Part shown: piece by piece, positions 1 to 60,599 of the stretch | Layout of the letters: each line of letters begins with the position of its first letter | Position numbering within the stretch: position 1 is the stretch's first letter | Virus record (IMG/VR): IMGVR_UViG_3300035138_000104 | Location: 1 to 60,599 of that record | From: a virus | Strand: one strand, 5' to 3' | DNA: 60,599 bases | Program-made: the position numbers and the translations under genes | Notes under the pieces: model-generated | What the model saw: the letters and a program-made list of their open reading frames with translations, nothing else | Database searches by the model: none | What the model was told of the DNA's origin: nothing

Positions 1-127
1 TTATCAAAGATTAAATTAAATGAACCATAATAATGAATAGCATCAAGAGAATTATTTACCCATGAAGTTATATTAAGCACACACAATTCAACATTCTCTA
101 TATTGTCTATATTTATGTTATTCATGC
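1..127. repeat. Terminal direct repeat copy 1 (identical to 60473..60599); circular-assembly overlap
   Basis: Bases 1-127 match the last 127 bases of the window letter for letter, and the identity stops exactly at both window ends. Bases 1..125 duplicate the 5' end of the CDS 60163..60597. Confidence 0.95.
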
Positions 128-172
128 ATTCTCCTTTTGTTAAATGCCTAGCTGGCGTCCCTAATTAAAATT

Positions 173-205
173 GTGAGGGGGAAAGTCTTTAAAAAACCCC
201 CTCAC
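173..205 (-). terminator. Candidate terminator hairpin after the DnaB operon
   Basis: 9-bp stem GUGAGGGGG/CCCCCUCAC (173-181 with 197-205) and a 15-nt loop. On the minus strand it is followed by AAUUUUAAUU. A second 7-bp hairpin lies at 221-227/249-255. Confidence 0.35.
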
Positions 206-264
206 TTATAAAATTAGATAATAGCAGTTAAATCTTTGGGGAGGAAACCTGCTATATCTATTTA

Positions 265-561
265 TTAACTACTAAAAAAATCTTGCCTTTCTTTATCATT
301 CATCAATTTCATTTTTTTTATCAATTTAATTGCTCGTATATGTATCATTTCATCATTGCAATTCATAACCATTTCGGCAATACTATTATCATATCCTGAA
401 ATAGTCTTTTTATAAAAATATATCTTTTTTTTACATCTTCCACAAATCATATTTTGTGTTTTATTTTCTACTAAATATTTCTTTTTGCAATAGGGACATT
501 CTAATTTCATTAATGAACCATAATATATAACTTTATTTTTTAAATATGTTAGTCTGTCCAA
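265..561 (-). CDS. Small zinc-ribbon protein
   Basis: 98-aa ORF with a TTG start 8 nt after GGAGG. It has two CxxC pairs (CPYCKKKY, CGRCKKK) and is the last gene of the helicase operon. Confidence 0.65.
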   Translation of the reverse strand: MDRLTYLKNKVIYYGSLMKLECPYCKKKYLVENKTQNMICGRCKKKIYFYKKTISGYDNSIAEMVMNCNDEMIHIRAIKLIKKMKLMNDKERQDFFSS

Positions 562-1781
562 TCTTTAATCCTCCGTGTATTTTTTTGAAAAATACCTTTA
601 GAGATCCCTGTTGCCCCTTCTCTGAATTTCTCAATAATATGTTCTAAAACAACTTCGTCTTTAGTATTCATATCATTAATAATTTGATTTAATAAAATAA
701 TTCCGTCTGCGTCTTGCTCTATACTTCCACTATCTCTTAAATCTGACATGCGAGGTCTATTATCTGATCTTGATTCTGAAGCCCTATTAAGCTGATGTAA
801 CGCTATAATCGGAATTCCTAAATCCATTGCAAGTTTTTTCAATTCCCGGCTTATAAATGATACTTTCTCATACCTATTTCTGCCTTCATTAGTTTCAATA
901 AGGCCTAGATAATCTATATATATTTTTTTAATATCATATTTATCTTTCATTATTTTTGATCTTATTTTAATGCTTTCTAACATTGTAACACTATCATCAA
1001 TAATTGGGAGATTATCATATATTTTATTATATCCTTCAATATATGTTTTTTTTTCTTGATCATTCAATTTATTTAATCTTAATTTTGTACTATCAACACC
1101 ACTTGCAATACACCCCATCAATCGTAAAACCTTTTCTTTTGATGCCTCTAATGTGAATAATACTGAAAAAATATTAAAATTAATATCCTTAATCATCATA
1201 TTATATATTCTGCTACTTTTACCAATTGCAGGCCTAGCGGCAATTATAATTAAATCTCCATTTTCTAGCCCTCCATAATTATCTATATATTTGATATGAC
1301 TTTTTATTAATTTTATCTGTTTCCCTTGGCCAATATCTGTTATTATTTTCAACGCTGTATCTTGGCTATGTTTAATCTCTTTTTCATCATCGATAGAAAG
1401 ATCATGTATAATTTTTTGTAATTCTATCTTAACATCCACAATAGATGTATATTTAGATAATCTTAATTCTTTTATCTTTTTGTCCGAATATATAACTGCC
1501 CAATTAGACATTACAAAATTATAATATTGATCAAATTGATCATAATATAAAGCACTGTCATAAATTTCATAAAAATCATCTTCATTAATCTTTGTATTAT
1601 TTTTAATTAATTCTAATACGTTCTCTTTTGTAAAACCTTTTGATCGTTTCCATTCCATACTTAAAATATTATAAAGTTCGTTACATTTGGTATTAAGAAA
1701 TATATTTTTTATTATCTTTGGAAATAATTCTTGATTGTTTAAAACTATACCTAATAAACAATATTCACTATTCAAAGCCAT
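549..1781 (-). CDS. dnaB: Replicative DNA helicase, DnaB family
   Basis: 410 aa. Contains the Walker-A-like IIIAARPAIGKSS, IYIDYLGLI, and the DnaB C-terminal signature HQLNRASESRSDNRPRMSDLRDSGSIEQDADGIILL. Confidence 0.92.
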   Translation of the reverse strand: MALNSEYCLLGIVLNNQELFPKIIKNIFLNTKCNELYNILSMEWKRSKGFTKENVLELIKNNTKINEDDFYEIYDSALYYDQFDQYYNFVMSNWAVIYSDKKIKELRLSKYTSIVDVKIELQKIIHDLSIDDEKEIKHSQDTALKIITDIGQGKQIKLIKSHIKYIDNYGGLENGDLIIIAARPAIGKSSRIYNMMIKDINFNIFSVLFTLEASKEKVLRLMGCIASGVDSTKLRLNKLNDQEKKTYIEGYNKIYDNLPIIDDSVTMLESIKIRSKIMKDKYDIKKIYIDYLGLIETNEGRNRYEKVSFISRELKKLAMDLGIPIIALHQLNRASESRSDNRPRMSDLRDSGSIEQDADGIILLNQIINDMNTKDEVVLEHIIEKFREGATGISKGIFQKNTRRIKDWTD

Positions 1782-2641
1782 GACTCCTGGAATGATTTTT
1801 TAACTTCGTCAGGGATAATAACTTTTTCATAACTATTGATATTTTTTTTATTTAAAATTTGTTGTGCTTTTATGTTATCATAACTCCCATTTATTAAAGC
1901 AGGTAAAAAACCATTATCTTTTAACCATTTATTTTTAAATGCAATATTAAAAAATAATTTACATTCTTCAATAGATTTAAATTTATTTAATAATAAAGAT
2001 AGCTGTTTAAGTTGTTTATTTGATTTATATATCAAGTTATTTATTTGTTCTTGTGTATAAATTTTTAATAAAATATTATTATAAATCATTTTATAATCAT
2101 TATAATTATTTTTAATTGTTTTTTTATTAACACTTAAAGCATTTATAGTATTAACACTTAAAGCATTTGTGTCTAATTTTCCACTGTCTTGATTTTCCAC
2201 TGTCTTGATTTTGGGACTCTGGATAATATCTGTTTTATTTTTTGACCATATATAATTAATTCTTACATACCAACCAACAACTTTATTTTCTTTATTTATC
2301 CGTTTAATATTTTGTATAAGACCTATATCTTTTAAAATTTTTTTTGCTTTATAAAATTTTGTTTTACTCCATTTTAAGCCTTTCACACAATAAGTATCCG
2401 TACATTTAGGTTGATTTGTTTTTTGCCATTTTGCAGTATAATAATAAAAAGTATAAAGACCTATCAAATCTGAAGCATTACTATATTGTAAAAACTTTTC
2501 TATTGTTTCCTTGCTTAATATTACTAATTGATTCTCTAAAAAATCAAATTGATCTATTTCTTGTTTAATTGGCTCATAAGTCTCAATTTTGAATGTTTCA
2601 TTATTTGTTTTCTGAAATTCAGTTTGTTTATTTACTTCCAC
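1772..2641 (-). CDS. Putative replication initiator / origin-binding protein
   Basis: 289 aa with a GTG start 7 nt after AAGGAG. It lies directly upstream of dnaB and overlaps it. It carries two sets of tandem DNA repeats internally (2126..2212). Confidence 0.5.
   Translation of the reverse strand: MEVNKQTEFQKTNNETFKIETYEPIKQEIDQFDFLENQLVILSKETIEKFLQYSNASDLIGLYTFYYYTAKWQKTNQPKCTDTYCVKGLKWSKTKFYKAKKILKDIGLIQNIKRINKENKVVGWYVRINYIWSKNKTDIIQSPKIKTVENQDSGKLDTNALSVNTINALSVNKKTIKNNYNDYKMIYNNILLKIYTQEQINNLIYKSNKQLKQLSLLLNKFKSIEECKLFFNIAFKNKWLKDNGFLPALINGSYDNIKAQQILNKKNINSYEKVIIPDEVKKSFQESWL
2126..2212. promoter_or_regulatory. Candidate origin iterons inside the initiator gene
   Basis: ATTAACACTTAAAGCATTT occurs twice (2126-2144 and 2150-2168, 24-bp period). 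CCACTGTCTTGATTTT then occurs twice in tandem (2181-2196 and 2197-2212, 16-bp period, so the two copies are read in different codon phases). Confidence 0.5.
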
Positions 2642-2660
2642 TTTTTAACTCCTTAAAAAT

Positions 2661-2742
2661 AAAAAAAGCCCCTTATTAGAGAGATGAAAGGCTCGGACAG
2701 AGACCTAACACCCCCTAATAAGAGGCTTTTCATTCTGTCCGA
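2661..2742 (-). ncRNA. 5'-flank/apical-loop complementary RNA element, copy 1 (leader of the initiator-dnaB operon)
   Basis: RNA sense: UCGGACAGA (2742-2734) is complementary to UCUGUCCGA inside the 12-nt loop 2703-2692. The outer stem is GCCUCUUAUUAG (2726-2715) with CUAAUAAGGGGC (2679-2668), 12 bp including one G-U that would be A-C on the plus strand. A U7 run follows (2667-2661). Confidence 0.6.
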
Positions 2743-2750
2743 TACCAAAC

Positions 2751-2778
2751 ATATTATAATATTTTTTCAATTTGTCAA
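2751..2778 (-). promoter_or_regulatory. Sigma70-type promoter
   Basis: TTGACA (2778-2773), 16 nt, TAATAT (2756-2751). The predicted start is about 2744-2743, 1-2 nt before element copy 1. The -35 box contains the TGA stop of the upstream gene. Confidence 0.6.
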
Positions 2779-3203
2779 CAAAAATATTTACTATAATATT
2801 CATAATCTTTTTCTAGTAATAGTTGTTGATGCTTTTTTATAAGATCATCGTTTATCCATTTTGGAAAATCATAGTTATATAGAATATATTCTGAACAATA
2901 ATCCATTTTCAATTTTTTAAATATTATACTCATATTCTTTCTATTAATATTTATTTTATACCCTCTCCGTTGCCATTCTTCAAGATGACATAATATATAT
3001 TGTAAGTAATATTCAATATAATCTTCCCATTGTTTTATATTAGGATGATTTTTAACCGATTTTTTAGGGTTTACAAGCTTATCATTAATATTTAATAGGC
3101 TAGCTATGCCATGAATGTTTTCATAAATATTAGCTTGCAGTCTATTTCTATCTAGATAAGATGCTGATTTACAAAAATCATAATCTAATATCCAATTTTG
3201 CAT
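2775..3203 (-). CDS. Pyrimidine-dimer DNA glycosylase-like protein (DenV/Pyr_excise-like)
   Basis: 142 aa. The pattern W..D....SASYLD..RL.A...E...........NHP....W......YL......EW..RGY resembles bacterial/phage endonuclease V-type glycosylases (recognised from memory). Confidence 0.5.
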   Translation of the reverse strand: MQNWILDYDFCKSASYLDRNRLQANIYENIHGIASLLNINDKLVNPKKSVKNHPNIKQWEDYIEYYLQYILCHLEEWQRRGYKININRKNMSIIFKKLKMDYCSEYILYNYDFPKWINDDLIKKHQQLLLEKDYEYYSKYFC

Positions 3204-3223
3204 TATTATCCCTTAAAATAAAT

Positions 3224-3297
3224 TAGCCCCCCTCAGATTCGAACTGAGATTCATGAGTTTCTAAAACTCACGGCTTTACCAGTTAGCCCAGAGAGCC
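3224..3297 (-). tRNA. tRNA with anticodon UAG (Leu box) but class I shape (5-nt variable loop)
   Basis: 74 nt. Acceptor GGCUCUC/GGGGGCU (three G-U pairs), D loop with GG, anticodon stem UGAGU/ACUCA, loop UUUAGAA, T arm CUCAG-UUCGAAU-CUGAG, A73, no encoded CCA. Confidence 0.8.
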
Positions 3298-3300
3298 ATT

Positions 3301-3372
3301 GGGTATAAACGGGATTTGAACCCTGACCTTTTGATTCACAGTCAAATATGCTACCATTACAACATTTATACC
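3301..3372 (-). tRNA. tRNA-His (GUG)
   Basis: 72 nt. Acceptor GGUAUAA/UUAUACC, anticodon stem UUUGA/UCAAA, loop CUGUGAA, T loop UUCAAAU. The T stem has only three clean G-C pairs. Confidence 0.6.
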
Positions 3373-3374
3373 AT

Positions 3375-3447
3375 AAGCCTTGAATAGACTTGAACTATTA
3401 TTACAGGATTCAAAGTCCTGTGTCCTAACCAATTGGACGACAAGGCT
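3375..3447 (-). tRNA. tRNA-Gln (UUG)
   Basis: 73-nt clean cloverleaf. Acceptor AGCCUUG/CAAGGCU, D stem GUCC/GGAC, anticodon stem CAGGA/UCCUG with loop CUUUGAA, T arm AAUAG-UUCAAGU-CUAUU. Confidence 0.85.
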
Positions 3448-3449
3448 AT

Positions 3450-3522
3450 TCAGCGTGGGTGGACTCGAACCACCGACATCTTGATTCCAAGTCAAGTAGG
3501 CTACCAACTGCCCTACACACTG
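3450..3522 (-). tRNA. tRNA-Pro (UGG)
   Basis: 73 nt. Acceptor CAGUGUG/CACGCUG (C1-G72), anticodon stem CUUGA/UCAAG with loop CUUGGAA, T arm GGUGG-UUCGAGU-CCACC. Confidence 0.85.
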
Positions 3523-3525
3523 TAT

Positions 3526-3598
3526 TACTCGAGGTGAGATTCGAACTCACACTTGATGGATTTTAAGTCCACTATCTCTGCCGTCGGATTACTCGAGC
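3526..3598 (-). tRNA. tRNA with anticodon UAA (Leu box) but class I shape (5-nt variable loop)
   Basis: 73 nt. Acceptor GCUCGAG/CUCGAGU, U8, GG in the D loop, anticodon stem GUGGA/UCCAU with loop CUUAAAA, variable CAAGU, T arm GUGAG-UUCGAAU-CUCAC, A73. Confidence 0.85.
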
Positions 3599-3686
3599 AT
3601 AAAAAAGGCTTTTATCAAAAAGGTATAAGTGATCGGCAGAAAACTTACACACAAATTAATAAAAGCCTTATCCTGCCGATCTTTAT
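3599..3686 (-). ncRNA. 5'-flank/apical-loop complementary RNA element, copy 2 (inside the tRNA array)
   Basis: RNA sense: GAUCGGCAG (3681-3673) is complementary to CUGCCGAUC in the 12-nt loop UUUCUGCCGAUC (3642-3631). Inner stem GUGUAAGU/ACUUAUAC (3650-3643 with 3630-3623) includes one G-U that is A-C on the plus strand. Outer stem AAGGCUUUUAU/AUAAAAGCCUU (3669-3659 with 3615-3605), then UUUUAU. Confidence 0.6.
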
Positions 3687-3759
3687 TTGCAGGTATGGGA
3701 GTCGAACCCAATATTTCTAGCTCATGAGACTAGCGTGTAAACCGTTTCACTCACCTACA
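3687..3759 (-). tRNA. tRNA with anticodon CAU (Met or Ile2 type)
   Basis: 73 nt. Acceptor UGUAGGU/ACCUGCA, anticodon stem CUAGU/GCUAG with loop CUCAUGA, T arm UUGGG-UUCGACU-CCCAU, A73. Confidence 0.8.
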
Positions 3760-3765
3760 AACGAT

Positions 3766-3795
3766 ATCATACTAAAACCGTTGGATGTTTGTCAA
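3766..3795 (-). promoter_or_regulatory. Sigma70-type promoter of the tRNA array
   Basis: TTGACA (3795-3790), 18 nt, TATGAT (3771-3766). The 7th nt downstream is 3759, which is the first nucleotide of the CAU tRNA. Confidence 0.55.
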
Positions 3796-3812
3796 CTATT
3801 TTTTTAAATTTT

Positions 3813-4010
3813 TTATGAATCATTATAAATATCTTCAGGGACCAACATTAGAATCCCATCATCACGCCTGATCTGGAAAACTTTATCTCCAATTTCAAAA
3901 CCCGACATTTCATTTATATGAACTTTCTTTCCCCTTATGCCATCCTGAGAAATGACATAAGGTTTTTTTCGTAGTAAAATACCTCTAGGTTGATTTATAT
4001 TATTATCCAT
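3813..4010 (-). CDS. Hypothetical protein (65 aa)
   Basis: ATG at 4010 lies 6 nt after AAGGAGG. The longer track ORF (to 4040) overlaps the upstream gene and lacks an SD. Confidence 0.65.
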   Translation of the reverse strand: MDNNINQPRGILLRKKPYVISQDGIRGKKVHINEMSGFEIGDKVFQIRRDDGILMLVPEDIYNDS

Positions 4011-4968
4011 TAACTTCCTCCTTAACTTCTTCACCTTCAAACATGTTTTTTATTGTATCAATAGTCTTGTTATCATCTTTAATCTCTGGATATTCACGTC
4101 TTAAAGCTGTTTCAACTTTATAGCGTAAATGTGGATAAATCTTTAAAAAATACTGCCACCCCTTTTGATGTTGTGTTTCAATATGAGCTTCATTAGTCAA
4201 ATGCAACCAATTAGATGCGTAATCTTTTTCTTCTTCAGGATTGCCACCCATGCCACGTGCCTTAATATGACACAGTTGTCCAGATCCATCACCTATAAAA
4301 TCGCCAGTAGCTTCACAAATAGGATTTAATGATTTATATTCTGCCCCTGTAAGAACATCATCATGCAATATAATTTTATTATCATTTAATGATTGTTTCC
4401 ACTTTAGCCAATAATCATGTATTTCACCTGGATTTGTAACTGTAACACCATTGACTGACATCCGGTTAAATATCATATCAACCCATTCTGCCATTTGTTT
4501 TGTATTAAACTTACTGGTAGTCAAAATACACGTAATTATTTTTTCGCCTTCTTTATAATCCTTGACATCTATTACTCTATATTCCGACTTAAACATATTA
4601 AGAAGCTCACTTTTAATTCTCATTTCAAATCTAGGTGCTTCACTTTCTAGATCATTTTCGTAAAGTTCCTGGCTGGTAAACATATGCTCCTTACTCCCTT
4701 TCATACCAGCATTTAGCTCATTTGATTCTATCTCGTATAATGCCCACATAAGATTATTTTGATCAAGTGTTCGTTTTTTATAATGTATTTCTATTGAAAC
4801 ATCGATATCTTTTAATTCTTCTTTTTTATTCTGTATCTGGTCTAATTTATTTAATACAATAGCCATCTTTTTATAGTAGCTTTCTTTTGGTTTTAATAGT
4901 AAATATCCTTTTGGTATATTGGATTGCCAGTCCTTCGACCAATTTGCAACAAACTTAATTAATGCCAT
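4003..4968 (-). CDS. NinB-like recombination protein fused to an HNH nuclease domain
   Basis: KRTLDQNNLMWALYEIESNEL resembles the lambda NinB RSLDQNRKLWACLGDV segment. The C terminus CHIKARGMGG...NWLHLTNEAHIETQH is HNH-like. ATG at 4968 follows GGAGG. Confidence 0.6.
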   Translation of the reverse strand: MALIKFVANWSKDWQSNIPKGYLLLKPKESYYKKMAIVLNKLDQIQNKKEELKDIDVSIEIHYKKRTLDQNNLMWALYEIESNELNAGMKGSKEHMFTSQELYENDLESEAPRFEMRIKSELLNMFKSEYRVIDVKDYKEGEKIITCILTTSKFNTKQMAEWVDMIFNRMSVNGVTVTNPGEIHDYWLKWKQSLNDNKIILHDDVLTGAEYKSLNPICEATGDFIGDGSGQLCHIKARGMGGNPEEEKDYASNWLHLTNEAHIETQHQKGWQYFLKIYPHLRYKVETALRREYPEIKDDNKTIDTIKNMFEGEEVKEEVNG

Positions 4969-5078
4969 AATGCCTCCAAAATTAACCATGCACAAATAAA
5001 ACCAGTGACAATGCCAAAAATATAATATATTGCTGATGATAAAAAAATAAACAATAATATTTTATTTTTATCTTTCAT
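4959..5078 (-). CDS. Small membrane protein (39 aa)
   Basis: ATG at 5078 follows GGAGG. The hydrophobic core is ILLFIFLSSAIYYIFGIVTGFICAWLIL. This replaces the longer 4959..5261 track ORF. Confidence 0.5.
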   Translation of the reverse strand: MKDKNKILLFIFLSSAIYYIFGIVTGFICAWLILEALWH

Positions 5079-5088
5079 AACATGCCTC

Positions 5089-5289
5089 CTATAAAAAAGA
5101 TAGATCTTTAGAGTCTGTTGCAGCTGCGGTATAGCTTTTATAATTATGCCATTCACCTCCGCATTTATAGACGACAAATATCCATTTATCATTCCATGAT
5201 TTAATTCTTCCCTTTTCCCTTTTGAAAGGAGTTTTATATAAAACAAATTTACCCACATCATTATCAGTTAATGTTTTTAAGTCTATCAT
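5089..5289 (-). CDS. Hypothetical protein (66 aa)
   Basis: ATG at 5289 lies 6 nt after AAGGAG, within the co-directional gene train. Confidence 0.65.
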   Translation of the reverse strand: MIDLKTLTDNDVGKFVLYKTPFKREKGRIKSWNDKWIFVVYKCGGEWHNYKSYTAAATDSKDLSFL

Positions 5290-5301
5290 GATATTACTCC
5301 T

Positions 5302-6180
5302 TTAGATATAACTTGAACCAGTATCTCCTCTTTTAATAAATTCTTCAGAATTATTGTCTTTCCATTTTGATAATTCATTTTTCCAACAATGATCTTTCCA
5401 TTCACAATAATTACATTGCCAATCAGAATTATATTTTATTTTATTAAATTGAAATCCATTATCTTTAATCTCTCCATTTTTAATCGCCACTAAATAATCT
5501 CTTTCTGGTAAATTTTTTAATTCAACAGCTAATTCTATATCTTTTAACTTTTCAATAATTTTATTCATATCATATTCATACAATATGGTATTTGTTTTGC
5601 CATCTGCAAAAGTATTTATTACTTCAATTCCTTTTTCATGATCAATGACTTCAAACTCGCATCTATAGCCATTATCCCTTCCGAAATAACAATGATTAAA
5701 TTTTTTATTAGGAGTTAATTTTATATAAATATAAATCTGGTCAAGATAATCTTTTTTTGGTTTATTATCTTTTGATATTTTGATTATTCCCCTTCCAAAT
5801 AAAGATTTTAATTCAATTGCTTCTGAAGAATTATCTTCAAAATAAAGTATAAAATCAATTCTGCAACTGATAGGATATCTTAATCCATCAATATTAATTC
5901 TATATTTTTTTTCTTTTTCATAATTCTTCAATATTTTATTTTGAATAGGTTTTTTATTTTCAATAATATTTTTTAAAAAATTCTCAAAAATCAATTCCAT
6001 CGATCTTCCAAATTTCATTTTTAAATTATTGCCAGGTGTTCTTAAATTAGATTTTTTTTCATTAACCCAGTTATAATATTGTTGCCTTTTACAAGAAGTC
6101 AGATCACTTGCATAATGTGATTTTTTTTGATAATCTTCTGATTCAATTAACCATTCATCAAATGCTTTCATAATTATCAT
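5302..6180 (-). CDS. PD-(D/E)xK exonuclease, Cas4/RecB-like, with a C-terminal Cys cluster
   Basis: 292 aa. RIDFILYF...EAIELKS fits a D...ExK nuclease core. The C-terminal CNYCEWKDHC fits the Cas4-type Fe-S cysteines. Confidence 0.65.
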   Translation of the reverse strand: MIIMKAFDEWLIESEDYQKKSHYASDLTSCKRQQYYNWVNEKKSNLRTPGNNLKMKFGRSMELIFENFLKNIIENKKPIQNKILKNYEKEKKYRINIDGLRYPISCRIDFILYFEDNSSEAIELKSLFGRGIIKISKDNKPKKDYLDQIYIYIKLTPNKKFNHCYFGRDNGYRCEFEVIDHEKGIEVINTFADGKTNTILYEYDMNKIIEKLKDIELAVELKNLPERDYLVAIKNGEIKDNGFQFNKIKYNSDWQCNYCEWKDHCWKNELSKWKDNNSEEFIKRGDTGSSYI

Positions 6181-6614
6181 TTTTTTATCTCCTTACAAAC
6201 AAAATTTTTAATTGTAAATGTTTCCTCCTGGAAACCACATTGACCATCTTTTGTAATGCTTTTAGGGAGATCTTCTATCTTAGAATAAACAACACTGATA
6301 ACAATTAAATCCCTTATATCAATACTTTTAGATCTATATTTAATTATAGCACCTTCAAAATATGATCCAATATAAGTAATGTGATCTTTCCATTCTCCAA
6401 AGATTTCTCGCAGCATTTTTCTTATTTTTGTCAAATTTTTTGGATTATGACTATTAACTTCTAGTTGTCTATTATTCAAAAAATACAATGAAAATTCTAC
6501 TTTATTCTCTGTAATATAATTTTCAATTTTTTCTACAATAGATATTAAGCAATCTAGTTTTCCTTTAGTCTCTTTAATTTCTTCAAATAAATTATCAAAT
6601 CTAATTTTGTTCAT
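6177..6614 (-). CDS. Hypothetical protein (145 aa)
   Basis: ATG at 6614 follows GGAGGAC. It sits between the annealing-protein and exonuclease genes. Confidence 0.65.
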   Translation of the reverse strand: MNKIRFDNLFEEIKETKGKLDCLISIVEKIENYITENKVEFSLYFLNNRQLEVNSHNPKNLTKIRKMLREIFGEWKDHITYIGSYFEGAIIKYRSKSIDIRDLIVISVVYSKIEDLPKSITKDGQCGFQEETFTIKNFVCKEIKK

Positions 6615-7473
6615 TTTGTCCTCCATCTTCTAATCTTTTTATTCTTTGCATAGCCAGGCTATGTAAAGTTTCGTGAAAATCTTGCAATTTAGATAAATCA
6701 TTTTTTATGAAATTAGCATTTTTAACATAATCAACTTTTTCTTTTTCTTCAAATAAACTGACCTTATTATGCCTATTATTAAGTACCATCATAATTTGTT
6801 GATAGATAGCTTTATTTGCTTCAGGCAATTTGGTTATATCTTCCATATTAGACTTTTTATCATCTTCATATTTTTGATCTCCCCTTAGTTGCCCATCTTT
6901 ACCATATTCTTCACCATCATTTGAAAAGTCAAGTCCTAATGTTCCAATAATCAAATCGATTTTACATCTTTTCTCTGCCATTTTTACCGCACGATTTGCA
7001 CTTCCTTTAAGTGGTTTATTAGTTGTGCTATAAGTTTTTTCGTCAAATTCATAAGCACCTCGACCTTCTCCCCATGCAAATAATTTTACCACCTGTTGCT
7101 CATATTGCATGCCAACTTTCATTAAATATTGAAGTATCATCTTCAATAATTCCTGATTAATTAAATAGCCAACATAACAAACTGAAGGCTTTTTGCCTAA
7201 CATATTCCATGAATCATAATCCGGATAGAGTTTAATACGGCATTCAATTAAGCTGGCAATTTTTTCCGCACCTGGTTTTAAAAGAGTATCCCTTTTCGAA
7301 TCTGCATAACTTTTACCAAAGTCATAGTCCTTTTTTAAATTGTCTTTGATAAAAGTTTGAATTTCTTGCCGTTGCTTATTATACAGATCTAATCTTTCTT
7401 TATACATATCCCAAAGATTCTTTGGTATGGGTGGCAAATTCATTTCTTTAACAATGTTTTTTTGCTCGTCCAT
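6601..7473 (-). CDS. Putative single-strand annealing recombinase
   Basis: 290 aa with AAGGAGAG upstream. It lies next to the exonuclease as in phage two-component recombination modules. The motifs (KPGAEKIA, GEGRGAYE, ANRAVKMAEKRCKIDLI) are only loosely Rad52/ERF-like. Confidence 0.4.
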   Translation of the reverse strand: MDEQKNIVKEMNLPPIPKNLWDMYKERLDLYNKQRQEIQTFIKDNLKKDYDFGKSYADSKRDTLLKPGAEKIASLIECRIKLYPDYDSWNMLGKKPSVCYVGYLINQELLKMILQYLMKVGMQYEQQVVKLFAWGEGRGAYEFDEKTYSTTNKPLKGSANRAVKMAEKRCKIDLIIGTLGLDFSNDGEEYGKDGQLRGDQKYEDDKKSNMEDITKLPEANKAIYQQIMMVLNNRHNKVSLFEEKEKVDYVKNANFIKNDLSKLQDFHETLHSLAMQRIKRLEDGGQNEQN

Positions 7474-7616
7474 TTTTTATCTCTCCTTATTTCTTTTTTT
7501 TTATTTTTCAAATAATCAATAAGTCTATCGATTATTGTTAAAATATCATGTTTATTATGTCCTTCAAAGGCATGCTCAATATACCAACAAATAGTTTTAA
7601 AAGTCTGCAAAAACAA
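7440..7616 (-). CDS. Small protein (about 58 aa), paralog of 56455..56601
   Basis: Likely TTG start at 7616, 6 nt after AAGGAGA. The upstream part of the track ORF covers an intergenic hairpin. It shares H.KH....IID.LI.YL.NKK.EI with 56455..56601. Confidence 0.5.
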   Translation of the reverse strand: MFLQTFKTICWYIEHAFEGHNKHDILTIIDRLIDYLKNKKKEIRRDKKWTSKKTLLKK

Positions 7617-7681
7617 AAATGTTCTCCTTATTCCCAAGCACTCTCTTTCAAGAGTGCAAGGGACTAACAAGACTCTATGGC

Positions 7682-8068
7682 TCAAGGCAGGTTTAACAAA
7701 CCTTCACCTAAAGCTTTTTTTCCTTCATATTCTGCGAGTTGCCTATCGTCAATTAAACATTTATCTTCTTCGAGTTTTTTCAACTCACCGACTAACTGAT
7801 CTCTTTTTGCAATTAAATGTTCTAATGCGACTATTTCCTGGTCCATAACATAAATTTCTCTTTTAAGTTTTTTTATTTTTTCTTTTACCTTCTGGTCTTT
7901 TACAAGTATTCTTTTGACTTCTGTTACAACATCAATTACTTTATAATTTTTTTTATTTCGGGGATGTCCTTTCATGGCTTCATCATAAATATGAATTTTT
8001 TCCGCTTCTGACATTTGATCATTTAATTCAAAATCTTTTTCTCCAACAGTAAAAGTCATTTTTTTCAT
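7682..8068 (-). CDS. Hypothetical coiled-coil protein (128 aa)
   Basis: AAGGAGGG lies upstream of the ATG at 8068. The sequence is Lys/Glu-rich and helical. Confidence 0.7.
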   Translation of the reverse strand: MKKMTFTVGEKDFELNDQMSEAEKIHIYDEAMKGHPRNKKNYKVIDVVTEVKRILVKDQKVKEKIKKLKREIYVMDQEIVALEHLIAKRDQLVGELKKLEEDKCLIDDRQLAEYEGKKALGEGLLNLP

Positions 8069-8112
8069 AATAGCCCTCCTTAATTACAAAGTTATTCTTT
8101 ATATCTTTTCAT

Positions 8113-8211
8113 TCATTTTGCACTCCCTAGAGTGCATACATTTTTCTTAGTGCATATATTACAAGGAGTACTTTTTGTGTAATGAAATTGACATTGTTTT
8201 GTAAGTTTCAT
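8113..8211 (-). CDS. Cys-rich mini-protein (32 aa)
   Basis: ATG at 8211 follows AGGAGGUC. The sequence MKLTKQCQFHYTKSTPCNICTKKNVCTLGSAK has four Cys. It is below the ORF-track length cutoff. Confidence 0.4.
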   Translation of the reverse strand: MKLTKQCQFHYTKSTPCNICTKKNVCTLGSAK

Positions 8212-8268
8212 AATGACCTCCTTAAAATAATTATTAAAGAAGCCCACTTAATGAGCTTCGTAAAATAA

Positions 8269-8508
8269 TTATTCAATTTTAAATAACCTATCACGTGTTG
8301 TAATAACACATTTGCCTTCTTCAAGATTAGGAGCAAAACCCATAATATAAACCATGCCAGAATTATTTTTAGGATTTCCATTTCTTAAATATCCATCTTG
8401 TTTATATTCATCTTTAATAGGGTTCTCTTTTTCGATGTACTGTATAAGCTCATCTTTTTCAAACTCTTTTCCATTAACAATCCATTTTTCTTTTAATTCA
8501 ACAGCCAT
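8269..8508 (-). CDS. Hypothetical protein (79 aa)
   Basis: Minus-strand ORF in the early gene train with GGAGG upstream. Confidence 0.65.
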   Translation of the reverse strand: MAVELKEKWIVNGKEFEKDELIQYIEKENPIKDEYKQDGYLRNGNPKNNSGMVYIMGFAPNLEEGKCVITTRDRLFKIE

Positions 8509-8519
8509 AAATAACCTCC

Positions 8520-8729
8520 TTATTTAACACCTAAATTAAATTTATTTATGCCTTCACTTACGAAAAACATAAAATCATCCAATAAAACTTTATCTTTTTC
8601 AACTTCATAAAAAACAGGATTTTTGATTTCATCACTTATAAATAATTTGAATTTTAAAGGTAAGTTGTTATAAAAAGCATCCTCAAGATGTTTAATATAA
8701 CGCTTTGCAATATGTTGTCTTGTTAGCAT
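8520..8729 (-). CDS. Hypothetical protein (69 aa), first gene after the early promoter
   Basis: ATG at 8729 is preceded by UAGGAGGUCGAAG and lies downstream of the promoter at 8753..8780. Confidence 0.7.
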   Translation of the reverse strand: MLTRQHIAKRYIKHLEDAFYNNLPLKFKLFISDEIKNPVFYEVEKDKVLLDDFMFFVSEGINKFNLGVK

Positions 8730-8752
8730 CTTCGACCTCCTAACTACTATTA

Positions 8753-8780
8753 ATTATAGCACGCTTTTTTAATTTGTCAA
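8753..8780 (-). promoter_or_regulatory. Sigma70-type promoter with extended -10
   Basis: TTGACA (8780-8775), 16 nt, TGcTATAAT (8761-8753). A second TTGACA at 8803-8798 has no matching -10. Confidence 0.65.
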
Positions 8781-8970
8781 TGTTTTTTTATATATTTTGT
8801 CAATTTTTTTAATATTTTTTAAAAATTTTAATAAAAAGCAAATTTGCTCAAAATAAGCATTCTAAGCGTCCAAAATATTGTTTTGCCTTTCATTCTATAT
8901 AAACATATATTCCGTTTAAAATAACCCCTAAAATTTAGCGCTGAGAGCATTTTAAAAGCATAGCTGGAAT

Positions 8971-9001
8971 AAAAAAAGCGTCCTTGAATTAACAAAGACG
9001 C
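8971..9001 (-). terminator. Rho-independent terminator closing the late/lysis operon
   Basis: Minus strand GCGUCuUUG-UUAAUU-CAAgGACGC followed by U7 (8977-8971). Confidence 0.65.
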
Positions 9002-9068
9002 CCGGAGAAATAAAAAATGAAAAACATGAATGCCAATAACTTGACATTTAAGTGACTATCTCATTTTT

Positions 9069-9671
9069 TTAAAGAATTTTTCTTTTACCAAACATAAATA
9101 TCATTTCGGCTTTTACGCCAATTCCCAGATCCTCAAATGGCTTTATATAAGGACCGGTTAAAAATATTATTCTATTATTCAAAAAACTTAATACTACATC
9201 CATGCCAATAATAAGATCAAAAGATATATCATCAAAAGAATTATAAGATAATATATCTGTAAATCCACCCATTGCATAAATACCAAATCCAAAAGGTCTA
9301 TTAATTTTATTTAACATTTTACTGTTTTTTATAAGTTGGTTTTCAAGTTCAATGATTCTATTATCTTTTTCCTTAAGTATTTCATTTGTGGTTTTTTCCA
9401 GATTATCAAATTGTTTTTGCAACCTTTTTGCGAGTTCTCTATCCTTAATTATCTTTATAGTTTCCCTTATAATTTCAACTTGTTTTTGGCGTTCTTTCAT
9501 CAATTTTTCAATGCGTTTTTTATAATCAGTTCCCATTAATAAATGAGAGTTGGCTTTCAATAAATGTTTAATTTTACATTGCTGTATCTTACCTGTAATG
9601 AGGCTATAAACAAGAATAATAAAAATAATAATAATTACTACGATACTACTTCTTAATATTATTTTTCTCAA
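9069..9671 (-). CDS. Membrane-anchored coiled-coil protein (possible spanin-like lysis accessory)
   Basis: 200 aa. N-terminal TM segment SSIVVIIIIFIILVYSLI, then a long Lys/Glu-rich helix. It is the last gene of the lysis block. Confidence 0.4.
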   Translation of the reverse strand: MRKIILRSSIVVIIIIFIILVYSLITGKIQQCKIKHLLKANSHLLMGTDYKKRIEKLMKERQKQVEIIRETIKIIKDRELAKRLQKQFDNLEKTTNEILKEKDNRIIELENQLIKNSKMLNKINRPFGFGIYAMGGFTDILSYNSFDDISFDLIIGMDVVLSFLNNRIIFLTGPYIKPFEDLGIGVKAEMIFMFGKRKIL

Positions 9672-9798
9672 AATATTTCCTTATAATATCATCAGTTTGT
9701 TCTTCAGTTAAGTTCAACCTGAAGAATAATATTGCCATACAAGCAAAAAGAATAATAGTTATAAAAAATAAATCCCTGATAATTTTCAAGGTTTTCAT
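9646..9798 (-). CDS. Small membrane protein (50 aa)
   Basis: ATG at 9798 follows GAGGG. The TM segment is FFITIILFACMAILFF. It overlaps the start of 9069..9671. Confidence 0.45.
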   Translation of the reverse strand: MKTLKIIRDLFFITIILFACMAILFFRLNLTEEQTDDIIRKYFEKNNIKK

Positions 9799-9886
9799 AT
9801 CTTTACCCTCATAAAAGAGGGATTATTTTTTTATCTCAATATCAATTCCTTAAACTCTATTTTCTTAACTTTAATATATCTCATAT

Positions 9887-10120
9887 TTAATCCTTATCCT
9901 TATTAAAATATTTTAAATTTGTTATCTTATCAAATGTATTGCCACCGATAAATATTGCTGTATTTAAAAGTATTGCTGCAATTATAATACTCCCAATAAT
10001 ACTCAATACATCTGATGCTTTCCAGAGAGTTACAAAAAACATTGATGTATATATAATAGTATTTAAGATATAAGAAGTTACTTTTCTACCTCTTAATCTT
10101 GCTTTTCTACGATCTTTCAT
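9887..10120 (-). CDS. Holin candidate (77 aa, two TM segments)
   Basis: Basic N terminus followed by two hydrophobic helices. Its start overlaps the stop of the peptidase gene (ATGA). Confidence 0.5.
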   Translation of the reverse strand: MKDRRKARLRGRKVTSYILNTIIYTSMFFVTLWKASDVLSIIGSIIIAAILLNTAIFIGGNTFDKITNLKYFNKDKD

Positions 10121-10596
10121 ATTATCCCTTTCTTTTCAAAATATCTATCTAGCATGAAAGGTTCAAAAAATATACGATGTCCTATTTTTTCATTTTTCAC
10201 GAACTTGATCAAATCTTTCGCAAAATCTTCATTAAGCTGATTATCCATCATAAAAATTTCATAATGAGTATGTATCCCAGTTGCAGTTCCAGTCATTCCC
10301 TGGATAGCAATTAATTGATCTCTTTCTATATCTTCGTATCCCTTAACCAGATTTTCTTCATTATGAAAATAATTATGATATAAAGAAATACCTTTTATAT
10401 TAGACACCATTTGAACATAATTACCTTCGCCAAAATTCCCAAATTTAGATCTTCGTATAATTCCTTCATATGCACAATATACATGATGTGATTTATCGTC
10501 AACTAAATCAACACCAGTATGAAATTCTTTACCTCCATATTTAGGATGTAGTCTTGGACCAAAAGGGCTAGTCAATCTTTGTTTCAATAATTTCAT
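10117..10596 (-). CDS. M23-family peptidoglycan endopeptidase (endolysin candidate)
   Basis: 159 aa. HTGVDL (HxxxD) and GIHTHYEI (HxH) are the M23/LytM zinc motifs. AAGGAG lies upstream. Confidence 0.75.
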   Translation of the reverse strand: MKLLKQRLTSPFGPRLHPKYGGKEFHTGVDLVDDKSHHVYCAYEGIIRRSKFGNFGEGNYVQMVSNIKGISLYHNYFHNEENLVKGYEDIERDQLIAIQGMTGTATGIHTHYEIFMMDNQLNEDFAKDLIKFVKNEKIGHRIFFEPFMLDRYFEKKGII

Positions 10597-10729
10597 CTTC
10601 TATCTCCTTATGTAAATATATTTTATCATATTTATCACAATTACTGCAAGATTCTATAAGATATTTTTTTTCATCTATTAACTCAATTTCAGTATTAATA
10701 TCACCTATCTTACAGTCAGGGCATTTCAT
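10568..10729 (-). CDS. Small zinc-ribbon protein (53 aa)
   Basis: ATG at 10729 follows UGGAGGAUAAA. Contains CPDC...CSNC. Confidence 0.55.
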   Translation of the reverse strand: MKCPDCKIGDINTEIELIDEKKYLIESCSNCDKYDKIYLHKEIEDEIIETKID

Positions 10730-10730
10730 T

Positions 10731-11345
10731 TTATCCTCCATTGCCTTGTTTGTGAAAAATACAACTTTCTTTTTTAAGATATTCCAGCATTTCATTAGAA
10801 TTTTTTGATAATGTATTATATATTCTCAAACCTCCTCGTTGATGCCATTCATTTAATGGGAGAATAACTTTTGAATTATCATATAGGTTCTCTATTATCT
10901 CTGTTCCTTTTCGCATATACACATTAACAACATTTTGCTTGAATGCTATCCAATCATTTTGATTTTGATATCGGTATAAATCATTATTATGAATATATCG
11001 ATCAATGGTTATATCTTCACATGCATCACTCATAGCAATTGCAATCAGTTTATAGTATTTCACATCAGATTTTATTTTAGAATAGGGAATATCTAAATTT
11101 TTATCTTTAATAAATTCTCTCAATACAATTTCATATAAATTACATAGTTCTACTACCATTGCATTCTTCATGTCAATTGCATTATTAGTTTGTGCCTTCA
11201 CTTTTGTCATTTCTTTATTTGCCCTTGAAAATGATACCCATTTTGTTTTGACATTAATCCCACTAAATGCAACTGATAAAATTATTATCCCCATTAATAT
11301 AATTTTCCATGTATCAATATTTGTAATCCAATTAATAATCTTCAT
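10731..11345 (-). CDS. Hypothetical membrane-anchored protein (204 aa)
   Basis: N-terminal TM segment WKIILMGIIILSVAF. It sits between the fibre and lysis genes. Confidence 0.65.
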   Translation of the reverse strand: MKIINWITNIDTWKIILMGIIILSVAFSGINVKTKWVSFSRANKEMTKVKAQTNNAIDMKNAMVVELCNLYEIVLREFIKDKNLDIPYSKIKSDVKYYKLIAIAMSDACEDITIDRYIHNNDLYRYQNQNDWIAFKQNVVNVYMRKGTEIIENLYDNSKVILPLNEWHQRGGLRIYNTLSKNSNEMLEYLKKESCIFHKQGNGG

Positions 11346-11354
11346 AAAATCTCC

Positions 11355-12923
11355 TTAAAGTTCATCATCTATAGTCCATTGAAATTCAATTTTTGCTTGA
11401 GTACTTCCTCCCCCATTTGTACCTGAAACAGAAAAAGAAATGTCTGATTTTCTTTCAAATGTTGGGGTCTGGTTATCTCCTGCTGACGTTGCAATTTTAT
11501 CCTTATTTGGAACATTATCATAAGTAGTTATGGTATAATTATTAGTTCTACTAACAATTGGTAAAAATACTATTCCTTTGACTGTACGTGCTGCATTATT
11601 AAGACCATCAAGAAATAAAATATATTCTCCATCATTTGTTATTGTTCCTGGTGCAACATCAAAATTATAAGATTTTTGATAGAATCTTTTACATAGCATA
11701 ATTTCTGTTGTAAAATATCTCTGTGCATATGCTATCGCCTTATTGCCTTGAGTTAATCTTACTTTACTAATATACAATTCATCGTTAACTGAAGCGTCTG
11801 TATCATCTATCCAAAAAAATAAAGCAATATTTGTAGTAGAAGGCGTATCGAGGCTAATACCTTCTATTGTATATTCTGTCCAATTTGTTGTTAATGCTAT
11901 ATTTTCAGGTGTATTTTCATATGTCCAATTTGAAACTAATGTTGGATCTGCGCCTTCTGAACCCCATATGCTCACTACATCTGAAGTTACATTATCTAAT
12001 GCCCCATCCCAAGCTAAGACTCCAACTCTTATATTTTCTATTTCTACCCCTGATCCTGTTTTTGCCTCAAAAGCAACTGAACACGTTGAACCAATTATGT
12101 CTATTGCCTCTCTATTTTCAACTATTTGTAATATTCCAAATTTTTTATTTGCCGTAGCAACCACATGCTTCATGCTAAAAGTAGCTCCGGCCGGTGCATC
12201 TGCGCTTCTCGAAACATCGACAATATCATTTCCATCACTTAATAATATCCATCGGTCAAGAAGATATGTATCGTCATTGTTTGCCGGATCTGTTGTAGAA
12301 TCAAATGCTGATCCTCTTTGGATAATCATACCATCAGGATTGATTATATAATTTTTAAAATTCTCAATCTTAAAAGAAGAATAAGAAATTTTCTTTTTAT
12401 TATACGAATCTTCAGAATCTTCTATTAATAAAACATCATCATCCACTAAAACACTTTTAGAACTCATTGTGTTAATTTCATTTGTAACAGATTTATTCAA
12501 AGCCCCATCTTTCCCAACTAATAATTTCCAATCACTAGGACTTGATGAAGGCGTATTGCCTTGATTAGGAGATCCCCCTGTGCCTGTTAATGAAATATAA
12601 ACATCTTCATTAGAATCTCTTACAATTGAACCAATATAATATTCTTCAGTCGAAAGATATTCAGCAATACCATTCTGAAAAATATAACTTAATTGACTTG
12701 TAATCAAAAAATATAATGCGTTAATATCCTGTATTCTTGGTGGTTCATTGGCCGATGCTGTAATAGCATATAGCCCCTGTAAATACTGAGCCAAGCTTTG
12801 AATATTGTCTAAATCTTTAGTTGTAGTTGGCGCTCCAGCTGCTTCAGAACCTATTCTCCCAAATTCGCTAGTACCACCTGTCGAACCGAAAATTTTTTGT
12901 AAAACTCTAGATAATAGTGCCAT
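11355..12923 (-). CDS. Tail fibre / receptor-binding protein
   Basis: 522 aa. It is the last large structural gene after the baseplate genes and has a Gly/Ser/Thr/Asn-rich composition. Confidence 0.55.
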   Translation of the reverse strand: MALLSRVLQKIFGSTGGTSEFGRIGSEAAGAPTTTKDLDNIQSLAQYLQGLYAITASANEPPRIQDINALYFLITSQLSYIFQNGIAEYLSTEEYYIGSIVRDSNEDVYISLTGTGGSPNQGNTPSSSPSDWKLLVGKDGALNKSVTNEINTMSSKSVLVDDDVLLIEDSEDSYNKKKISYSSFKIENFKNYIINPDGMIIQRGSAFDSTTDPANNDDTYLLDRWILLSDGNDIVDVSRSADAPAGATFSMKHVVATANKKFGILQIVENREAIDIIGSTCSVAFEAKTGSGVEIENIRVGVLAWDGALDNVTSDVVSIWGSEGADPTLVSNWTYENTPENIALTTNWTEYTIEGISLDTPSTTNIALFFWIDDTDASVNDELYISKVRLTQGNKAIAYAQRYFTTEIMLCKRFYQKSYNFDVAPGTITNDGEYILFLDGLNNAARTVKGIVFLPIVSRTNNYTITTYDNVPNKDKIATSAGDNQTPTFERKSDISFSVSGTNGGGSTQAKIEFQWTIDDEL

Positions 12924-13650
12924 AAGTTAGCCACCCCCCTTGAGGAACATCCCCATATTTTATATAACCGTAAATGAAATCCGGATAAACACCGCTATAT
13001 GTTGCATAACCAAATAAATGATTTATATCTGGTGCAAAACTAACAGTGACGGCAACGCCAGCCGGTTTCGGTAGTAAATTTTCAGAAACTAAAATAGTAA
13101 CCATCCTTTCTGAAGACTCATTAAAAATATATGCTATAGACATATTTCCACGATCAATAAAATCACTAAATATAGCTTGATTTGGAAAATATTTATAGAT
13201 AAATTGATCAATTTCATAAGCTGAATGGTTTGAATTGTTTTGAATAATTCTCATTCTCATTACAAATCTAAATTCTTCATCTGTAAGTTCAAATAAAGAT
13301 TGACTAGATTCTTCATAAGTCCTTATTTGAACATCAGGCACAATAGCACCATATACAATATAATTATTAAAATCAAAGGGTGATGTATCTCCATATTCAC
13401 AATAACCCCAATAATCTCGAATAAAGGAGGTCCCTGTAATAGTTCTATCAACGTCAAGATATTTTGCAACTGTATCTTGCTGAACTCCAATTGAATCATC
13501 AATAGAAAATCCATTCTCTATATCAACTAAAAGTTCAAGTATCATTAAAATTTTTATTAGGGCTTTAATATGCTGAGGTGCTTTTTCTTTTGTTTTATAT
13601 TGTAAAATAAGTAAATTAGCATAATAAATAAGCATTTCTTCATTTGTCAT
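12907..13650 (-). CDS. Baseplate/tail-fibre-attachment protein (gpI / XkdU position)
   Basis: 247 aa, directly downstream of the J-like gene. The call rests on synteny only. Confidence 0.45.
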   Translation of the reverse strand: MTNEEMLIYYANLLILQYKTKEKAPQHIKALIKILMILELLVDIENGFSIDDSIGVQQDTVAKYLDVDRTITGTSFIRDYWGYCEYGDTSPFDFNNYIVYGAIVPDVQIRTYEESSQSLFELTDEEFRFVMRMRIIQNNSNHSAYEIDQFIYKYFPNQAIFSDFIDRGNMSIAYIFNESSERMVTILVSENLLPKPAGVAVTVSFAPDINHLFGYATYSGVYPDFIYGYIKYGDVPQGGWLTYGTII

Positions 13651-14837
13651 GTTATTGTAATCCTTGCCGTATCATTAATAAACTTATGTTTTTTAGAAGA
13701 TGGTGTTTGTGTTTCAGCCCAACTTGCCCCATCATCCGAAATCTGACATCCAGTGATAATATAATCTTCATTCAATGATTTTACAAAACTTATAATTTCA
13801 TCCGTAGAAGCATCTTTCCCCATTTCCCATAACACATATTGAACTATTTGTTGTTTCACATAAGTTGGATCATAAACACCACCTGTATAAGTTATCGAAA
13901 ATCTAATATATAAATCCTGATTTTCAACTCTATCAAACCGTATTAAAAATGTTCTATTCCTGGTACGTGGAACATAAACCTCAGTATCGCCTTTCATTCC
14001 AGATCCACTGGATTTTTTTTTATATATTGCTAAAGCAATCTCATCGTCGTCCCCACCCTCAACAATACACCATATAGAATGTGCTGGAATTCCATCACCA
14101 TCAACTGAATCTGTATCATTTTCATGAACCACTGCATCTGTCACATCATCGACATTAAGAATCGCTGCTTCAATAGAATCCAGATATCCTGATGCTGACA
14201 ATGCAACCGAGCCTCTCCTACGGCGTTTTAAATCAAAATCGCTTTCTTCATCGACTCCAACACTATTAGCTGAGCTTGTATTGGTTATTGATAATACTCC
14301 TGCAACTATTGTTACTGGCGTTGTAATAGTTAAAGGAGTAACCTCAATAATTCCGATTTCTTTTGCTCTAAATGTAAAAGTCAACTCCTCAGTTGTAGGA
14401 TGAATAATATTTTGGCTTTCAAGTAAATAAAATTCATTACCTGCATCATCTTTTACTGTATATAAATTTGTTACAGTAGGTTCAAGTTCGTCTGCCTGAT
14501 CGTCAAGCCCCACCAAATTTAGTGATCTATCTATTGTAAATGTAATATCAACATAAGTATAAGTACCTGAATTTCTTTCAATTCCATTTATACCAACTCT
14601 TTGATCCAAAATTCTTCCTTCTGCTTCGTCTGGATCAAAAGAAGTATATACTTTCTGAACTACTTCTCTAATATCTATACCACCCTGGCAATATATATTT
14701 ATAGACTGTCCATCTTGAGAATTCTGATCAACATTTATATCATCACCATAGATGTCCTTTAAATCACCTACTAATTCTTCCCTTAATTCGCTTAATGTTT
14801 TTAAGGTTAATCCGGTAGCATCTAAAACATCTGACAT
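13647..14837 (-). CDS. Baseplate J-like wedge protein
   Basis: 396 aa in the J/gp47/XkdT position between the gp25-like and gpI-like genes. Confidence 0.55.
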   Translation of the reverse strand: MSDVLDATGLTLKTLSELREELVGDLKDIYGDDINVDQNSQDGQSINIYCQGGIDIREVVQKVYTSFDPDEAEGRILDQRVGINGIERNSGTYTYVDITFTIDRSLNLVGLDDQADELEPTVTNLYTVKDDAGNEFYLLESQNIIHPTTEELTFTFRAKEIGIIEVTPLTITTPVTIVAGVLSITNTSSANSVGVDEESDFDLKRRRRGSVALSASGYLDSIEAAILNVDDVTDAVVHENDTDSVDGDGIPAHSIWCIVEGGDDDEIALAIYKKKSSGSGMKGDTEVYVPRTRNRTFLIRFDRVENQDLYIRFSITYTGGVYDPTYVKQQIVQYVLWEMGKDASTDEIISFVKSLNEDYIITGCQISDDGASWAETQTPSSKKHKFINDTARITIT

Positions 14838-14848
14838 TTTGTATCTCC

Positions 14849-15187
14849 TTAATAAATAAAATCTATATTTCCATATATAGTATAAATATTAGCTGTTATT
14901 GTAAGCTCTCTTTCTTCAATAGTGCTTTCATAAGTATTTATTTTAATAACATCCGCAGTCTGCAAAATAACTTGTTTTACATTTAGATCTAAAAAGCTTT
15001 TAGATCCTATATCTAAATAATTATTATAATCAACACCTGCATTTAAATCAAAAAAACAATCTCTTAACCATGAAGCCAATCTGGTTTTTAGATTTTGCTT
15101 TAAAGCGTCTTCGTCTTTTAGATAATCAGCTTTACCTCTTCCATATTGCCAATCTCCATTATCATCATTTCTTCTAATTATCATCAT
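14849..15187 (-). CDS. Baseplate wedge protein (gp25/gpW/XkdS position)
   Basis: 112 aa. The call rests on size and position relative to the spike and J-like genes. Confidence 0.5.
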   Translation of the reverse strand: MMIIRRNDDNGDWQYGRGKADYLKDEDALKQNLKTRLASWLRDCFFDLNAGVDYNNYLDIGSKSFLDLNVKQVILQTADVIKINTYESTIEERELTITANIYTIYGNIDFIY

Positions 15188-15987
15188 TTACCCTTTATTT
15201 GCGTACTTAAGTTATTTGTAACCGGATTACTAGCACTTTGCAATGATGTTGATGTTGAAGATGTTATTGTGCTACTTCCTGCCTGAACCCCTGCAACATC
15301 ATGAGTATGAGCCTTAATTAATGCCAAAAGAATTCCCATTGCTGTTTCAAGGCTTGTACCTAATACATAAGCCTCTGTCCCATCATTAAATGTAATATTT
15401 CCGGATGCATCTATCTTAAATTTACCTGAATTGTTTTCTATCAAGAATTCTCCTGTATCTTTCATTATTACTGAAGCATTATCATTATAAATTTTGGACT
15501 CTTTACTTTTAGTATATAATTCAAAAGGATAATCATTTGTGATAATTCTTACTTTATCACCATCCAAATCTAAAACACTATTTTTCGGATTAATCCCTAC
15601 CAATGCAAAGCCATCTGACAATGAATGTTTTCTAGTAGTATTCGGCTCGGCTAAATTCTCAGAATCCCACCATGTATCTATATCCCTATCATTAAATAAT
15701 ACCAGGCAATAATCATCTTGCTGTATAGGAAAATCAATATAAGCACCTCCGCCCTGTAAAACAAAAACCGGGCAATCAATTAATAACGGATATTCCTTTG
15801 ATTCAGTATCACTTATTTTCCTTTTCATCTGGATCTTAATAGTACAACTCTGGCTGGCTGTATCATAACTATCAATTTTTCCTACCTGGATACAATTTAT
15901 ATTGGAAAATATATCTTTTTTCAAATTTGATAACAATGTACTTAAATTAGGAGGCGACACTGTTTTTTTTATTGTTGTATCACTCAT
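15184..15987 (-). CDS. Baseplate central spike (gpV/gp45-like)
   Basis: 267 aa. The position fits, and the C-terminal AHTHDVAG looks like an HxH metal-binding apex motif. Confidence 0.5.
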   Translation of the reverse strand: MSDTTIKKTVSPPNLSTLLSNLKKDIFSNINCIQVGKIDSYDTASQSCTIKIQMKRKISDTESKEYPLLIDCPVFVLQGGGAYIDFPIQQDDYCLVLFNDRDIDTWWDSENLAEPNTTRKHSLSDGFALVGINPKNSVLDLDGDKVRIITNDYPFELYTKSKESKIYNDNASVIMKDTGEFLIENNSGKFKIDASGNITFNDGTEAYVLGTSLETAMGILLALIKAHTHDVAGVQAGSSTITSSTSTSLQSASNPVTNNLSTQIKGK

Positions 15988-16829
15988 TGTACCACCTGTA
16001 AATTTCTAGCCCCTGCATAAAGGCTAATTTTAGTATTAGACTCCCCACATTCTGCCCCTGAAATATTAATATCATGTTCAAATCCAATTATCTTATACTG
16101 CCCATTATAAATAGTAAATTTACTTTCTAATTGACAATAATAACCTATTTCAGCTTCAGGAAAAAATAAACAATCACAATCAAGAAAAGTATCCCTTCTT
16201 TTTGGTGTAGTTTTCAGTAATTGAGAATCCAAAACTATTACCTCATTTGAAATAACTTCATCATTATCTATTGCATGTATAGTCTCTTTATCAATAAACC
16301 ATTTACCATTAGTTTCCTGATCCATGACTCCCTTAACCGGTCCAAACAAAACCTTCCCTCTTTTATTTTCACCTTCACCCGGTATGCCTATTTTACCTTT
16401 AATCATCTGTGGGAATGCTTTTATTACAGTATTAATCACATTTTCTTGAGGTGTTTCCTTCTGGACAGTTTCCGAAATAAACCCATTTTGAATGGCATAT
16501 TGGCCGTCATATGCTTCAATTTGTGTGTACCATTCTGTGCCTTCTTTATAACTATAAGCTTCATACAAGTTTCCCTGAAATAAAGTTATCATTTTTTCAT
16601 AACCTGCTTTTATGGTCATTTGCCAATATTCAGTAAAAGTATATCTATCTTTATATAATTTTGCTCTATTTAGTTCTGATAAATTTATTAAAGTTAAACT
16701 TGTAGTGTTAGTCGAAGCCAGAGTATTCCTTTTTATATTACACCTCATACTAAAAGGCGGTTTTATTGTGATCAATTCATTCTGAGGAGTTAATATTTGT
16801 ATCTCATAATTTCTCATGAATCTTGCCAA
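15984..16829 (-). CDS. Baseplate hub protein (gpD/gp44/XkdQ position)
   Basis: 281 aa. The call rests on synteny downstream of the tape measure. Confidence 0.45.
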   Translation of the reverse strand: MARFMRNYEIQILTPQNELITIKPPFSMRCNIKRNTLASTNTTSLTLINLSELNRAKLYKDRYTFTEYWQMTIKAGYEKMITLFQGNLYEAYSYKEGTEWYTQIEAYDGQYAIQNGFISETVQKETPQENVINTVIKAFPQMIKGKIGIPGEGENKRGKVLFGPVKGVMDQETNGKWFIDKETIHAIDNDEVISNEVIVLDSQLLKTTPKRRDTFLDCDCLFFPEAEIGYYCQLESKFTIYNGQYKIIGFEHDINISGAECGESNTKISLYAGARNLQVVQ

Positions 16830-16830
16830 T

Positions 16831-17193
16831 TTATTCTCCCAACTCTAAAATTTCTTTTCTATCCTGATAATAACTATCTATCGAATCTTTTTCAGTATCA
16901 TCAAGAATATATATAATTACTCTTTCTGATGAAAAATCACTTATTAGAAATGGCTCAACACCATCTGCAATATAAATAAATAACCCAAAAGGCAAAAGTT
17001 TTTTATATTGATGCAACAAATTTAAACTCTGGCAAACTCTCATTCCTTTTACAATAAAATCATTAAAAGTAATATCAATGAACCACATTTGTATTGCCGG
17101 CCTATAGATTAACCGAAATTCAATTATGCCATCATTAATTGGAGTTCTCCATTTTTGAGAAGCAATTTTTTGTAATCCACTAATCTTTTTCAT
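16831..17193 (-). CDS. Tail/baseplate assembly protein (120 aa)
   Basis: Lies in the structural gene train between the tape measure and the hub. Confidence 0.4.
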   Translation of the reverse strand: MKKISGLQKIASQKWRTPINDGIIEFRLIYRPAIQMWFIDITFNDFIVKGMRVCQSLNLLHQYKKLLPFGLFIYIADGVEPFLISDFSSERVIIYILDDTEKDSIDSYYQDRKEILELGE

Positions 17194-18005
17194 AAATTTG
17201 TTCCTGTAACGCCTTCATAAAGATTTATTAATAAATCATCATCATCATCTGTGCCTTTAATTGTTCCATTATCAGATTCCTTTGTATCCTGTTGCTGATT
17301 TCTTGATGGCAATAAATCTTCATCAAAACTTACAACTGAAATTTCAGCAAATCTGGCTTCTTTCAAAGTTATAGAAATATCACAATAAGAATTAGAATCC
17401 TCACCCTGAACAAATGTAATTTCCTGGATAAGCATATTCTCAAAATATGCAAAAGGCGTTTGCACTTTTAACAAACTTCTATTGTCTTTCAATGCTTTTA
17501 ATTCATTATATGCCACTTGCTGTAAAGTCTTTGATTGTCCATCCCCTGAAAATGACTTCACAATATTAGTAGTCTTTTGAACTATCTGTTTAACAAAATT
17601 ATTATTTTTCTGTATCTCTCCTAATAAGTTCTGTTGTTTTTGTAATTCCTGTGGTGAATAATCTCCTAAATAAGCATCAACGACTGATAAAGAACCTGAA
17701 AAAAAGTTTAGATCTGCTCCAAATCCTGTAGGTTTTTTCCATACTAATTCACCTACAAAACCACTTAAAGTAATTTCAATAGGTCTATCAACAATATGAT
17801 CATTAACAAAAGAATTATTTTCCATATAATGATCTGTAATATCACTTGATAATCTTACCTGTTCGCTTTTAGGTATATCAAAAACCCATCCATTTATTCC
17901 CTCAGCGTGTTTAGGTGATACAATTGCAGCAACCTTGCTATTAAGGTATGATCCTGCATTAAGTGACATTTGAACTCTTTCAGGTGTTATCAATCCAAGA
18001 CTCAA
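17190..18005 (-). CDS. Tail protein (DNA-circulation / XkdP position)
   Basis: 271 aa, immediately after the tape measure gene. Confidence 0.4.
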   Translation of the reverse strand: MSLGLITPERVQMSLNAGSYLNSKVAAIVSPKHAEGINGWVFDIPKSEQVRLSSDITDHYMENNSFVNDHIVDRPIEITLSGFVGELVWKKPTGFGADLNFFSGSLSVVDAYLGDYSPQELQKQQNLLGEIQKNNNFVKQIVQKTTNIVKSFSGDGQSKTLQQVAYNELKALKDNRSLLKVQTPFAYFENMLIQEITFVQGEDSNSYCDISITLKEARFAEISVVSFDEDLLPSRNQQQDTKESDNGTIKGTDDDDDLLINLYEGVTGTNL

Positions 18006-19415
18006 TTATTCACCTCCTAATTCATCATCTGCCTGATTAATAGCTTTTTGTTGTTTTTCTGTTATTTTCTTGGCTAATTTTTCTTCATCCATTTTCTCAT
18101 TAGTATATACATCAACTCTTGTATTATAATTATTTTCTATATTTCCTTTCTGCTTTTTTTCTATTAATAAATTTCCTAATCCTTCAATACCCTGTAAACT
18201 AAGCATAAAAGGATTCTTTTTCATCCATTTTATATAATTTTCAAATATTTCTTTAGGGTCACTTCCAAAAAAATCTTTTAATCCTTCCTTCATAGATTTA
18301 AAAGCACCTTTAAAATCATGTTTTGTTAATTTAATAATAGCATCAATCGCATCCCTTATAAGCTCAAATAAAGTTTTAAGGTCATTAAATCCCTCATATA
18401 TGCCACTGGTAAATTTTTTCATTAATTTTTCTAATTCAGGAAATTGTTTTAACATAATTCCAAATAAAGATTTTTTCCCTTGGGAAAATCTATATAAGTC
18501 CTCAATAACCGCTATAAGTAAAATAACTCCTGCAACTATTGTCATAAGAGGCAAATTCATCAAAGTAAAAACACCTAATAATATTAACATTGCATTTTTC
18601 CATCCAATAGTAGATCTCACAATCTTATCAATTGCTTCCGCAGTTCTTATTATTGCTCTTATAATTCTTGTCACCCAATCAAATAGTTTTTTTATACCTT
18701 CAATTAATCCCTGTTTATTTTGCCGTATCCATATCATTATCTGTTTATTAATCTTGATTATACTTGGTGCTAAATTAGCAGCAATCATGCCTTTAAGATA
18801 ATTAATCGCACTTCCCAATTGTTTTGACGAAGCTCTGGCTTTATCAATCATATCAACTGCACCTTTTGGAATAATAAACGCCCCTTTTGCAAGGGCATCG
18901 AATTTTGTTTTGGATAACTCTAATACCTGGATTAAATCTTTACTTACACCCATTTGCTCAAGGACATTTTTTTTCATCCCTTGAGATAAACCTTTTGTTT
19001 TCTCTCTTAACTGTTCTAAAATATCAAAAGCATTTTGTCTTGGATCTATCCCTAATAATTGATAACCTGAAATATTGCCTTGACCAAGTTTAAGTTTTTC
19101 CTGATTGCTTACAATGGCCTTTATAGACTCTGCGACTGCTTTACCTGAATTATTAGTTTCGTCCGCTACACTTTGCCATCTTTGAAGTTTTTCAATAGAT
19201 AACCCAGTCTCAGTATTAAATTGCTTTAAAGCAAATGAGGTTTGAATAGCACTATCCATAAGTTTTTTAATACCATAAGAAAAAGCTGCCACTCCGATAG
19301 AAGCGACACCTAAACCTATTTTAATGCCTTTTAATTGGTCGAGAAAAGATTGAGCTTTTTTTGAACTACCACCAGTATCTAAGCCTATTCTGGCAAATAA
19401 TGTCGCTATATTCAC
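18006..19415 (-). CDS. Tape measure protein
   Basis: 469 aa with a GTG start. It follows the chaperone frameshift pair. It is helical, with a central hydrophobic block (LILLGVFTLMNLPLMTIVAGVILLIAVI). Confidence 0.7.
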   Translation of the reverse strand: MNIATLFARIGLDTGGSSKKAQSFLDQLKGIKIGLGVASIGVAAFSYGIKKLMDSAIQTSFALKQFNTETGLSIEKLQRWQSVADETNNSGKAVAESIKAIVSNQEKLKLGQGNISGYQLLGIDPRQNAFDILEQLREKTKGLSQGMKKNVLEQMGVSKDLIQVLELSKTKFDALAKGAFIIPKGAVDMIDKARASSKQLGSAINYLKGMIAANLAPSIIKINKQIMIWIRQNKQGLIEGIKKLFDWVTRIIRAIIRTAEAIDKIVRSTIGWKNAMLILLGVFTLMNLPLMTIVAGVILLIAVIEDLYRFSQGKKSLFGIMLKQFPELEKLMKKFTSGIYEGFNDLKTLFELIRDAIDAIIKLTKHDFKGAFKSMKEGLKDFFGSDPKEIFENYIKWMKKNPFMLSLQGIEGLGNLLIEKKQKGNIENNYNTRVDVYTNEKMDEEKLAKKITEKQQKAINQADDELGGE

Positions 19416-19663
19416 TTTGTTTTCCTGTTTATTTCTATATAAACGTCCTCATAATCGATTAAGAACTTATTATATTCAAGTGCTGCTAATACATAGTCAA
19501 CACGTCCTTTCAGGACTTTTTCGGGATTGCCTTCATAAAAGCCGGTTTTTGATACCCTTAAAGCAACTACCATTCTATCGCTGGCATTTATTTCGACTTT
19601 AGGAAGTTTTCTATCTTCTCCCCGATTCCCGTGAACGAGGAAAAGACTTTTGCGAAAAAAGGG
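19412..19663 (-). CDS. -1 frame extension of the tail assembly chaperone (gpGT-type product)
   Basis: The -1 frame stays open from the slippery run at 19663-19654 to the TGA at 19414-19412. That TGA overlaps the tape measure GTG. Confidence 0.55.
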   Translation of the reverse strand, partial: PFFRKSLFLVHGNRGEDRKLPKVEINASDRMVVALRVSKTGFYEGNPEKVLKGRVDYVLAALEYNKFLIDYEDVYIEINRKTK

Positions 19664-20010
19664 ATAAGATTAACCCTTAAGACTTCAAACATAATAGGAT
19701 AATAATATTGTCTATTATTAACATCATCAAAAAAATCTCTATTAATTTTATCCGTTCCCAAAACTGCCCTTTCTGCACATATAAAAAGACAATTTCTTAT
19801 AGCCTTTGAACTATCAATTGACAAAATTGCATTCAAAACTCCTGCCAAATCTTCACTTGCCAGTTCTTTTTTAAACACATCCCCTTCCAATAATTCTCCG
19901 GATAGGCTTATTTTACCCTCTCTTACCGCTATCTCAATGGCATCTTTCAAATCCATAGCCTCGTCAAAAGATGCCGGAGTTATTTTTAACTCTTTACCTG
20001 CAATATTCAT
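19588..20010 (-). CDS. Tail assembly chaperone (gpG position)
   Basis: 140 aa, between the tube and tape measure genes. Confidence 0.65.
   Translation of the reverse strand: MNIAGKELKITPASFDEAMDLKDAIEIAVREGKISLSGELLEGDVFKKELASEDLAGVLNAILSIDSSKAIRNCLFICAERAVLGTDKINRDFFDDVNNRQYYYPIMFEVLRVNLIPFFAKVFSSFTGIGEKIENFLKSK
19654..19663 (-). promoter_or_regulatory. Candidate -1 programmed frameshift slippery run
   Basis: RNA sense C CCU UUU UUC. It contains both C_CCU_UUU and U_UUU_UUC heptamers in the zero frame of 19588..20010. Confidence 0.5.
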
Positions 20011-20031
20011 TTTTATTCTCCTCTAAAATAA

Positions 20032-20484
20032 TTATGATTCTATTCTGTCAGTATTAGCAAATAATATTGTCCACACGCATATCGCCTGATCTATATTTCC
20101 TTCTACATTTTCAGTTACAACTGGATATTTTTGAATTATTCCACCATTAAATTTATAAATATCTTTGGTGACGTTCCCTTTCCCATCACCGACATTTTTA
20201 ATGAATTCAGATTCCATTAGGACAAAAGATGCTGGATCTTGTTTATACAAAATAAGTTTTGAATTAAAAAACTTATCATCAGGCGATCCCCTTAAGACTC
20301 TTACAGTAGCAACTGCCTGACTTCCAGTTGAATTATATGCATAAAGCACATTGCCATTTTTACCGACTTTTCCTTCTACCAGATTATTAGGAAAGTCAAT
20401 GCTTACAACATCACCATCCCCTAAATCTTTTAAAACTCTATCATCAATTATGCTGGTATCTTTACCAGTTAAAACAACACTCAT
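20032..20484 (-). CDS. Tail tube protein
   Basis: 150 aa, directly downstream of the sheath gene. Confidence 0.65.
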   Translation of the reverse strand: MSVVLTGKDTSIIDDRVLKDLGDGDVVSIDFPNNLVEGKVGKNGNVLYAYNSTGSQAVATVRVLRGSPDDKFFNSKLILYKQDPASFVLMESEFIKNVGDGKGNVTKDIYKFNGGIIQKYPVVTENVEGNIDQAICVWTILFANTDRIES

Positions 20485-20496
20485 TTAATTACCTCC

Positions 20497-21987
20497 TTAC
20501 GCTTCAATTAGTACTATAACATCTGAAGAATGAATAGCACCGCTTGATTTCGCTGCTATTTGAACTACAGGGGCCACCCTGGCTTCTCTTACAGTTTGGC
20601 TCTGTAATGCTACTGGACTTGAATATATAAAATATCCATAATCTGAAATATTTCTTATATGGTCCTCAGGATCTCCAAAAGTTGTAGAACTATTCCATGT
20701 ACCAGGTGCGAAAGCACCATTAGTTACAAATAATCCCATAACCTTTCGATAAGCCCCCTTCAGTCCGTCCATACCTTCTTCAGTTTGTGGTATTTTAGTA
20801 TTAGTCTGTGCAAGATAATTAAACCCTGCCACCTGTAATCTTAATCTTAATGCAAGCTGAATATAAATAGCGTCAAAATAACCATTCTGCCCGGATGTAA
20901 AAACCTTAGCAATTCCAAAATCAGCTAATACATCAACACCGTTATTCTTTGCAGAATCAAGATAAGTCTGTCCTGTACTTCCTGCAAATATAGGATCAGC
21001 ATCTAACCCTGTGATATCTTTAAGATGCATGGTATGAACTGAATTCGATGCATCAAAGTTTATGCTTAATCCTCTTGATGCATAAGCAGCTGCAAAATCT
21101 AGCGCATCATTTTCAGAGTTACTATAAAATAAACATCTGGTATGAGTATAACCTGAACCCATAAGAGTAGAAAAAATCCCTGTAATATCCGCAGTCAAAT
21201 TAGATCCTACAAAAAGCATTTTGTCATAACATTGTATTAATGCTGCCAATTCTGTTAAATTATCATCTGTCTGTTTTTCATTAAGGATAATTCCAAAATA
21301 TTCTAAAAAATTTACAGTTCTTAAAACTGCATCTTTTACCCTTTCAACACCTGCATCCGAACCTGTCGCACTTCCTGATATAAATACCAGTGGACTTAAT
21401 TCTGTTCCATCATATGTACTTACACCTGAATCAATCGCAATACTTTTACTTGCTCCTGTTGCAATAGTTTTTAATGTGACAACTGCTGAAGATATATCAC
21501 CACTTACGGTAAAAACCAATCCTGCTGCTGTAACTGCCGTACTATTAAGGCTCGTTAAAATAGTTGTCATATCAGTAGTATCAATTTCACCAATATCAAG
21601 ACTAGTAACTGCCCCTCCATCAACTGCTACTTTAATATAATAATCATCCGCAGTTAAAGAAGTAAAATTAACAACACTTGTACCAACAATAGTTGCTGGT
21701 TGAGCTGCCGCTGTTTGATTTCTAGGTATGATTACAAGGAAACCACTACCTGTAAGAATATTAGGTACTTGCTGAAATACCTTTACTGCCAGCCTATAAG
21801 TCTCTGAAGTACTCCCAAAATCACTTGCTACACCTGTAGGATCAAGATATATCCCATAATCCCCATATGTAGCAGATAAAGGCTCTTCGTCTGTAAATAA
21901 TGCCAAAGCGGATGTATTAGCATTTGCAAGACCTCTTAAGGCTGCTAAAATAAAAACTCTAATTACATTTGCAATACTTAAACTCAT
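20497..21987 (-). CDS. Contractile tail sheath protein
   Basis: 496 aa, at the head of a sheath-tube-chaperone-tape measure series. GGAGGUAAUUAA precedes the downstream tube gene. Confidence 0.7.
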   Translation of the reverse strand: MSLSIANVIRVFILAALRGLANANTSALALFTDEEPLSATYGDYGIYLDPTGVASDFGSTSETYRLAVKVFQQVPNILTGSGFLVIIPRNQTAAAQPATIVGTSVVNFTSLTADDYYIKVAVDGGAVTSLDIGEIDTTDMTTILTSLNSTAVTAAGLVFTVSGDISSAVVTLKTIATGASKSIAIDSGVSTYDGTELSPLVFISGSATGSDAGVERVKDAVLRTVNFLEYFGIILNEKQTDDNLTELAALIQCYDKMLFVGSNLTADITGIFSTLMGSGYTHTRCLFYSNSENDALDFAAAYASRGLSINFDASNSVHTMHLKDITGLDADPIFAGSTGQTYLDSAKNNGVDVLADFGIAKVFTSGQNGYFDAIYIQLALRLRLQVAGFNYLAQTNTKIPQTEEGMDGLKGAYRKVMGLFVTNGAFAPGTWNSSTTFGDPEDHIRNISDYGYFIYSSPVALQSQTVREARVAPVVQIAAKSSGAIHSSDVIVLIEA

Positions 21988-22469
21988 TGTTCTATAACCT
22001 CCTGCCGTCTGAATTTATCGTAATAATCTATACTTGTCTGTTTTTCACGTATGCTCGAAACAACACAAGAAATTCTAAATCTATTTAAACCTGAACTCGC
22101 CTCAACCAAGCTTAAATCCAGGATATCAGTCATTCTAAATATCTTCATTTGATATAATTCCTGTTGTTGAATTGAATAAGTTGAAGTTAAAGCCATTACA
22201 ACTTCTTCTTTCCTTTCAACCGCCTCTCTATTTTTAGATGTTATATTTATATCAACAGTAGTATGAGTAACAACTCTCTTTATTTCAACATCGTTTTCAT
22301 AATCAAACTTATTTGTACTTGCCACTATTTTTGGACTTCTTATTCTAACAGTAATATAATAACTTCTATCTGAAGGTGGTGTCCAGTTTTGATTGCCAAC
22401 CACCATACGACCATTTGGAGTACCCATTTCATGCTGTATCACATTACAAACTAATTTATCTACTTCCAT
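21984..22469 (-). CDS. Tail completion / neck protein (161 aa)
   Basis: Lies between the connector genes and the sheath. The call rests on synteny only. Confidence 0.4.
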   Translation of the reverse strand: MEVDKLVCNVIQHEMGTPNGRMVVGNQNWTPPSDRSYYITVRIRSPKIVASTNKFDYENDVEIKRVVTHTTVDINITSKNREAVERKEEVVMALTSTYSIQQQELYQMKIFRMTDILDLSLVEASSGLNRFRISCVVSSIREKQTSIDYYDKFRRQEVIEQ

Positions 22470-22478
22470 ATAACCTCT

Positions 22479-22826
22479 TTAAGCAGTTGAAGGCATAAAA
22501 GCCTCAACGCATTCATAATGATAAAAACCTGATACTTTCCAATCATGTATAGCCATAGCCTGAAAATTTTTATCATCAATAACAATCCAATCTTTTATTT
22601 TTAATTTCAAGGAACTGTCAACCCATATATCCCACCATATCCATTGCCTATCTTCTTCTGGTTTTTTATCAACTCTCTGAGGCGGAGTCGGTTGATAATT
22701 TACTCTGGCTGTCACCGGATCATTAGCAGTCAAAACAGTTTCAAAATCAACAGTAGTTTCCGAATAAGAAATAACTGTTTTTCTTTTTGTCCATCCTTTT
22801 AAAGCACCTCTCATATTGGGAAACAT
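22479..22826 (-). CDS. Head-tail joining protein (115 aa)
   Basis: Connector-region position only. Confidence 0.4.
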   Translation of the reverse strand: MFPNMRGALKGWTKRKTVISYSETTVDFETVLTANDPVTARVNYQPTPPQRVDKKPEEDRQWIWWDIWVDSSLKLKIKDWIVIDDKNFQAMAIHDWKVSGFYHYECVEAFMPSTA

Positions 22827-22828
22827 TA

Positions 22829-23269
22829 TTAATCCTTAAATTTTTTTACTCTTGCTCTTATTATTTGATCTTCCATAACATCTAAATCTTCAATACCTTT
22901 CATATATCTTCTTGTATCACCTTTTATTACTGGCCTTTTTAAAAAATCCTTTTTCTTATAATCTCCTTCGGGATATAGTCTGTCTAAATAATCAATAGCC
23001 TGCTTTCTTTGCCTTCTTACTATATCTAACCTTTTGCTTAATTCTTTATCTGGCAATTTGTCAAAATAAGCCTGACTACTTTTCTGTTGCTCAGGTGTCA
23101 TTTTAGTTAAATCTTTAGGGTATAAAGGATATTGTTCTTCTTTTTCCTTACTTTTTCCACGTTTCACAGTTACCCATTCCCCACCTTCTTTTTTGTATTG
23201 CTGGCCTCCCCACGTTCTCATAGTCCCTTCGGGCAATGCCTTCGCATTATATTTCCATAGTTTACTCAA
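22829..23269 (-). CDS. Hypothetical virion-module protein sharing an N-terminal motif with 41109..41873
   Basis: 146 aa. GTMRTWGGQQYKKEGGEWVTVKRGKSKEKEE aligns with GEVHTWADGSQHKKTSEGWVAVTRGKGKEKIE of the other protein. Confidence 0.6.
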   Translation of the reverse strand: MSKLWKYNAKALPEGTMRTWGGQQYKKEGGEWVTVKRGKSKEKEEQYPLYPKDLTKMTPEQQKSSQAYFDKLPDKELSKRLDIVRRQRKQAIDYLDRLYPEGDYKKKDFLKRPVIKGDTRRYMKGIEDLDVMEDQIIRARVKKFKD

Positions 23270-23820
23270 TATTTTCCTCCTACTTTTGAAGTTATTGTTC
23301 GCCTTAAATCACCCTGATCTTTAAGTATCCCTTCACCTTCTTTATTAGCAATTGTTACAGGATGTAAAGGTTGCCAGTTTCCAAAACCTGCGGTATCAAA
23401 AGCCTCTTGAATAACCCCTTCACATGCAATCCCTACTTCCTGCAGAAACTTAACTGCCGTTTTTTCATTAACAAGCAAAGGAAATCTAGCCTCTAACTGT
23501 TTAGTAATCTTTTTCTCATTCACCTCAATAGGCATCAAAATAAAACTTCTTTGTGGTATATGCACATATTTTGTTTTTGGGTTTAAATTTATTCCTATAT
23601 AATGCAAAAATGATCTCATTTTTGGAGTTACTTCTATATCCGCACCAAACTCATGAACTGCCCCTATAGATGCAATGGATATATCTTTACTTTTACCCTC
23701 TGTTGTTTTTTCTCCTTTTTCATCACCTAAAATGCCTACATCACAAAAAAGTTTACTATTTAAACATTTAATCAGATTTTCTAATTTTGTAAAATCAGCT
23801 TTAACATTAACATTTTTCAT
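23266..23820 (-). CDS. HK97 gp10-like head-tail connector/tail completion protein
   Basis: 184 aa. The AVHEFG motif is typical of the HK97 gp10 family, and the position in the connector block fits. Confidence 0.5.
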   Translation of the reverse strand: MKNVNVKADFTKLENLIKCLNSKLFCDVGILGDEKGEKTTEGKSKDISIASIGAVHEFGADIEVTPKMRSFLHYIGINLNPKTKYVHIPQRSFILMPIEVNEKKITKQLEARFPLLVNEKTAVKFLQEVGIACEGVIQEAFDTAGFGNWQPLHPVTIANKEGEGILKDQGDLRRTITSKVGGKY

Positions 23821-24245
23821 GGAGTAGTTTTCCCCTCAACTGCATAAGCAGCGCCTATACAATATGGTTTAATCATTTGAAGATATTTTAATCCAAAGGA
23901 AGTAGTAGCATATATAGACAATTCCGAGTTGCTCACCCAATCTGGAATTTGTAGGCTTTCACTCATTCCACCAACAGATCTACTACTTTGAATAAAATTC
24001 GCCTGTGGTCCCATTCCCTGTTCATCATAATTAAGTTGACAAAAATGTGCGGACAGATAATAAAATGCTATTTCTGAAGGATTAATGCCATTTTCATCTG
24101 TAGGAAGTAAGTCTTGATTAAAAACTGTAAGTGCGTCATTTATGGCATTTTGAACATCTGTATCTGATACCTGGTCAGTTTCATTGCCAAATATGAAGTT
24201 TTTTGTAAATCTGGTTTTGAATTCTTCAACAGTTATGGTAGTCAC
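23817..24245 (-). CDS. Head-tail adaptor protein (142 aa)
   Basis: First gene after the capsid terminator. The call rests on position only. Confidence 0.4.
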   Translation of the reverse strand: MTTITVEEFKTRFTKNFIFGNETDQVSDTDVQNAINDALTVFNQDLLPTDENGINPSEIAFYYLSAHFCQLNYDEQGMGPQANFIQSSRSVGGMSESLQIPDWVSNSELSIYATTSFGLKYLQMIKPYCIGAAYAVEGKTTP

Positions 24246-24262
24246 TTAATATCTCCTTATTT

Positions 24263-24289
24263 CAAAAAGAGGGGATTTTGTCCCCTCTT
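24263..24289 (-). terminator. Rho-independent terminator after the major capsid gene
   Basis: Minus strand AGAGGGGA-CAAAA-UCCCCUCU followed by UUUUU (8-bp G/C-rich stem 24268-24275 with 24281-24288). Confidence 0.75.
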
Positions 24290-24310
24290 GTATAAAAATA
24301 TTTATCTCAT

Positions 24311-25303
24311 TTAATACGAGAAATATAATACTTCTGGCTTTCTACTAATAAGAACACCTGAATATTGTCCATAAGCAGCCTGAGACCACTGAAGTTCATT
24401 CATAGTTTGAGGTCTAAGCATAGTCAAATCAACTGGAATTGACATACTTAAAGTATCAGGATCATTTCTATAAAGAATATATCTCTGTTTGTTTATACCT
24501 CTTGCTGTATTTCTAGCAGCCTCACAATATGCTAAAGGCAATATTTTAAAGTTCTCATTTCTGGTAGCTTTCTTAAAAGCATTAAGTAAATACTCTATTT
24601 GAGAAATATTAGGATAAGTTGAACTTACAGGAACAACAAGACCTAAATAATCACTTGTTGGCATTACAAAAGTGTCTGGAACTGCGGTTTCATTACAATT
24701 AGTATTATAAGCTGCCAGTATTCCACCAACAAAAGTTGCAAATTCTGAAGCACTCATTGTATTAATCGCCTTTGTGATTAAAGTAGTATTATCAGTAATT
24801 TCACTATCATTAAGTAATCCTGTCATTGTACTTATAATCGGATGTCCTAAAAAGCAGACTTCCTGAATACCAATATCCCAAACTTCTTTAAGCGATTTAA
24901 GTTTTGATTCAACTACATCCCATTTATTAAGCATTGCTGCCTGTTTAATTTCAAGAATTGTCCAGTTTGTAGATTTAGCCCAAAATTGCGTTGGCATTCT
25001 TAATGGACTTAAAGCTGTGTCAACATTAGAGATTTTTGTGTTAGCATTTGCATTATTAATATCACCCTGAAAAAATCCACCATCTGTGGTGAAAGTTAAA
25101 TTCTGAACGATCTCGTCTGCATATGCAGCATCCCCAACATCAACTGGAACATAATCCGCAGGGGCAATCTTATAAAATTTTTGCTCAAGAACCTTATCTC
25201 TAAGATAAGTCAGAGTATCAATTATAATTTTGAAACCAGTGCTATTAGGATCTACTGCACCGTTCGCATTATAAAGTATGCTGTCTAAAATAGTTTTACT
25301 CAT
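24311..25303 (-). CDS. Major capsid protein
   Basis: 330 aa. It follows the scaffold-like and decoration-like genes and is followed by a strong terminator. GGAGGUAAGAU lies upstream. Confidence 0.7.
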   Translation of the reverse strand: MSKTILDSILYNANGAVDPNSTGFKIIIDTLTYLRDKVLEQKFYKIAPADYVPVDVGDAAYADEIVQNLTFTTDGGFFQGDINNANANTKISNVDTALSPLRMPTQFWAKSTNWTILEIKQAAMLNKWDVVESKLKSLKEVWDIGIQEVCFLGHPIISTMTGLLNDSEITDNTTLITKAINTMSASEFATFVGGILAAYNTNCNETAVPDTFVMPTSDYLGLVVPVSSTYPNISQIEYLLNAFKKATRNENFKILPLAYCEAARNTARGINKQRYILYRNDPDTLSMSIPVDLTMLRPQTMNELQWSQAAYGQYSGVLISRKPEVLYFSY

Positions 25304-25314
25304 ATCTTACCTCC

Positions 25315-25797
25315 TTAAGTTCCTGTACCTGCATCTGTAATTCTTACACGGATAAGCTGTCCATTAGATCCCTTATCGAGAGCAAACCCGAATTCTTGAT
25401 AACCATCAACCTTTGTCATTACCTGTCCAGGTGTCGCTAATACAAGAGCTACTCTTGCACCTCTTAATATTGCGCCAGAGCATTCCATATATATGACTGC
25501 TCCTTCACCTGCTATCTCAACAACATCGCCAACGGCTGAGGTATTGTTTTTTGTTCTTGCAACCTTAGCACCAAAAATAATATCGTTATTTCCAGTTCTT
25601 TTACCTATGATAGGTAAACCAGCTGCATCATTCGCACCCAAGTCTTTTAATAATACACCTTCACCTGCCAGTAATGTATTCCCTTCAGTGTCCTGTGGAT
25701 CATACCTACAAGATAATACAAATGGGTTAGGATTTGTTTGAAGGTCTAATTGACCAGGATAAGCGGTTGGACTGAATTGATTTGTGTATAAACTCAT
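25315..25797 (-). CDS. Head decoration/cement-like protein
   Basis: 160 aa, Gly/Ala-rich, sitting between the scaffold-like gene and the capsid gene. Confidence 0.45.
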   Translation of the reverse strand: MSLYTNQFSPTAYPGQLDLQTNPNPFVLSCRYDPQDTEGNTLLAGEGVLLKDLGANDAAGLPIIGKRTGNNDIIFGAKVARTKNNTSAVGDVVEIAGEGAVIYMECSGAILRGARVALVLATPGQVMTKVDGYQEFGFALDKGSNGQLIRVRITDAGTGT

Positions 25798-26861
25798 TCT
25801 TTTACCTCCTTGCCTGATCCGTATTTTTGTTTACCTTTGTTAATTCTGTCAACTTTTGAATTTACTATTAACTTTACATTTGCACAGGATTCTTTAATAG
25901 AATTATTCAAAGCTTTAAAATTATCATTAGGTTTTTTTGAATTTTCTTTCTGTGCCTTTTCATCAACAGTCTCTTCCATTGTTGTATCTGTTGGAAGCTC
26001 AGCATTAGCCTTTGATGCTCGCCTTTGATAAGACGCAATCAATTCACTTGCTAGAACTTTTTCACCATCGCCAATATCAATTTCATCTTCAGGATTAATC
26101 ACATTATTGCCTTCTTCGCCTGTTTCATCTTTAACTTTTTCCTCTTTATAAGCAGTAATGACTTCAGAAAGAGGAACTTGCTCGCCTTCTATTTCAAGAA
26201 TAGCATCATCCATATTTACTTTTTCTTCCTCAACGATTTCATCTTCAGGTTTTTTCTCAGTTTCAGCGTCTATATTGTTTTTAAAAAGGTGAAAGATCTT
26301 TTTCTTTTTTTTCATCGAATCCTCCTTTGAATTCTGATAAATACTCAATACCTTTTCTGACATAGAATTATGGAAGCTGGAATCTAATTCATAGATTTTT
26401 GCAAACTCATATCTAGGTTTTTCAACAATTGCCATATGTGTATATACGCCATCAATAACTTCTTCATCGTAGGGTATTCCATGCCATACATCGCCCCTAT
26501 CAGTCTTTGTTGGCATGTATGCACATGAAGCAGAATAACCTTGTTTGATATTCTTTTTTGTGTCTAAATCCCAAATAATAACGTCTGCATAACCCCTTCC
26601 ATTATCTAGCCATCCATAGTTATAAACAACGCCGTCTGCTAAGGCTTGCTTCTCTGCATCGGACAATTTAAAAGCTTCTTCAGGCTCTAAATCTTTGTGC
26701 AACCTGTTAATAACAGGTTTACCAATGAAAGAAGACATCATTCGATCTAATGCGTCCCTTGACACAAACACCGTACCTTGATCAACGTCCTCATAACTAA
26801 TTATTCCAGGCTCGATAAATTCAATTCTGTACCTCTGAGGGTATTTTTCTAAATCTGGCAT
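25794..26861 (-). CDS. Prohead scaffold/protease-like protein
   Basis: 355 aa, first gene of the late operon. It has a globular N-terminal half and a highly acidic/Lys-rich C-terminal half (EDEIVEEEKV..., EEKVKDETGEEG). It resembles the DUF2213-type phage family (from memory). Confidence 0.5.
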   Translation of the reverse strand: MPDLEKYPQRYRIEFIEPGIISYEDVDQGTVFVSRDALDRMMSSFIGKPVINRLHKDLEPEEAFKLSDAEKQALADGVVYNYGWLDNGRGYADVIIWDLDTKKNIKQGYSASCAYMPTKTDRGDVWHGIPYDEEVIDGVYTHMAIVEKPRYEFAKIYELDSSFHNSMSEKVLSIYQNSKEDSMKKKKKIFHLFKNNIDAETEKKPEDEIVEEEKVNMDDAILEIEGEQVPLSEVITAYKEEKVKDETGEEGNNVINPEDEIDIGDGEKVLASELIASYQRRASKANAELPTDTTMEETVDEKAQKENSKKPNDNFKALNNSIKESCANVKLIVNSKVDRINKGKQKYGSGKEVKE

Positions 26862-26928
26862 TTTCGCCTCTTTTAATTTAATCTAATTTCAATATATAAT
26901 ATATTTTACGCTTAATGAAACAAAACTG

Positions 26929-26957
26929 TTGACATTGCAACTTCGTAATATTATAAT
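26929..26957 (+). promoter_or_regulatory. Perfect-consensus sigma70 promoter of the plus-strand operon
   Basis: TTGACA (26929-26934), exactly 17 nt, TATAAT (26952-26957). GAAGGAAG SD, then ATG at 26990. Confidence 0.8.
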
Positions 26958-26989
26958 GTTCTTATATTAAAATATTGAAGGAAGTAAAC

Positions 26990-27145
26990 ATGGCATTTGA
27001 TTATATTAATTTATTGATTAAAGATGAAATCTTATATGTTAAAATACTTGAGAAATATTTTGAAGAAAAAAAACATAATAGGAAAATAACTAAAATTGAT
27101 ATTGTCGAAAGATTATTAAGAAAAGGATTGGAAAATGAAAAATAA
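26990..27145 (+). CDS. Small protein (51 aa)
   Basis: First ORF after the consensus promoter and SD. Its stop overlaps the next start. Confidence 0.55.
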   Translation: MAFDYINLLIKDEILYVKILEKYFEEKKHNRKITKIDIVERLLRKGLENEK

Positions 27146-27389
27146 ATCAATACCACCTAAACCAATCCCAACTCCAATTAGAAAAGTTAATGAAGGATTT
27201 AATTTCAATTGGATTAGAGCATTTATTAAAAAAATAACCACTCCAAAATCTAAAAGAAAATTAGTATCTGTCAAAGAAGTAAAAGAGATTTATAAAGGAT
27301 TTTCCAAAAATCAGCTTATAAGAGTAATAATCCGACTATCTCAAGAAAATGCCATGTTAAGATATAAAAAAGGAATGATAAGAAAATGA
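27135..27389 (+). CDS. Basic small protein (84 aa)
   Basis: Translationally coupled ORF. The N terminus is Lys/Pro-rich. Confidence 0.6.
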   Translation: MKNKSIPPKPIPTPIRKVNEGFNFNWIRAFIKKITTPKSKRKLVSVKEVKEIYKGFSKNQLIRVIIRLSQENAMLRYKKGMIRK

Positions 27390-27559
27390 TCAAATATTTT
27401 TTAAAAAGGCAAAACGATGCCGAATTTAAAGAAGTTGCCAGATCTGAATATCTTCATCATCAAAAACAAGCTGGATATTATGTTGGTAACATGATATTAC
27501 GCAGCTTCCATGATAGAGACCAAAATATATCAGGCCAGGCAAAGGAAATTAAAAAATGA
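27386..27559 (+). CDS. Small protein (57 aa)
   Basis: ATGA overlap with the upstream stop. It is below the track cutoff. Confidence 0.5.
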   Translation: MIKYFLKRQNDAEFKEVARSEYLHHQKQAGYYVGNMILRSFHDRDQNISGQAKEIKK

Positions 27560-27645
27560 AAGATAACACCGCCTTTGCAATTTTTATTATAGTTATGTTT
27601 ATCATAGCTGTTTTATTATTATTTTTAGCAAAAATATTATTTTAA
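27556..27645 (+). CDS. Hydrophobic mini-protein (29 aa)
   Basis: ATGA overlap. MKDNTAFAIFIIVMFIIAVLLLFLAKILF is a single TM helix. Confidence 0.4.
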   Translation: MKDNTAFAIFIIVMFIIAVLLLFLAKILF

Positions 27646-27657
27646 GGAGAAATAAAA

Positions 27658-27957
27658 ATGAAAGCAATCAAAATTGATAAATACCAAAAAGTAGGTGACT
27701 TGGAATATTCAATAAAACTCAATGTAAAGTTAACATTTTGGCTAGCCGTGAAATTACGTATCGCCGGTATTTATAATCTTTTAGACGCAGAAGAACATAA
27801 ACCAATCCATAAACAAACAAATATATATCATAATGCCAATAGAATTGATACTTCTAATTTAAAATCTGGACAAGCAATTAGTAATGATTCAGAATTAAAA
27901 TTGGCTAAAAAATTAGAAAAAGACTTATTAAATAAAAGAGGAAGAAGATTCAAATAA
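27658..27957 (+). CDS. Hypothetical protein (99 aa)
   Basis: AAGGAG lies 8 nt upstream. Its 3' end overlaps the 3' end of the convergent gene 27950..28639 by 8 bp. Confidence 0.6.
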   Translation: MKAIKIDKYQKVGDLEYSIKLNVKLTFWLAVKLRIAGIYNLLDAEEHKPIHKQTNIYHNANRIDTSNLKSGQAISNDSELKLAKKLEKDLLNKRGRRFK

Positions 27958-28639
27958 ATCTAACTTTCAAAGGTTTTTCAAATCCATAGACTGGCCTTCT
28001 GGAAAACATATAATTCCCTGAATAATCTGTAATCACATAAGAAAGATTCTTATAGCAAAAAATAGACTTATATTCTATATCAAAATCATTAAACTTATGA
28101 ACTAATTCATCTAATACGAATATGCAATTACTCTCAGTCATTGCGATTAAAGTATATCCTTTAGATTTAGCCATGGTTTTTAATGCCAAAGCAGAACAAC
28201 CAAAATTACTATTTTTCTTGGCTATCATGTTCATGAAAGGTGGAATTGTAGGGTTATATTCACAAATAAGCACTCTGGGGCGTGATTTTAAGTCCTTTAG
28301 TATAAAATAATCATTTCCGTCTATATCAATGCTTAGAAGGTCAATTTTAGTGTATCTGTTGATAATATCCGCATTCTTGACCCATTCATTGACAGCAATA
28401 CAATCATACCATCTAATATTACGTTCCAATTCATCAAACTTTTTTTTATTGCCTTCTATTAGAATGGCTTTCCATCCATTACGATATAAATTACAAACAT
28501 TAGAATAATGAACGCCATCCCATGAACCGAGATCAATACATACATTATGCCTTATTTTTATAATTTGAAATATCTTGGCGATTATGCCATCTTCCCCGAA
28601 TTGAGAATAAACATTAAATCCAAAATCTGATAATTTCAT
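27950..28639 (-). CDS. SAM-dependent methyltransferase (FkbM-like)
   Basis: 229 aa. YSQFGEDGII...CIDLGSWDG N-terminal pattern, then ...LSIDIDGNDYFIL. Confidence 0.55.
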   Translation of the reverse strand: MKLSDFGFNVYSQFGEDGIIAKIFQIIKIRHNVCIDLGSWDGVHYSNVCNLYRNGWKAILIEGNKKKFDELERNIRWYDCIAVNEWVKNADIINRYTKIDLLSIDIDGNDYFILKDLKSRPRVLICEYNPTIPPFMNMIAKKNSNFGCSALALKTMAKSKGYTLIAMTESNCIFVLDELVHKFNDFDIEYKSIFCYKNLSYVITDYSGNYMFSRRPVYGFEKPLKVRFI

Positions 28640-28643
28640 TTAT

Positions 28644-30311
28644 TTATCCCTCATAATCTAATAATTTTAATTCATTTTTTAATAATTTTTTATTACAGTT
28701 AAAATAATTTTCTACATCTTTAATATCGATATCCAATTCTTCAGAACATTCTTTTATATCTTTTACCCATTTATTTAATCGTGCCATTTCGATGTTAAAC
28801 TTTTTCATAAACTCTTGATTTATCTTACAATGAATATTTCCATTTTTATAAGCTCGGACTCGCATGAATTCTTTATCAAGCAACTTGTCATAATAAAAAA
28901 TATTTTCTTCACCTGGTTGCCATTCAAAATTAAAACTGCTCTCAATATTTTCAAACCCTAAATTATTAGCAACTGTTGAAATATCATTTATGAAAGTATG
29001 TACATCCTTATAAAGTCCGTTTGAATAATCATAGCTTCTATACCCAGATTCATCAAAACAAGAATATCTTCTAAATACTAATCTATAATCTAATTTAAAA
29101 TGAGTTTGTTTAAATTTCTGAAATCTCCATCCATCTTCAACTAACTTCTTATTAGATTTATAAAGTCTAATATTTTCTTTATCTGCCATTTCAAAATATA
29201 CATCCTTAAGCTGTTCATCTATATATATATTTGCATTCTTTAAAACCCATATAATTAAAGCGTAAGCATTTTGTCTTGTAAAATCAATATTAGTTTGACT
29301 ATGTAATTTATCTAAAATAATTTTTCGACTTTTTGATGTTAATTTTTCAGTAATTTTATTTAAATTATCAAATAATTCTTTCCAATATAGATTTTTTAAT
29401 CCTTTTATTTTTTCTTTCAATCCTGATTTTAGGTTGCCTAAATTAACTCCCATTTCTTTAAATAGTTCAGCACCTATATTTTCAAGTTGTTTATAAGTAT
29501 TCAATAATTTTTCTAAATCTTTTTGATACAATTCTTCTAATGCTTCAATTATATTGCCTTGAATTAATTGTTTAATATTTTCTTTTTTCTCTTGTTCAGT
29601 TTTATAATTCCAATCCTTTTTTTTATCAGCATTTATCTTAAAATTTTCTTCAAACCAGATGTCAAATGGATCAGTTTTTTCTTTTTTGAAATCTATTTTT
29701 ACTATATCTATTTTAGCCCTTGATTCTCGATATTCAGAATTTAAAAAATCATCTGAATAAATAATTTGATATTTATTATCTTTAATTTTCCCGACATCGT
29801 CTACATATTTATTTAGTCTCTTATTTAATATATTTAATATTTCTTGATCCTCTTTCCAACGTTCAGGAATTATCAAATATATTACTTTACAATTAGCTTC
29901 TTTAAGAATTTTTAAAGTCCATTCTTTAAACTCTTTATAAGGCGGATTACAAAAAATAACATCAACTTTTTTATCAATTAATGTTTGCTTTAAAAAATCC
30001 GTTCCTATTATAATTATATCACTTGGCATACTATCGATTAATATTTTTGATTTTTCAATAGCAAATTTATCTATATGAGTTTTCGATGTGTATTCATCTT
30101 TTGGTTTTGGAAATAAATCTTCAAAAAGTTGAAAAACATTTCCATTTCCTGCTCCGATATCTAGCATAGAAAAATTTTCAACCATCCCTGTATAATCTTT
30201 TTTATCTTTAATATAATCATAAAAAATTGTTTCAATCATTCTTTTCGTTGTTGGATACCACTCAAAATCTTCATTATTTTCTTTTAATTTAAATAATAAA
30301 TCCTGCGTCAT
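28644..30311 (-). CDS. Amino (N6-A/N4-C) DNA methyltransferase with a long uncharacterised C-terminal region
   Basis: 555 aa. Motif I MLDIGAGNGNV and motif IV FCNPPY lie in the first ~150 aa. No motif is recognised in the remaining ~380 aa. Confidence 0.7.
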   Translation of the reverse strand: MTQDLLFKLKENNEDFEWYPTTKRMIETIFYDYIKDKKDYTGMVENFSMLDIGAGNGNVFQLFEDLFPKPKDEYTSKTHIDKFAIEKSKILIDSMPSDIIIIGTDFLKQTLIDKKVDVIFCNPPYKEFKEWTLKILKEANCKVIYLIIPERWKEDQEILNILNKRLNKYVDDVGKIKDNKYQIIYSDDFLNSEYRESRAKIDIVKIDFKKEKTDPFDIWFEENFKINADKKKDWNYKTEQEKKENIKQLIQGNIIEALEELYQKDLEKLLNTYKQLENIGAELFKEMGVNLGNLKSGLKEKIKGLKNLYWKELFDNLNKITEKLTSKSRKIILDKLHSQTNIDFTRQNAYALIIWVLKNANIYIDEQLKDVYFEMADKENIRLYKSNKKLVEDGWRFQKFKQTHFKLDYRLVFRRYSCFDESGYRSYDYSNGLYKDVHTFINDISTVANNLGFENIESSFNFEWQPGEENIFYYDKLLDKEFMRVRAYKNGNIHCKINQEFMKKFNIEMARLNKWVKDIKECSEELDIDIKDVENYFNCNKKLLKNELKLLDYEG

Positions 30312-31111
30312 TTATTTAACTCCATTTGATGCTTAAGATTTGATATATTTGTGCCTTCAGTTGAAATATAAGTATCAACTGCATGTTTTAAATTATGCTG
30401 CTTTTCTCTAAGATTTCTAAAATCCTGAGAAAGTATTTCATGTTCTTTTTCTAAACGCAAATAATCATCTATCAATTTATTGAGTAACTCAAAACCATGG
30501 TAAAATGGGATTGTCTTAATTTGCCAATTCTCCCAAATCCAATCTATCTTATAAGTAAGTTGATGTGTTTCACTTAAAACATTACAGAATTTATCCTTAT
30601 ATTTATCAAACTTTTTATCAATATGATGGAATTGAACCTGGATATTATCAATTACTAACTGTAAGTTATTTTTAATTATATCGTCTAAAATATAATATTC
30701 AGCCCCTTCCACATTAAGTTTAAGCAGATCTATTTTTGTAATCTCATTTTCTTTAAAAAATTCACTTAATTTTTTCATTTCCACATAGAAAGCACTCTCT
30801 AAGTCTACTCGAAAGATTGATGAAGAATCATCTTTTAATTGTATAGGTGTCAACTCTTCTTTATTATGTAATCCAAAATTATATAAATGGATTTTATTAT
30901 TCTCTGCAAACTTATCACATAATAAGTTAAAAAAATCTGGAATAGGCTCAAAAGCATAAATATTACATTTATATTTACTATATATTTTTTCAATAAATTC
31001 ACCTTTATACGCCCCTACATCAAAAACAATGGAATCTTCATTCAATGGATAATCAAGTCTTAATGTGTTATTTCCATCAAAAATATCATTCCATATATAA
31101 AATTTGCCCAT
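30308..31111 (-). CDS. FkbM-family methyltransferase
   Basis: 267 aa. FDVGAYKGEF and LNVEGAEYYIL patterns. Confidence 0.6.
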   Translation of the reverse strand: MGKFYIWNDIFDGNNTLRLDYPLNEDSIVFDVGAYKGEFIEKIYSKYKCNIYAFEPIPDFFNLLCDKFAENNKIHLYNFGLHNKEELTPIQLKDDSSSIFRVDLESAFYVEMKKLSEFFKENEITKIDLLKLNVEGAEYYILDDIIKNNLQLVIDNIQVQFHHIDKKFDKYKDKFCNVLSETHQLTYKIDWIWENWQIKTIPFYHGFELLNKLIDDYLRLEKEHEILSQDFRNLREKQHNLKHAVDTYISTEGTNISNLKHQMELNK

Positions 31112-31827
31112 TAATATTCACCCCACTTATCATTAAATATAAGTTTCCCTTTCCTGATAAACTCTTGCTCTTGATCCCATAAAAACTTATTTTGTGTATG
31201 ATATTCCCTATTTATTGGACAATGCCACAAATGAATATGATTTATTGAGCGATCAAATATAATTTTATTTCCATATTTTTCCAATCTCAAATTTATACTT
31301 TTATCTTCCGCAGCATACCCCAAATAATATTCGCTCCATCCTTTTATATCAATAACAGACTGAGTATGGAATAAGCCTATTCCATGAGCTTCACCTGTTG
31401 GATGCTGTTTAAACTTATCAGCAATGATTAACAAATCATCATAATTACCTGAATAATATTCCATAGGCATTGCTATATTGCGAGGAATCACCCGAACCGG
31501 TTTATTCTGTATATGTGAAATAATTCGTTTAATATAATCCTTTGGATAAACAAGGTCTATATCTGAAAAACAAAAATAATCATAATCCTTTAAATAATAT
31601 TTCACCATATAATTCATTAAAAGTGATTTATTAAAGTATTTATTATAAGGTTTATGAATATAAACAATTTTATCATGATCAATAATATCAATATCTTCTT
31701 TAGATGCATTTAAGATAAATATCTTATCAGCTTGTAATAAAATAGAATTTAATGAGCAATTGAAGCGTCTCATTGCATTAGGAAGGGAATCTATTTTAAA
31801 GTTTATAACATAAAGTATTGGTATCAT
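31111..31827 (-). CDS. GT-A fold glycosyltransferase (GT2 / beta-4-GalT-like)
   Basis: 238 aa. FSDIDLVYP (DxD) and GWSEYYLGYAAEDKSINLRL (a WGxEDxD-like region). Confidence 0.55.
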   Translation of the reverse strand: MIPILYVINFKIDSLPNAMRRFNCSLNSILLQADKIFILNASKEDIDIIDHDKIVYIHKPYNKYFNKSLLMNYMVKYYLKDYDYFCFSDIDLVYPKDYIKRIISHIQNKPVRVIPRNIAMPMEYYSGNYDDLLIIADKFKQHPTGEAHGIGLFHTQSVIDIKGWSEYYLGYAAEDKSINLRLEKYGNKIIFDRSINHIHLWHCPINREYHTQNKFLWDQEQEFIRKGKLIFNDKWGEY

Positions 31828-32741
31828 TTTTTATATTTTTTATACTCTTTCATCTGTTCTTTGGTAAGCCCCTTATTCCAAGCAGTTAATCCTCTATAAT
31901 TTCCTCTACCTCTTTTCCATCCCATTTTTATATAATAATCTAATTCTTCTATTTTAATTATCATGTCAATATTATCTTTATAAATCCATCTTCTATTTTT
32001 ATTTTTAATTTTTAATCTAGCTATTGTTTTTTCTGAATGATGTTTACCATACATATGATTATTTTTTCCACTATTGGACAAACTATTTTTAAAATTAGCC
32101 AATAAAGAATGACCTCGTCGCCAACCTTGATCAATATATTCTTTTAATTCATTTTTTTTTATATATTTTTCCTTATCGTTTTTATTAATACATATTAATT
32201 TTTTCTTAGCATTGCTTATATTCTTTCTATGTTCTTTTGAAAATTTTTTTCCTTTAAAATAACCTATATGCCCCATCAAAGCTTTACTTATCTTTTTTCT
32301 TGATTCTGAATATTTTCTCATATGATTGTTGTCGCCTCTGATTTTATCGCCTTTCCCATAATTAGGATTATTTTTACCTTTATTACTTAATTTTCCTTCT
32401 TTAAATAATTTCTTTAGTGATTCACTATTTTTTTTATTATGTTCTTTAGTTTTTGGGATTCCTTTTAATAAATCACCTATACCTTCACCGCCTTTGGTTA
32501 TATTATAGCCATTAGGGGAAATACTATTATAATATTTAATCCAGCCTTTCTCTCTTTCATCTAATATAGTTTTATTTAATATATTATTTTCTAATATATC
32601 TTTTTTAAAATTTTCCTTTCCATATTTTTTAATGGCTAATTTAATTAATTTCCCAGAACCATAATAATTATTATTATTTTTAGAATCTTGCCCTATATAT
32701 ATTTTCCCATTTATTAAATTAGTTGTTTTATAAATTATCAT
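31824..32741 (-). CDS. GIY-YIG homing endonuclease with NUMOD3-like repeats
   Basis: 305 aa. IIYKTTNLINGKIYIGQ...YYGSG at the N terminus, then repeated GKNNPNYGK and GKNNHMYGKHHSEKT motifs. Confidence 0.8.
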   Translation of the reverse strand: MIIYKTTNLINGKIYIGQDSKNNNNYYGSGKLIKLAIKKYGKENFKKDILENNILNKTILDEREKGWIKYYNSISPNGYNITKGGEGIGDLLKGIPKTKEHNKKNSESLKKLFKEGKLSNKGKNNPNYGKGDKIRGDNNHMRKYSESRKKISKALMGHIGYFKGKKFSKEHRKNISNAKKKLICINKNDKEKYIKKNELKEYIDQGWRRGHSLLANFKNSLSNSGKNNHMYGKHHSEKTIARLKIKNKNRRWIYKDNIDMIIKIEELDYYIKMGWKRGRGNYRGLTAWNKGLTKEQMKEYKKYKK

Positions 32742-33286
32742 TATTTTGCGACCAATAAATCAGATTTAAATAATAATTCATCTTTTCTGTAAGAATCTTC
32801 ATATATGAATTCAAAATATGGATCAATTTTCATCAATTTTGATTTGATATCAGATAAATCAAAATCACAATTTTCAGATTTTTTCCAACATCTTAGATCA
32901 TCTATTATTATTATATCACCTTTTTCATAAAATTTGGAAATAATCTCTAATTCATCCATTAAAGGATTAGGTTTTTCTCCATAAACAGTTGTGCCTCCAC
33001 TATCATGTGCATCTAAAAAATATGTTATTTTAAAAGAAGAATAAATCCTATATTTTGAAATTATATTTCCTAATAATTTAGTAGAATCTCCAAGAAGAAT
33101 ATCAACTTTAATATTATGATGAAATCTTTTTTTACAAGTTATATATAATTGAGTTGATAATTCTATAGAATGTATTCTATTAAATTTAGAATCCAAAGCT
33201 GCTTGAATTCCGTCTCCAATTAAACTCCCAGTCTCCACAAACACATCATTTTTATACTTACTTAATATTTCACTATTTATTGGCAT
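32741..33286 (-). CDS. Hypothetical protein (possible methyltransferase-like fold)
   Basis: 181 aa. VETGSLIGDG Gly-rich loop and IIIIDD. The resemblance is weak. Confidence 0.35.
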   Translation of the reverse strand: MPINSEILSKYKNDVFVETGSLIGDGIQAALDSKFNRIHSIELSTQLYITCKKRFHHNIKVDILLGDSTKLLGNIISKYRIYSSFKITYFLDAHDSGGTTVYGEKPNPLMDELEIISKFYEKGDIIIIDDLRCWKKSENCDFDLSDIKSKLMKIDPYFEFIYEDSYRKDELLFKSDLLVAK

Positions 33287-33920
33287 TATTTTTCTCCTTT
33301 CTTAAAATAAATGATACTCTCGTACCTCTTATATAATAAGCCTCATATAAAGCCTTGTTTTCTTCTATTATCTGATAAATAGCTTTTTGAACACCATCCA
33401 TCAATGTATCATGCCATATAATGACTTTTGGGTTAGATTTTAAGGCGTTTATAGAATCCACATAACAAAACTCATAATTATGCCTACCGTCAATATACCA
33501 GGCATCAATTGGGTAATATGGTGAAAAATCAAAATCTTTTGAGTTTCCAAATAATTGAGTATAAGTAAATTCGCATCGTTCACCTACTTTTCCTTCTGGT
33601 TTTTCACTATTCCAATTTAAATAGACATCTTTAGTTTCATCATATCTGACCGGTAAATCAAGTGAATATACTTGTTTACCTTGCATAGCATTACAAATAA
33701 TTCTAGTCCCCTCTCCTAAGTGAGTTCCTATCTCACAAAATGACTGAGGATTTACTTCCCTAATTATTCCATGTAAAGCCAAATAATCCTCTTTAAAGCC
33801 TTCACATCCCATGAAATCCCTATATATTAAAGCATCATGCATATATTTATCAAAATAGCTTAATGATAATAATTCAAAATATTTTGGGTTTATATTAATA
33901 TATTTTTGTCTATTATCCAT
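33273..33920 (-). CDS. Class I SAM-dependent O-methyltransferase-like protein
   Basis: 215 aa. FCEIGTHLGEGT (motif I) and DGRHNYEFCYVD...IIWHD. Confidence 0.5.
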   Translation of the reverse strand: MDNRQKYININPKYFELLSLSYFDKYMHDALIYRDFMGCEGFKEDYLALHGIIREVNPQSFCEIGTHLGEGTRIICNAMQGKQVYSLDLPVRYDETKDVYLNWNSEKPEGKVGERCEFTYTQLFGNSKDFDFSPYYPIDAWYIDGRHNYEFCYVDSINALKSNPKVIIWHDTLMDGVQKAIYQIIEENKALYEAYYIRGTRVSFILRKEKNNANK

Positions 33921-34294
33921 TATTTTTCTTTTATTTCATAGCCAATAATATTTTCTGCTATATTTTCAGATATTTTAATTAATACATTAGCCGGTAATTT
34001 ATCTTTTAAATATCCAATAATTTCTTTTTCTAATTCAAAATTTATATCTTCTAGTATTAAAAAAATAGTAGATGTATCCCTATTGACAACAATAGTTATT
34101 GAATCAAACCAATATTGAACCAATACAAAATATGCTATATTATATATAGTGCAGAATTTTGAATTAAATTTTTCATTAAAATTATTAGATAAAATTTCAT
34201 CTTTACAAAAAGTATAAACCTCAATGTTATTTATTTTTATATCAAAATATTTAAAAAATAATTTTTTAATGATTTTTTTTAAAAATTTTACCAT
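33920..34294 (-). CDS. Hypothetical protein (124 aa)
   Basis: ORF in the island gene train with no recognised motif. Confidence 0.6.
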   Translation of the reverse strand: MVKFLKKIIKKLFFKYFDIKINNIEVYTFCKDEILSNNFNEKFNSKFCTIYNIAYFVLVQYWFDSITIVVNRDTSTIFLILEDINFELEKEIIGYLKDKLPANVLIKISENIAENIIGYEIKEK

Positions 34295-34686
34295 TTTTTC
34301 TCCTCTAAAATTTTTGTCGTTGATATATCAGGTGTTCTAGGTAAAATAACAATATCTGGATAATCAAAAGGCTTCATGTTATTTTGCCCAACTGATTTTA
34401 TCCATAAATCCACCATTTGAAGATAAGGTGTCATGTCTAAAGTATCAACTACAATTACTTTATCAGCATATGGCATTACATTATCAATTCTTACAAATAA
34501 AGGATCAATAGGCCTATCCTGCCCTTTTTGAACTTTTACAATATAATCTGTTACAACTGCCACGATTAGATAATCACAATGTTTTCTGCATCGTTTTAAA
34601 AATATTCTATGCCCTTTATGGAATAAATCAAATGTGCCGGTTGTTAATGCTAGTTTCATATCACCCCCATTGTTCAGCCATTGCAT
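34288..34686 (-). CDS. Cytidylyltransferase-family protein (TagD-like)
   Basis: 132 aa. TTGTFDLFHKGH carries the HxGH nucleotidyltransferase signature and is closest to the TagD GTFDLLHxGH form. Confidence 0.7.
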   Translation of the reverse strand: MQWLNNGGDMKLALTTGTFDLFHKGHRIFLKRCRKHCDYLIVAVVTDYIVKVQKGQDRPIDPLFVRIDNVMPYADKVIVVDTLDMTPYLQMVDLWIKSVGQNNMKPFDYPDIVILPRTPDISTTKILEEKKW

Positions 34687-35233
34687 CAGCTATACCCTGA
34701 AATGTTCGGCTTCTATCTTTTGAATTTCTAGGCATTTTGTACCATCCTGAAGTATATCTAAACCCATTTTCTGTTATAATATAAGTTAATTCAACTTCTT
34801 TTGTTTTTTGGAGCAAAGGTAAATTTTTTAACCATAAACAAGTTTTTTTTGAATAATCATGCCCAAAATAATATGGTTGTATAATCTGATTATAATTTGG
34901 TAAATTTGCCATTTTAGATGGTATTGGATTTTCTATGCATATTTTTTCTATATTAGCATTATATAATTTCATAAAAAATGTTTTCGATATTTTAATATTT
35001 TCATTTTGATTTTCTATTTTGTTTAATCTTGATCTATTTCTACATAAATAAGTACATGGAGGATGGGCAACCATTAAATCCCAATCATTATCTAATATTT
35101 CTAAAACATCACTTTTAATATGTTGCCCCGGTATTTCAGTATCTAATAAATCACATGACCAGGCATCATGTCCACGTTTCCTAAAAGCCTCCCTTATAAT
35201 ACCAGAAAACTCACATGCTATTAAAACTTTCAT
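34661..35233 (-). CDS. Short C5-cytosine DNA methyltransferase-like protein
   Basis: 190 aa. IACEFSGIIREAF (FxG loop), HPPCTYL (ProCys motif), CIENPIPS (ENV-like). Confidence 0.5.
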   Translation of the reverse strand: MKVLIACEFSGIIREAFRKRGHDAWSCDLLDTEIPGQHIKSDVLEILDNDWDLMVAHPPCTYLCRNRSRLNKIENQNENIKISKTFFMKLYNANIEKICIENPIPSKMANLPNYNQIIQPYYFGHDYSKKTCLWLKNLPLLQKTKEVELTYIITENGFRYTSGWYKMPRNSKDRSRTFQGIADAMAEQWG

Positions 35234-35838
35234 TTATTTTCCTTTTTCTCAATTCTCCAATCATGCCCATATCTAAACTCACAAAATCGATCTGGTTTGT
35301 GCGGACACGGTAAAGATAAATTGCCTATTTTAGATTTATCCAAAGGGAATAAATATTCAACTGGAAAATGCTTCCCTTTATTTTCATCTTTGCCCTGAAT
35401 ATATTGTTTACGGTATAAACAAGCTGTATTATATTGCCATCTATCCTCTTGCCAGATTTCTTTAAATGGCATGATTTGAACATCCCATGCAAAGATATCC
35501 ACATGAAGTTCATTTATTCTGCTATAATCTAATCGTAAAAAATTAGGATAGAACCAACTTACTAGATGGAATCCCATCAAACGAAATTCATCGCTTAAGC
35601 ATAATAGTTTATCTAAATCCTGCCTTAGTATACCAATATCGCAATCATCGTCATAGGGTATTATTTGCCCCTGTCTTATACTTCCAAGCAATGTGCCATA
35701 ATCAATCCAATATAATATATTATGCTTTCTAAATACGATATCTATAGCAGATAATAGTTTCATAAGATTGTTTTTGCAGCATTCATTTAATGGGAATCCT
35801 TTTTGTATATCGCACTTTTTAGTATCTTTATTACACAT
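35230..35838 (-). CDS. LicD-family phosphotransferase
   Basis: 202 aa. WIDYGTLLGSIRQGQIIPYDDDCDIGI matches the LicD/fukutin-type signature. Confidence 0.7.
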   Translation of the reverse strand: MCNKDTKKCDIQKGFPLNECCKNNLMKLLSAIDIVFRKHNILYWIDYGTLLGSIRQGQIIPYDDDCDIGILRQDLDKLLCLSDEFRLMGFHLVSWFYPNFLRLDYSRINELHVDIFAWDVQIMPFKEIWQEDRWQYNTACLYRKQYIQGKDENKGKHFPVEYLFPLDKSKIGNLSLPCPHKPDRFCEFRYGHDWRIEKKENK

Positions 35839-35848
35839 TTTAAATTGC

Positions 35849-36130
35849 TTATAACCTTATATTTTCTTTTAAGTTATTCAAATTATTAATACAAGACTCT
35901 AACGATCCGTTAAAATTCTTTAATTTGTCACCTAAAACAGTTCCACATCCTTCTGATAATTTGGAGTCTAATTTTTCAGTTGGATATTCTTCAATAATAT
36001 CAGCACATCGTTTTCTTAAAGAATTAATAGCATGATCCAATTTTTCTAAATGCTCACCAATTAAACGCACCTCACGCCCTATTTCATATTCTATTCGTTC
36101 TTTCTCATCAGTTTTTTCTAACTCATACAT
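35849..36130 (-). CDS. Hypothetical helical protein (93 aa)
   Basis: ORF in the island gene train. Confidence 0.6.
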   Translation of the reverse strand: MYELEKTDEKERIEYEIGREVRLIGEHLEKLDHAINSLRKRCADIIEEYPTEKLDSKLSEGCGTVLGDKLKNFNGSLESCINNLNNLKENIRL

Positions 36131-36175
36131 ATTTAATCTCCTAAAAAAAATATATTTTTAACCATTAACAATGGT

Positions 36176-36991
36176 TTATCCCTCAATAAACTCAACTTTA
36201 CTCTCAATATGGCAAGAGTTGCCGTTAAATATTTCAAGTTTACTATAATCAATAACATAGCCATCTAAATATTTATAATTCAAAAACTCCGCAGGTATTC
36301 TTCCGTGCCTATTCTTATTATCCATTTGCACCCGATTTATAGGCAAATTTACAATCTTAGGTTCATCAAAGCCCATCATTAAATATCTAGCATAAGGCAT
36401 TATACGAGCAAAAAAGCCCTCAAGTGTATTGGGGGATCTAAACTCAAACTTCTTAATATAAGGCAGAATAAAGTCCGTCTCATATAAATTAAAATCCAAA
36501 CTGAATGGATAAGTCCAGTCCCCTTCTTCTCCCTCGGTCCAATTCCACAAATTATAATCCGCACCCTTGATTAAAAGCGGCCGGGATATAAATCTATTCT
36601 GTGTATAACAATAAGAAATATTCTTACCGAGCCTTAATGACAAAGTAATTATCTCAGGGCGTTGCTTAAAGAAATCAACCTCTTTACATTGCAAATCAAA
36701 ATCACGAATAAAAACATCATCATCAGTCCCAAATATAACAAGTTCTTTACTTGTATCTATGCAATTAATAACATTCTGTCTAAATGTCACTTGTTTGACA
36801 AACTCAATATTACCCTTACATTCATTTTTAAGCTTATTATATCCAGCTTCAAAACTATCATTAGAATAAGTATAAATAACCTTAATCTCCTGGTTATCAA
36901 AATCATTCCAATGCATTTTCATGGATCTTAATAACAATTCTAATTGACAAGGTCTATTAAAACTAAAAATTATTATATTTGCTTTATTCAT
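36176..36991 (-). CDS. Putative GT-A glycosyltransferase
   Basis: 271 aa. N-terminal IIIFSFNRPCQLELLLRSM and FGTDDDVF. Confidence 0.45.
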   Translation of the reverse strand: MNKANIIIFSFNRPCQLELLLRSMKMHWNDFDNQEIKVIYTYSNDSFEAGYNKLKNECKGNIEFVKQVTFRQNVINCIDTSKELVIFGTDDDVFIRDFDLQCKEVDFFKQRPEIITLSLRLGKNISYCYTQNRFISRPLLIKGADYNLWNWTEGEEGDWTYPFSLDFNLYETDFILPYIKKFEFRSPNTLEGFFARIMPYARYLMMGFDEPKIVNLPINRVQMDNKNRHGRIPAEFLNYKYLDGYVIDYSKLEIFNGNSCHIESKVEFIEG

Positions 36992-37054
36992 TATACAACT
37001 CCAAAAAAATTTAATTTAATAAAATATAATTTAATATAAAGTAAGCCGACAAAA

Positions 37055-37690
37055 TTATATTTTTCTATCTTCTAAGACTATAGAATAATCAAGGCTCTTT
37101 TGCATTATATAAGAAAAGCCTGTCCTCTGTGTTATTTGACGAGGATTCATGCAAAAACTCTTTTTATATTGTTCCTGGATTAAAAAGCTCAATAATACAT
37201 CGTATTGAGTATTAACCTCCTTAAACTGCAATATCTGATTATAGATGCTAGAATTAACGCAATAAGCATGTGTAGTATAACATCTATAAACACGCATTAT
37301 ATCTTTATTATAAATATCGTAATGATGCCCTGAATTAACATTCAAGTTGCCACCAAAATAAAATAAATGCCAATCTCCATTTAATATGAAATCTTTTACC
37401 ATTCCCAATTTTTCTAAAAAAGTATCTTTTATATTTATATCATCTTCAAATATACATACTCTATCAATGCCGTTCTCTTTGCATTGTTCAATAATAGCCA
37501 AATGTGACAATTTACATCCAGCCTCACGATCTTGTAATGTTTGACCGTTATTTACTTTAATGCCTTCAAATATAATATAATCGGATATCCCAATTTTAGC
37601 AAGTTGTTTTTTTGCATGTTCAAGGCGTTCAGCATGTTCAGGGAGATTGATCAAATATACAACTGGAAATAATTGATTAAAATTGAACAT
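37055..37690 (-). CDS. Glycosyltransferase family 25-like
   Basis: ATG at 37690 follows GGAG. VYLINLPEHAERLEHAKKQL, CKLSHLAI, IFEDD. Confidence 0.6.
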   Translation of the reverse strand: MFNFNQLFPVVYLINLPEHAERLEHAKKQLAKIGISDYIIFEGIKVNNGQTLQDREAGCKLSHLAIIEQCKENGIDRVCIFEDDINIKDTFLEKLGMVKDFILNGDWHLFYFGGNLNVNSGHHYDIYNKDIMRVYRCYTTHAYCVNSSIYNQILQFKEVNTQYDVLLSFLIQEQYKKSFCMNPRQITQRTGFSYIMQKSLDYSIVLEDRKI

Positions 37691-37833
37691 TCTTTTTTCT
37701 CCGTATTGATTTAAACTTAATATATTTAAGCCGTCCACAATTTTTACATATCTTAGATTCTTCTATACCTATAATATCTTTCGAAAAATATTTGATTTCG
37801 TTAATTTTTTTACTCCAAACATGTAAACACATA

Positions 37834-38532
37834 TTACCTCTGAGTTTCATTCAACCTATACGCCGAATTATTCTTGCCTATATGCTGAAAATAATTATCG
37901 GTAAAATAAGCAATCTTAAGTCCTTTTCCTGCAACCTGGCAGGCATAATTGAACTCAAAACCGAATATATCTTCTCTAAAGCGCAAATTATTTTCTTTTA
38001 GCTTTTTGACATTGATTAAGCTAGGATTCAAAGTGAACCCTGGAAATGCTGGTCTGCCTAGACTATCAACTGATTTGACATTATAGTCATATTTTATATA
38101 TTTTTTATTGCCTAATTTTAAAGTCTTTTGCCCTATTGCTGTTATATCAGCTTTACGGTGGTATTGGACCTGGACAACATTATCATGCTTATTAAATATC
38201 TGAAACGCAGTTTTAATGAAATTATCAGACTTAACGCACTCCCAATCGTCCTCACATAAGAACAAATAATCATTAGATACTAGATTAAATAAAACATTCA
38301 TAGATTTTGGATGCGACTTATATTCTGTTTTATTCACAAATATTAATGGCTTGCCTAATTTTTTTAATAGTCCCATCATTAAAATAATATCTGGTAATTC
38401 TGAATTATCGTCTATCAATATTATTTCTGATACCAGATCCCATTCCTTAAAGTTCTTCAATAATGAATTGAATGTTTTTAAAAATAAGTTATATCGTTTG
38501 CATGTAATAAAGCCTAATGAAATTTTTAACAT
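37834..38532 (-). CDS. Glycosyltransferase family 2-like
   Basis: 232 aa. ILIDDNS (DxD-type) and LCEDDW. Confidence 0.6.
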   Translation of the reverse strand: MLKISLGFITCKRYNLFLKTFNSLLKNFKEWDLVSEIILIDDNSELPDIILMMGLLKKLGKPLIFVNKTEYKSHPKSMNVLFNLVSNDYLFLCEDDWECVKSDNFIKTAFQIFNKHDNVVQVQYHRKADITAIGQKTLKLGNKKYIKYDYNVKSVDSLGRPAFPGFTLNPSLINVKKLKENNLRFREDIFGFEFNYACQVAGKGLKIAYFTDNYFQHIGKNNSAYRLNETQR

Positions 38533-38858
38533 TATTTTTTATCCTTATTGTCTAATATCTCAATAAGTTCCTCTTGTAATTCTATTATTTCTTTACATTT
38601 AGCCAGCATTTCTTCATCGTCCCTAGTTGTAAAAAATGAACTATCCCTTAAAACATTTCTTATTTCTTCTTCCCTTGATAACTTTATATGATTCCATCTT
38701 TTCCAATCATTTAAAATTAATTTTTTTATCCTACCCCATTTATCTTGTTTTTTGTTATTACTATATAATATATTTCTTATCCTATATGCTACATCAGGAG
38801 TGAATAATAGTAATTTATGTGAAAATTCTTCACTTATTTGTTCTTTGTCTTCTTTCAT
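38532..38858 (-). CDS. Hypothetical protein (108 aa)
   Basis: ORF in the gene train. Its stop overlaps the next start. Confidence 0.6.
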   Translation of the reverse strand: MKEDKEQISEEFSHKLLLFTPDVAYRIRNILYSNNKKQDKWGRIKKLILNDWKRWNHIKLSREEEIRNVLRDSSFFTTRDDEEMLAKCKEIIELQEELIEILDNKDKK

Positions 38859-38872
38859 CCTTTTTCCCCTTT

Positions 38873-39085
38873 TTATTCATCCGTGATCTCGCTAATATCA
38901 TTTTCTTCATCTAATAATAATTCAGCTTCTAAATTTTTATAATAATTAGAATCATATATTTTTTTTGACTTTTCTTTAAATTTTTTTTCAGCTTTTTTAA
39001 TTGCTTCTACATCATTTTTAGCAATGACATAACATCTTACAAAAGACGCCCCCATCCATCCATTTGTCACACAATATACTCTCAT
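38873..39085 (-). CDS. Hypothetical protein (70 aa)
   Basis: ORF in the gene train with GGAG upstream. Confidence 0.6.
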   Translation of the reverse strand: MRVYCVTNGWMGASFVRCYVIAKNDVEAIKKAEKKFKEKSKKIYDSNYYKNLEAELLLDEENDISEITDE

Positions 39086-39105
39086 TTTTTATCTCCTGCT
39101 ATTAT

Positions 39106-39411
39106 TCATAATTTTATTTTTAAAGATGCTGGTACTCCATAAATTTTATCTTCATATAAGTTAAAACAACGTTTATCTAAAATTAAAATTTTATTTTCAA
39201 AAGGATGTTTTTTATAGACATATTTACAGGTTTCAAAAGCATATATTTCTTCATCTTTAATCTTTCGCAAATATTTATCTAATAATTTTCTTTTTAATTC
39301 ATCTTGTTTTCTTAAACTCTTATAAAGTTTAATAGAATCAATCCACGATTGATAATCAAAATAGGTTAAAGTTGTAGCTTCGTTTATTTGATTGCTATTT
39401 ATATTATTCAT
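39106..39411 (-). CDS. Hypothetical protein, paralog of 52915..53268
   Basis: 101 aa. ETCKYVYKKHPFENKILILDK matches ETCKYVYTLHPFEKDKLIILDK in the other copy. Confidence 0.65.
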   Translation of the reverse strand: MNNINSNQINEATTLTYFDYQSWIDSIKLYKSLRKQDELKRKLLDKYLRKIKDEEIYAFETCKYVYKKHPFENKILILDKRCFNLYEDKIYGVPASLKIKL

Positions 39412-39560
39412 AACCCACCTGAGATCATATCATGACAACCATCGCATATTATTATTTTATCACCTGTTGATGGTAAATAATTATTTTTGGTTAATCGATC
39501 TTTTTTGAATATAACTTCACACATTTGGCATTGATATTCATTGTCTTTAGCATTATTCAT
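39408..39560 (-). CDS. Small zinc-ribbon protein (50 aa)
   Basis: ATG at 39560. CQMC...CDGC. It has ATGA-type overlaps with both neighbours and is below the track cutoff. Confidence 0.5.
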   Translation of the reverse strand: MNNAKDNEYQCQMCEVIFKKDRLTKNNYLPSTGDKIIICDGCHDMISGGL

Positions 39561-39765
39561 TATTAATGCCCTCAATTCTTTTTCTTAAAGCAGCAATATC
39601 TTTATATATCTCTGCCAAGTGAAAAGATGATATCCTTCTATATTCTTTCAATATCTCTTCAAAGGGCGGATTAAATAACATAATAGATTTAAGCTGTCTG
39701 TTTTTTTCTTTCGCATCTTCCCAATTTTTATTAAGCTCGTCAAATATTTGTTTTTGTGATTTCAT
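39553..39765 (-). CDS. Hypothetical protein (70 aa)
   Basis: ORF in the gene train. Confidence 0.6.
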   Translation of the reverse strand: MKSQKQIFDELNKNWEDAKEKNRQLKSIMLFNPPFEEILKEYRRISSFHLAEIYKDIAALRKRIEGINNE

Positions 39766-39944
39766 TTTTTTAATTCCTTTAAAAGTTCTTTTGTTATTTT
39801 ATTTCTTTCTTGCAAAACTTCTTTTAATATTTTCATTGACACTTGTATATATATGCTTCCATCATAATCATTACAAACATATATATCTATATTATCACCA
39901 TTAAGTTCAATAAAGTCTTTTTGTGCAGTGTACCATTTGCTCAT
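39762..39944 (-). CDS. Hypothetical protein (60 aa), first gene after leader element copy 3
   Basis: AAGGAGAAAUAAG precedes the ATG at 39944. Confidence 0.6.
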   Translation of the reverse strand: MSKWYTAQKDFIELNGDNIDIYVCNDYDGSIYIQVSMKILKEVLQERNKITKELLKELKK

Positions 39945-39957
39945 CTTATTTCTCCTT

Positions 39958-40036
39958 AAAATAAAAAAGACTTTCTGAAGGATGGGAACTGCGAGCTACC
40001 CATTTAACCCTGTCAAAAAGTCTTTTTCTCGCAGTT
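39958..40036 (-). ncRNA. 5'-flank/apical-loop complementary RNA element, copy 3 (leader of the glycan island operon)
   Basis: RNA sense: AACUGCGAG (40036-40028) is complementary to CUCGCAGUU in the 12-nt loop UAGCUCGCAGUU (39998-39987). Inner stem AUGGG/CCCAU. Outer stem AAAAAGACUUU/AAAGUCUUUUU (40027-40017 with 39974-39964), then UAUUUU. Confidence 0.6.
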
Positions 40037-40043
40037 AATATAG

Positions 40044-40071
40044 ATTATACTGCAATATTTTTATTTGTCAA
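40044..40071 (-). promoter_or_regulatory. Sigma70-type promoter
   Basis: TTGACA (40071-40066), 16 nt, TATAAT (40049-40044). The predicted start is about 40039-40036, at the first nucleotides of element copy 3. Confidence 0.7.
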
Positions 40072-40078
40072 ATATTTT

Positions 40079-41101
40079 TTATAAAATAATCGGTTTTTTA
40101 ACACACCTGCAAAAAAACTCTAATCCTGGTTTTGTCACTGGCGCACCTATAGCAGCCCTACTTTTCCATTTATTATTCTTAACATCCTCCAGAGTATCAG
40201 CATAAACCGAATCATCATTGAACTTGCAAAACTTCTTATGAAGCACGTAATGATTTCCATGCCCCTTGCTTGGATCAGGATATTTCCCGGATGGATCACC
40301 CACCACACGATAATCATCCATTGTCAACCACTGATAAACATGTATACCTGCATCTGTAAATCTGGAAGTCGATAGATCAGAATAGAAAAGCGTTGTTTCC
40401 TGCCTGGCCAAGAATCTAGCCTTTGACTTACTCGTCTCAAACTCTGTCTGTATAGCTTCGATCATCTTTTGTCTATTATAGCCCTCATATGTCATTTTGG
40501 AAACCATTTCTCTCAGCCTCTCAACCTGCTTAGTATCCCAACAGTCCGGATCTAACTCATTAACAATTGACAGTTCCATATTTTTATTATATTGCTCAAC
40601 CATTTGCTGCCTGATATAATCATTAGGAGTATATCGAATACCTAGATCGATTCGTTCTTTATTCAATACACTGTCCATTTCCTTTGATACGCTATCAATA
40701 TTAAAATCAATACCCCTTATTTTATCTTTTGATGTGTTCGCAATATTATCAATAACGGTTTTCATCCTGGAATGTAATTGTCTGGCTTTTTCATTAACAA
40801 TGACAGAAGCTGATAATATATCTTTTGGGATTAATGTCTTATCCTTGATCTTCCATCGTTTAGTATATTTATTAAACTTAGCAAACTTTCTTAACTCATT
40901 AGATACCTTCATATTAAAGACGCCGTATATTTCATCACCCTGAAATACTACACGTCCTTTATTAATAGCATTTATTACATCATTAGTGGAATTATAAAGC
41001 GGTTCTTTGAATAGTTCTAAGATTGGTTCAAAATATGTTTTATAGAAATAATCCCTGAGCTGTTCCTCAATATCTGAATACCATGATTGTTTTATTCGCA
41101 T
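40079..41101 (-). CDS. Head morphogenesis protein, Mu F / SPP1 gp7 family
   Basis: 340 aa. It sits in the portal-proximal head block, and its C-terminal FFCRCV resembles the H.NCRC motif of the family. Confidence 0.65.
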   Translation of the reverse strand: MRIKQSWYSDIEEQLRDYFYKTYFEPILELFKEPLYNSTNDVINAINKGRVVFQGDEIYGVFNMKVSNELRKFAKFNKYTKRWKIKDKTLIPKDILSASVIVNEKARQLHSRMKTVIDNIANTSKDKIRGIDFNIDSVSKEMDSVLNKERIDLGIRYTPNDYIRQQMVEQYNKNMELSIVNELDPDCWDTKQVERLREMVSKMTYEGYNRQKMIEAIQTEFETSKSKARFLARQETTLFYSDLSTSRFTDAGIHVYQWLTMDDYRVVGDPSGKYPDPSKGHGNHYVLHKKFCKFNDDSVYADTLEDVKNNKWKSRAAIGAPVTKPGLEFFCRCVKKPIIL

Positions 41102-41108
41102 TTAAAAT

Positions 41109-41873
41109 TTATTGACCTTTTAATTTTTCCTCAAAATATAATTCTAAAAATTGACTAAAATTATCCGTTGGATTTTCTTCATAAAGTTTGTCTAGTTTTT
41201 TATTTGCTTCATGTAATTGACCTTTATCCACTCCAATAATTTTAGGCACAAATTCATAATCAGTTTCATCAGATAATAAATCAGCCGCTAATAATGCTTT
41301 CATTATTTCTTTTTCATTATTCTTATAATATGGTGGGATTAATAATCCTTTAAAGTTCCATTTTTTTAAACCAGCTTCGTCATAAGATGTTTTTTTAGGT
41401 GTCCCTCCTTTCCATCCTACATCCCCCCATTCATGAAAATCAACATCTTCTTTTGGTGCTTCTAAAATAGTAAAAACATTATTCCCTAATTTTTCTAAAA
41501 ATTTAGTACTTCCATCAATACTACTTGTAGATAAATATTCTCCTGCACTTCCATTTTGCCATTCCCATAAATCTTTTAACCCATCAAATGTCGTTGAATG
41601 AATATAAATATTTTCAGGAGAAATGTTTAAACCTTCAGATATTTTTGATTTTAATTCTTTTTGATCAGAAGAATCCATAAACTTTTTTTTATCTTTTTCT
41701 ATCTTTTCTTTTCCTTTCCCTCTTGTAACTGCAACCCAACCTTCACTCGTTTTTTTATGCTGGCTTCCATCAGCCCAAGTATGAACTTCACCTATTTTTG
41801 CAGGTTCAGCATTATAATGATAAATATTCGGCTTTTTCTTCCGATAAACTAATATTCGTTTTTTTATTGCCAT
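41109..41873 (-). CDS. Hypothetical virion-module protein sharing an N-terminal motif with 22829..23269
   Basis: 254 aa, immediately upstream of the MuF-like gene. The shared N-terminal segment is TW..G.Q.KK....W V.V.RGK.KEK. Confidence 0.6.
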   Translation of the reverse strand: MAIKKRILVYRKKKPNIYHYNAEPAKIGEVHTWADGSQHKKTSEGWVAVTRGKGKEKIEKDKKKFMDSSDQKELKSKISEGLNISPENIYIHSTTFDGLKDLWEWQNGSAGEYLSTSSIDGSTKFLEKLGNNVFTILEAPKEDVDFHEWGDVGWKGGTPKKTSYDEAGLKKWNFKGLLIPPYYKNNEKEIMKALLAADLLSDETDYEFVPKIIGVDKGQLHEANKKLDKLYEENPTDNFSQFLELYFEEKLKGQ

Positions 41874-42178
41874 TATATTTCTTCCATGTTTAAAATATCA
41901 TCCATTTCTTTTTTTGTCAGTAAACAATCTTTATCCTCAGTAGTTGGGATGTCTTCAGTCGAAGGCACATCTTGATCTTCAGTAGTTGGAATAGTTATAA
42001 AATCTAATTCGCATTCATTTACCCATTCTTTTCTAATTATACCTGTATTATCAAGATATTCAACCTCAATTTGAATATTTATATTTCTAGAATCGAAAAG
42101 AATTCTTGAAACAATGCCTTCAATATTATATTCTTTTATAATACATGCTTGGCATAAATTAAATTTACATTTTCTCAT
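41873..42178 (-). CDS. Hypothetical acidic protein (101 aa)
   Basis: C-terminal PTTED/PSTED short repeats. Confidence 0.6.
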   Translation of the reverse strand: MRKCKFNLCQACIIKEYNIEGIVSRILFDSRNINIQIEVEYLDNTGIIRKEWVNECELDFITIPTTEDQDVPSTEDIPTTEDKDCLLTKKEMDDILNMEEI

Positions 42179-42753
42179 TATTTTCCTCCTTCTATCATTG
42201 CTAATTTATCATAATAGTCGTCCAGTTCACTAAGGTGATCCTTTGAGATTTTCTCTGCAATCATTTCAGCATAAGGACTATTAACATCGATGTGTTCTTT
42301 CTCGACCTCTATGCCTTTACGCAATTGATCCTCAGGGAAATCCTCTTTCCCAACAGACAAACCACCCTGCATAATAGTATCATAAAACTTTTTATAATCG
42401 ATTTCTTGATTTTGCTTATTAACCGCACCCCAAGCTCTTTTGGCTGCTTCTTCTTTGCTCATTCCCTTCTTACGATATTGGGCATAAACATCAGCTAATA
42501 AATCAGCTTTTTCTTTTGGAAGATCCCCTGGTTCTGGACTCTCAAAACCTTTCACTGTTTTAGCATTATCCGCATACCTATAAATAGTTTTCTTATGTCT
42601 ATAGACTGTCACTTCATTTTTTTTAGTCTGTGTTTCAAACATACCAAAAGCCTTACCCTGAGCCTGTTTATCTGTTAGCCCTTCTTTCTTTAAAATAGGT
42701 ATTGCTCTTGATACATAATCTTCTTTACTTTCTCCTGGTTTCACCTTTGGCAT
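42178..42753 (-). CDS. Hypothetical head-module protein (191 aa)
   Basis: N-terminal KPGESKEDYVSRAIP and C-terminal EKEH...DHLSELDDYYDKL patterns are common in phage head modules (from memory). Confidence 0.5.
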   Translation of the reverse strand: MPKVKPGESKEDYVSRAIPILKKEGLTDKQAQGKAFGMFETQTKKNEVTVYRHKKTIYRYADNAKTVKGFESPEPGDLPKEKADLLADVYAQYRKKGMSKEEAAKRAWGAVNKQNQEIDYKKFYDTIMQGGLSVGKEDFPEDQLRKGIEVEKEHIDVNSPYAEMIAEKISKDHLSELDDYYDKLAMIEGGK

Positions 42754-42763
42754 AACAACCCCT

Positions 42764-44572
42764 TTATAAATTTATATTTTGAATAACTGCGATTTCTAAA
42801 TTTCCTATCTCAATATAATCACCACTTTCTAGCAATTCATCAGAAGGGAAATTAAATTTAATATATTTATTTTTAATTTTCATTTCAATGTAACTTGGTT
42901 TATATCCTTCTTCATATCTCAAAGATATTTCAATATATCCATCAGTTAAAACAGTATATTCCTCATATTCCTCAACAATTATAGTTTTTAATCCATGTGT
43001 CCATGTTTCCCTATAATAGATTATATCATCATCTATTCCCTCAAGAGTATCCCTTAAATTACCATAAATAAATATTTCTTTTATTGTTGGTGCTATTCCT
43101 GAAAAATTATATGTAATTACATCAGTATCAAGATAAGGGGTAATAGTTCCATCACCTGAATGTAAAAAAGTAATTGGCAAGAATGTTTTTCCATTTCCCT
43201 CTGTTAATAGAGATTCTTTTTGTGCTAATATTTCAGATACAGTCATTGCCTTTGTATAATCAATCGTATCTGTTGTGATCCATTCACCGTCAAAATAATA
43301 ATAATCGGAATTTAATTTTATCAATCTTTTAACTGCATCATTCCCTTCTAATGTATCTAATGTTTCAACCCAATTCATTAACCCATCAGTTTTAAATCCT
43401 GAATTTGGGTAAAAATAAGGATTATCAGTTGAATATCCTATATCTACATTTAAATTTGCTGTTAATTCACTAACAGATCCCTGCGTATTTGAATCGAAAA
43501 AAACAATAGTAAATTGACCATATTTTTCACCGACTACAGGAAGTGTATCACAATGACTATTAAAATCACTCAAATTAGTATATTCAGTATAAGAATCACT
43601 AGAGATCCCCCACTCACTCCCTGTCCAATATAATTTATTGCCAGACCTTCCTATTTCCAATAATATTCCTATCTCTCCTGTATAAGTTATAGACAATGAA
43701 TTAAATAATTTTATACTTCCGTCTCCAATATGTTCCATTTCAGGAAAAACACAAACACTTTTTAAATAAGCTTTCTCATAAAAATCAGACCAATCAGGAG
43801 AATAATTTGATGAATGCTGTAATGTAGAAAAAACAGCTATATCATAAATTTTAAAGGCTGTAGATGCTCCCCCACCAAGTCTAAATAGTGATGGGGCTGA
43901 CATTGATAATGACCCTGTATCAGAATCTTGTAATTGCCCATTTATGAAAAAATAAGCATGAGAATTTGTCCAGTTTACTGCAAAATTGTAAATAGATGCA
44001 GCATTTGGAGTCCAGACAAAACTCATATTATAAATTATAATACCAGAAGCATTTGTAATATAACATTGAATTAAGTTGGTATTATGTGCAATATAAACTC
44101 TATTTGTAGTATTAGGACTAGTTTGAATAATATATTGAACAGATGGCGCATTGCCAGTATAATTGAATGACATCCTTATTTGAATACAACCAGAATTTGC
44201 TACGTTTGAAAAATTATCAATTGGGAATTCTTCATAACCGTCTAATAAATCTAAATATCCATCATGCACACTTGCATTTCCCCCAAGTGTACCTGTTAAT
44301 GTTCCATTTCCCCAACTTCCATTTTCATCAACTTCATAACTAGCATAGAAATCACAATCTGTAGGACGCTTATCTGTTTGTCTGAATAGAGAAGTTAAAA
44401 ACTCTACTAAACCACTATCATAAGTAAAATCAGTATCATCCTCACAATCTTCTGTAAAATCAACATTGTCTTGTTGTAACTTTAAATTAAATTTACTTGC
44501 TGATATTTCTATTTTATTCGAGTCTGAAACTGTATAATTGCCTTCCGTTATATAAGGATATGTTTGTATCAT
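42764..44572 (-). CDS. Large virion-associated protein (602 aa), possibly lectin/LamG-like
   Basis: Long beta-rich Asn/Ser/Thr/Tyr-rich ORF in the head block. The fold assignment is uncertain. Confidence 0.35.
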   Translation of the reverse strand: MIQTYPYITEGNYTVSDSNKIEISASKFNLKLQQDNVDFTEDCEDDTDFTYDSGLVEFLTSLFRQTDKRPTDCDFYASYEVDENGSWGNGTLTGTLGGNASVHDGYLDLLDGYEEFPIDNFSNVANSGCIQIRMSFNYTGNAPSVQYIIQTSPNTTNRVYIAHNTNLIQCYITNASGIIIYNMSFVWTPNAASIYNFAVNWTNSHAYFFINGQLQDSDTGSLSMSAPSLFRLGGGASTAFKIYDIAVFSTLQHSSNYSPDWSDFYEKAYLKSVCVFPEMEHIGDGSIKLFNSLSITYTGEIGILLEIGRSGNKLYWTGSEWGISSDSYTEYTNLSDFNSHCDTLPVVGEKYGQFTIVFFDSNTQGSVSELTANLNVDIGYSTDNPYFYPNSGFKTDGLMNWVETLDTLEGNDAVKRLIKLNSDYYYFDGEWITTDTIDYTKAMTVSEILAQKESLLTEGNGKTFLPITFLHSGDGTITPYLDTDVITYNFSGIAPTIKEIFIYGNLRDTLEGIDDDIIYYRETWTHGLKTIIVEEYEEYTVLTDGYIEISLRYEEGYKPSYIEMKIKNKYIKFNFPSDELLESGDYIEIGNLEIAVIQNINL

Positions 44573-44575
44573 TAG

Positions 44576-44788
44576 TTACTCCAATTTTAATAATACTGAA
44601 TTTGGAATTAAGACTTGATCATTATCATCTAATTTTCCATTTACCCCTGTCTGCAAAACAACATAATTAGGATTATTTTTATCAATCCTTACACAGACGT
44701 TACCATTATAAATAAAAACCCCTTTTTCAACAGTAGAAAAATCAACTGTTGTCTGCATATCATTCTCAACTACAATAGATTGTGCCAA
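44576..44788 (-). CDS. Hypothetical protein (70 aa)
   Basis: ORF in the gene train. Confidence 0.6.
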   Translation of the reverse strand: MAQSIVVENDMQTTVDFSTVEKGVFIYNGNVCVRIDKNNPNYVVLQTGVNGKLDDNDQVLIPNSVLLKLE

Positions 44789-44800
44789 AATTAACTCCTT

Positions 44801-45052
44801 TTAATGAACAATCTTTTTCTCTTCCTCTGGTTTTGTCATTTCGGTTATCTCTATATCTGCGGTTTTATCAAATATTAATATCCTGGCTGGAAAGAATATC
44901 ATCTTTAAATTAGATCTTATCATTTCTAAGTTCTCCCTTTTAATCTCGGATAATCTTTCAACCTTTAATATAACCGTAGAATGAGGATAAACCTCTGTAA
45001 CTTTAACAGAATCTAAGTCTATCTCTTGTCCATCGTCTAAAATTAGTTTCAT
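44801..45052 (-). CDS. Hypothetical protein (83 aa)
   Basis: ORF directly after the portal gene. Confidence 0.6.
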   Translation of the reverse strand: MKLILDDGQEIDLDSVKVTEVYPHSTVILKVERLSEIKRENLEMIRSNLKMIFFPARILIFDKTADIEITEMTKPEEEKKIVH

Positions 45053-45053
45053 T

Positions 45054-46505
45054 TTATTTCTCCTTATTAAAAATATTATTAAAAAACTTCTTTACCTTTG
45101 AATTAGGCATATCTGGAACTTCAGGTGTTTGCTGCTTTTTTCGATAAACACTGACTGTATTCTGTTGTTCCTGATCAACACCTTCCTGAAAATTAGGCTC
45201 TGGCTTCTCTGGTACATATCCGACATCTATTCCTATTATACCTTCTTTCTGTCCCCATGAAACCGCTTTATCCATACCAATAGCGCCTCTATCATACCAC
45301 CCCCAAATTCTTTGAGTTTTACTGGTGGCAATCTGTTCTTCCTGTTCTGCCGACATTATCCTTAAAGGTGGAAAAGTAATCTCATATTGAGGTACATCAC
45401 CATGAACTATCTGAAATGCCATATCAATCAATATAGGCAAAGTATCATATTTTAACGGTTCTCTGATTTCACTTTCAACCATACTGTTATAATTTTCAAG
45501 ATCATCTTCACCCGAATTAAACCCAGCTGCCGACATACCAAATAATTTAGTCATAGGGAAATTTATTGCAGCTGCTATACCCATTCTATTTTGATTCATT
45601 ACTTCAGCCAACCCGGCAAAAGACAAACTCTTTTGATCAAACTTATCCTGAGCATCCAATAATAAAGCATTAAGATAACTCTTGATTTCATTAACCGCCT
45701 GTATTCTTGTTTGTATATTTCTGGTCCCCCCGACTGTTGCCAGTTTATTTGCAAGTCCCTGTATATAGTAAACATCGATTTTACTCTCGTCTAATATTTC
45801 ATATAAAACATCCTGAGTCTTAAGATATAAATTAAGATCTCTTATAATCCTTTCACCTTCAGACATTCCCCATCCTCTAAGTTGTCTTGCAAGATAATGA
45901 GGTGCTTCTTCTCCTCTACCTATTAATACCCTTGATTTATGTATTTTTCTTCCGAATATAAAGAAATGTTCCAAATCTCCAACATCATAAGAAATATTAT
46001 CAAGATAATCAAAGGGCATCTTTGTTGAAGATAACTGCCATCTGTCAACTGCATAAAATCTTAATGGCCCATTCTTAAGTTCTTTTATATTTAATTCTTC
46101 TTCAGGATTCTGATTTGTATTTATTATCAAAGCACTACCACCGAATAATCGCTTCCAAATTAAAAACTGTCTGGTATTAGAAAATAACTTATACTTTCTA
46201 AACCACTTGAATACCTTATCAATATCTTCTTTCGATGCTTCATCAGAATCTATCTCAAAGCCTTTTGACAATGCATCACAAACAGGTAATCTAATAACTC
46301 TCTGGAATATACCGTTACCTGCGAATAAATAAGACAATACTATCCAATTTAAAGTAAGTAATGCATAATTATTATCACCTTGAATTGTTGCATATGTTGA
46401 CAAAGTCGATCCGCCACCTGTGAATGATTGCCACTGATTTATCGTAGTAGCCAAGTCAGCTAAACTGTTGGCTATAATTTTACTGGTTGATCTATTTTTA
46501 GACAT
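45054..46505 (-). CDS. Portal protein
   Basis: 483 aa, the second gene after the large terminase. The size and position are typical for a portal. Confidence 0.65.
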   Translation of the reverse strand: MSKNRSTSKIIANSLADLATTINQWQSFTGGGSTLSTYATIQGDNNYALLTLNWIVLSYLFAGNGIFQRVIRLPVCDALSKGFEIDSDEASKEDIDKVFKWFRKYKLFSNTRQFLIWKRLFGGSALIINTNQNPEEELNIKELKNGPLRFYAVDRWQLSSTKMPFDYLDNISYDVGDLEHFFIFGRKIHKSRVLIGRGEEAPHYLARQLRGWGMSEGERIIRDLNLYLKTQDVLYEILDESKIDVYYIQGLANKLATVGGTRNIQTRIQAVNEIKSYLNALLLDAQDKFDQKSLSFAGLAEVMNQNRMGIAAAINFPMTKLFGMSAAGFNSGEDDLENYNSMVESEIREPLKYDTLPILIDMAFQIVHGDVPQYEITFPPLRIMSAEQEEQIATSKTQRIWGWYDRGAIGMDKAVSWGQKEGIIGIDVGYVPEKPEPNFQEGVDQEQQNTVSVYRKKQQTPEVPDMPNSKVKKFFNNIFNKEK

Positions 46506-46514
46506 ATAATCCCC

Positions 46515-46730
46515 TTATCTAAAATATAAAACGTTTTTCTGATTTCTCCGATTATTTTTGTTAATGCATATAGAACAATAAATATGACTTGCTGCTATTT
46601 TACGAAATGATTTCTTTTCTTTTCCACATGCTTCACATATTAATGGATATGTTATGACTTTTTCTTCAATCTTTTTTCTTTTCTTTCTTATTCTTTTAGT
46701 CTTTTTTGGTGCTTTTTTCTTTTTTGCCAT
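46515..46730 (-). CDS. Highly basic zinc-ribbon protein (71 aa), apparently leaderless
   Basis: MAKKKKAPKKTKRIRKKRKK then CEAC...CSIC. There is no SD, and the ATG lies 5 nt after the -10 box. Confidence 0.6.
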   Translation of the reverse strand: MAKKKKAPKKTKRIRKKRKKIEEKVITYPLICEACGKEKKSFRKIAASHIYCSICINKNNRRNQKNVLYFR

Positions 46731-46735
46731 AATTC

Positions 46736-46765
46736 ACTATACAATAATTAAGGATTATTTGTCAA
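46736..46765 (-). promoter_or_regulatory. Sigma70-type promoter giving a leaderless mRNA
   Basis: TTGACA (46765-46760), 18 nt, TATAGT (46741-46736), then GAAUU and ATG (46730). Confidence 0.6.
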
Positions 46766-46771
46766 TAAAAT

Positions 46772-48316
46772 TTAAACATCCCAGATAGATAAATTAAGAT
46801 TAACCTCAGCCCTGCCTATCATATAAGCTTCAGCTATATTTGGAGATTTACTTTTAGCTTTTTTATCAATAATTATCTTTCCACTTGCTGTTAATTTTTG
46901 TAAAGGCTGAGATAATTCACTCATAAATTTATTAAATAGTGGATGGTCAATCATTTGACTAAAATCTATTAATTTCGTAGCATCATGTTGTTCTTTGTTC
47001 ATATAATGATATGTTTGAAGAAATTCGTCTCTTATTTTATAATAAGCTTGAGACTTAGCGTTTTCGAAAAAGTCTTTATTTGGCCTTTTCTCATCAAAAT
47101 CATAATCGTCAGGCCTAATAACTTTTCCAGACGCAGCCCAGCCAATAATCCTTATACTTAAAGCTTTTTTGTTATTTAGTTCATCTTTCCTTAATTCATC
47201 TAAAATTACATTTAATCCGGCTTTTATTCCGGTCCCTACACCTATATTATCATAACGGAATTCATCACAATCAAATTCTATTGCTCTATAGAAAGCCTTA
47301 CGTGCCGTTTCATTAGGATCTGGACTGGACCATTCTTCTAAATGCAATAAAGTATTGCCATTCATAATACATAAAGCGTTAGTATCAGTACCTTCATCTG
47401 CAACATCAAGGCTAGCAATCCTTTTACCTATTATACCCACATTACAAACTTTTGCTAAATGCGTCCATTCCGCAGGTATCAATATATTCTCAACACTGGC
47501 CAAAGGATTTCTTTCTATCTCTCTTCTAAAAATATGAATAAGCCCACTTGCATAATACTTTTTCCGTTCAGACTCAAACCATTCCTGAGTATGTCTAGGA
47601 TTCTCCCACCAATCAAACGTAAATATAGGTAATTCTCCGGATACAATTTTTTGATAAAATAATGTCGCTGTTCCTGCATGTGTTGATATATCTATTTTAC
47701 AATCACTAGACTTTGACATTGCAGCTTCTATTGATTCAGCCTGCTCATAAAAAGCCGATTCATCTTTAAAGATTATTGTTTGTCTATCACCTCTTAATGG
47801 ATTATCTCCTGATGCCCCTACGATTACAGATTTAGTTTCATAATTAGTTATAAGCATTAATTTAGTTTCGACTGATTGTTTATACATATTTGGAAGATTA
47901 TCTATTATAAAAACAGCTTTTTCAAATAAAGTTCCCATCTTCCCAATAGTATGACATTCACTTGCCTTATATGTAAAAAAAGCTATAGATACATTATTCC
48001 TAAATAATAATAAAAAAATAGAAAATGCAATAAAACACCATGTAGCCCCTACATCACGGCATTTATCAACGCATCCGTCTTCCTGGTTTTGATATCGGGT
48101 AAATAACCATTTAATAAAATCTATTTGTTTTGGATATAATTCAAAGGGTATTATTTTATGCCCAGATAATCTAGGATCATAAGTGAAGCAGAAACGATTT
48201 ATAAAATCAATACAGGAATCGACTTCGTTATAGGGGACCGAGTATAATGTTTTATAATGATTAAGTAGCTCTTTGTCTAATAAGGTTTTAATGCGTTCTT
48301 TAAACGGAATCAGCAT
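46772..48316 (-). CDS. terL: Terminase large subunit
   Basis: 514 aa. KCRDVGATW (terminase-type Walker A variant), IIFKDESAF (Walker B), and a nuclease-half acidic motif LDVADEGTDTNAL. It lies downstream of the small subunit. Confidence 0.8.
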   Translation of the reverse strand: MLIPFKERIKTLLDKELLNHYKTLYSVPYNEVDSCIDFINRFCFTYDPRLSGHKIIPFELYPKQIDFIKWLFTRYQNQEDGCVDKCRDVGATWCFIAFSIFLLLFRNNVSIAFFTYKASECHTIGKMGTLFEKAVFIIDNLPNMYKQSVETKLMLITNYETKSVIVGASGDNPLRGDRQTIIFKDESAFYEQAESIEAAMSKSSDCKIDISTHAGTATLFYQKIVSGELPIFTFDWWENPRHTQEWFESERKKYYASGLIHIFRREIERNPLASVENILIPAEWTHLAKVCNVGIIGKRIASLDVADEGTDTNALCIMNGNTLLHLEEWSSPDPNETARKAFYRAIEFDCDEFRYDNIGVGTGIKAGLNVILDELRKDELNNKKALSIRIIGWAASGKVIRPDDYDFDEKRPNKDFFENAKSQAYYKIRDEFLQTYHYMNKEQHDATKLIDFSQMIDHPLFNKFMSELSQPLQKLTASGKIIIDKKAKSKSPNIAEAYMIGRAEVNLNLSIWDV

Positions 48317-48317
48317 T

Positions 48318-48950
48318 TTATATTTTCTTATTTATTTTACTTTGTATTTCGTGATAAGCCTTTTCAGCCTCTTCTTCTGTTAAGCTCTCAAAGTTTACAG
48401 CGCCGATTCTCTTGCCTTTTGACGTAAAATCTATATTCTGTGTTAATAACTTCATATACATAGAAAGCTTTTCAAGAGCATTCTCTCTATTAGCAAGCTT
48501 TACTTTCGTTATCTTTTTGCCTAACCGATTATATGTCGTCTCTATCCCATCAATACATTTAGTTAACTTACCAAGATCATCAAGCTTTCCTGTCTTCTCA
48601 AGCTTTAAATTACCTTCTTTATCAAGAATATCTTCAGTATTATAAAAAGCCCTAAGCTTATACATTTGTATAATTTCATATTCTAAGGTGTCTTTATAGT
48701 CTGATATTATCTCGTCAAGATAATCTTTAATAGCAGCCTTTACGTTAGAGTTTGCAAGCAATTTACTCGCATCAGTTCTGGCGGTATCATAATTTTGTGT
48801 TAAATTTAACTTTAAATATGCTTGTGTACCATTAAAACCATTGTTTACATATTCTGCTATAAATATTCTTTGATTATCTGTAATTTTGGTATTGGTTAAT
48901 AAACTAGATAAATCCTCAGTTGTAGGAATAGCCACCTTGTTGTCACTCAT
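48318..48950 (-). CDS. terS: Terminase small subunit
   Basis: 210 aa. ITDNQRIFIAEYVNNGFNGTQAYLK...ASKLLANSNVKAAIKD matches the Terminase_2-type N-terminal pattern. Confidence 0.8.
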   Translation of the reverse strand: MSDNKVAIPTTEDLSSLLTNTKITDNQRIFIAEYVNNGFNGTQAYLKLNLTQNYDTARTDASKLLANSNVKAAIKDYLDEIISDYKDTLEYEIIQMYKLRAFYNTEDILDKEGNLKLEKTGKLDDLGKLTKCIDGIETTYNRLGKKITKVKLANRENALEKLSMYMKLLTQNIDFTSKGKRIGAVNFESLTEEEAEKAYHEIQSKINKKI

Positions 48951-48956
48951 AATTAA

Positions 48957-48985
48957 ATATTAGCCCTTTTGTTATGGTTTGTCAA
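48957..48985 (-). promoter_or_regulatory. Sigma70-type promoter giving a leaderless terS mRNA
   Basis: TTGACA (48985-48980), 17 nt, TAATAT (48962-48957), then UUAAUU and ATG (48950). There is no SD. Confidence 0.65.
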
Positions 48986-49135
48986 CTATTTATGTTCAGA
49001 AAGCCATTTTTCATATTTAAACGGATTATTATTATAATTCCAAAATATTTCAAGTATTTCCCTTAATGAATAATATGATAAATCGATTTTATTTTTCTTT
49101 ATATCATTTAAAAATGCATCCCAAATTGTTGGCAT
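48986..49135 (-). CDS. Small protein (49 aa)
   Basis: ATG at 49135. Its TAG stop abuts the -35 box of the terS promoter. It is below the track cutoff. Confidence 0.4.
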   Translation of the reverse strand: MPTIWDAFLNDIKKNKIDLSYYSLREILEIFWNYNNNPFKYEKWLSEHK

Positions 49136-49136
49136 T

Positions 49137-49304
49137 TTATTTCTTCCTAACCTGTTTAATATCCATTTTAAATTTGACTTTAAGAAGCTTACTTACGATT
49201 ATACATATCCATTTTGCAATAAACCAGCGTACTTTTTTAAACCTAGCACCAATGATCTTGCAAGTAACTTCGACTTGAACTACAATTTTACCTTTTCCTT
49301 TCAT
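49137..49304 (-). CDS. Small basic protein (55 aa)
   Basis: ATG at 49304 follows GGUGAGGA. It is below the track cutoff. The antisense track ORF 49066..49278 is rejected. Confidence 0.4.
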   Translation of the reverse strand: MKGKGKIVVQVEVTCKIIGARFKKVRWFIAKWICIIVSKLLKVKFKMDIKQVRKK

Positions 49305-49307
49305 TCC

Positions 49308-49817
49308 TCACCCCTCAATTTTAATAGATCCTTTATAGAACTCAAAATTATAGAATATATCATTAGGTGATTGCAAACTGGTATCATAGTCAACTTTGCA
49401 TTTCATACCGCCTGCCAATAAACTATCACCAACCACTTCACTACAAATAACCCATTCGTCACTTTCAAATCTGTTGTCTTTTATTCTTCGTAATCTTTCT
49501 ATCCCGGACCACCAGGCTTCAATATTGCCTAAACTATAACCTTTTGTATCTCTTAATATTTGTAATGCACGATATATTCCTTTTTCCATGTTATTCCATT
49601 TAGGACGCTTAACTAAAATATATTCACCTAACTTTAAATCCTGTTCTTTAAATGTCAGATCAATTAATCCTATATTTCTTGGACGTATTTCTAATGCAAC
49701 ATTATCAGCTATAACGATTTCAACATGGTTGAAAGGCCCAGTAGTCCGATTTTTTATTATATTCGCTATAGGCCCTATTTCGGAATAAAATAATATATCA
49801 CCTTTTTTAGCTTCCAT
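49308..49817 (-). CDS. Papain-like (NlpC/P60 or YiiX/C92-type) peptidase
   Basis: 169 aa. GDILFY...FNHVEIV...WVCSEVV pattern. Confidence 0.5.
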   Translation of the reverse strand: MEAKKGDILFYSEIGPIANIIKNRTTGPFNHVEIVIADNVALEIRPRNIGLIDLTFKEQDLKLGEYILVKRPKWNNMEKGIYRALQILRDTKGYSLGNIEAWWSGIERLRRIKDNRFESDEWVICSEVVGDSLLAGGMKCKVDYDTSLQSPNDIFYNFEFYKGSIKIEG

Positions 49818-50019
49818 CTTTAGACTCCTTTTTACAACCTTCTAATCTATATTCTAAAAATTTATATTCCCCAATTAACCATTCAACAAAATCAGAAGAG
49901 TAAACCATACTATTATTTAATTCCCATACCGCAATATCATTTATAATATCCTGTAAAGGGATCTTTGTCTTTTTACCTGTTTTCTCTTCATATATTTCTT
50001 CTAATGTTTTTGGTGGCAT
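49807..50019 (-). CDS. Hypothetical protein (70 aa)
   Basis: ORF in the gene train with GGAG upstream. Confidence 0.6.
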   Translation of the reverse strand: MPPKTLEEIYEEKTGKKTKIPLQDIINDIAVWELNNSMVYSSDFVEWLIGEYKFLEYRLEGCKKESKDGS

Positions 50020-50067
50020 TTTTTAACTCCTTTAAAACTTCTTTCGATAAATAACTATCATCTGGCA

Positions 50068-50202
50068 TTATTTATTCCTATTTTTTATTTTGCTAATATA
50101 ATCATTATTAATTTTAGACAAATTTATATCACTTGAATCAATTCCAAACGGGTACTCTTTTTTAAATATTTCTATAACTTCATTCTCTTCGATTATTTTC
50201 AT
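50068..50202 (-). CDS. Small protein (44 aa)
   Basis: ATG at 50202 follows GAGGUGA. It is below the track cutoff. Confidence 0.4.
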   Translation of the reverse strand: MKIIEENEVIEIFKKEYPFGIDSSDINLSKINNDYISKIKNRNK

Positions 50203-50216
50203 ATATCACCTCATTG

Positions 50217-50492
50217 TTATTTAAAATAAATTGCATATACACAATTATTTACTTTTAAATCTGTTTTCATACCATCAAAAACAAAATCAGTTTTAATCCA
50301 TTTTTTAATAATCACTGGAGAATCTTTTTTATATCCATTTCTAAATATTATATTATTAAATCTTTTATGTTCAGTGCTTTGAACTAATCTACTATGCCAA
50401 TAAGGAGTGACTTCTCTATATTCAATATTTTTTTCGCCTGATTTAATTTTATCAAACCATTCCTTTTTTACTATTAAATATAAATCCTTCAT
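50217..50492 (-). CDS. ASCH-domain-like protein
   Basis: 91 aa. KKEWFDKIKSGEKNIEYREVTPYW resembles the ASCH N-terminal pattern (..sG.KtiE.R). Confidence 0.55.
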   Translation of the reverse strand: MKDLYLIVKKEWFDKIKSGEKNIEYREVTPYWHSRLVQSTEHKRFNNIIFRNGYKKDSPVIIKKWIKTDFVFDGMKTDLKVNNCVYAIYFK

Positions 50493-50512
50493 TCTTTCAC
50501 CTCATATATAAT

Positions 50513-50715
50513 AATAGTTGCTATGGTAAGATTCGATTCTTACAATAAGCACCTAGACAGCGAAACGTTTCAAATATGCTTCTAGGCCTGCGTTCAAGCA
50601 CTTCCTAATGGCTTATTTTTCCCGTCTATAAGTTTGTGTTATGGGCATCCAGTTGCCTACTGGCATAACAACTTATTTCTTAAGGGCGTCTCTATTCCGC
50701 CACATAGCAACTATT
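50513..50715 (-). ncRNA. Candidate ~200-nt multi-helix structured RNA in the ASCH gene leader
   Basis: 13-bp closing helix (50513-50525 with 50703-50715) around four arms. These are hairpin 50526-50543; helix 50544-50550/50611-50617 with inner 50552-50557/50581-50586; stacked helices 50628-50634/50670-50676, 50638-50643/50664-50669 and 50649-50653/50659-50663; and hairpin 50685-50688/50698-50701. The region is visibly more G+C-rich than its surroundings. The strand is inferred from context only. Confidence 0.5.
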
Positions 50716-50718
50716 TAT

Positions 50719-51117
50719 TTAATATTTTAATTCAATTTTTATTCTTTGTCCATATGCCGACCAACCAATTTTAGAATCCTTTGTAACAATTCGATTAAAC
50801 TGTTGACTATTCTTAATTTTAAAGCTTTCTTTGTCGAAATCGTCCACTTGAAAATTAAACACAAATGGGCAACAGCATAATTTCTTTTCATCTAAGTTAT
50901 ATACAATTAAATAAATCTCTTGATCTTCCAATATATATTGAGATAGATCAATAATTTGTTCTTCTGTAGGTACTTCGCCTTCATATATCAATACTGTTGT
51001 TAATTTTTTCTCTTGAATAATTGTTTTATCGTCTTTGCCATCGTCACCGTCCTCACTTTGCTGTAAAGGGCAACTTATTAACATAATACTTAGTAAAATT
51101 AAAATAAAATACTTCAT
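50719..51117 (-). CDS. Lipoprotein (132 aa)
   Basis: Signal peptide ending in the lipobox LISC. Confidence 0.65.
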   Translation of the reverse strand: MKYFILILLSIMLISCPLQQSEDGDDGKDDKTIIQEKKLTTVLIYEGEVPTEEQIIDLSQYILEDQEIYLIVYNLDEKKLCCCPFVFNFQVDDFDKESFKIKNSQQFNRIVTKDSKIGWSAYGQRIKIELKY

Positions 51118-51287
51118 TTTTTCTCCTTTTCTATAAAATATTTAATAATTTTTTTCCATTCTTTTTTAATTTCATTTTGAACATTAAGATCAATTTCATA
51201 CCATTCATCCCCTAATCCTGAACGATCTGCAATATCAGAAATTATAGCACTAATAATTTTATCTATTGTCTTATCAGATATCTTCAT
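51114..51287 (-). CDS. Small protein (57 aa)
   Basis: ATG at 51287 follows AGGAG. It has ATGA overlaps with both neighbours and is below the track cutoff. Confidence 0.5.
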   Translation of the reverse strand: MKISDKTIDKIISAIISDIADRSGLGDEWYEIDLNVQNEIKKEWKKIIKYFIEKEKK

Positions 51288-51532
51288 TCTTTATTCTCCT
51301 TAATTTTTATTAGTTTAAATTTATCGCCTACTTTATAACTTTCTTCAAAAGTATAAAAGTAATAATTTACACCATCCGCATCTTTTAAATAAACTTTTTT
51401 TCTAAATTCATTTTTTATACCCTTAATCTTAATAATACAATATTCTTCATCAAATTTAATATGCTTTTCAAAAATTGGTTCACAACTAACCAACATAATA
51501 AATACCAATAAAATAAATAATAATTTTTTCAT
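51284..51532 (-). CDS. Lipoprotein (82 aa)
   Basis: Signal peptide MKKLLFILLVFIMLVSC with the lipobox LVSC. Confidence 0.65.
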   Translation of the reverse strand: MKKLLFILLVFIMLVSCEPIFEKHIKFDEEYCIIKIKGIKNEFRKKVYLKDADGVNYYFYTFEESYKVGDKFKLIKIKENKE

Positions 51533-51762
51533 TTATTTTCCTTTAACTTTAATTTTTTAAATAATTTAATAATTTTAATAGTAAAATAAATAAGTCCAAA
51601 AATATACCAAGAAATTGTAAAACTAATGAATAATGTTCGCCCTATCTCACCAGCATCAATAGTAATCTTGAGAATCCACATAAACATGAATAAAAGAATT
51701 AAATATGCTATTCCTACTAAAACATAAAGAATACAAATAATCATAAAATCCTTTTTCTTCAT
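51529..51762 (-). CDS. Integral membrane protein (77 aa)
   Basis: Two long hydrophobic segments. Confidence 0.6.
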   Translation of the reverse strand: MKKKDFMIICILYVLVGIAYLILLFMFMWILKITIDAGEIGRTLFISFTISWYIFGLIYFTIKIIKLFKKLKLKENK

Positions 51763-51790
51763 TTATTCTCCTTTAAATCCTTTAATTGTT

Positions 51791-52543
51791 TTATAAAGTA
51801 GGCACTTTCCCAAAAGTGCTATTAGCAAAAGGATTACGTAAATGCCCATTTATTTTTAATTCAATATCTAAATGCGTGCCGTAACCTTCCTCTCGTTCAT
51901 ATTCTGTTATTTCTCGCCATATTTCTTGATTATCATCCCATGTGGCACATCTTCCAGAGTTACCAATATAAGCAATCTCTTGATCTTTCTTTATATATTC
52001 ACCCTCTAAAACAAAAATCTGGCTTAAATGTGAATATCTTATCTCTACCTTTTCTATTTTTGGCTTACCTTTTATCAATTCCATTAAAACTAATCCTTTA
52101 AGGACTATATAATTCCCGTATATATCAGAATATCCAACTTCCTCAATTTTACCAAAAAACCCTCCGTTTACAGTAATGTCCATTTCAGCCTTCCAATCTG
52201 TGCTTTTAGAATCCTCCATTTCTCCATTTATATACCTTACCCCTGTTTCACTTGTAATATACCCGTTCTCTATAGGTTTAGCCAATTCTTTATGTTTCCA
52301 TTTATATTGCTTTATGTTATGTTCTTTTTTATATTTTCTTGCTATTTCTAAAGCATTCTCATCAACAGGTAACCCCTTTCCCCCAATTGCAAATATATTA
52401 TCTTTAAGCTTTTTATTCTCTTTCTGCACTTGCGTTAATCTATACTTATAATTTCCTATACTTATATCAAACTGAAAAATCAATACAAGTACAAATATCA
52501 TAAATAACATTTTGCTTAACGTTAAATAATACTTTAATGTCAT
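51791..52543 (-). CDS. Membrane-anchored M23-like peptidase
   Basis: 250 aa. N-terminal TM segment, and C-terminal IGNSGRCATW...GTHLDIEL that resembles the M23 GxSGxSTGPHLHFE region. Confidence 0.55.
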   Translation of the reverse strand: MTLKYYLTLSKMLFMIFVLVLIFQFDISIGNYKYRLTQVQKENKKLKDNIFAIGGKGLPVDENALEIARKYKKEHNIKQYKWKHKELAKPIENGYITSETGVRYINGEMEDSKSTDWKAEMDITVNGGFFGKIEEVGYSDIYGNYIVLKGLVLMELIKGKPKIEKVEIRYSHLSQIFVLEGEYIKKDQEIAYIGNSGRCATWDDNQEIWREITEYEREEGYGTHLDIELKINGHLRNPFANSTFGKVPTL

Positions 52544-52546
52544 GGC

Positions 52547-52918
52547 TTAACTCCTTAATAATTCTGAATTTTCATATATATTGCCGATTAATTCAATTTC
52601 TTCAGAACAGCCTAAATAATCAATAGAAGTAAAAAGACTGGGATTTTCTGTTTTTTGTTCAATCCACCTGCAATGTAAATTTACAGTATCAAAAAATGAT
52701 TCAATTATTCCTATACCATATTCTCCAATTGAATTATAATATTTTATAATATCGCCTTCATATATTTCTTTGCCGTTTTTATCTTTTAAATCAATGTATT
52801 GCATTAAAATATCTTCGTCATCTTCTGACATCATATTCATTGTTAATTCTCTCAATCTATCAGGATATATCATATCTTTTGTTGATTTATGCCAACATCT
52901 AAATTTAATTTCTCTCAT
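52547..52918 (-). CDS. YopX-like protein
   Basis: 123 aa. The MREIKFRCWHKSTKDMIY start is typical of the YopX family. Confidence 0.6.
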   Translation of the reverse strand: MREIKFRCWHKSTKDMIYPDRLRELTMNMMSEDDEDILMQYIDLKDKNGKEIYEGDIIKYYNSIGEYGIGIIESFFDTVNLHCRWIEQKTENPSLFTSIDYLGCSEEIELIGNIYENSELLRS

Positions 52919-53268
52919 TTATTCCCTCTAAAAATGTATTGTGATACATAACCCATGGGCTGATATAATTTAATTGGCGCATACAACGGTTTTATTTCAG
53001 TCATCGATTTATCTAAAATAATAAGTTTATCTTTTTCAAAAGGATGCAAAGTATAAACATATTTACATGTTTCAACCCTATCAATTTCTTTTTTAACCAA
53101 TTTCATTAAAAACTTTTTTAATAAATATTCTTTTAAATCTATTTGATTCTTTTTTTGGTAATATGATTGACAAAAATTATTAAAATCTTCTACGTCAAAT
53201 TTTCCCATATTCGAGGTGAATATATTATGATTATTTTGTTTGATATGTGCTAGTTTTTTCTCTAACAT
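52915..53268 (-). CDS. Hypothetical protein, paralog of 39106..39411, apparently leaderless
   Basis: 117 aa. Shares the ETCKYVY..HPFE motif. There is no SD, and the ATG lies 8 nt after a TATAAT box. Confidence 0.65.
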   Translation of the reverse strand: MLEKKLAHIKQNNHNIFTSNMGKFDVEDFNNFCQSYYQKKNQIDLKEYLLKKFLMKLVKKEIDRVETCKYVYTLHPFEKDKLIILDKSMTEIKPLYAPIKLYQPMGYVSQYIFRGNK

Positions 53269-53276
53269 TGTTGTTT

Positions 53277-53305
53277 ATTATACGTTAATTTTGTTTTTAT
53301 TACAA
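53277..53305 (-). promoter_or_regulatory. Sigma70-type promoter giving a (near-)leaderless mRNA
   Basis: TTGTAA (53305-53300), 17 nt, TATAAT (53282-53277), then AAACAACA and ATG (53268). Confidence 0.55.
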
Positions 53306-53321
53306 GTTTTTTCTTTGGTTT

Positions 53322-53528
53322 TTAATAGCCGTTGCCGTTGCCGTCGCCGTCGCTGTAACCGTAGCCGTTGCCGTCGCCGTAGCCGTCGCCGTAGCCGTCG
53401 CCGTAGCCGTAGCCGTTGCCGTTGCCGTAGCCGTTGCCGTAGCCGTCGCCGTAGCCGTCGCCGTAGCCGTAGCCGTCGCCGTTGCCTAAATTGCTTTGTC
53501 CTTCTTCATTTATAAAACTTTTTTCCAT
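53322..53528 (-). CDS. (Gly-[Asp/Asn/Tyr])27 repeat peptide (68 aa)
   Basis: ATG at 53528 follows GAGGAAGAGG. A 14-aa N-terminal segment MEKSFINEEGQSNL is followed by 27 dipeptide units G-D, G-N or G-Y (one S-D). Confidence 0.6.
   Translation of the reverse strand: MEKSFINEEGQSNLGNGDGYGYGDGYGDGYGNGYGNGNGYGYGDGYGDGYGDGNGYGYSDGDGNGNGY
53325..53486. repeat. 27 tandem hexamers GT[ACT]GCC (G+C-rich island)
   Basis: Direct reading of 53325-53486 gives 27 consecutive 6-nt units. Only three deviate from GT[ACT]GCC (ATAGCC, GTCGCT, GTAACC). Confidence 0.9.
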
Positions 53529-53839
53529 GCCTCTTCCTCGCAATTTATTAATAAAATTGTTGTAAGATAATCAAATTCGACCACTCCATAACATTTATCA
53601 AGCACAGTTTTTGAAGTTTTCCCTTTTGCCAATTCACCTAGCCCTTTTTCTGTTCCCCATGATCTAATTATATAAGCATTATATAATTTACAATCATTCC
53701 CTTTTCTTTCAAATCTACCTATTACAACCCATCCTCTTTGTAATACTACAATTTTAATAGGACTTTCAATATTATTTTCTTGTAACTCAGAATAATATTT
53801 TTTCCCATTAATTGTTATAACGTCTAAATTTTGTTCCAT
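53510..53839 (-). CDS. Hypothetical protein (109 aa)
   Basis: AUAGGAG lies upstream. Its 3' end overlaps the start of the repeat peptide gene. Confidence 0.65.
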   Translation of the reverse strand: MEQNLDVITINGKKYYSELQENNIESPIKIVVLQRGWVVIGRFERKGNDCKLYNAYIIRSWGTEKGLGELAKGKTSKTVLDKCYGVVEFDYLTTILLINCEEEAWKKVL

Positions 53840-53887
53840 AAAATTACTCCTATATATTAAATATAATTCAACTCCTTATATAAATTA

Positions 53888-53960
53888 TAGGCACGGTAGG
53901 ATTCGAACCTACGATGTAACTTAATGCAAACTAGTATGACTCAAGCCTTTGTCCATGCCT
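53888..53960 (-). tRNA. Degenerate tRNA-like element (UGC at the anticodon position)
   Basis: 73 nt. Good acceptor stem AGGCAUG/CGUGCCU and T arm GUAGG-UUCGAAU-CCUAC. The D stem is displaced and has 3 bp (GAC/GUC), and the anticodon stem is weak (ACUAG/UAAGU with an A-A mismatch). Confidence 0.4.
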
Positions 53961-54070
53961 ATAACAAAAGGGATAAGGAGAAAATTTATTACAAGAAATT
54001 ATCATGAAAAAAAGTCTTATAAAAGATGTTGATAAGAAAGATTGCATTCAAAACTCCTTATCCCTAAAAA

Positions 54071-55015
54071 TTATTCTTCATATGCCCAAACATCATTATA
54101 CCACATATTATTTTGACTTACACTTCCAGCTATTATCAATAATTTTCCATCAAAAACCACAGCTGATAATGACGCTCTTTTGCCCCAAGGAATATCCCCT
54201 AATTGACTCCAACTTGAACCATTCCAAACATATACATCGTTGCCTACATTATCTTCAGAACAATCTGGTTCATGCCATTCCATAGTATTCTGAATAACTC
54301 CGCCTATAAGATACATATTATCATTATATACGACAAGCCCACTTCTAGCCCTTTCATAGATAGAATTTGAACTTGCTTGAATCCAATTATATCCGCCATC
54401 TGTACTATAATAAGCATCATCTCTAAGATAATAAGTACCGACTCCATAATTACCACCAATAACCCATATTTTCCCGTCTTGGTCTTTTGCAGAAATATGA
54501 TTACATCTTCCACCCCAGCTTGCATGTTCTACTAATCGAGTAAGGACTGTCCCGTTAAATGACCATACGTCATCAGCATCCCAATACTGAGTTTTTTCTG
54601 CGTTGCAACAATACCCACCAATAATGAGGATTTGACTCTCAGATATTTTCACGATTGTATGTCCAGCCCTACGGCCAAGGGAAGAAGAACCAGAAAAACA
54701 ATCCCAATAATAGCCATCTATACTATACCATATATCTGAAGCAAGAGTCCCCGATTCAGTACATCCTCCAAAAAGCCAGTATTTCCCTTGAAAATATACT
54801 ACTGCATGAGAACGCCTATAACACCAAGGATTATTCCCACCTGTATCCACTTTTTTTTGTATCCATATTCCACCATCATTGCTTTCCCAGACATAATTAT
54901 GAAAATCATTATTATGTCCTCCAATTTTCACTAATTTTGTGCCATTGTTGACAACAATATTAGATGTCTCGTCTGCAGGGAAATTAGCATTCCCTGTTAA
55001 TTTTGTCCAACTCAT
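54071..55015 (-). CDS. Kelch-repeat beta-propeller protein
   Basis: 314 aa. Repeated units contain GG(x)n...W..Y/W signatures (KIGGHNN...VWESNDGGIW, LFGGC...IWYSIDGYYW, IIGGY...VWSFNG, VIGGNYG...AYYSTDGGYNW, LIGGV...VYVWNGSSW, IIAGS...VWAYEE). Confidence 0.65.
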   Translation of the reverse strand: MSWTKLTGNANFPADETSNIVVNNGTKLVKIGGHNNDFHNYVWESNDGGIWIQKKVDTGGNNPWCYRRSHAVVYFQGKYWLFGGCTESGTLASDIWYSIDGYYWDCFSGSSSLGRRAGHTIVKISESQILIIGGYCCNAEKTQYWDADDVWSFNGTVLTRLVEHASWGGRCNHISAKDQDGKIWVIGGNYGVGTYYLRDDAYYSTDGGYNWIQASSNSIYERARSGLVVYNDNMYLIGGVIQNTMEWHEPDCSEDNVGNDVYVWNGSSWSQLGDIPWGKRASLSAVVFDGKLLIIAGSVSQNNMWYNDVWAYEE

Positions 55016-55016
55016 A

Positions 55017-55181
55017 TTACTCTCTCCTCATTATAATAAAAAAATTATATATACCAGTAATTAAAATATTGCCAATAATTAAACATCCCAATATAACTTT
55101 AAAATTATGTTTTAAATACATTCCTAGTATAATTATACAAAAAATAAGCAATAAAATCAAACATATTACAATTTTTTTCAT
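55017..55181 (-). CDS. Small membrane protein (54 aa)
   Basis: ATG at 55181 overlaps the upstream stop (ATGA). It has two hydrophobic segments and is below the track cutoff. Confidence 0.5.
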   Translation of the reverse strand: MKKIVICLILLLIFCIIILGMYLKHNFKVILGCLIIGNILITGIYNFFIIMRRE

Positions 55182-55882
55182 TTAATTTTCTCCAAAAATT
55201 CAAGTAATTCTTTTGCCTGTATTGAATCGAAAAAATTAGCATTATCTCTAATATTTTTTAACCATTCAATATATTTTCTAGGTGGCTTTTTTTGTTTTAA
55301 TTGTTTTAAATTATCTATAATACAAATTTCACATTGATTTTCTATTAAATCTTGAATACAATTATCTTCAGAACAATCACAGATTAAATTTTTTATTTTC
55401 TGTTTAAAAGTTTCTAGTTCATTATCTTTCTCTTTTATTATTTGTTCGATTGCCTGTTGAAATAATTTTATCTGCTCTAAATGCTCCCCTAAGCAAATAA
55501 AAGTTTGATCCTGTATATTGTATAAAAGTTTTTCTAAATCTTCATTTCTCAAATAATGAATATCAAACATCGTATAATTATATTTCCTTGCCTCTTCTAG
55601 CTTATCAACCTTCTTTTCTACGATACATATATCATCAACGTTTATGTTTTCTACTTTTGGTTTTTGAATTTTCTTGAACATTGCATTATTCTGACAAGAT
55701 TCGCAAATTATAGTATTATAATTATTACAATCTAAGCATTCTTTAAGTTTCGAATCTTGCTGTTCATTATCTTTTATATATCCTAATTTTTGCCATCTTT
55801 TTATTATCATATCAAACCAATATTCATTTATCATTTCATTTAAACTGCTTAATAATTTTTGTGCTTCTTTCTTTTCTATCAT
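55178..55882 (-). CDS. Cys-rich coiled-coil protein (234 aa)
   Basis: CLDCNNYNTIICESC and CDCSEDNC...CEIC clusters flank a helical middle. Confidence 0.65.
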   Translation of the reverse strand: MIEKKEAQKLLSSLNEMINEYWFDMIIKRWQKLGYIKDNEQQDSKLKECLDCNNYNTIICESCQNNAMFKKIQKPKVENINVDDICIVEKKVDKLEEARKYNYTMFDIHYLRNEDLEKLLYNIQDQTFICLGEHLEQIKLFQQAIEQIIKEKDNELETFKQKIKNLICDCSEDNCIQDLIENQCEICIIDNLKQLKQKKPPRKYIEWLKNIRDNANFFDSIQAKELLEFLEKIK

Positions 55883-55886
55883 TTAT

Positions 55887-56054
55887 TTACCCCTTGATTT
55901 CATTATATTTTTCATATTTTTCTTGTGCTAATTTCAATGCGTCAAGCGGATTATTAGGATTACATTTAGCCGCGTACTCTAATTCTTTACTTGAAGCATT
56001 GTCAATATTTCCTCCATATTTTTCTAATAATTTATAATAAGTAAACCAACCCAT
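55887..56054 (-). CDS. Small protein (55 aa)
   Basis: ATG at 56054 lies 8 nt after AAGGAG. It is below the track cutoff. Confidence 0.5.
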   Translation of the reverse strand: MGWFTYYKLLEKYGGNIDNASSKELEYAAKCNPNNPLDALKLAQEKYEKYNEIKG

Positions 56055-56059
56055 CTTAT

Positions 56060-56458
56060 TTACTCCTTAGTTTTTGATAATAGTTGTTTCCCCCCTGTAA
56101 CCCAGCAAGATTTACATTCTGGACTATCTTTAGAATTACAACTATCACAATCGATATGAAAAGTAATTATATTATCTAAATATTCTTTCAATTCCTTTTT
56201 TTCTTGTTGTAGTTGTTCGTTTTGTTTTTGTTCGTATCCCAGTTGCTCTCTTAACTCTTTTAATATTTGTTTAGCTCTTACAAGATTTTCTGTTGTGTTT
56301 TTATTTTGTTTTTCTAATGCTTCGACTTTTGGAATATATAAACCTAATACTTGAGAAATTAATATTATTGAAACGTTTCCCAAGCCAGCTCCTTTTTCGT
56401 TCAAAAATTTAAATATTTCTTTTGGTAAATTATTGTTCATATTCTCTGATAATTTCAT
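56060..56458 (-). CDS. Cys-rich coiled-coil protein (132 aa)
   Basis: Helical Gln/Glu/Lys-rich segment followed by CDSCNSKDSPECKSCW. Confidence 0.65.
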   Translation of the reverse strand: MKLSENMNNNLPKEIFKFLNEKGAGLGNVSIILISQVLGLYIPKVEALEKQNKNTTENLVRAKQILKELREQLGYEQKQNEQLQQEKKELKEYLDNIITFHIDCDSCNSKDSPECKSCWVTGGKQLLSKTKE

Positions 56459-56601
56459 TTCTTTCCCCTTTTTATCTCATGCTTTTTATTGCTAAGATAT
56501 ATAATTAGTTTATCTATTATTTCTATTTTTGTATGTTTATAGTGATGATCTAATACTTCATCGATAAAAAACATAATATTCTTTACTTCTAAGTTTATCA
56601 T
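56455..56601 (-). CDS. Small protein (48 aa), paralog of 7440..7616
   Basis: DEVLDHHYKHTKIEIIDKLIIYLSNKKHEI aligns with EHAFEGHNKHDILTIIDRLIDYLKNKKKEI. It has ATGA overlaps with both neighbours. Confidence 0.5.
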   Translation of the reverse strand: MINLEVKNIMFFIDEVLDHHYKHTKIEIIDKLIIYLSNKKHEIKRGKK

Positions 56602-56822
56602 TTTTCATTCCATTCACTGCAAAAGGCTATCTTTATATCCCCATATTGCTGAATTAAACAATTAGAACAATGATCCTTTAATTTGCAATTCTGACAAGTC
56701 ATCTTTTCTAGTTCGGATAATACCCATCGTAAAGCATCAACTTTACCCTGAATATAGCCACCATCAATATGAGGCTTATTTATTTTTTTTATTTCCTCTT
56801 CAATTTTTTCTTTTAATGTCAT
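56598..56822 (-). CDS. Cys-rich small protein (74 aa)
   Basis: CQNCKLKDHCSNC...FC cluster. Confidence 0.65.
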   Translation of the reverse strand: MTLKEKIEEEIKKINKPHIDGGYIQGKVDALRWVLSELEKMTCQNCKLKDHCSNCLIQQYGDIKIAFCSEWNEK

Positions 56823-56835
56823 AATTGCTCCTTAA

Positions 56836-57063
56836 TTAATATTCTGAATCTATCTCTATACTATTACTAGCAACTGGTTTTATTTTTAAATGTCTACTTC
56901 CACTTATTACTCTCAATATTATCCTATTGTCCTTTAACTCTATTGAATATCTTATATTATTATTATCAAGTAATTCTATTGATAGATTTTCAGGATTATC
57001 ATTAGTAAATAAAATGCCTTTATTCTCTACCATTTCAAGAATATCACCTATTATTATTTTCAT
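56836..57063 (-). CDS. Hypothetical protein (75 aa)
   Basis: ATG at 57063 follows AGAGGAGAAAUAAA. The longer track ORF (to 57111) would run into the RNA element. Confidence 0.6.
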   Translation of the reverse strand: MKIIIGDILEMVENKGILFTNDNPENLSIELLDNNNIRYSIELKDNRIILRVISGSRHLKIKPVASNSIEIDSEY

Positions 57064-57112
57064 TTTATTTCTCCTCTTTCTTAATATCCCCCTGCCGTCC
57101 ATTACAGACAAT

Positions 57113-57192
57113 GAAAGGCTTTAATAAAAGAGCCGGCCGATCGAAGTAAGCCGGTTTAAACTCTTTTACTAAAGCCTTCCTTATCTTCGATC
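57113..57192 (-). ncRNA. 5'-flank/apical-loop complementary RNA element, copy 4
   Basis: RNA sense: GAUCGAAG (57192-57185) is complementary to CUUCGAUC in the 12-nt loop UUACUUCGAUCG (57149-57138). Inner stem CCGGC/GCCGG. The 20-bp outer stem (57180-57161 with 57132-57113) contains two G-U pairs that would be A-C on the plus strand. No U tract follows. Confidence 0.6.
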
Positions 57193-57200
57193 TATTAATA

Positions 57201-57228
57201 AGTATAGCTCAATTTTTAAATTTTTCAA
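57201..57228 (-). promoter_or_regulatory. Sigma70-type promoter
   Basis: TTGAAA (57228-57223, containing the TGA stop of the upstream ORF), 16 nt, TATACT (57206-57201). The predicted start is about 57194-57193, 1-2 nt before element copy 4. Confidence 0.55.
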
Positions 57229-57371
57229 TTATTTTCTTCTTTTTTTTCACTTTTTTCAAATTTTTTTCTGACACATTCAAAACATAAACCGTCAGTATCT
57301 TTTATAAAAGTATCCGGAATTCCCTTTGAACACCCTTTACATTTCACTAAATTAAGTTTCATATCATTCAT
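57225..57371 (-). CDS. Small zinc-ribbon protein (48 aa)
   Basis: CKGC...CFEC. It is below the track cutoff. Confidence 0.5.
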   Translation of the reverse strand: MNDMKLNLVKCKGCSKGIPDTFIKDTDGLCFECVRKKFEKSEKKEENN

Positions 57372-57379
57372 TCCATCTT

Positions 57380-57901
57380 CTAAAAAATATCACCGACAGC
57401 CATCATTTTCTTTTGAAGTTTCAAATGGCTATCGGTTTTAACAACTCCTTTATAAATATAATACATTGATATTAACATCATATAGGCATCGCATTCATCG
57501 GTCGATTCAAAAGATTTATTATAGAACTTATTAACTGCTTCAATGTAGACCTTCGCCTTTTGTTTTTTTGGCAGTTCTAATTTAACCATTGCCTGCCAGG
57601 TCGAAGGATTAACCTTAATGATTTTAATATTCTGATTATATAAAGCTAACAATATAATTCCTTTTACTTCAGCCAATGCAGTTATTGATCTGGAATTACC
57701 AATTGAAAAAGGATAATCCTCTAAAAAGGCAACTTCAATTTTATTGTCCAAGCATAAATCAGTTATTCTAATATAAATATGTTGATACTTCTCATTATCA
57801 TTATTCAATTTTGTAGTTGTAATCGTCTCATGATATTCTTTATTAGTCTTAATATAAATGCCTATATGTGCCTTCGCACTATCAATACTTATTATATTCA
57901 A
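57380..57901 (-). CDS. RuvC-like Holliday junction resolvase
   Basis: 173 aa. IISIDSAKAHIGI (first catalytic Asp), AFLEDYPF, and C-terminal DECDAYMM fit the RuvC-fold acidic tetrad. Confidence 0.65.
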   Translation of the reverse strand: MNIISIDSAKAHIGIYIKTNKEYHETITTTKLNNDNEKYQHIYIRITDLCLDNKIEVAFLEDYPFSIGNSRSITALAEVKGIILLALYNQNIKIIKVNPSTWQAMVKLELPKKQKAKVYIEAVNKFYNKSFESTDECDAYMMLISMYYIYKGVVKTDSHLKLQKKMMAVGDIF

Positions 57902-57913
57902 AGTTATCTCCTG

Positions 57914-58303
57914 TCAAAATGGGACATCATCATCATTTGAAGATGAATCTTCCACATCTTTGCTTTTAGATACTGACGATAAAAATTGCACTGAATTTGC
58001 TGTTATTTCAACCTTCGATCTAGTTTGACCAGATGCCTTATCCTGCCATCTATTTTGCCTTAGAACTCCATTAATAGCAACCTGGCTGCCTTTTTTCAAA
58101 TATTTTTCACAATTAATAGCCTGATTTCCCCACACAGTAATATCAAAAAAATTAGCATATTCTTTTCTTTCATCCCCTTGAGTATAACTATCATTATTTG
58201 CTATAGAAAACTTTGCAACTGCCTTACCTGAGCTGGTGTACTTAATTTCTGGTGGTTTAACTAATCTTCCGATTAAAAAAACATGATTCAAATCTTTAGC
58301 CAT
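57914..58303 (-). CDS. ssb: Single-stranded DNA-binding protein
   Basis: 129 aa. OB-fold start LNHVFLIGRLVKPPEIKYTSSGKAVAKFSIA and the acidic tail DDDVPF. Confidence 0.9.
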   Translation of the reverse strand: MAKDLNHVFLIGRLVKPPEIKYTSSGKAVAKFSIANNDSYTQGDERKEYANFFDITVWGNQAINCEKYLKKGSQVAINGVLRQNRWQDKASGQTRSKVEITANSVQFLSSVSKSKDVEDSSSNDDDVPF

Positions 58304-58725
58304 TATTTTTCTCCTTCAGGATCTTCAATTTCTGGCTCGGTATCATCTTTACCATCAAATAATTCTTCATTGATTTTTTCCATGAAAAGACTTACATCAT
58401 TATATCTAAGTTTAACTAAATCAATTTCTTTTTCTTTATCATACAATTGTTCCAAGATCAAACTTAACTTATCGCCATTTCTTAAGCGTCTGAATTTAAT
58501 ATCAAATACTTCAAACACACTATCTACAACTATTATATCTTTTTGATTTTCTGGTGGTATTTTTTGTGTAATCTTAACTTTTACATTGTCACCCCTAAAT
58601 TCAATCAACTCTCTTTCAACGTCTAAGTCTTCCTGGCATTCTAAGACTACTCTTAATTTATTCCCATTTGCAAGCCGTCTTACAGATAAATCAAATAATT
58701 CAAAAACTCCATCAAATGTATTCAT
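58303..58725 (-). CDS. Hypothetical protein with an internal duplication and an acidic tail (140 aa)
   Basis: FELFDLSVRRLANGNKLRVVLE... is repeated as FEVFDIKFRRLRNGDKLSLILE.... The C terminus is DDTEPEIEDPEGEK. Confidence 0.65.
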   Translation of the reverse strand: MNTFDGVFELFDLSVRRLANGNKLRVVLECQEDLDVERELIEFRGDNVKVKITQKIPPENQKDIIVVDSVFEVFDIKFRRLRNGDKLSLILEQLYDKEKEIDLVKLRYNDVSLFMEKINEELFDGKDDTEPEIEDPEGEK

Positions 58726-58753
58726 TCTTTTTCTCCTTAAATTTATTTTAACC

Positions 58754-59647
58754 TTACTCGGTTAATTGCTTTTTAAAGGCATTACAGGTATGATTATAAT
58801 CTATATCTGCATGCCTATCTGTTTTACTTTCACCAATAAAAGCACATTGAATTTTTACTTTCTCTCCATCATGAAAGTTCATATGTTGCATATTAACGCA
58901 ATTATAGCATTTATTTTCATTTTTTGCTAATCGATAATGATATTTTCTTTTTACCAGTAAAAAAGGTGATATACCCATTCTATGAGCTTCTGCACTTATC
59001 TTTTCGTAATTGATCTTCATTTCGTCCTCCATAATTTTTTCCTGTTTCCCACTTATTGCATATTCCTGGACATCCATAATATAAGTTTTCCAATAATTCT
59101 TATTCCAAGACATATCCCATATAAACCACCCAGTTACAATCCCACCGCAATAAAACTTTCCGTCCTCTCGTAAAGGATACCTATAATCAACCATTCTGTT
59201 AAAAATATGTATTTCTCTTAAATGTTTCCATATTCCGTTTTCATTTCTTTTGTAGGCCCCGAAATAATTAGTTCTTGCAATAAAGGCGAATTTATCTTTT
59301 ACTACTTCCTTTGCTTTCATTACGAAAGCATCAAATAAACTGAAGGGTGGATTTGTAATTATTATATCATATTTTTTATTTTCTTTTAAAAAATCTTTTG
59401 TTATGCCATCCGAAAATGAAATATATTTATCATAAAAATCAACAACAGAAAAATATTCTTTCAAAATATCAACTATAGCACCCTTGCCACATGCGACCTC
59501 GCCTACATATTTATCAAGATTAAATATTTCTAATTCCATCAATTTTCTAGTTAAAATATAAGGAGTCTCATACATATCATCTTTTGATTTTCTAGCCATA
59601 TAATCTCTACCCATTTTTTCTCTCCAAATAACACTCGCATTTTGCAC
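58754..59647 (-). CDS. Amino DNA methyltransferase (NPPF) with a Cys-rich C-terminal domain
   Basis: 297 aa. EVACGKGAIVD (motif I) and IIITNPPF (motif IV). The C terminus carries CYNC...C...C. Confidence 0.7.
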   Translation of the reverse strand: MQNASVIWREKMGRDYMARKSKDDMYETPYILTRKLMELEIFNLDKYVGEVACGKGAIVDILKEYFSVVDFYDKYISFSDGITKDFLKENKKYDIIITNPPFSLFDAFVMKAKEVVKDKFAFIARTNYFGAYKRNENGIWKHLREIHIFNRMVDYRYPLREDGKFYCGGIVTGWFIWDMSWNKNYWKTYIMDVQEYAISGKQEKIMEDEMKINYEKISAEAHRMGISPFLLVKRKYHYRLAKNENKCYNCVNMQHMNFHDGEKVKIQCAFIGESKTDRHADIDYNHTCNAFKKQLTE

Positions 59648-59674
59648 ATATATAATAATGACCTTCTTTTTCTT

Positions 59675-59944
59675 TCATTTAATTATTTCTTCCCATTTTT
59701 TATTGTAATATTTTTCGATAATATTAATAGATTTTTCAGAGCAAAATTCATTATTATAATAATAATGTTTAACTTCATCTAACAGAGCCTCAGCCATTTC
59801 TTCCTGTAATTCTGCTTCTTTTTTGAGATCGGATAATATCCAATCATAAGTATCAAAAGGTTCACAAAATATCTTTCTATTTATTCCAGCTTCATTTAAA
59901 CTTTGTTCATTCTTTTTTATCTTTTCAATTATATCTTTTAACAT
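59675..59944 (-). CDS. Hypothetical protein (89 aa)
   Basis: ORF in the gene train. Confidence 0.6.
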   Translation of the reverse strand: MLKDIIEKIKKNEQSLNEAGINRKIFCEPFDTYDWILSDLKKEAELQEEMAEALLDEVKHYYYNNEFCSEKSINIIEKYYNKKWEEIIK

Positions 59945-59965
59945 ACTATTACTCCTTATATCATC

Positions 59966-60166
59966 TTATTTTTCCTGCTTTTCTATTAATTGCGCGATTC
60001 TTTGTAATGCTAATAATTTATCTGATATTTTATCAGATTCGTTGCTTTCTTTTAATAATAATCTATCCATTTTATTTATCTTTATTCCTATCATTTCCAA
60101 ATCAGATATTATAATAATAATTTTATTTTCTAATCTTACATTATCCTTATATTCTTGATATTTCAT
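59966..60166 (-). CDS. Hypothetical protein (66 aa)
   Basis: ORF in the gene train. Confidence 0.6.
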   Translation of the reverse strand: MKYQEYKDNVRLENKIIIIISDLEMIGIKINKMDRLLLKESNESDKISDKLLALQRIAQLIEKQEK

Positions 60167-60597
60167 ACTATATCCTTTTTATATAAAATAATAGTTTCAT
60201 TAAATTTTTTTCTATTATATAATGAAATAAAAGGACACTTAAAATTATATTTCTTATATACTTTTATCGCCGTATTAGTTAATTGTTTAACTGTATTAAA
60301 TCGAATAGTTTTACATTTATTTTCTTTCCATAAATTTAAATGGATTCCTGCTGTTTGATCTTTTTCATCTAAAATTTCAGCTTCTTTTTTAGATAAAATT
60401 CTTTTTAACTCAATCTTGTTTTTTACATAAAATCCCCAAGCTCTATTATCTATATTATCTATATTTATAGATTTATCAAAGATTAAATTAAATGAACCAT
60501 AATAATGAATAGCATCAAGAGAATTATTTACCCATGAAGTTATATTAAGCACACACAATTCAACATTCTCTATATTGTCTATATTTATGTTATTCAT
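60163..60597 (-). CDS. Hypothetical protein (144 aa) spanning the assembly junction
   Basis: The start at 60597 corresponds to position 125 of the duplicated end. AAAGGAG (139-133) precedes that ATG in the circular molecule. Confidence 0.65.
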   Translation of the reverse strand: MNNINIDNIENVELCVLNITSWVNNSLDAIHYYGSFNLIFDKSINIDNIDNRAWGFYVKNKIELKRILSKKEAEILDEKDQTAGIHLNLWKENKCKTIRFNTVKQLTNTAIKVYKKYNFKCPFISLYNRKKFNETIILYKKDIV

Positions 60598-60599
60598 GC
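60473..60599. repeat. Terminal direct repeat copy 2 (identical to 1..127)
   Basis: See the feature at 1..127. Confidence 0.95.

Follow-up and report, generated by a model that had tools for sequence, protein, structure and literature searches.

What would a phage do with one enzyme that activates an alcohol as a CDP derivative and a second one that transfers the alcohol phosphate, and do the two belong together at all? The question is raised by the window (the whole stretch of DNA analysed, 60,599 nucleotides), a complete 60.6-kb myophage genome; among cultured phages Bdellovibrio phage phi1422 comes closest to it, with a portal identity of only 38%. The initial annotation had placed a TagD-like cytidylyltransferase at 34288-34686 and a LicD/fukutin-type protein at 35230-35838 and had read them as a minimal activate-and-transfer pair. 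Both ORFs were recovered on the minus strand with exactly these limits, the first (132 aa) containing GTFDLFHKGH and the second (202 aa) WIDYGTLLGS...IPYDDDCDIGI, and family signatures, folds, adjacency and gene fusions support the existence of such a pair on a phage. It is rather likely that the pair constitutes a portable module of two steps, carried by phages within islands for glycan synthesis.

The glycan island and the gene between the pair

The two genes and a third one lying between them belong to an uninterrupted co-directional gene run (Table 1), with overlaps of 4 nt (35230-35233), 26 nt (34661-34686) and 7 nt (34288-34294). The surrounding island comprises about 12 kb; a MuF-like head gene flanks it on one side, the scaffold and capsid genes on the other. 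No minus-strand terminator-like site was found between the promoter-like site at its head and position 27950, and the island as a whole resembles a single transcription unit. None of the 21 island proteins showed a membrane segment (all are soluble), and the island is predicted to be entirely cytoplasmic; it contains no flippase, polymerase or priming transferase. A search of the genome for integrase and resolvase families found none, and the phage is apparently lytic. Family searches of the genome were also negative for thymidylate-synthase-like enzymes, TET/JBP, TagF, choline kinase, IspD/TarI and zinc-ADH (TarJ-type reductase).

Table 1. Features of the glycan island in the window, listed from its head.
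Feature	Coordinates	Strand	Evidence and remarks
Sigma-70-type promoter-like site, head of glycan island	40044..40071	-	TTGACA-16-TATAAT, 12/12 matches
GT2-family glycosyltransferase, 232 aa	37834..38532	-	PF00535, E 2e-7, 31.5 bits; no membrane segment
GT25-family (LPS/LOS-type) glycosyltransferase, 227 aa	37055..37738	-	PF01755, E 5e-15; L001 98% identical
271-aa island protein, no family	36176..36991	-	L001 99% identical
93-aa acidic protein, directly upstream of transferase	35849..36130	-	No family match; L001 100% identical
FKRP-type LicD-family phospho-alcohol transferase (predicted), 202 aa, N-terminal Cys4 zinc-finger loop	35230..35838	-	PF04991, FKRP profile, fold
Passenger, phrog_757 "DNA methyltransferase"-like, 190 aa	34661..35233	-	phrog_757, E 1.2e-50
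Cytidylyltransferase, GCT/CCT/ECT family, 132 aa, probably CTP:glycerol-3-phosphate cytidylyltransferase	34288..34686	-	PF01467, profile, fold
124-aa protein	33920..34294	-	No family or PDB match; L001 99% identical
Methyltransf_24 (TylF/CmcI-like) SAM-dependent methyltransferase, 215 aa	33273..33920	-	PF13578, E 9.4e-6, 26.9 bits (cut-off 26.3)
181-aa protein	32741..33286	-	No family or PDB match; L001 only 56% identical
NUMOD3-motif homing-endonuclease-like gene, 305 aa, mobile insertion	31824..32741	-	PF07460, E 3.2e-13
GT-A-like glycosyltransferase, 238 aa	31111..31827	-	Sub-threshold PF13733, PF00535; L001 96% identical
FkbM-family methyltransferase, 267 aa	30308..31111	-	PF05050, E 7e-17
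Methyltransferase (MTS) + DUF4942 protein, 555 aa	28644..30311	-	PF05175, PF13708; no L001 homologue
FkbM-like methyltransferase, 229 aa, last island gene	27950..28639	-	PF05050, E 1.4e-6; L001 98% identical

The middle gene, which the initial annotation had described as C5-methyltransferase-like and unexpected in a sugar pathway, does sit between the pair, but it is an unrelated passenger insertion outside the pathway. A near-identical phage (L001) lacks it, so that the LicD and cytidylyltransferase genes abut there; the remaining island genes of L001 show 96-100% identity (lower for the 181-aa and cytidylyltransferase genes and for the NUMOD3-motif gene, whose 60% identical homologue occupies another position). 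Relatives of the middle gene were accompanied by a LicD or cytidylyltransferase gene in none of 80 loci. Searches of Pfam, NCBIfam and PDB sequences with the 190-aa protein gave no match, phrog_757 being its sole match, and no curated C5-methyltransferase model or structure was hit; PPC and ENP motifs were noticed in it by eye. The 555-aa gene is probably another insertion. The 271-aa protein had no match in Pfam, NCBIfam, PHROG or PDB sequence searches; a possible DxD motif (TDDDVF) was seen in it by eye.

A putative TagD-like synthase and FKRP-type transferase

The 132-aa enzyme matches PF01467 (CTP_transf_like; E 5.6e-11, 43.2 bits, cut-off 21) and contains both signatures of the cytidylyltransferases, the nucleotide-binding HxGH motif and RTxGISTT, described as unique to that family (PMC8262930). 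The former is present as F-H23-K-G-H26, with both histidines invariant across 22 relatives, and the latter as R117-T-P-D-I-S-T-T (family consensus RTPGISTT; T118 and S122 invariant), lining up with the RTEGISTT of TagD and TarD. The model (pLDDT 92.2) has a Rossmann-like cytidylyltransferase fold and superposes best on TagD (1coz; TM 0.76/0.79, 35% identity in the structural alignment), with HldC second, followed by CCT, TarD and ECT. When the family profile was compared with the PDB, ECT (1e-21), TagD (3e-17) and TarD (1e-15) were matched over the full length including RTxGISTT, as was CCT over the full length; the ECT score sums two domains, and the best single full-length match in both sequence and fold is TagD. 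The HldC-like 5x9q aligned to profile positions 3-93 only.

The enzyme scores below every NCBIfam equivalog cut-off; its top score is with rfaE domain II (TIGR02199; 54.6 bits vs a cut-off of 181.5, residues 10-68 only), TIGR01518 gives 44.1 bits (cut-off 165.4) over the full length (14-129 to 2-124 of 125), and PHROGs labels its family as a heptose enzyme. It shares with TagD and TarD a length of about 130 aa, both motifs, the fold and an equivalent of Lys44, a contact of TagD to the CDP-glycerol phosphate that corresponds to K54, invariant in the phage family. It differs by its 35% identity, by a score far under the TIGR01518 cut-off, by a degenerate RYVDEVI dimer motif and by the absence of Lys46, the other phosphate contact (Gln56 in the window, variable in the family, and followed by an invariant Arg58). 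The enzyme is probably a CTP:glycerol-3-phosphate cytidylyltransferase, and the earlier TagD-like assignment holds; an NMN or pantetheine adenylyltransferase, which had been named as the alternative, is not borne out by the two cytidylyltransferase signatures and the best fold match. The window and L001 differ by the replacement of this gene with another allele (55% identity) amid flanking genes that have remained at 97-99% identity, which argues that its function is retained.

FKRP is a human muscular-dystrophy enzyme. The 202-aa protein belongs to the LicD family, as had been annotated, but within that family it appears to be specifically of the FKRP type, carrying a putative zinc-finger loop, and not a generic member. 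Its match to PF04991 (E 5.2e-16, 59.9 bits, cut-off 22.6) covers profile positions 2-49 of 227 only; the profile of its own family matches, over the full profile length, residues 248-435 of human FKRP (6kaj; E 3.4e-24), and its model (pLDDT 90.5) found FKRP in Foldseek with a query-normalised TM of 0.72-0.78 (0.78 for the catalytic-domain fold) and an E value of about 1e-13. The LicD-type features hG[GS], DxD and later hDh, the zinc ligands of FKRP and its essential aspartates have been defined in PMC6965139. The four aspartates (FKRP D360, D362, D364, D416) correspond to D63, D65, D67 and D114, all invariant in the phage family; the confident model, which can be superposed on FKRP, has the complete catalytic acidic set, against the possibility raised in the initial annotation that this motif might be lacking; the hG[GS] motif and the NTase carboxylates (G48-T-L-L-G52-S, D65, D67, D114) are invariant or nearly so. 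The invariant C2, C9, C20 and C21 align with FKRP C289, C296, C317 and C318 in a C-x6-C...CC loop with a near-identical CNK[DE]T start and a basic residue before the second cysteine (FKRP Arg295, Lys8 in the window).

There are also differences: the phage loop is 10 residues shorter, the phage protein starts at this loop and lacks the FKRP_N stem domain (PF22921, present only in the eukaryotic P0218), and it is predicted to be cytoplasmic and soluble whereas FKRP is located in the Golgi. The ribitol-interacting loop of FKRP (Leu433-Gln437, LDHRQ) is replaced by D151-E-N-K154-G155 (D151, K154 and G155 nearly invariant), and the ribitol specificity of FKRP is therefore not transferable to the phage enzyme. 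Its only NCBIfam match was the Mf1 cholinephosphotransferase (59.5 bits vs a cut-off of 225), and tblastn against GenBank phages gave only three weak, partial matches.

The C4 zinc-finger loop was called exclusive to FKRP orthologues in the paper on the FKRP structure (PMC6965139). Of the 150 nearest cluster representatives, 106 carry the Cys4 motif. At a clustering level of 50% identity, the proteins of phages, soil bacteria and giant-virus-like sources that possess the loop make up at least about a hundred clusters, and many of them are stem-less, soluble enzymes of 200 aa that might be used as easy bacterial-expression models of the catalytic core of the human disease enzyme. In a careful tree, for which the loop columns were left out, ordinary LicDs formed a clade (97/88) that contained neither FKRP nor any Cys4 sequence; forcing FKRP into this clade cost 12.4 lnL (p-AU 0.24), and a kinship of the phage transferase with FKRP over ordinary LicDs is favoured by the phylogeny, though not proven. 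A quick tree with FKRP inside the Cys4 clade was discarded because the constrained alternative was 28.8 lnL better.

Linkage of the two genes across viruses

Of 23 related viral loci anchored on LicD, 15 had a cytidylyltransferase, compared with none of 80 viral control loci (Fisher p 1.2e-12), an association far beyond chance. The cytidylyltransferase gene adjoins the LicD gene, or lies a few kb off in the same locus, in the window, L001-L004, L006, L015, L019 and L021-L023, and the two are fused in a single ORF in five loci (L010, L011, L012, L018, L020), both Pfam domains (PF01467 and LicD) being confirmed in the fusions L010, P0222 and P0303. The fusions are non-Cys4 relatives, and no PF01467 fusion occurred among the 150 closest Cys4-type representatives. 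Conserved adjacency and gene fusion indicate that the two enzymes work together. The linkage is specific to a subfamily, as LicD was adjacent in 5 of 6 viral loci carrying the close cytidylyltransferase subfamily of the window vs 2 of 74 with distant ones (p 5e-6), and most of the distant phage cytidylyltransferases have no LicD neighbour. Cyanophage cytidylyltransferases as general LicD partners or fusions were rejected for the cultured S-T4, whose related enzyme has no LicD nearby and adjoins a phosphoheptose isomerase. In L003 and L022 the pair lies immediately beside portal genes, and it is also found on giant-virus-like contigs. Class-I methyltransferases lie between the two genes in L002 and L003 or are fused to LicD (P0276, P0255, P0285, P0319), and P0056 is a fusion of a Methyltransf_24 domain with a LicD domain of the Cys4 type.

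Three related arrangements are already known, namely the Flandersviridae pair, the phage "tagD" genes and a proposal for Lactococcus. Some gut Flandersviridae phages carry an inserted pair of ispD-family and licD-family genes (Benler et al. 2021, PMC8008677), which resembles the present one in that a nucleotidyltransferase and a LicD gene are adjacent on a phage and occur in some members of the lineage only, like a mobile insertion. Their synthase is of the IspD type (implying CDP-ribitol or similar) and the insertion lies in the replication module, whereas the window has a TagD-like synthase, a Cys4 FKRP-type LicD and an island of about 12 kb with glycosyltransferases and methyltransferases in the head module. 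In Lactococcus lactis, TagD1 and YcbG, a LicD-domain protein without signal peptide, have been proposed to decorate rhamnan with GroP inside the cell (PMC8262930, PMC9574508); a TagD-type enzyme is likewise combined with a LicD-domain protein there, in a proposal rather than a demonstrated activity. FKRP itself acts with ISPD and fukutin in the CDP-ribitol-dependent transfer of ribitol phosphate onto the glycan of alpha-dystroglycan (PMC6965139, PMC4873967), and in both systems a CDP-alcohol synthase supplies the transferase, the human synthase being of the IspD family and the phage one PF01467 (TagD-like). The new element would be that the LicD partner is of the FKRP type, with its Cys4 loop and four aspartates.

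Proposed reaction, acceptor and donor

From this evidence we infer a donor, an acceptor and a biological benefit of the pair. In the first step the 132-aa enzyme would, as its family membership suggests, join CTP to a host-made phospho-alcohol, most likely sn-glycerol-3-phosphate, to give a CDP-alcohol (CDP-glycerol). In the second step the 202-aa enzyme, by homology with FKRP and LicD, would use the metal centre of Asp63/65/67/114 and its Cys4 zinc-finger loop to move the alcohol phosphate to a glycan hydroxyl, with release of CMP and formation of a phosphodiester. The glycan would be made and methylated by the adjacent soluble GT2, GT25 and GT-A-like glycosyltransferases and the FkbM and Methyltransf_24 methyltransferases. 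The acceptor must be accessible from the cytoplasm during lytic growth, because the island is predicted to be cytoplasmic and the phage lacks lysogeny genes; our first, tentative choice, somewhat short of an even chance, is a glycan carried by virion proteins of the phage itself. Virus-encoded glycosylation of capsids is a feature of chloroviruses and mycobacteriophages. Clusters for phage DNA glycans are another case of cytoplasmic glycosylation of virus components by virus-encoded enzymes (bioRxiv 10.1101/2023.12.21.572611). The island resembles such systems in that it unites glycosyltransferases, methyltransferases and a nucleotidyltransferase, all soluble and encoded by the virus, in one self-contained set that would act in the cytoplasm. 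It differs in that a phosphodiester-linked alcohol decoration made by a LicD/FKRP-type enzyme was not reported for those systems in the literature searched. A virion acceptor would mean a teichoic-acid-like phosphodiester decoration of phage particles, with consequences for adsorption, for recognition by the immune system and for the stability of the particle.

The same chemistry might instead be aimed at the host envelope, a doubtful reading but the best of the alternatives, in which a lipid-linked precursor (LPS/LOS core, O-antigen, capsule or teichoic-acid intermediate) would be modified at the inner membrane face and the altered cell surface would, e.g., block superinfection or keep progeny from adsorbing to debris. 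GT25 is a family of LPS/LOS-type glycosyltransferases, bacterial LicD enzymes work on envelope glycans, Und-PP-linked intermediates could be within reach of peripheral cytoplasmic enzymes even if these had no membrane segment themselves, and Benler et al. proposed this role for the Flandersviridae pair (PMC8008677), of which our case would then be a modest extension. However, lysogenic conversion is precluded by the absence of integrase and resolvase, the island is soluble throughout and has no enzymes for flipping, polymerizing or priming, it is an investment of roughly 12 kb, placed in the head module, for a lytic-type phage of 60 kb, and the pair recurs beside portal genes in unrelated phages and on giant-virus-like contigs, the envelopes of whose hosts differ.

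As to the donor, the genome lacks IspD/TarI, a TarJ-type reductase, choline kinase and TagF, and the substrate must therefore be a common host metabolite; CDP-glycerol, which is accepted by both FKTN and FKRP, has in our judgement an even chance of being the donor. CDP-choline or CDP-ethanolamine, leading to the addition of phosphocholine or phosphoethanolamine (the latter perhaps turned into the former by an associated methyltransferase), is unlikely. The best PDB profile score is with human phosphoethanolamine cytidylyltransferase and CCT was matched too, Mf1, the sole NCBIfam match of the transferase, is known to transfer both P-choline and P-ethanolamine, and methyltransferases are interposed or fused in the related loci listed above; but the ECT score sums two domains whereas TagD is the best single match, the Mf1 match is far under its cut-off, neither substrate is obviously supplied, choline kinase being absent, and the methyltransferases of the window itself belong to two sugar-O-methyltransferase types, FkbM and TylF. 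Still less probable is that the 132-aa enzyme is a heptose-1-phosphate nucleotidyltransferase of the HldC/RfaE-domain-II type, which would provide NDP-heptose to the island glycosyltransferases and make the LicD adjacency incidental. The top NCBIfam and PHROG scores, the second rank of HldC among the folds, the isomerase beside the S-T4 homologue and the finding that DNA heptosylation needs a phage "CTP transf." enzyme would fit this, but the rfaE and HldC matches are limited to the shared N-terminal half, the C-terminal RTPDISTT fits the cytidylyltransferase-specific motif, the LicD fusions and subfamily-specific adjacency point to a CDP donor, and no heptose isomerase, kinase or phosphatase was present among the window ORFs scanned. 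That the island hypermodifies phage DNA (5mC to 5hmC to a glycan, begun by the C5-methyltransferase-like gene, with the pair adding a phospho-alcohol to the DNA-linked sugar) is highly improbable, for although phage clusters with LPS- or teichoic-acid-like glycosyltransferases, some among structural genes, glycosylate 5hmC in DNA, and a C5-methyltransferase-like gene lies within this island of cytoplasmic enzymes, the genome has neither a TET/JBP dioxygenase nor a thymidylate-synthase-like hydroxymethylase, and the methyltransferase-like gene is missing in L001 and never linked to the pair elsewhere.

In its most complete form our proposal, which as a whole is speculative and unlikely to hold in every part, would be that a lytic phage equips its own virion proteins, while still in the cytoplasm, with a methylated glycan that an FKRP-type enzyme caps with phosphodiester-linked, teichoic-acid-like glycerol phosphate, and that animal FKRP has its zinc-finger catalytic domain from an old, mainly viral and soil-bacterial clade. 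The dystroglycan enzyme would then share its ancestry with virus-borne glycan-decorating enzymes. Marine phages carry "tagD/GCT" auxiliary metabolic genes whose function was called unclear (CRP-6, S-SZBM1 and Arctic vOTUs; PMC6918029, PMC9146016, PMC11515562). Like the gene in the window they are small PF01467 genes; the hosts of those marine phages have no teichoic acids, and no LicD partner of the genes was reported in these three papers. Small phage genes of this kind gain a concrete, testable role, at least one subfamily being a candidate dedicated donor-supplier of a LicD/FKRP-type phosphotransferase.

Identity of the two enzymes

Both ORFs of the pair lie exactly where the initial annotation had placed them, and the motifs that it quoted are present. 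In a single-sequence search, the cytidylyltransferase scored well under the cut-offs of the rfaE domain II, TagD and CoaD models, and PHROGs labels its family as a heptose enzyme. When 22 relatives were aligned and the resulting profile (A2) was searched against the PDB, full-length matches running through the C-terminal motif were obtained with human phosphoethanolamine cytidylyltransferase, B. subtilis TagD, S. aureus TarD and CCT; a HldC-like entry matched over the N-terminal two-thirds only. HxGH and RTxGISTT define the cytidylyltransferase family, the latter being held "unique to the cytidylyltransferase family", and Lys44 and Lys46 are the phosphate contacts of TagD (PMC8262930). The window protein carries F-H-K-G-H and R-T-P-D-I-S-T-T, and its K54, invariant in the alignment of relatives, aligns with TagD K44; at the position of TagD K46 it has a non-lysine residue, after which comes an invariant Arg58. 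The AlphaFold model (pLDDT 92.2) matched TagD best (TM 0.76/0.79, 35% identity), followed by HldC, CCT, TarD and ECT. Because of both family motifs, the full-length profile matches and the TagD-best fold, we predict a CTP-using phospho-alcohol cytidylyltransferase, with glycerol-3-phosphate as the best guess for its substrate. The earlier reading is thereby kept; its competitor, an NMN or pantetheine adenylyltransferase, did not materialise, being ruled out by motifs, profile and fold.

For the transferase, a profile of 13 relatives (A1) matched a single family in the PDB, human fukutin-related protein (FKRP; chain residues 248-435, E 3.4e-24, nearly the entire query). Its AlphaFold model (pLDDT 90.5) superposed on FKRP structures with TM 0.72-0.78 (query-normalised; E ~1e-13), and the next fold matches, LnuA and ANT(2''), were much weaker. 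In FKRP, Cys289, Cys296, Cys317 and Cys318 form a C4 zinc finger, Asp360, Asp362, Asp364 and Asp416 are essential, Arg295 binds the acceptor phosphate, and the loop Leu433-Gln437 contacts ribitol (PMC6965139). That study regards the zinc-finger loop as confined to orthologues of FKRP. The phage family shares the four cysteines (C2, C9, C20 and C21) with their C-x6-C spacing and a near-identical loop start (CNK[DE]T), keeps all four aspartates (D63, D65, D67 and D114), and in most members carries Lys or Arg where FKRP has Arg295 (K8 in the window). However, it is without the FKRP stem domain, and the LDHRQ loop of FKRP is replaced by DENKG, so that we do not infer ribitol specificity. Sequence and model together argue for an FKRP-type transferase: the initial LicD/fukutin-type assignment was right as to family but too generic, given the four-cysteine (Cys4) loop, and the catalytic acidic set is retained in a predicted structure that superposes on FKRP.

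Features of the window and of related viral loci (coordinates of the respective record)
Record	Coordinates	Strand	Feature	Details
Window	26929-27957	+	Gene cassette	perfect 12/12 sigma-70 promoter-like site (26929-26957), then four ORFs (56, 84, 57, 99 aa)
Window	27950-39944		Glycan island	co-directional run, ~12 kb
Window	28644-30311	-	Small methyltransferase domain + DUF4942	555 aa
Window	31824-32741	-	Homing-endonuclease-like gene	NUMOD3 motif
Window	34288-34686	-	Cytidylyltransferase	132 aa; PF01467, E 5.6e-11
Window	35230-35838	-	LicD-family transferase	202 aa; PF04991, E 5.2e-16, first 48 profile positions only
Window	39408-39575	-	Protein with two CxxC pairs	55 aa; zinc-ribbon-like pattern
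Window	40071-40044		Sigma-70-type promoter-like site	perfect
Window	54071-55015	-	Kelch-repeat beta-propeller protein	314 aa
L001	4811-5830		Homologue of the NUMOD3 gene	60% identical
L002	3113-9136	+	Fused multisubunit-type RNAP	2007 aa; Rpb2 (beta) + Rpb1 (beta-prime) domains
L003	847-3705	+	Intein splicing domain with HNH endonuclease	952 aa
L022	10696-11513	+	Mannose-6-phosphate-isomerase-type cupin; phosphoribosyltransferase	135 aa each

Linkage of the pair and the gene between

An A2-type cytidylyltransferase was present in 15 of the 23 IMG/VR loci found from LicD-like genes. It adjoins the LicD gene or is one small gene apart in L001, L002, L003, L006, L019, L021, L022 and L023, is 1.7-3.3 kb distant in L004 and L015, and is fused with it in one ORF of ~334 aa in L010, L011, L012, L018 and L020 (both Pfam domains verified in L010). 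The 190-aa gene that separates the pair in the window was the anchor for 80 control loci from viruses (665 kb), and these had no such cytidylyltransferase (Fisher p 1.2e-12). In the reverse sample, 80 loci anchored on the cytidylyltransferase, a LicD-like gene abuts 5 of the 6 enzymes of the window subfamily (>100 bits) versus 2 of the 74 more distant phage enzymes (p 5e-6). The wider protein collection holds additional LicD fusions with PF01467 (P0222, P0303), and other LicD partners are NTP_transferase, class-I methyltransferases and TylF/Methyltransf_24 (the last in a Cys4-type protein). Gerin et al. predicted the function of FKRP by the same reasoning, starting from ISPD-LicD fusions in bacteria. 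Judged by linkage and fusions, the two enzymes very probably cooperate, and the activate-and-transfer pairing proposed at the outset is borne out by the locus counts and the one-ORF fusions.

Benler et al. (2021) found ispD and licD side by side in some Flandersviridae phages of the gut and suggested a role in modifying teichoic acids (PMC8008677), and phage 'tagD/GCT' genes have been reported as auxiliary, with unclear function (PMC6918029, PMC9146016, PMC11515562). In the literature covered, which was not exhaustive, we found no paper that describes a paired or fused PF01467 and LicD in phages, or an FKRP-type zinc-finger loop outside animals; relative to it, both predicted features appear new.

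The 190-aa gene matches phrog_757 'DNA methyltransferase' (E 1e-50) and has no Pfam match; overlaps among the cytidylyltransferase, this gene, the LicD gene and their neighbours are 4, 26 and 7 nt. Of the window phage and its 64-kb sister phage L001, only the former has it; in L001 the LicD gene is 97% identical and the cytidylyltransferase follows 2 nt after with nothing intervening. The two phages share 97-99% identity in the genes flanking the cytidylyltransferase and only 55% in the enzyme itself, which points to a cassette replacement with function preserved. The 190-aa family is abundant in viral contigs (at least 600 matches), and its 80 best loci are all devoid of LicD and cytidylyltransferase genes. 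The methyltransferase-like gene noted initially is thus present, but L001 and these 80 loci mark it as a dispensable passenger and not a pathway member.

Some of the related loci have further characteristics. L185 (527 kb), with a close-subfamily cytidylyltransferase (213.6 bits) and an abutting LicD-like gene, and L195 and L203 (~436 kb), with more distant relatives of the enzyme, are contigs of jumbo-phage or giant-virus size. The fused RNAP ORF of the 44.8-kb viral contig L002 adjoins a LicD / methyltransferase / cytidylyltransferase trio, and the intein protein of L003 lies upstream of a second PF01467 protein (244 aa) and a run of cytidylyltransferase, methyltransferase, LicD and portal genes. 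In L022, the cupin and phosphoribosyltransferase come straight after the pair, ahead of the portal gene, and may be additional precursor-supply enzymes.

Donor, acceptor and the glycan island

No IspD/TarI-type CDP-ribitol synthase, TarJ-type reductase, choline kinase or TagF-type transferase was found in the window genome; the cytidylyltransferase must therefore use a universal host metabolite, for which sn-glycerol-3-phosphate is the obvious candidate. With CTP it would yield CDP-glycerol, the donor for the transferase. CDP-glycerol is accepted by FKTN and FKRP. In Lactococcus lactis, TagD1 and YcbG (a LicD-domain, fukutin-like protein) have been proposed for intracellular GroP addition (PMC9574508). 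CDP-ethanolamine or CDP-choline is also a possible donor, because Mf1 uses both phosphocholine and phosphoethanolamine donors and methyltransferases are frequently linked or fused to LicD.

The window is an entire virus genome (60,599 bp, CheckV completeness 100%, 127-bp direct terminal repeat) with ~29% GC, six tRNA genes and nearly all genes on the minus strand. It is assigned to a myovirus because of PHROG matches to tail sheath, baseplate wedge, tape measure, tail fibre, major head protein, portal and both terminase subunits; its closest cultured relative is Bdellovibrio phage phi1422 (portal identity only 38%). Since neither a tyrosine integrase nor a serine recombinase was found in the genome, the phage appears lytic. 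The Kelch-repeat protein lies in its early region.

The glycan island, which holds the pair and the gene between, encodes glycosyltransferases (GT2, GT25 and GT-A-like) and methyltransferases (FkbM and Methyltransf_24), and is flanked by a MuF-like head gene on one side and scaffold and capsid genes on the other. The promoter-like site stands at its head, and no minus-strand terminator-like sites were found within the run. Since membrane-like segments are absent from all 21 island proteins (maximum 19-residue hydropathy 1.37, versus at least 2.0 in real membrane proteins of this phage) and the island has no flippase, polymerase or priming transferase, its chemistry is most probably cytoplasmic. 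The pair also adjoins portal genes in the unrelated phages L003 and L022. We tentatively favour a glycan on virion proteins as the acceptor, because of the lack of lysogeny genes, the head-module location, the recurrence beside portal genes and the cytoplasmic chemistry; the transferase would decorate this glycan within the cytoplasm. As acceptor, a lipid-linked precursor of the host is a strong competitor, and the present observations fit either. Hypermodification of phage DNA by the island deserves mention, as 5hmC is decorated by glycosyltransferase clusters of phages, one of which required a 'CTP transf.' enzyme for heptose (bioRxiv 10.1101/2023.12.21.572611), but searches of the window for a TET/JBP dioxygenase and for a hydroxymethylase were negative, and the dispensability of the 190-aa gene also speaks against it.

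The NUMOD3 gene inside the island is taken as a mobile element because its L001 homologue occupies another position. The DUF4942 gene, with no L001 counterpart, is probably a further insertion and possibly a DNA methyltransferase. The protein with two CxxC pairs is among the small genes at the island head, and the cassette between island and scaffold gene is apparently the sole plus-strand one in the genome.

Spread and phylogeny of the four-cysteine loop

Searching 1.84 billion representatives with a profile, we obtained 35,020 LicD-superfamily matches, and the Cys4 motif is present in 106 of the best 150. Besides the window phage, the fetched loci have it in seven viral contigs and in about eight MAGs that are unclassified or belong to Actinomycetota or Gemmatimonadota. 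Ordinary LicDs from bacteria and archaea align to the profile only from position ~25 on. The closest ESM-Atlas clusters are mostly viral (Uroviricota as well as Nucleocytoviricota), and P0218 is a true eukaryotic FKRP orthologue, with FKRP_N and a LicD domain carrying the loop.

Phylogenetic analysis was conducted on 94 catalytic domains after removal of the alignment columns of the loop. A first quick tree was dropped as unreliable (a constrained alternative was better by 28.8 lnL). The careful tree contained a clade of 22 ordinary LicDs (UFBoot 97 / SH-aLRT 88) from which FKRP and all 49 Cys4 sequences are excluded. Constraining FKRP into this clade cost 12.4 lnL but was not rejected (p-AU 0.24). 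The case for kinship with FKRP is thus made by the common loop together with the full-length profile and fold matches; the phylogeny is consistent with it but not decisive. Cys4 FKRP-type domains are also fused to PqqD (P0054) and to a TylF/Methyltransf_24 O-methyltransferase (P0056), and one in a Terriglobales MAG (P0098, HEY7855435.1) is accompanied by a weak MobA-like NTP-transferase match.

Follow-up and report, generated by a model that had tools for sequence, protein, structure and literature searches.

Phage leader RNA elements in which a hairpin loop is complementary to the flank of the hairpin

In the pyrG leader of Bacillus subtilis, the extended 5′ end of the transcript pairs with the attenuator hairpin and thereby disables the terminator. 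In the pT181 and pIP501 systems, the loop of a countertranscript from the opposite strand sequesters a 5′-proximal segment so that a downstream terminator forms, and it is this loop that confers specificity. Lambdoid late units, as exemplified by λ PR′/tR′ with Q, comprise a promoter, a short transcript and a terminator that await an antiterminator. In phage T7, free abortive transcripts of 4–6 nt from promoter φ10 suppress terminator Tφ in trans. These RNAs, made by T7 RNA polymerase, bind the 5′ half of a stem ~1 kb away, and compensatory mutations restore the effect (PMC2952870). The P4 CI RNA with seqA/seqC, the P1/P7 C4 RNA and IsrK of Salmonella Gifsy-1 are leader-derived small RNAs that lead to premature termination, with IsrK acting on its own read-through mRNA (PMC4825925). 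The put RNA of HK022 consists of two adjacent stem-loops, has no U-run and acts in cis on the transcribing polymerase (PMC9378689). Finally, 77% of the tRNA-linked theta ribozymes, which are HDV-like, are located within 1 nt of the tRNA end (PMC10879173).

Layout of the four elements

The window, i. e. the whole stretch of DNA that was analyzed (60,599 nt; positions 1 to 60,599 of IMG/VR record IMGVR_UViG_3300035138_000104), stems from an uncultured, one-strand phage of 60–64 kb with consensus host-type promoters. Four loci on its minus strand, referred to as copies 1 to 4, follow a common plan: a flank of 8–9 nt (A) is followed after 0–5 nt by an interrupted hairpin of 23–29 bp with a loop of ~12 nt, and the 3′ part of this loop (A′), located 34–44 nt downstream of A, is the exact complement of A. 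Copy 3 at the head of a glycosyltransferase island comprises the following features.

40079–41101, minus strand: upstream MuF-like ORF, stop codon TAA at 40081–40079
40044–40071, minus strand: predicted promoter, TTGACA 40071–40066, 16-nt spacer, TATAAT 40049–40044
40028–40036, minus strand: A, AACTGCGAG (= AACUGCGAG), 7 nt after the −10 box, predicted +1
39964–40027, minus strand: long hairpin, outer stem 40027–40013 with 39978–39964
39998–39987, minus strand: 12-nt loop, TAGCTCGCAGTT
39987–39995, minus strand: A′, CUCGCAGUU, nine loop nucleotides, perfect complement of A
39942–39963, minus strand: tail; the U-run 39968–39963 overlaps the stem base and continues as UAUUUU

All coordinates and sequences that the initial annotation had given for copy 3 were confirmed, including the near-consensus promoter, which begins 7 nt past the MuF-like stop codon and matches the consensus at 12/12 positions. 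The interior of the hairpin contains a C bulge (40012), an AGG/CCU pair and a 5-nt bulge (GUUAA), and the inner stem is formed by AUGGG (40003–39999) with CCCAU (39986–39982). Within the loop, A′ is adjoined by UAG (3 nt) on its 5′ side and by 0 nt on its 3′ side. The tail leads to AAGGAG (39957–39952) and the ATG (39944) of the island's first ORF (60 aa); further downstream in the island, a GT2 domain is encoded by ORF 37834–38532. Three more loci had been proposed to share the layout of copy 3, and all of them were recovered as copies 1, 2 and 4.

2655–2778, minus strand: copy 1 as a whole, predicted promoter TTGACA 2778–2773, TAATAT 2756–2751
2742–2734, minus strand: A of copy 1, UCGGACAGA
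2731–2663, minus strand: hairpin of copy 1, ~27 bp
2701–2693, minus strand: A′ of copy 1, UCUGUCCGA
2667–2655, minus strand: U-run of copy 1
3601–3681, minus strand: copy 2 as a whole, between tRNA-Met (3687–3759) and tRNA-Leu (3526–3598)
3681–3673, minus strand: A of copy 2, GAUCGGCAG
3669–3605, minus strand: hairpin of copy 2
3639–3631, minus strand: A′ of copy 2, CUGCCGAUC
3606–3601, minus strand: U-run of copy 2, stops 2 nt short of the next tRNA
57113–57228, minus strand: copy 4 as a whole, predicted promoter TTGAAA 57228–57223, TATACT 57206–57201
57192–57185, minus strand: A of copy 4, GAUCGAAG, with a UAAG extension beyond a 1-nt bulge
57178–57115, minus strand: hairpin of copy 4
57146–57139, minus strand: A′ of copy 4, CUUCGAUC

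Copy 1 is followed by AAGGAG and the GTG (2641) of a replication-protein-like ORF and then by a DnaB-type helicase gene. A of copy 2 begins ~5–7 nt past the end of tRNA-Met (3686–3688), which has no encoded CCA. In copy 4, no U-run follows the stem (UUUCAUUG), and an SD and ATG (57066) are found ~45 nt beyond the hairpin.

This combination of flank, loop and hairpin is real and far above chance. A scan for 8-mer complements with at least three G/C, an arm gap of 25–50 nt and, no more than 8 nt from the flank, the start of an enclosing stem with 12 bp or more returned four sites on the minus and none on the plus strand of the window, whereas sixty dinucleotide shuffles averaged 0.03 sites and never exceeded one. 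The initial description of the four sequences as entirely different needs to be amended, since the outer stems share AAAAG[ACG]CUUU...AAAG[UC]CUUUU and the flanks of copies 1, 2 and 4 have AUCG in common. The loop plan is constant as well, with A′ preceded by 2–4 mostly U/A nucleotides (UAG, UUA, UUAU, UUUG, UUC) and followed by 0–1 nt.

Predicted folds and the terminator-like tail

Together with six relatives described below, ten distinct elements were available for folding. In all of them (10/10), the coding strand folds 5.6–19.5 kcal/mol better than the opposite strand, and the structure is hence a property of the sense RNA; G·U pairs (2–7) are present in every one of the seven elements for which they were counted, and the orientation always matches that of transcription. 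For copy 3, the hairpin reaches −28.1 kcal/mol (z = −4.6 vs shuffles) and contains three G·U pairs, whereas its opposite strand attains merely −19.2 kcal/mol.

Nascent chains ending at A′ or 8–20 nt further are predicted to adopt the complete A:A′ helix as the minimum free energy (MFE) fold in 10/10 elements, with the 5′ arm of the hairpin enclosed by this helix. The duplexes have −9.6 to −15.1 kcal/mol (copy 3: −13.0 kcal/mol, 9/9 pairs in the nascent-chain MFE). Once most of the 3′ arm is present, the long hairpin wins in the prediction for all ten, and the final hairpin exceeds the best A:A′-containing fold in stability by 4–29 kcal/mol. The pairs of A:A′ and those of the hairpin cross one another, so that a nested structure can contain only one of the two sets. 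According to these predictions, the elements would thus possess what defines an attenuator, namely a rival pairing that is able to arise before the terminator and to preclude it. A fold-back in which A:A′ and the full hairpin coexist was rejected, because the helix lengths mismatch and copy 1 and relative L002 have no flexible joint. Two further candidates were likewise discarded: an AUG-to-UAA frame for a leader peptide spans copy 1 only and is not conserved, and for an anti-antiterminator from RNA of the upstream promoter region, a 7-bp match at copy 3 (UUGCAGU in the promoter spacer) has no comparable counterpart elsewhere.

At least six U directly follow the stem in copies 1 to 3 and in all six relatives (9/10, copy 4 being the exception), and the hairpins before these U-runs have −19 to −44 kcal/mol. 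Judged by sequence, these nine elements qualify as putative intrinsic (Rho-independent) terminators, i. e. a stem-loop with a U-run, after which an SD or a tRNA comes next. Their stems (23–29 bp) and loops (~12 nt) are atypically long for this class, and a consensus terminator scanner that allows loops of 3–8 nt did not list them. Since no separate terminator was found between the upstream stop codon and the promoter at copies 1, 3 and 4, these module borders have no terminator-like signal other than the element.

In 8/11 contexts, A begins 5–8 nt past a σ70-type −10 box, that is at about +1, and transcription probably starts there. The proposal that the loop matches the transcript's own 5′ end therefore holds for these eight predicted starts; it does not extend to copy 2, where A follows a tRNA, or to relatives L343 and L345, where A lies 75–90 nt below the promoter. 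Two other strong promoters in the window (8780–8753 and 46765–46736) have no such leader, which is hence no general need of transcription in this phage.

As a tentative preferred reading, the elements may be cis-acting leader RNAs of the sense strand with two mutually exclusive folds, in which A:A′ holds off the terminator. A, in most copies the first bases of the transcript, would pair with A′ upon its emergence to give a G+C-rich helix of 8–9 bp around the whole 5′ arm of the hairpin, and this helix presumably forms in vivo. As soon as the 3′ arm has been made, the far more stable and terminator-like hairpin of 23–29 bp could form. Only 0–5 nt separate A from the foot of the hairpin, whereas A′ resides at the opposite end, in the loop; by a back-of-envelope steric estimate, the foot could therefore not close while A:A′ persists. 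The foot is the part of the stem beside the U-run that would be required for termination. A:A′ would then be a built-in antiterminator without any nucleotide in common with the terminator stem and would affect termination in such a way that the balance of the two folds sets the share of polymerases reading into the downstream module, be it replication genes, the tRNA block or the glycosyltransferase island. The most economical guess for how this balance is shifted is a titration of A by the loops of free copies of the same hairpin.

The antiterminator/terminator switch that was initially suggested gains from the exclusive nested pairings and from the predicted nascent A:A′ fold of all ten elements. 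At copy 4, A:A′ is kept without a U-run, and termination is thus not the whole story there. The hairpin is also far more stable and the conversion possibly stepwise and fast, so that A:A′ may merely delay the terminator. Moreover, as no ligand, protein or signal was identified, "switch" is maybe too strong a term for a device whose tuning may be fixed. Provided that the pairing has the proposed role, it would represent a new leader-RNA design in which the rival helices have no nucleotide in common and neither a protein nor a metabolite is needed. It would also account for how the phage keeps its gene modules apart with no conventional junctions of the terminator-then-promoter type.

As in attenuators and in pyrG, a promoter-proximal leader with a U-run hairpin is located directly before the genes to be regulated, and the alternative pairing of the first transcript bases would form before the terminator is complete. 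Whereas the alternative pairing of attenuators takes over nucleotides of the terminator 5′ arm, A pairs with the loop and with none of the stem. As A shares no stem nucleotide, any exclusion has to be topological or steric. Unlike pyrG, the phage leaders have no homopolymeric start for reiterative transcription and no known sensor. With T7 φ10/Tφ, they have in common that a portion of the unit's own terminator hairpin is complementary to the bases transcribed first, but their complement has 8–9 nt, lies in a loop 34–44 nt downstream and is tethered in cis. Akin to HK022 put, they are short, structured, promoter-proximal nascent RNAs with few copies per genome and a structure that is conserved over sequence; put, however, is devoid of flank-loop complementarity, and no similarity to it was detected.

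Alternatively, the elements might govern the stability or processing of a 5′-UTR, which we regard as fairly improbable. A:A′ would then shield the 5′ terminus from pyrophosphohydrolase and from a 5′-to-3′ exonuclease (RNase J1-type, Firmicutes), the long hairpin near a strong SD would be a 5′ stabilizer or an RNase III site, and the U-run, instead of being a terminator, would enhance translation as an A/U-rich element. The position of A at ~+1 in most contexts and the pairing kept at copy 4 would fit this explanation, as would the stems of at least 20 bp, which is the size of RNase III substrates. In addition, seven contexts show an SD-like AGGAG (AAAGGA in L341) 4–14 nt past the hairpin, with the start codon 6–7 nt later. 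Yet, copy 2 precedes tRNAs rather than an mRNA, A is not at the terminus in L343 and L345, and the favored final fold leaves A single-stranded, which is the opposite of protection. A plain 5′-terminal hairpin would also protect the end without flank-loop complementarity.

Relatives and covariation of flank and loop

The six further distinct elements come from related phages and bring the number of different A/A′ sequences to nine. Among the orthologues of copy 3 after the MuF-like gene, L001 and L293 keep AACUGCGA(G)/(C)UCGCAGUU, L002 carries AAACCAUCA/UGAUGGUUU, and L295 and L294 carry AAACCAUGA/UCAUGGUUU, a single compensated swap of C:G to G:C relative to L002. In L341, copy 1 has an orthologue with AAGCGUUAC/GUAACGCUU and a conserved outer stem. 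Two further members have the following positions.

8130–8210 of L343: further member
6624–6715 of L345: further member

Seven elements were aligned by hand, as MAFFT was out of structural register even with trimmed 50-nt constructs. In this alignment, 97% of the A:A′ cells are paired and double-sided changes are present in all nine columns, values that 0/2000 shuffles reached, with a selection bias residing in the choice of register. The co-variation of flank and loop that had been proposed from the four copies is hence seen across nine types, including orthologous positions in other phages, and related phages preserve the complementarity via compensating changes. Judging from these substitutions, selection acts on the A:A′ pairing. 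In the orthologues of copy 3 and in L341, the outer stem is conserved in sequence beyond the need of pairing alone.

Some of these data bear on the idea of a DNA-level signal, in which the nested inverted repeats would act as a cruciform or single-strand hairpin for replication, recombination or a mosaic junction. The elements of copy 1, L341 and L345 adjoin replication genes, homology between the window and a 96% relative stops exactly after the U-run, and L294 and L295 share the same promoter and leader cassette in different gene contexts. Nonetheless, the G·U pairs and the coding-strand advantage argue for RNA and not duplex DNA, the segments A, B, C, A′, C′ and B′ cannot all extrude as a cruciform, and the orientation is invariably that of transcription. 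As the sequence differs per copy, a common DNA-binding protein is ruled out, and we consider this explanation very remote.

Promoter, short transcript and U-run terminator before a gene block also resemble lambdoid late units, and the terminator might accordingly await a phage antiterminator protein, with the flank-loop match being incidental or protein-binding. The conservation of the outer stem beyond pairing would be in line with such a function. This scenario, however, leaves unexplained why nine A/A′ sequences are kept complementary by double-sided changes, and it is at odds with the location of copy 2 inside a tRNA array. No RNA-binding regulator or antiterminator-like protein was recognized among the subset of ORFs scanned. 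Taken together, we deem it highly improbable.

The strongest rival of the cis-acting leader, albeit unlikely in our estimate, is a self-directed antisense RNA that acts in trans like the CI RNA of phage P4. A stable hairpin RNA of ~75–90 nt would be released by termination at the U-run or, for copy 2, by tRNA processing through RNase Z and RNase P, and A′ in its loop would pair rapidly with the single-stranded A of other molecules. Its partners might be transcripts of the same unit that are still being made, resulting in autoregulation or timed shut-off, or copies of the hairpin, resulting in head-to-tail dimers. The four A/A′ pairs would provide four non-interfering channels, and such an RNA would be compatible with the cis switch, as its input. 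The constant loop plan would let A′ stack on the 3′ arm, and loops stacked in this manner resemble those used for antisense recognition. The finished hairpin would leave A and A′ free, their pairing in cis being apparently sterically impossible. Copy 2, situated exactly between two tRNAs, would be excised as a separate RNA that has no mRNA under its control. Among the 9-nt sequences of the window's transcribed strand, each loop 9-mer finds a perfect target in its own flank alone; no second 9-nt target exists anywhere on the minus strand, and the matches of 7–8 nt there are dispersed and no more frequent than by chance. Orthologues whose proteins are about equally distant have one of two discrete A/A′ types on a kept outer stem, a pattern typical of specificity determinants, although ordinary compensatory drift also yields discrete sequence types. 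Precedents are P4 CI and IsrK (PMC4825925). On the other hand, a second target downstream at the SD or start codon is missing, unlike in P4 (seqC) or P1, and the Rfam models for C4/CI and isrK gave no match. Besides, a tethered partner in cis should beat a partner in trans unless the latter is very abundant.

In common with P4 CI, the small RNA would derive from the leader of the operon that it controls and is complementary to a site just upstream in the same transcript; such a match between loop and upstream sequence, the hallmark of P4 CI/C4, is found in 10/10 elements. As there, specificity varies among related phages with the complementarity kept. Apart from the missing downstream target, the phage elements differ by the lack of a tRNA-like fold and of a CCA end on which RNase P could act and by their four copies per genome vs one. 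The resemblance to pT181 and pIP501 lies in a Firmicute-type leader with a 5′-proximal segment that would block a terminator hairpin, and in a complementary loop that confers the specificity and, by sequestering the segment, would let the terminator form. In contrast to these systems, this loop belongs to the sense RNA itself, and a conserved countertranscript promoter on the opposite strand was not found. The sole promoter-like site on the plus strand that faces copy 3 (39836–39865, 10/12 matches) is located in a gene for which the 96% relative has a different one, and matches of this type occur at chance frequency in A+T-rich DNA like that of the window.

Conceivably, both ideas apply, in that A:A′ is a topological antiterminator that is titrated by the loops of finished hairpins, with each unit shutting itself off as its own RNA accumulates; we regard this combination as doubtful. 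If true, four orthogonal flank/loop codes would amount to four independent RNA-only timers per genome, one of which meters the tRNA block. To our knowledge, neither non-overlapping exclusion nor a sense-encoded self-antisense loop is a described mechanism. The pT181 attenuator is already used in synthetic RNA circuits. With ~80 nt, the element described here is modular, programmable and moves with its promoter, and its nine natural flank/loop codes may make it an orthogonal part for such circuits.

The tRNA-linked copy and known RNA families

In theta ribozymes, the partner of a 5′ strand is nested within a helix whose closure lies at the 3′ end, and the phage elements exhibit a topology like this order of P1, P2, P1′ and P2′, with copy 2 following tRNA-Met. 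If A:A′ corresponded to P1 and the outer stem to P2, a cut just upstream of A would trim the 3′ trailer of the tRNA or set the 5′ end of an mRNA. The tRNA-Met and tRNA-Leu on either side of copy 2 belong to the types that are most linked to theta ribozymes (PMC10879173). We nevertheless find such a ribozyme hardly credible. There is no P1.1 and no P3 hairpin before the 3′ strand of P1 (a P3 of even 3 bp cannot be drawn before A′ in copies 1 to 4), and a conserved C at J4/2 is missing, the junction between the inner and outer 3′ arms having 0–4 nt and being absent in copy 3. J1/2 has just 0–5 nt, vs 14–24 bp for the supposed P2. The tRNA-linked subgroup is cleaved within 5 nt of a tRNA 3′ end (PMC10879173), whereas A of copy 2 begins 5–7 nt past its tRNA, and copies 1, 3 and 4 are not beside a tRNA 3′ end at all. 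With A already at +1, nothing would be left to cleave off. No HDV-type Rfam model matched even at E up to 10. An HDV-like fold was therefore rejected on its anatomy, i. e. P3, the catalytic C of J4/2 and the tRNA distance.

The view that the element belongs to no known RNA family is borne out by the Rfam searches. With Rfam 15 at gathering thresholds, six tRNAs and nothing else were detected in the whole window. At E up to 10 over copies 1 to 3, no riboswitch was matched, the best score being 17.5–21.8 bits for PyrR (threshold 54), and there were no matches for relatives L341, L293, L295 and L294. A lysogeny module was not seen among the ORFs examined.

A covariance model, the kind of check proposed at the outset for the four copies, was built from the orthologues of copy 3; it recovered copies 1 and 2 and L341 weakly, missed copy 4 and gave no extra copies in the window. 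A megablast search of 3 kb around the element returned no match among deposited phage genomes. Searching IMG/VR with the outer-stem words AAAAGACTTTT...AAAGTCTTTT and AAGGCTTT...AAAGCCTT yielded no new family members; the matches were the 96% relative and unrelated hairpins without flank-loop complementarity. Besides the members reported here, the architecture scan of ~340 MuF-, DnaD-like- and RuvC-linked loci (~4 Mb) produced weak matches in coding regions. Whatever the mechanism, covariation supports the elements as an RNA motif that Rfam lacks and that could be entered there as a new family, which is seen in a narrow set of uncultured phages.

Copy 3 and its siblings in the window

The initial annotation described 39958-40071 as a leader whose hairpin presents, in its apical loop, the complement of the transcript's own 5' end, and all of the features that it named are present in the sequence. 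Here, A denotes the flank of 8-9 nt that lies 5' of the hairpin and A' its complement in the loop. Copy 3, the element concerned, is built as follows.

Features of copy 3 in the window
40081-40079, minus strand: stop codon of the MuF-like ORF
TTGACA 40071-40066, 16-nt spacer, TATAAT 40049-40044, minus strand: predicted promoter
40036-40028, minus strand: A, AACUGCGAG, seven nt past TATAAT
Directly abutting A, no spacer, minus strand: hairpin of 15 bp, C bulge, 3 bp, 5-nt 5'-side bulge and 5 bp
12-nt loop, minus strand: UAG-CUCGCAGUU
39995-39987, minus strand: A', the last nine loop bases, exact complement of A
3' of the hairpin, minus strand: UUUUUUAUUUU, then AAGGAG, then ATG at 39944

The folding energy computed for this hairpin is -28.1 kcal/mol (z = -4.6). 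The same layout recurs, as had been proposed, in copy 1 (2742-2655), copy 2 (3681-3601) and copy 4 (57192-57113). Their sequences, described as entirely different, do share parts, namely AAAAGNCUUU/AAAGNCUUUU in the outer stems and AUCG in three flanks. An unbiased scan of the window for complementary 8-mers at a distance of 25-50 nt, the second lying inside a stem that starts at most 8 nt from the first, returned exactly these four sites, all on the minus strand and with stems of 14-21 bp, as compared to 0.03 sites on average in sixty dinucleotide shuffles. On the transcribed strand, every loop has one perfect 9-nt target, its own flank; the single other 9-nt match, at 45353, is an offset word overlapping the loop's U-rich spacer.

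The structure is that of a sense RNA rather than of duplex DNA or an antisense transcript, since 2-7 G.U pairs are found per element (seven elements counted), the coding-strand RNA folds better than the opposite strand by 5.6-19.5 kcal/mol in all ten elements, and all ten are oriented in gene direction.

Conservation, covariation and genomic placement

Related contigs were retrieved through MuF-like, DnaD-like and RuvC-like neighbours, and the family is known from uncultured-phage contigs only, with about ten distinct sequences of which several are orthologues. A relative with 96% identity (locus L001) has all four copies; copies 1, 2 and 4 are identical to those of the window, and copy 3 has a single changed loop base, which falls outside A'. 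Where MuF protein identity is 60-65%, the phages have an orthologous element directly after the MuF gene; some relatives at 46-61% identity lack one there. In L341 (DnaD-like protein 66%), the copy 1 orthologue has AAGCGUUAC/GUAACGCUU and a conserved outer stem.

Elements at related-phage loci
L293: A AACUGCGA, A' UCGCAGUU
L002 (= L008): A AAACCAUCA, A' UGAUGGUUU
L295, L294: A AAACCAUGA, A' UCAUGGUUU
L343, 8130-8210: ACAGGUUAC, more distant phage
L345, 6624-6715: CACACAAC, more distant phage, upstream of a phage replication-O gene

Between L002 and L295, a single compensated exchange (C:G to G:C) is seen. In both, most of the nine A/A' positions depart from those of the window, and the outer stem AAAAGACUUUUU...AAAGUCUUUU is kept.

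The A:A' pairing is under selection. Seven distinct elements were aligned by hand on their structure, with the register set by eye and hence a bias towards pairing. Of the A:A' cells in this alignment, 97% are paired; every one of the nine columns is changed on both sides, in agreement with the co-variation noted before, and none of 2000 partner shuffles reached the observed pairing or covariation. The shuffle statistic of the window scan is free of that bias. The outer stem of the aligned elements covaries too.

That A forms the transcript's 5' end holds for part of the family. It starts 5-8 nt past the -10 hexamer, at about +1, in eight contexts with good predicted promoters of the sigma-70 type, from which the start sites are inferred (copies 1, 3 and 4, L001, L002, L293, L295/L294 and L341). 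Copy 2 lies 5-7 nt past tRNA-Met, its U-run ending 2 nt before tRNA-Leu, and in L343 and L345 A is found 75-90 nt downstream of the promoter; a position at the 5' end is therefore frequent, not defining. At copies 1, 3 and 4, the promoter abuts or overlaps the upstream stop codon, with no separate terminator between the modules. The element is missing at two other strong promoters of the window. All elements but copy 4 end in at least six U, and in most a Shine-Dalgarno sequence and start codon follow within 4-14 nt.

Homology between the window and the 96% relative ends exactly past the copy 3 U-run (window 39958-39963 versus L001 5139-5200): both are colinear to its last U, with different genes beyond. 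Near-identical promoter and leader cassettes stand ahead of different genes in L294 and L295, the one in L294 being placed one gene further downstream. The element thus marks a mosaic breakpoint where a variable island begins.

Folding order and possible function

Folding paths were computed with nested-structure thermodynamics. When the chain is cut at the end of A', the minimum-energy fold of all ten elements contains the full A:A' helix, which persists there for 8-20 nt more; the long hairpin does not take over as the minimum until most of its 3' arm is present. The A:A' duplexes amount to -9.6 to -15.1 kcal/mol and the finished hairpins to -19 to -44 kcal/mol. The loop layout is constant, with 2-4 mostly U/A bases 5' of A' and 0-1 base 3' of it, so that the A:A' helix would stack on the inner stem. 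Both pairings cross, and partial coexistence as a pseudoknot is possible. We infer that, while A:A' holds, roughly the lower 10 bp of the hairpin (our own estimate) could not close, as only 0-5 nt join A to the foot of a 23-29 bp helix with A' at its far end. The blocked part would be the stretch beside the U-run, needed for termination.

Two points argue against a pure terminator switch: copy 4 has no U-run, and the hairpin is far more stable than any fold retaining A:A'. With somewhat less than even confidence, we regard the element as a leader acting in cis, whose flank:loop helix would form early and counteract a terminator-like hairpin that forms late. Their balance might then set polymerase flow across module borders and into the tRNA block. 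The most economical input could be the element's own RNA, because the finished hairpin leaves A and the loop free, each being the other's sole genomic complement. Accumulated hairpins may then bind A on nascent chains, which would favour termination.

Antisense attenuation of the pT181 type follows the same logic as a hairpin loop that binds nascent A, and in B. subtilis pyrG the transcript's first bases disable a terminator further downstream. Input by own RNA is likewise the logic of the P4 CI RNA with seqA, and of IsrK (PMC4825925). The abortive RNAs of T7 phi10, acting on T-phi, illustrate that first transcript bases can disable a downstream terminator (PMC2952870).

Membership in known classes was considered as well. 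Rfam holds no matching family, consistent with the initial impression. An HDV-like/theta ribozyme, suggested by copy 2 following tRNA-Met, fails on P3, catalytic C and junction lengths, and the distance to the tRNA end does not fit either. For P4 CI/C4, the second target is missing and the covariance model is not matched; for pT181-type control, the antisense promoter is missing. With the put RNA of HK022, placement is the sole common feature. In view of these failed matches, we class the elements with the attenuator/leader kind, among which they are unusual in that no nucleotide is common to the two competing helices and the flank usually comprises the transcript's first bases.

Neighbouring features and the phage genome

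In copy 1, an AUG overlapping the end of the flank opens a 26-codon frame (2639-2733, minus strand) that spans the entire hairpin and closes with a UAA immediately 5' of the Shine-Dalgarno sequence of the next gene; the other copies do not conserve this frame. At 3753-3795 (minus strand), tRNA-Met, with CCA not encoded, starts 7 nt past the TATGAT (3771-3766) of a predicted TTGACA-18-TATGAT promoter. The primary transcript would hence begin at or beside the mature 5' end, so that RNase P would have next to no leader to remove. A tRNA-like sequence at 53888-53960 (minus strand), distant from the main tRNA array, combines a perfect T arm, GUAGGUUCGAAUCCUAC, with an acceptor stem of 7 bp; its score under the Rfam tRNA model is 23.9 bits (threshold 29), ARAGORN does not call it, and it may represent an unusual or degenerate tRNA, or an element that resembles one. 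In the more distant phage L343, a T-arm-like motif, GUAAGUAUCGAAUCUUAC, without ARAGORN tRNA call, lies directly 3' of the member (8225-8335), an arrangement that recalls the location of copy 2 within the tRNA array. The leader of the L343 DnaD-like gene (9056-9200) is built differently from the elements: a 5' hairpin loop, CUUUGCC, complements GGCAAAG within a downstream U-run hairpin, which may answer the same need by another route or, with a 7-mer only, be due to chance.

The window is a tailed-phage genome (60.6 kb, G+C 29.5%) whose gene-map ORFs of at least 100 aa are all on the minus strand, with Firmicute-type expression signals (TTGACA/TATAAT promoters and AAGGAG ribosome-binding sites). 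Recognised genes encode small terminase, portal and (weakly) MuF-like protein, SSB, RuvC-like resolvase, DnaB-type helicase and NinB/Orf-like protein, as well as an M23 peptidase and a GT2 glycosyltransferase; six tRNA genes occupy 3223-3760. Megablast returned no deposited phage resembling it. A 64,043-nt IMG/VR contig, about 96-99% identical at the protein level, is circularly permuted relative to the window, and the genome thus probably measures about 64 kb, with about 3.4 kb absent from the window (cf. IMGVR_UViG_3300037297_000231). Among the relatives, large-terminase genes at L002 863-3160 and L006 4944-7364 carry intein-type insertions (Hint, LAGLIDADG domains); the syntenic 514-aa ORF of the window (46772-48316) is shorter and matches no Pfam family. 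L294 (1108-1410) and L295 (630-896) have, amid the head genes immediately preceding the MuF-like gene, a gene for an Acb2/Tad1-type protein, whose family is annotated as anti-CBASS/anti-Thoris sponges.

Follow-up and report, generated by a model that had tools for sequence, protein, structure and literature searches.

Genomic context of the intergenic element

What is encoded by a 226-nt gap (50493–50718) between a lipoprotein-like ORF (50719–51117, minus strand) and a 91-aa ORF (50217–50492, minus strand) in the genome of an environmental phage is the question raised by this locus. The initial annotation, made from this one sequence, had proposed a structured RNA in the position of a riboswitch or leader aptamer, conceivably acting together with the product of the downstream gene, which was taken to be an ASCH-domain protein. 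The window, i.e. the whole 60,599-nt stretch of DNA that was analysed, represents a phage genome of approximately 60 kb with a G+C content of 29.5%, in which every ORF of at least 150 aa is found on the minus strand. The recognised genes encode the small (48318–48950) and large terminase subunits, a portal protein, a major capsid protein, baseplate and tail proteins, a DnaB-type helicase, methyltransferases/glycosyltransferases and two M23 peptidases, and six tRNAs are located at 3223–3760, none of which has an encoded CCA. As had been predicted, the gap is free of genes, with stop codons in all its minus-strand frames, and comparatively rich in G+C (0.40 compared to 0.295 for the window, which places it in the top 2.5% of 200-nt windows). 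It was found not to be the only large gap, with others present at 27275–27827 (553 nt), 53840–54070 (231 nt) and 1–264.

The lipoprotein stop codon (50721–50719) is found 3 nt from a perfect 13-bp helix, denoted P1, that encloses most of the gap (Table 1). The best promoter-like site of the region is a sigma-70-like TGGACA-17-TAAAAT (50752–50724), from which transcription is predicted to start approximately at the first base of the helix; promoter-like sites were not enriched in the region overall (15 compared to 10.8 ± 3.4 expected). On the downstream side, the SD described beside the closing helix was confirmed, beginning 10 nt past the helix with 9 nt in between, and is predicted to be mostly unpaired (P(unpaired) 0.64), compared to a pairing probability above 0.9 for P1. 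No anti-SD alternative helix was seen at the element, and no canonical terminator was detected in a scan of 49800–51400.

Table 1 Positions of the element's parts and of two neighbouring elements in the window, listed in the order in which the minus strand is read for the former.
Feature	Position	Strand	Description
5' flank	50716..50752	minus	A/U-rich, ending in ...UAAAUA, followed by the helix
P1 5' strand	50703..50715	minus	AAUAGUUGCUAUG; the inner 7 nt, UGCUAUG, correspond to the 5' half of an acceptor stem
D-like arm	50685..50701	minus	GGCG-GAAUAGAGA-CGCC, one nucleotide (U, 50702) past the helix 5' strand
Variable insert	50544..50684	minus	141 nt in place of the anticodon and variable arms, with arms predicted at 50676–50628 and 50617–50544
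T-like arm	50526..50543	minus	GUAAG-AAUCGAAU-CUUAC, 5 bp, 8-nt loop, abutting the P1 3' strand
P1 3' strand	50513..50525	minus	CAUAGCAACUAUU; CAUAGCA (acceptor 3' half), A at the discriminator position (paired), CUAUU
Conserved 3' flank	50490..50512	minus	AU-rich linker AUUAUAUAU, SD GAGGUGA (50503–50497), ATG of the downstream gene (50492–50490)
W2	53884..53965	minus	Second family member; helix UAUAGGCAUGG/CCGUGCCUAUA, canonical T arm GUAGG-UUCGAAU-CCUAC
X1	53969..54065	minus	Helix-closed neighbour; perfect 12-bp helix AGGGAUAAGGAG/CUCCUUAUCCCU around 73 AU-rich nt

The inverted repeat forming P1 was present as originally described, and the minimum free energy fold of the element was likewise a closed multi-branch structure with four arms, among them the one at 50628–50676. 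Judged from this single sequence, the case for a functional RNA is weak, as such a repeat is expected by chance and the interior folds no better than shuffled sequences. Dinucleotide shuffles were found to contain approximately 1.8 perfect 13-bp repeats per 60 kb with arms 40–260 nt apart, with 72% of the shuffles containing at least one, and the interior alone gave a sense-strand z-score of −1.2, which is not significant relative to shuffles. The whole element gave z-scores of −3.9 in the sense and −6.4 in the antisense orientation, which were mostly due to the closing helix. The better-folding plus strand would be misleading if judged from the single sequence alone: the RNA strand is the minus strand, as for the genes, even though the plus strand of this particular element folds better.

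The closing helix co-varies among alleles with unrelated interiors

A search with the upstream lipoprotein retrieved relatives with 60–91% sequence identity on independent metagenome contigs, and wherever downstream sequence exists a non-coding gap was found at the conserved junction just downstream of the lipoprotein gene (in one contig, L034, an extra 86-aa gene separates the lipoprotein gene from the element). No relatives of the lipoprotein were found in the genome contigs searched, and a blastn search against INPHARED phages gave no match. The closest relative genome (TerL 96% identical; L037, L043) encodes the lipoprotein gene followed by an allele of the element, V2, in a rearranged neighbourhood.

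The gaps share conserved flanks, ...TTAAAATATTAAATAAATAG on the 5' side and CTATT(ATT)ATATATGAGGTGAAAGAATG on the 3' side. The 5' flank is conserved also behind the different upstream gene in L034, and CTATTATTATATATGAGGTGAAAGAATG is identical or nearly so before unrelated genes in L027–L034, L037 and L040. The window contains a single copy of the 3' flank motif, and of its four matches in metagenome contigs just one is a true relative. The intervening sequences, 78–203 nt in length, show no relationship to each other and define the alleles V1 (the window), V2, V3, V4, V5, V6 and V7, in addition to V9 in L040 and V8 in L045. Every allele is closed by a helix of 11–13 bp that starts with (A/U)AUAG and ends with CU(A/G)UU, and in the seven junction alleles its strands are 52–177 nt apart. 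At every locus the conserved SD is followed by a different and unrelated gene. The helix is kept in V4, V5, V7 and V9, referred to as type II alleles, which contain no recognisable T arm, and it is the sole feature common to all alleles, including type II, X1 and V8.

Covariation of the helix was assessed by aligning its seven distinct versions after trimming, with a linker substituted for the interior. Across these seven alleles, 89% of the cells were paired and 9 of the 13 pairs had changed on both sides, values that none of 500 shuffles matched except for the measure of further pair types (1/500), while slid-register controls gave only 27–51% paired. Of the 11 well-supported helix pairs, five contain wobbles (G-U or U-G) and one contains a mismatch when read on the sense strand. 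All five wobbles are G-U pairs on the sense strand only and become A-C mismatches if read on the opposite strand, which argues that the helix is selected on the strand of the genes. V5, V6 and V7 also fold much better in the sense than in the antisense orientation. Furthermore, the 12-bp helix sequence is kept in at least eight contigs that share just short blastn matches (at most 461 nt) with the window, and the P1 5' strand is identical in V2, V3 and five further viral contigs (L066–L070) described below.

The structured non-coding RNA that had been predicted in the gap is thus real, as shown by comparison, with a 13-bp closing helix that co-varies. The predicted fold stood in part: the closing helix and the arms at 50701–50685 and 50543–50526 are supported comparatively, whereas those at 50676–50628 and 50617–50544 are not. 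The latter two are located in the insert, which resembles the interior of no other allele in either sequence or length and has a predicted apical loop of 5 nt. A 20-mer of its big hairpin had no occurrence in IMG/VR, and comparison of the insert with the rest of the window revealed no significant complementarity and no antisense target, the best matches having E-values of at least 0.45.

The conserved scaffold is related to tRNA

The shortest allele, V3 (78 nt), whose 13-bp helix is identical to that of V1, scored 34.2 bits against the Rfam tRNA model RF00005, for which the gathering cut-off is 29. The alignment comprises the acceptor, the D arm and a canonical T arm, with a truncated anticodon arm, and the P1 3'-strand bases of V3 align to positions 65–71 of the model. 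This match was recovered by a short-range search, having been missed by a multi-locus Rfam search over 25 kb. V1 itself matched no Rfam family, either at the gathering threshold or at E ≤ 10, the tRNA model gave no match to V2, and ARAGORN called no tRNA among the elements scanned, including V1, V3 and W2. V1 as such has no direct match among the curated Rfam families, but a known family is reached indirectly through V3, and a significant match to a known family is an outcome that the initial annotation had named as refuting its proposal.

In terms of tRNA structure, the 7-bp acceptor UGCUAUG/CAUAGCA of V1 runs on for six more pairs, in which leader is paired with trailer and the discriminator position is paired as well, so that no free end of the tRNA kind is present. 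The T-like arm was picked up by a scan for a T arm plus acceptor, and its stem and position match the canonical T arms of V3 (GUAAG-UUCAAAU-CUUAC) and L070 (UUCGAAU loop). A canonical 7-nt T loop, UUCRANY, is found in V3, L070 and W2, compared to the 8-nt loop of V1. The T stem shows a compensatory change from U-A to C-G in V2, this being one compensatory pair across six distinct scaffolds, and in the D-like stem three of the four pairs have changed on both sides, with 95.8% of the cells paired across the six distinct scaffolds. The D-like loop of V1 is devoid of the canonical GG, and an anticodon arm with a 7-nt loop is absent from V1, the insert being found in its place. The pattern of T arm and 3' acceptor strand that is common to V3 and W2 matched 18 bacterial loci, 14 of which are ordinary tRNAs according to ARAGORN (Met, Val, Ile, Arg, Leu, Ala, Asn). 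From a poor MAFFT alignment of the phage tRNAs, RNAalifold recovered no more than the T arm and a portion of the anticodon arm. It is well supported that the element of the window is tRNA-derived: an acceptor, a D-like arm that co-varies and a T-like arm are present, and the anticodon region is replaced.

Further family members and exchange of alleles

Two additional helix-closed elements are encoded by the window itself (Table 1). W2 has no proper D or anticodon arm and is followed by an AU-rich stretch and then an SD; it scored 23.9 bits against the Rfam tRNA model, which is below the 29-bit cut-off, and its 3' half aligns with V1–V3, the alignment extending through the AU-rich stretch and the SD. 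X1 is possibly a related kind of punctuation element.

When IMG/VR was scanned using the 3' end of the scaffold as a pattern, the type I scaffold was found in five more viral contigs (L066–L070). Their 3' conservation is partly imposed by the search pattern, but the 5' strand (A/U/C)AUAGUUGCUAUG was present in all five although the pattern did not demand it. The elements, 112–192 nt in total, each comprise a D-like arm, a T-like arm and an unrelated interior. The L070 element has a canonical D loop (AAUUGGAAG) in addition to its UUCGAAU T loop and is found 5 nt after a tRNA-Tyr gene, and the L066 element is found 11 nt before a tRNA-Cys gene. L067 encodes three copies flanking small ORFs, two of which bracket a 60-aa ORF and begin 6 nt past the upstream stop codons, and two copies of one allele in this contig are 96% identical with unrelated flanks. 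In the three cases measured (the window and two L067 copies) the element starts 3–6 nt past the upstream stop codon, and one to three copies are found per contig. After the element comes an AU-rich stretch and then a strong SD, which belongs to the next gene, whichever this is. In distant relatives found via the small terminase, true tRNAs are located at the equivalent place upstream of TerS, and one of these relatives encodes RtcB beside its tRNAs. The element of the window is thus one allele of a repeated intergenic cassette family in AT-rich environmental phages, a conclusion that we regard as well supported.

The boundaries of the cassette were visible when closely related contigs were compared. 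As far as AATAG, over 3031 nt, the sequence of L027 is 99.9% identical to that of L028, after which V3 is found in the former and V4 in the latter; the difference ends exactly at CTATT, and the 3' flank is identical again. V4 with its flanks (approximately 170 nt) is in turn 100% identical in L028 and L031, the lipoprotein genes of which are approximately 82% identical. Recombination at the conserved ends, by which one allele takes the place of another, is well supported by these comparisons. The 100% identity of alleles from different samples may be due to such recombination having been recent, and not to purifying selection.

Proposed mode of action and alternatives

The explanation that we favour, to which we assign a probability of roughly 45%, is that of a tRNA-derived, non-decoding element that would serve in cis for punctuation and processing and also constitute a recombination junction. 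The nature of the element rests on the tool results above, while its mode of action is what we infer from them. Within the long polycistronic transcripts from one strand, the element would act as punctuation, with its acceptor/T-arm module, the module generally recognised by RNase P and RNase Z, being recognised by the host RNase P on the 5' side and by RNase Z on the 3' side. Cleavage would separate the upstream from the downstream message, and a compact RNA in the shape of a tRNA would be set free or left behind. The downstream mRNA would then begin with a short leader that is AU-rich and in which the SD is exposed. In addition, the conserved ends would be sites of recombination at which small accessory genes are shuffled. 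In many bacteria, tRNAs without an encoded CCA go together with 3' processing by RNase Z. The interior would be free to vary as it would be irrelevant to the punctuation function, and type I alleles keep the parts that are read by the tRNA-maturation endonucleases and vary the part that these ignore, which favours punctuation in cis.

Processing by RNase P and RNase Z is proposed by analogy with tRNA, and several features of the element speak against it. The acceptor of V1 is buried in a continuous 13-bp helix that covers the cleavage sites, and a buried acceptor with a paired discriminator hinders both RNase P and RNase Z in known systems. The 8-nt T loop of V1, its D loop without GG and the missing tRNA scores of V1 and V2 are further points against reading the element as a substrate of tRNA processing. 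As the type II alleles show no recognisable T arm, the helix alone may be the functional core. A helix-only role and a trans-acting payload RNA are therefore both serious alternatives.

According to the latter, which we judge to be unlikely, the element would be a stable trans-acting RNA with a tRNA frame, which is excised in the manner of a tRNA and accumulates. The hypervariable insert would be its payload, for instance a small regulatory RNA, decoy or protein sponge that might be directed at host tRNA-directed defences, and the frame would provide processing and stability. Such a role would fit with a conserved scaffold around inserts that are unrelated even between nearly identical genomes, with each allele being identical across independent samples, with the presence, in both the window and L069, of promoter-like sites immediately before the helix, and with the surroundings of some family members, in that certain copies are located at most 12 nt from true tRNA genes and RtcB is found next to the tRNAs of a relative. 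It is harder to reconcile with an interior that folds no better than shuffles and has no convincing complementary target in the window (best matches E ≥ 0.45), with type II alleles that are devoid of the scaffold, and with multiple copies between ORFs, in three cases 3–6 nt from stop codons, an arrangement that looks cis-acting. It is similarly doubtful that the family constitutes an undescribed phage class of extended-acceptor tRNA scaffolds that are matured by the host, carry hypervariable payloads, are exchanged as cassettes and act both in trans and as shuffling junctions; examples of trans roles under such a reading are decoys or guides against host tRNA-directed defences.

A helix-only element acting in cis, with an A-rich 5' and a U-rich 3' flank and with tRNA-like features that are mere ancestry, is also improbable in our estimation. 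Its role would be that of an RNase III site, of a weak intrinsic terminator with a large loop, or of a stabiliser of 5'/3' mRNA ends or an insulator. The helix being the only feature shared by all alleles is what primarily points in this direction, together with U-rich 3' flanks, e.g. CUAUUUUUUUUUAU in L066 and UAUUUUUUAU in V8, and with conserved flanks that by inspection could add approximately three A-U pairs beyond a bulge. On the other hand, 11–13 bp is short for RNase III, and the 52–179 nt enclosed by the helix in type I and junction alleles greatly exceed the loops found in known intrinsic terminators. The U tract of V1 is moreover interrupted (UAUUAUUAUAUAU), and the scan gave no terminator at the element, yet the relative L044 uses canonical terminators. 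Given the covariation of the D-like and T-like arms, selection in the type I alleles extends beyond the helix.

It is quite unlikely that the elements are decaying tRNA genes at a recombination hot spot, without present function. True tRNAs do occupy equivalent positions in relatives, V3 and W2 resemble damaged tRNAs, and ARAGORN was negative for the elements scanned, V1, V3 and W2 among them. Decay would not readily explain why the changes in the helix, the D-like stem and the T-like stem are compensatory or G-U only, why the 12-bp helix sequence persists in at least eight contigs with short blastn matches to the window (at most 461 nt), why several copies with different flanks occur per genome, or why the leader-trailer extension is conserved although it is not a feature of tRNA.

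The proposed riboswitch, or more generally a ligand- or protein-sensing leader for the ASCH gene or an RNA partner of its product, is very improbable. The 91-aa protein gave only a sub-threshold match to ASCH in Pfam, but its AlphaFold model (pLDDT 89) had ASCH/PUA-like proteins as best structural matches (3iuw and ZmASCH, TM 0.65–0.68), so that it looks ASCH/PUA-like by fold; its nearest relatives share at most 52% sequence identity. ASCH/PUA-like domains bind RNA, and the element is found directly upstream of a strong SD. A partnership specific to ASCH is contradicted by the variable downstream genes, an unrelated gene following the junction at every other locus, and in 23 of 23 viral loci encoding ASCH relatives neither a comparable gap nor similar upstream DNA was found (blastn, and nhmmer of the element). 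In the first relatives found, the element follows the lipoprotein gene, and more generally it is a repeated intergenic unit. As for the leader aptamer, the interior is replaced by unrelated sequence in each allele between constant flanks, the would-be aptamer thus being the least conserved part, and with the SD not sequestered, no terminator detected and no expression platform seen, a riboswitch is not supported. The element is not a riboswitch, nor is it an RNA that belongs specifically with the ASCH gene.

Finally, an element acting at the DNA level (an invertible segment, a MITE or an integron-attC-like site) defined by its inverted repeats can practically be dismissed: the terminal inverted repeats with conserved outer bases AATAG/CTATT, the precise, cassette-like swaps and the one L067 allele at two sites with different flanks would suit it, but no integrase, invertase, transposase or reverse transcriptase was found by Pfam among the window ORFs of at least 150 aa, the five imperfect pairs are all G-U on the sense strand, the tRNA-like orientation always matches that of the genes, the 52 bp between the repeats of V3 are too short for inversion, no allele is found in inverted orientation, and no target-site duplication is apparent. 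Neither a strand bias among the mismatches nor a constant tRNA orientation is expected from models of this type. A retron msr-msd was ruled out, with no RT domain among the same ORFs, and 6S RNA, cos/pac/ori sites, type I/III toxin-antitoxin systems and P4/P1 immunity RNA were considered and rejected.

Comparison with known systems

The element shares with tRNA (RF00005) the 7-bp acceptor, the location of a T-like arm by the 3' acceptor strand and the D-arm position one nucleotide past the 5' strand, and with the phage's own tRNAs the absence of an encoded CCA. Some copies are located beside real tRNA genes. It differs from tRNA in having the 141-nt insert instead of an anticodon arm, the 13-bp helix and the paired discriminator. 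The tRNA cluster of phage T4 also gives rise to the stable species 1 and 2 (rnaC/rnaD), RNAs of approximately 120–140 nt with tRNA-like termini that are co-processed with the tRNAs. These are likewise phage-encoded RNAs co-located with tRNAs, a likeness in general description, but they are single genes and not repeated intergenic cassettes with swappable interiors. Paired 5' and 3' ends and a T-arm-like module combined with a large non-tRNA interior are also found in tmRNA and in the Y-RNA-like YrlA. A tmRNA was rejected, as no Rfam match was obtained at E ≤ 10, ARAGORN was negative, the third acceptor pair is C-G so that there is no G3-U70, and no tag ORF is present. For Y RNA/YrlA there was no model match at E ≤ 10 and no Ro/TROVE protein among the ORFs scanned.

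In mitochondria, tRNAs punctuate polycistronic transcripts that are cut by RNase P and RNase Z, and the MALAT1 mascRNA is a tRNA-like signal for 3'-end processing. The resemblance of the element to mitochondrial tRNA punctuation lies in the proposed mechanism only, and its extended leader-trailer helix has no counterpart there. To our knowledge, punctuation by non-decoding tRNA-like modules has not been demonstrated in phages or bacteria.

With respect to exchange, a similar system is that of the PeSLs of T4-type phages, composite promoter/terminator stem-loops that mediate modular shuffling and consist of simple hairpins with an early promoter, many per genome (PMC2839356, PMC4122927). As with PeSLs, short intergenic motifs conserved on the coding strand flank variable small genes at the exact boundaries of replacements between close relatives, and boundaries of this type were observed for both L027 vs L028 and L028 vs L031. 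Unlike PeSLs, the element is tRNA-derived and multi-armed, has a variable interior with 52–179 nt enclosed, is present in one to three copies per contig and has no U-tract terminator. As recombination junctions, the conserved ends of the element would be functionally analogous to PeSLs. Our literature searches, which retrieved the PeSLs, gave no description of a tRNA-derived cassette of this kind.

Implications

The comparison removes a false lead, that of a riboswitch or ASCH partner, and replaces it with a family that can be searched for by the signature (A/U)AUAGUUGCUAUG ... GUAAG-N7/8-CUUAC-CAUAGCAACUAUU. Should the inserts be functional payloads, the family would represent a naturally occurring tRNA scaffold on which variable RNAs are displayed. 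If instead the processing model is true, tRNA-shaped modules punctuate the very long one-strand transcripts of these phages, as in mitochondria, which would constitute a new case in viruses of the exaptation of tRNA genes. The modules mark the exact break-points of accessory-gene exchange and would help to explain how mosaic phage genomes are assembled.

Additional helix-closed elements and terminator-like sites

Besides the tRNA-derived RNA cassette, the window carries a tandem pair of helix-closed elements, W2 and X1, which lie in a 231-nt gap upstream of a 109-aa ORF. Another short helix is found inside the tRNA array, and after it comes a terminator-like AAAGGCUUUU...AAAAGCCUUUUUU; the phage's six tRNAs all lack an encoded CCA. 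The longer helix in the gap after a 340-aa ORF may represent a large-loop terminator.

Features of the window outside the cassette
Feature	Position	Strand	Description
Gap	53840-54070		231 nt, holds W2 and X1
W2	53884-53965	minus	tRNA-like, 23.9 bits
X1	53969-54065	minus	perfect 12-bp helix enclosing 73 AU-rich nt
9-bp helix	3631-3681	minus	GAUCGGCAG/CUGCCGAUC around 33 nt, tRNA-Met/tRNA-Leu interval
16-bp helix	39963-40028	minus	GAAAAAGACUUUUUGA/UCAGAAAGUCUUUUUU, incl. 2 G-U pairs, span 66 nt
Modification island	27950-38532	minus	methyltransferases (FkbM-type and others), glycosyltransferases (GT2, GT25), LicD, NUMOD3 endonuclease-like ORF
G+C peak	53322-53543	minus	G+C 0.6 vs 0.295 for the genome
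Kelch-repeat beta-propeller protein	54071-55015	minus	314 aa, early region

Unusual coding regions and gene content of relatives

The genome's G+C peak coincides with a tandem repeat of the GGCGACGGCTAC type, encoding a 73-aa ORF of the form (G-D/N-G-Y)n. The Kelch-repeat protein is unusual for a phage. The methyltransferase and glycosyltransferase island is located between the head and portal genes, and a comparable sugar-modification island is placed after the terminase in the distantly related viral contig L044. At 2545-3963 the same contig encodes three tRNAs, Pro, Gln and His, and after them, immediately upstream of the small terminase, an RtcB RNA ligase. In L067, another viral contig, a tRNA-looking stretch (~945-1017; acceptor CCGGGTG/CACCCGG, T loop TTCGAGT), for which ARAGORN made no call, lies directly 5' of a type I element, an allele keeping the closing helix and the D-like and T-like arms.

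Small ORFs flanking the cassette

Three related loci (L027, 2965-3030; L028; L031) carry a mini-ORF that has a separate GGAGG SD and encodes MDEEQE* or MKVEIMDEEQE*, inserted between the lipoprotein stop and the cassette, just 5' of alleles V3 and V4; the window is without it. On the other side of the cassette, the first ORF in L029 and L030 starts with a short, very hydrophobic peptide (MFILLVIFFIIIINKIL..., MGIIILGFTFIVFFLIGFFVGRSTK*) similar to small membrane toxins or to holin-like peptides.
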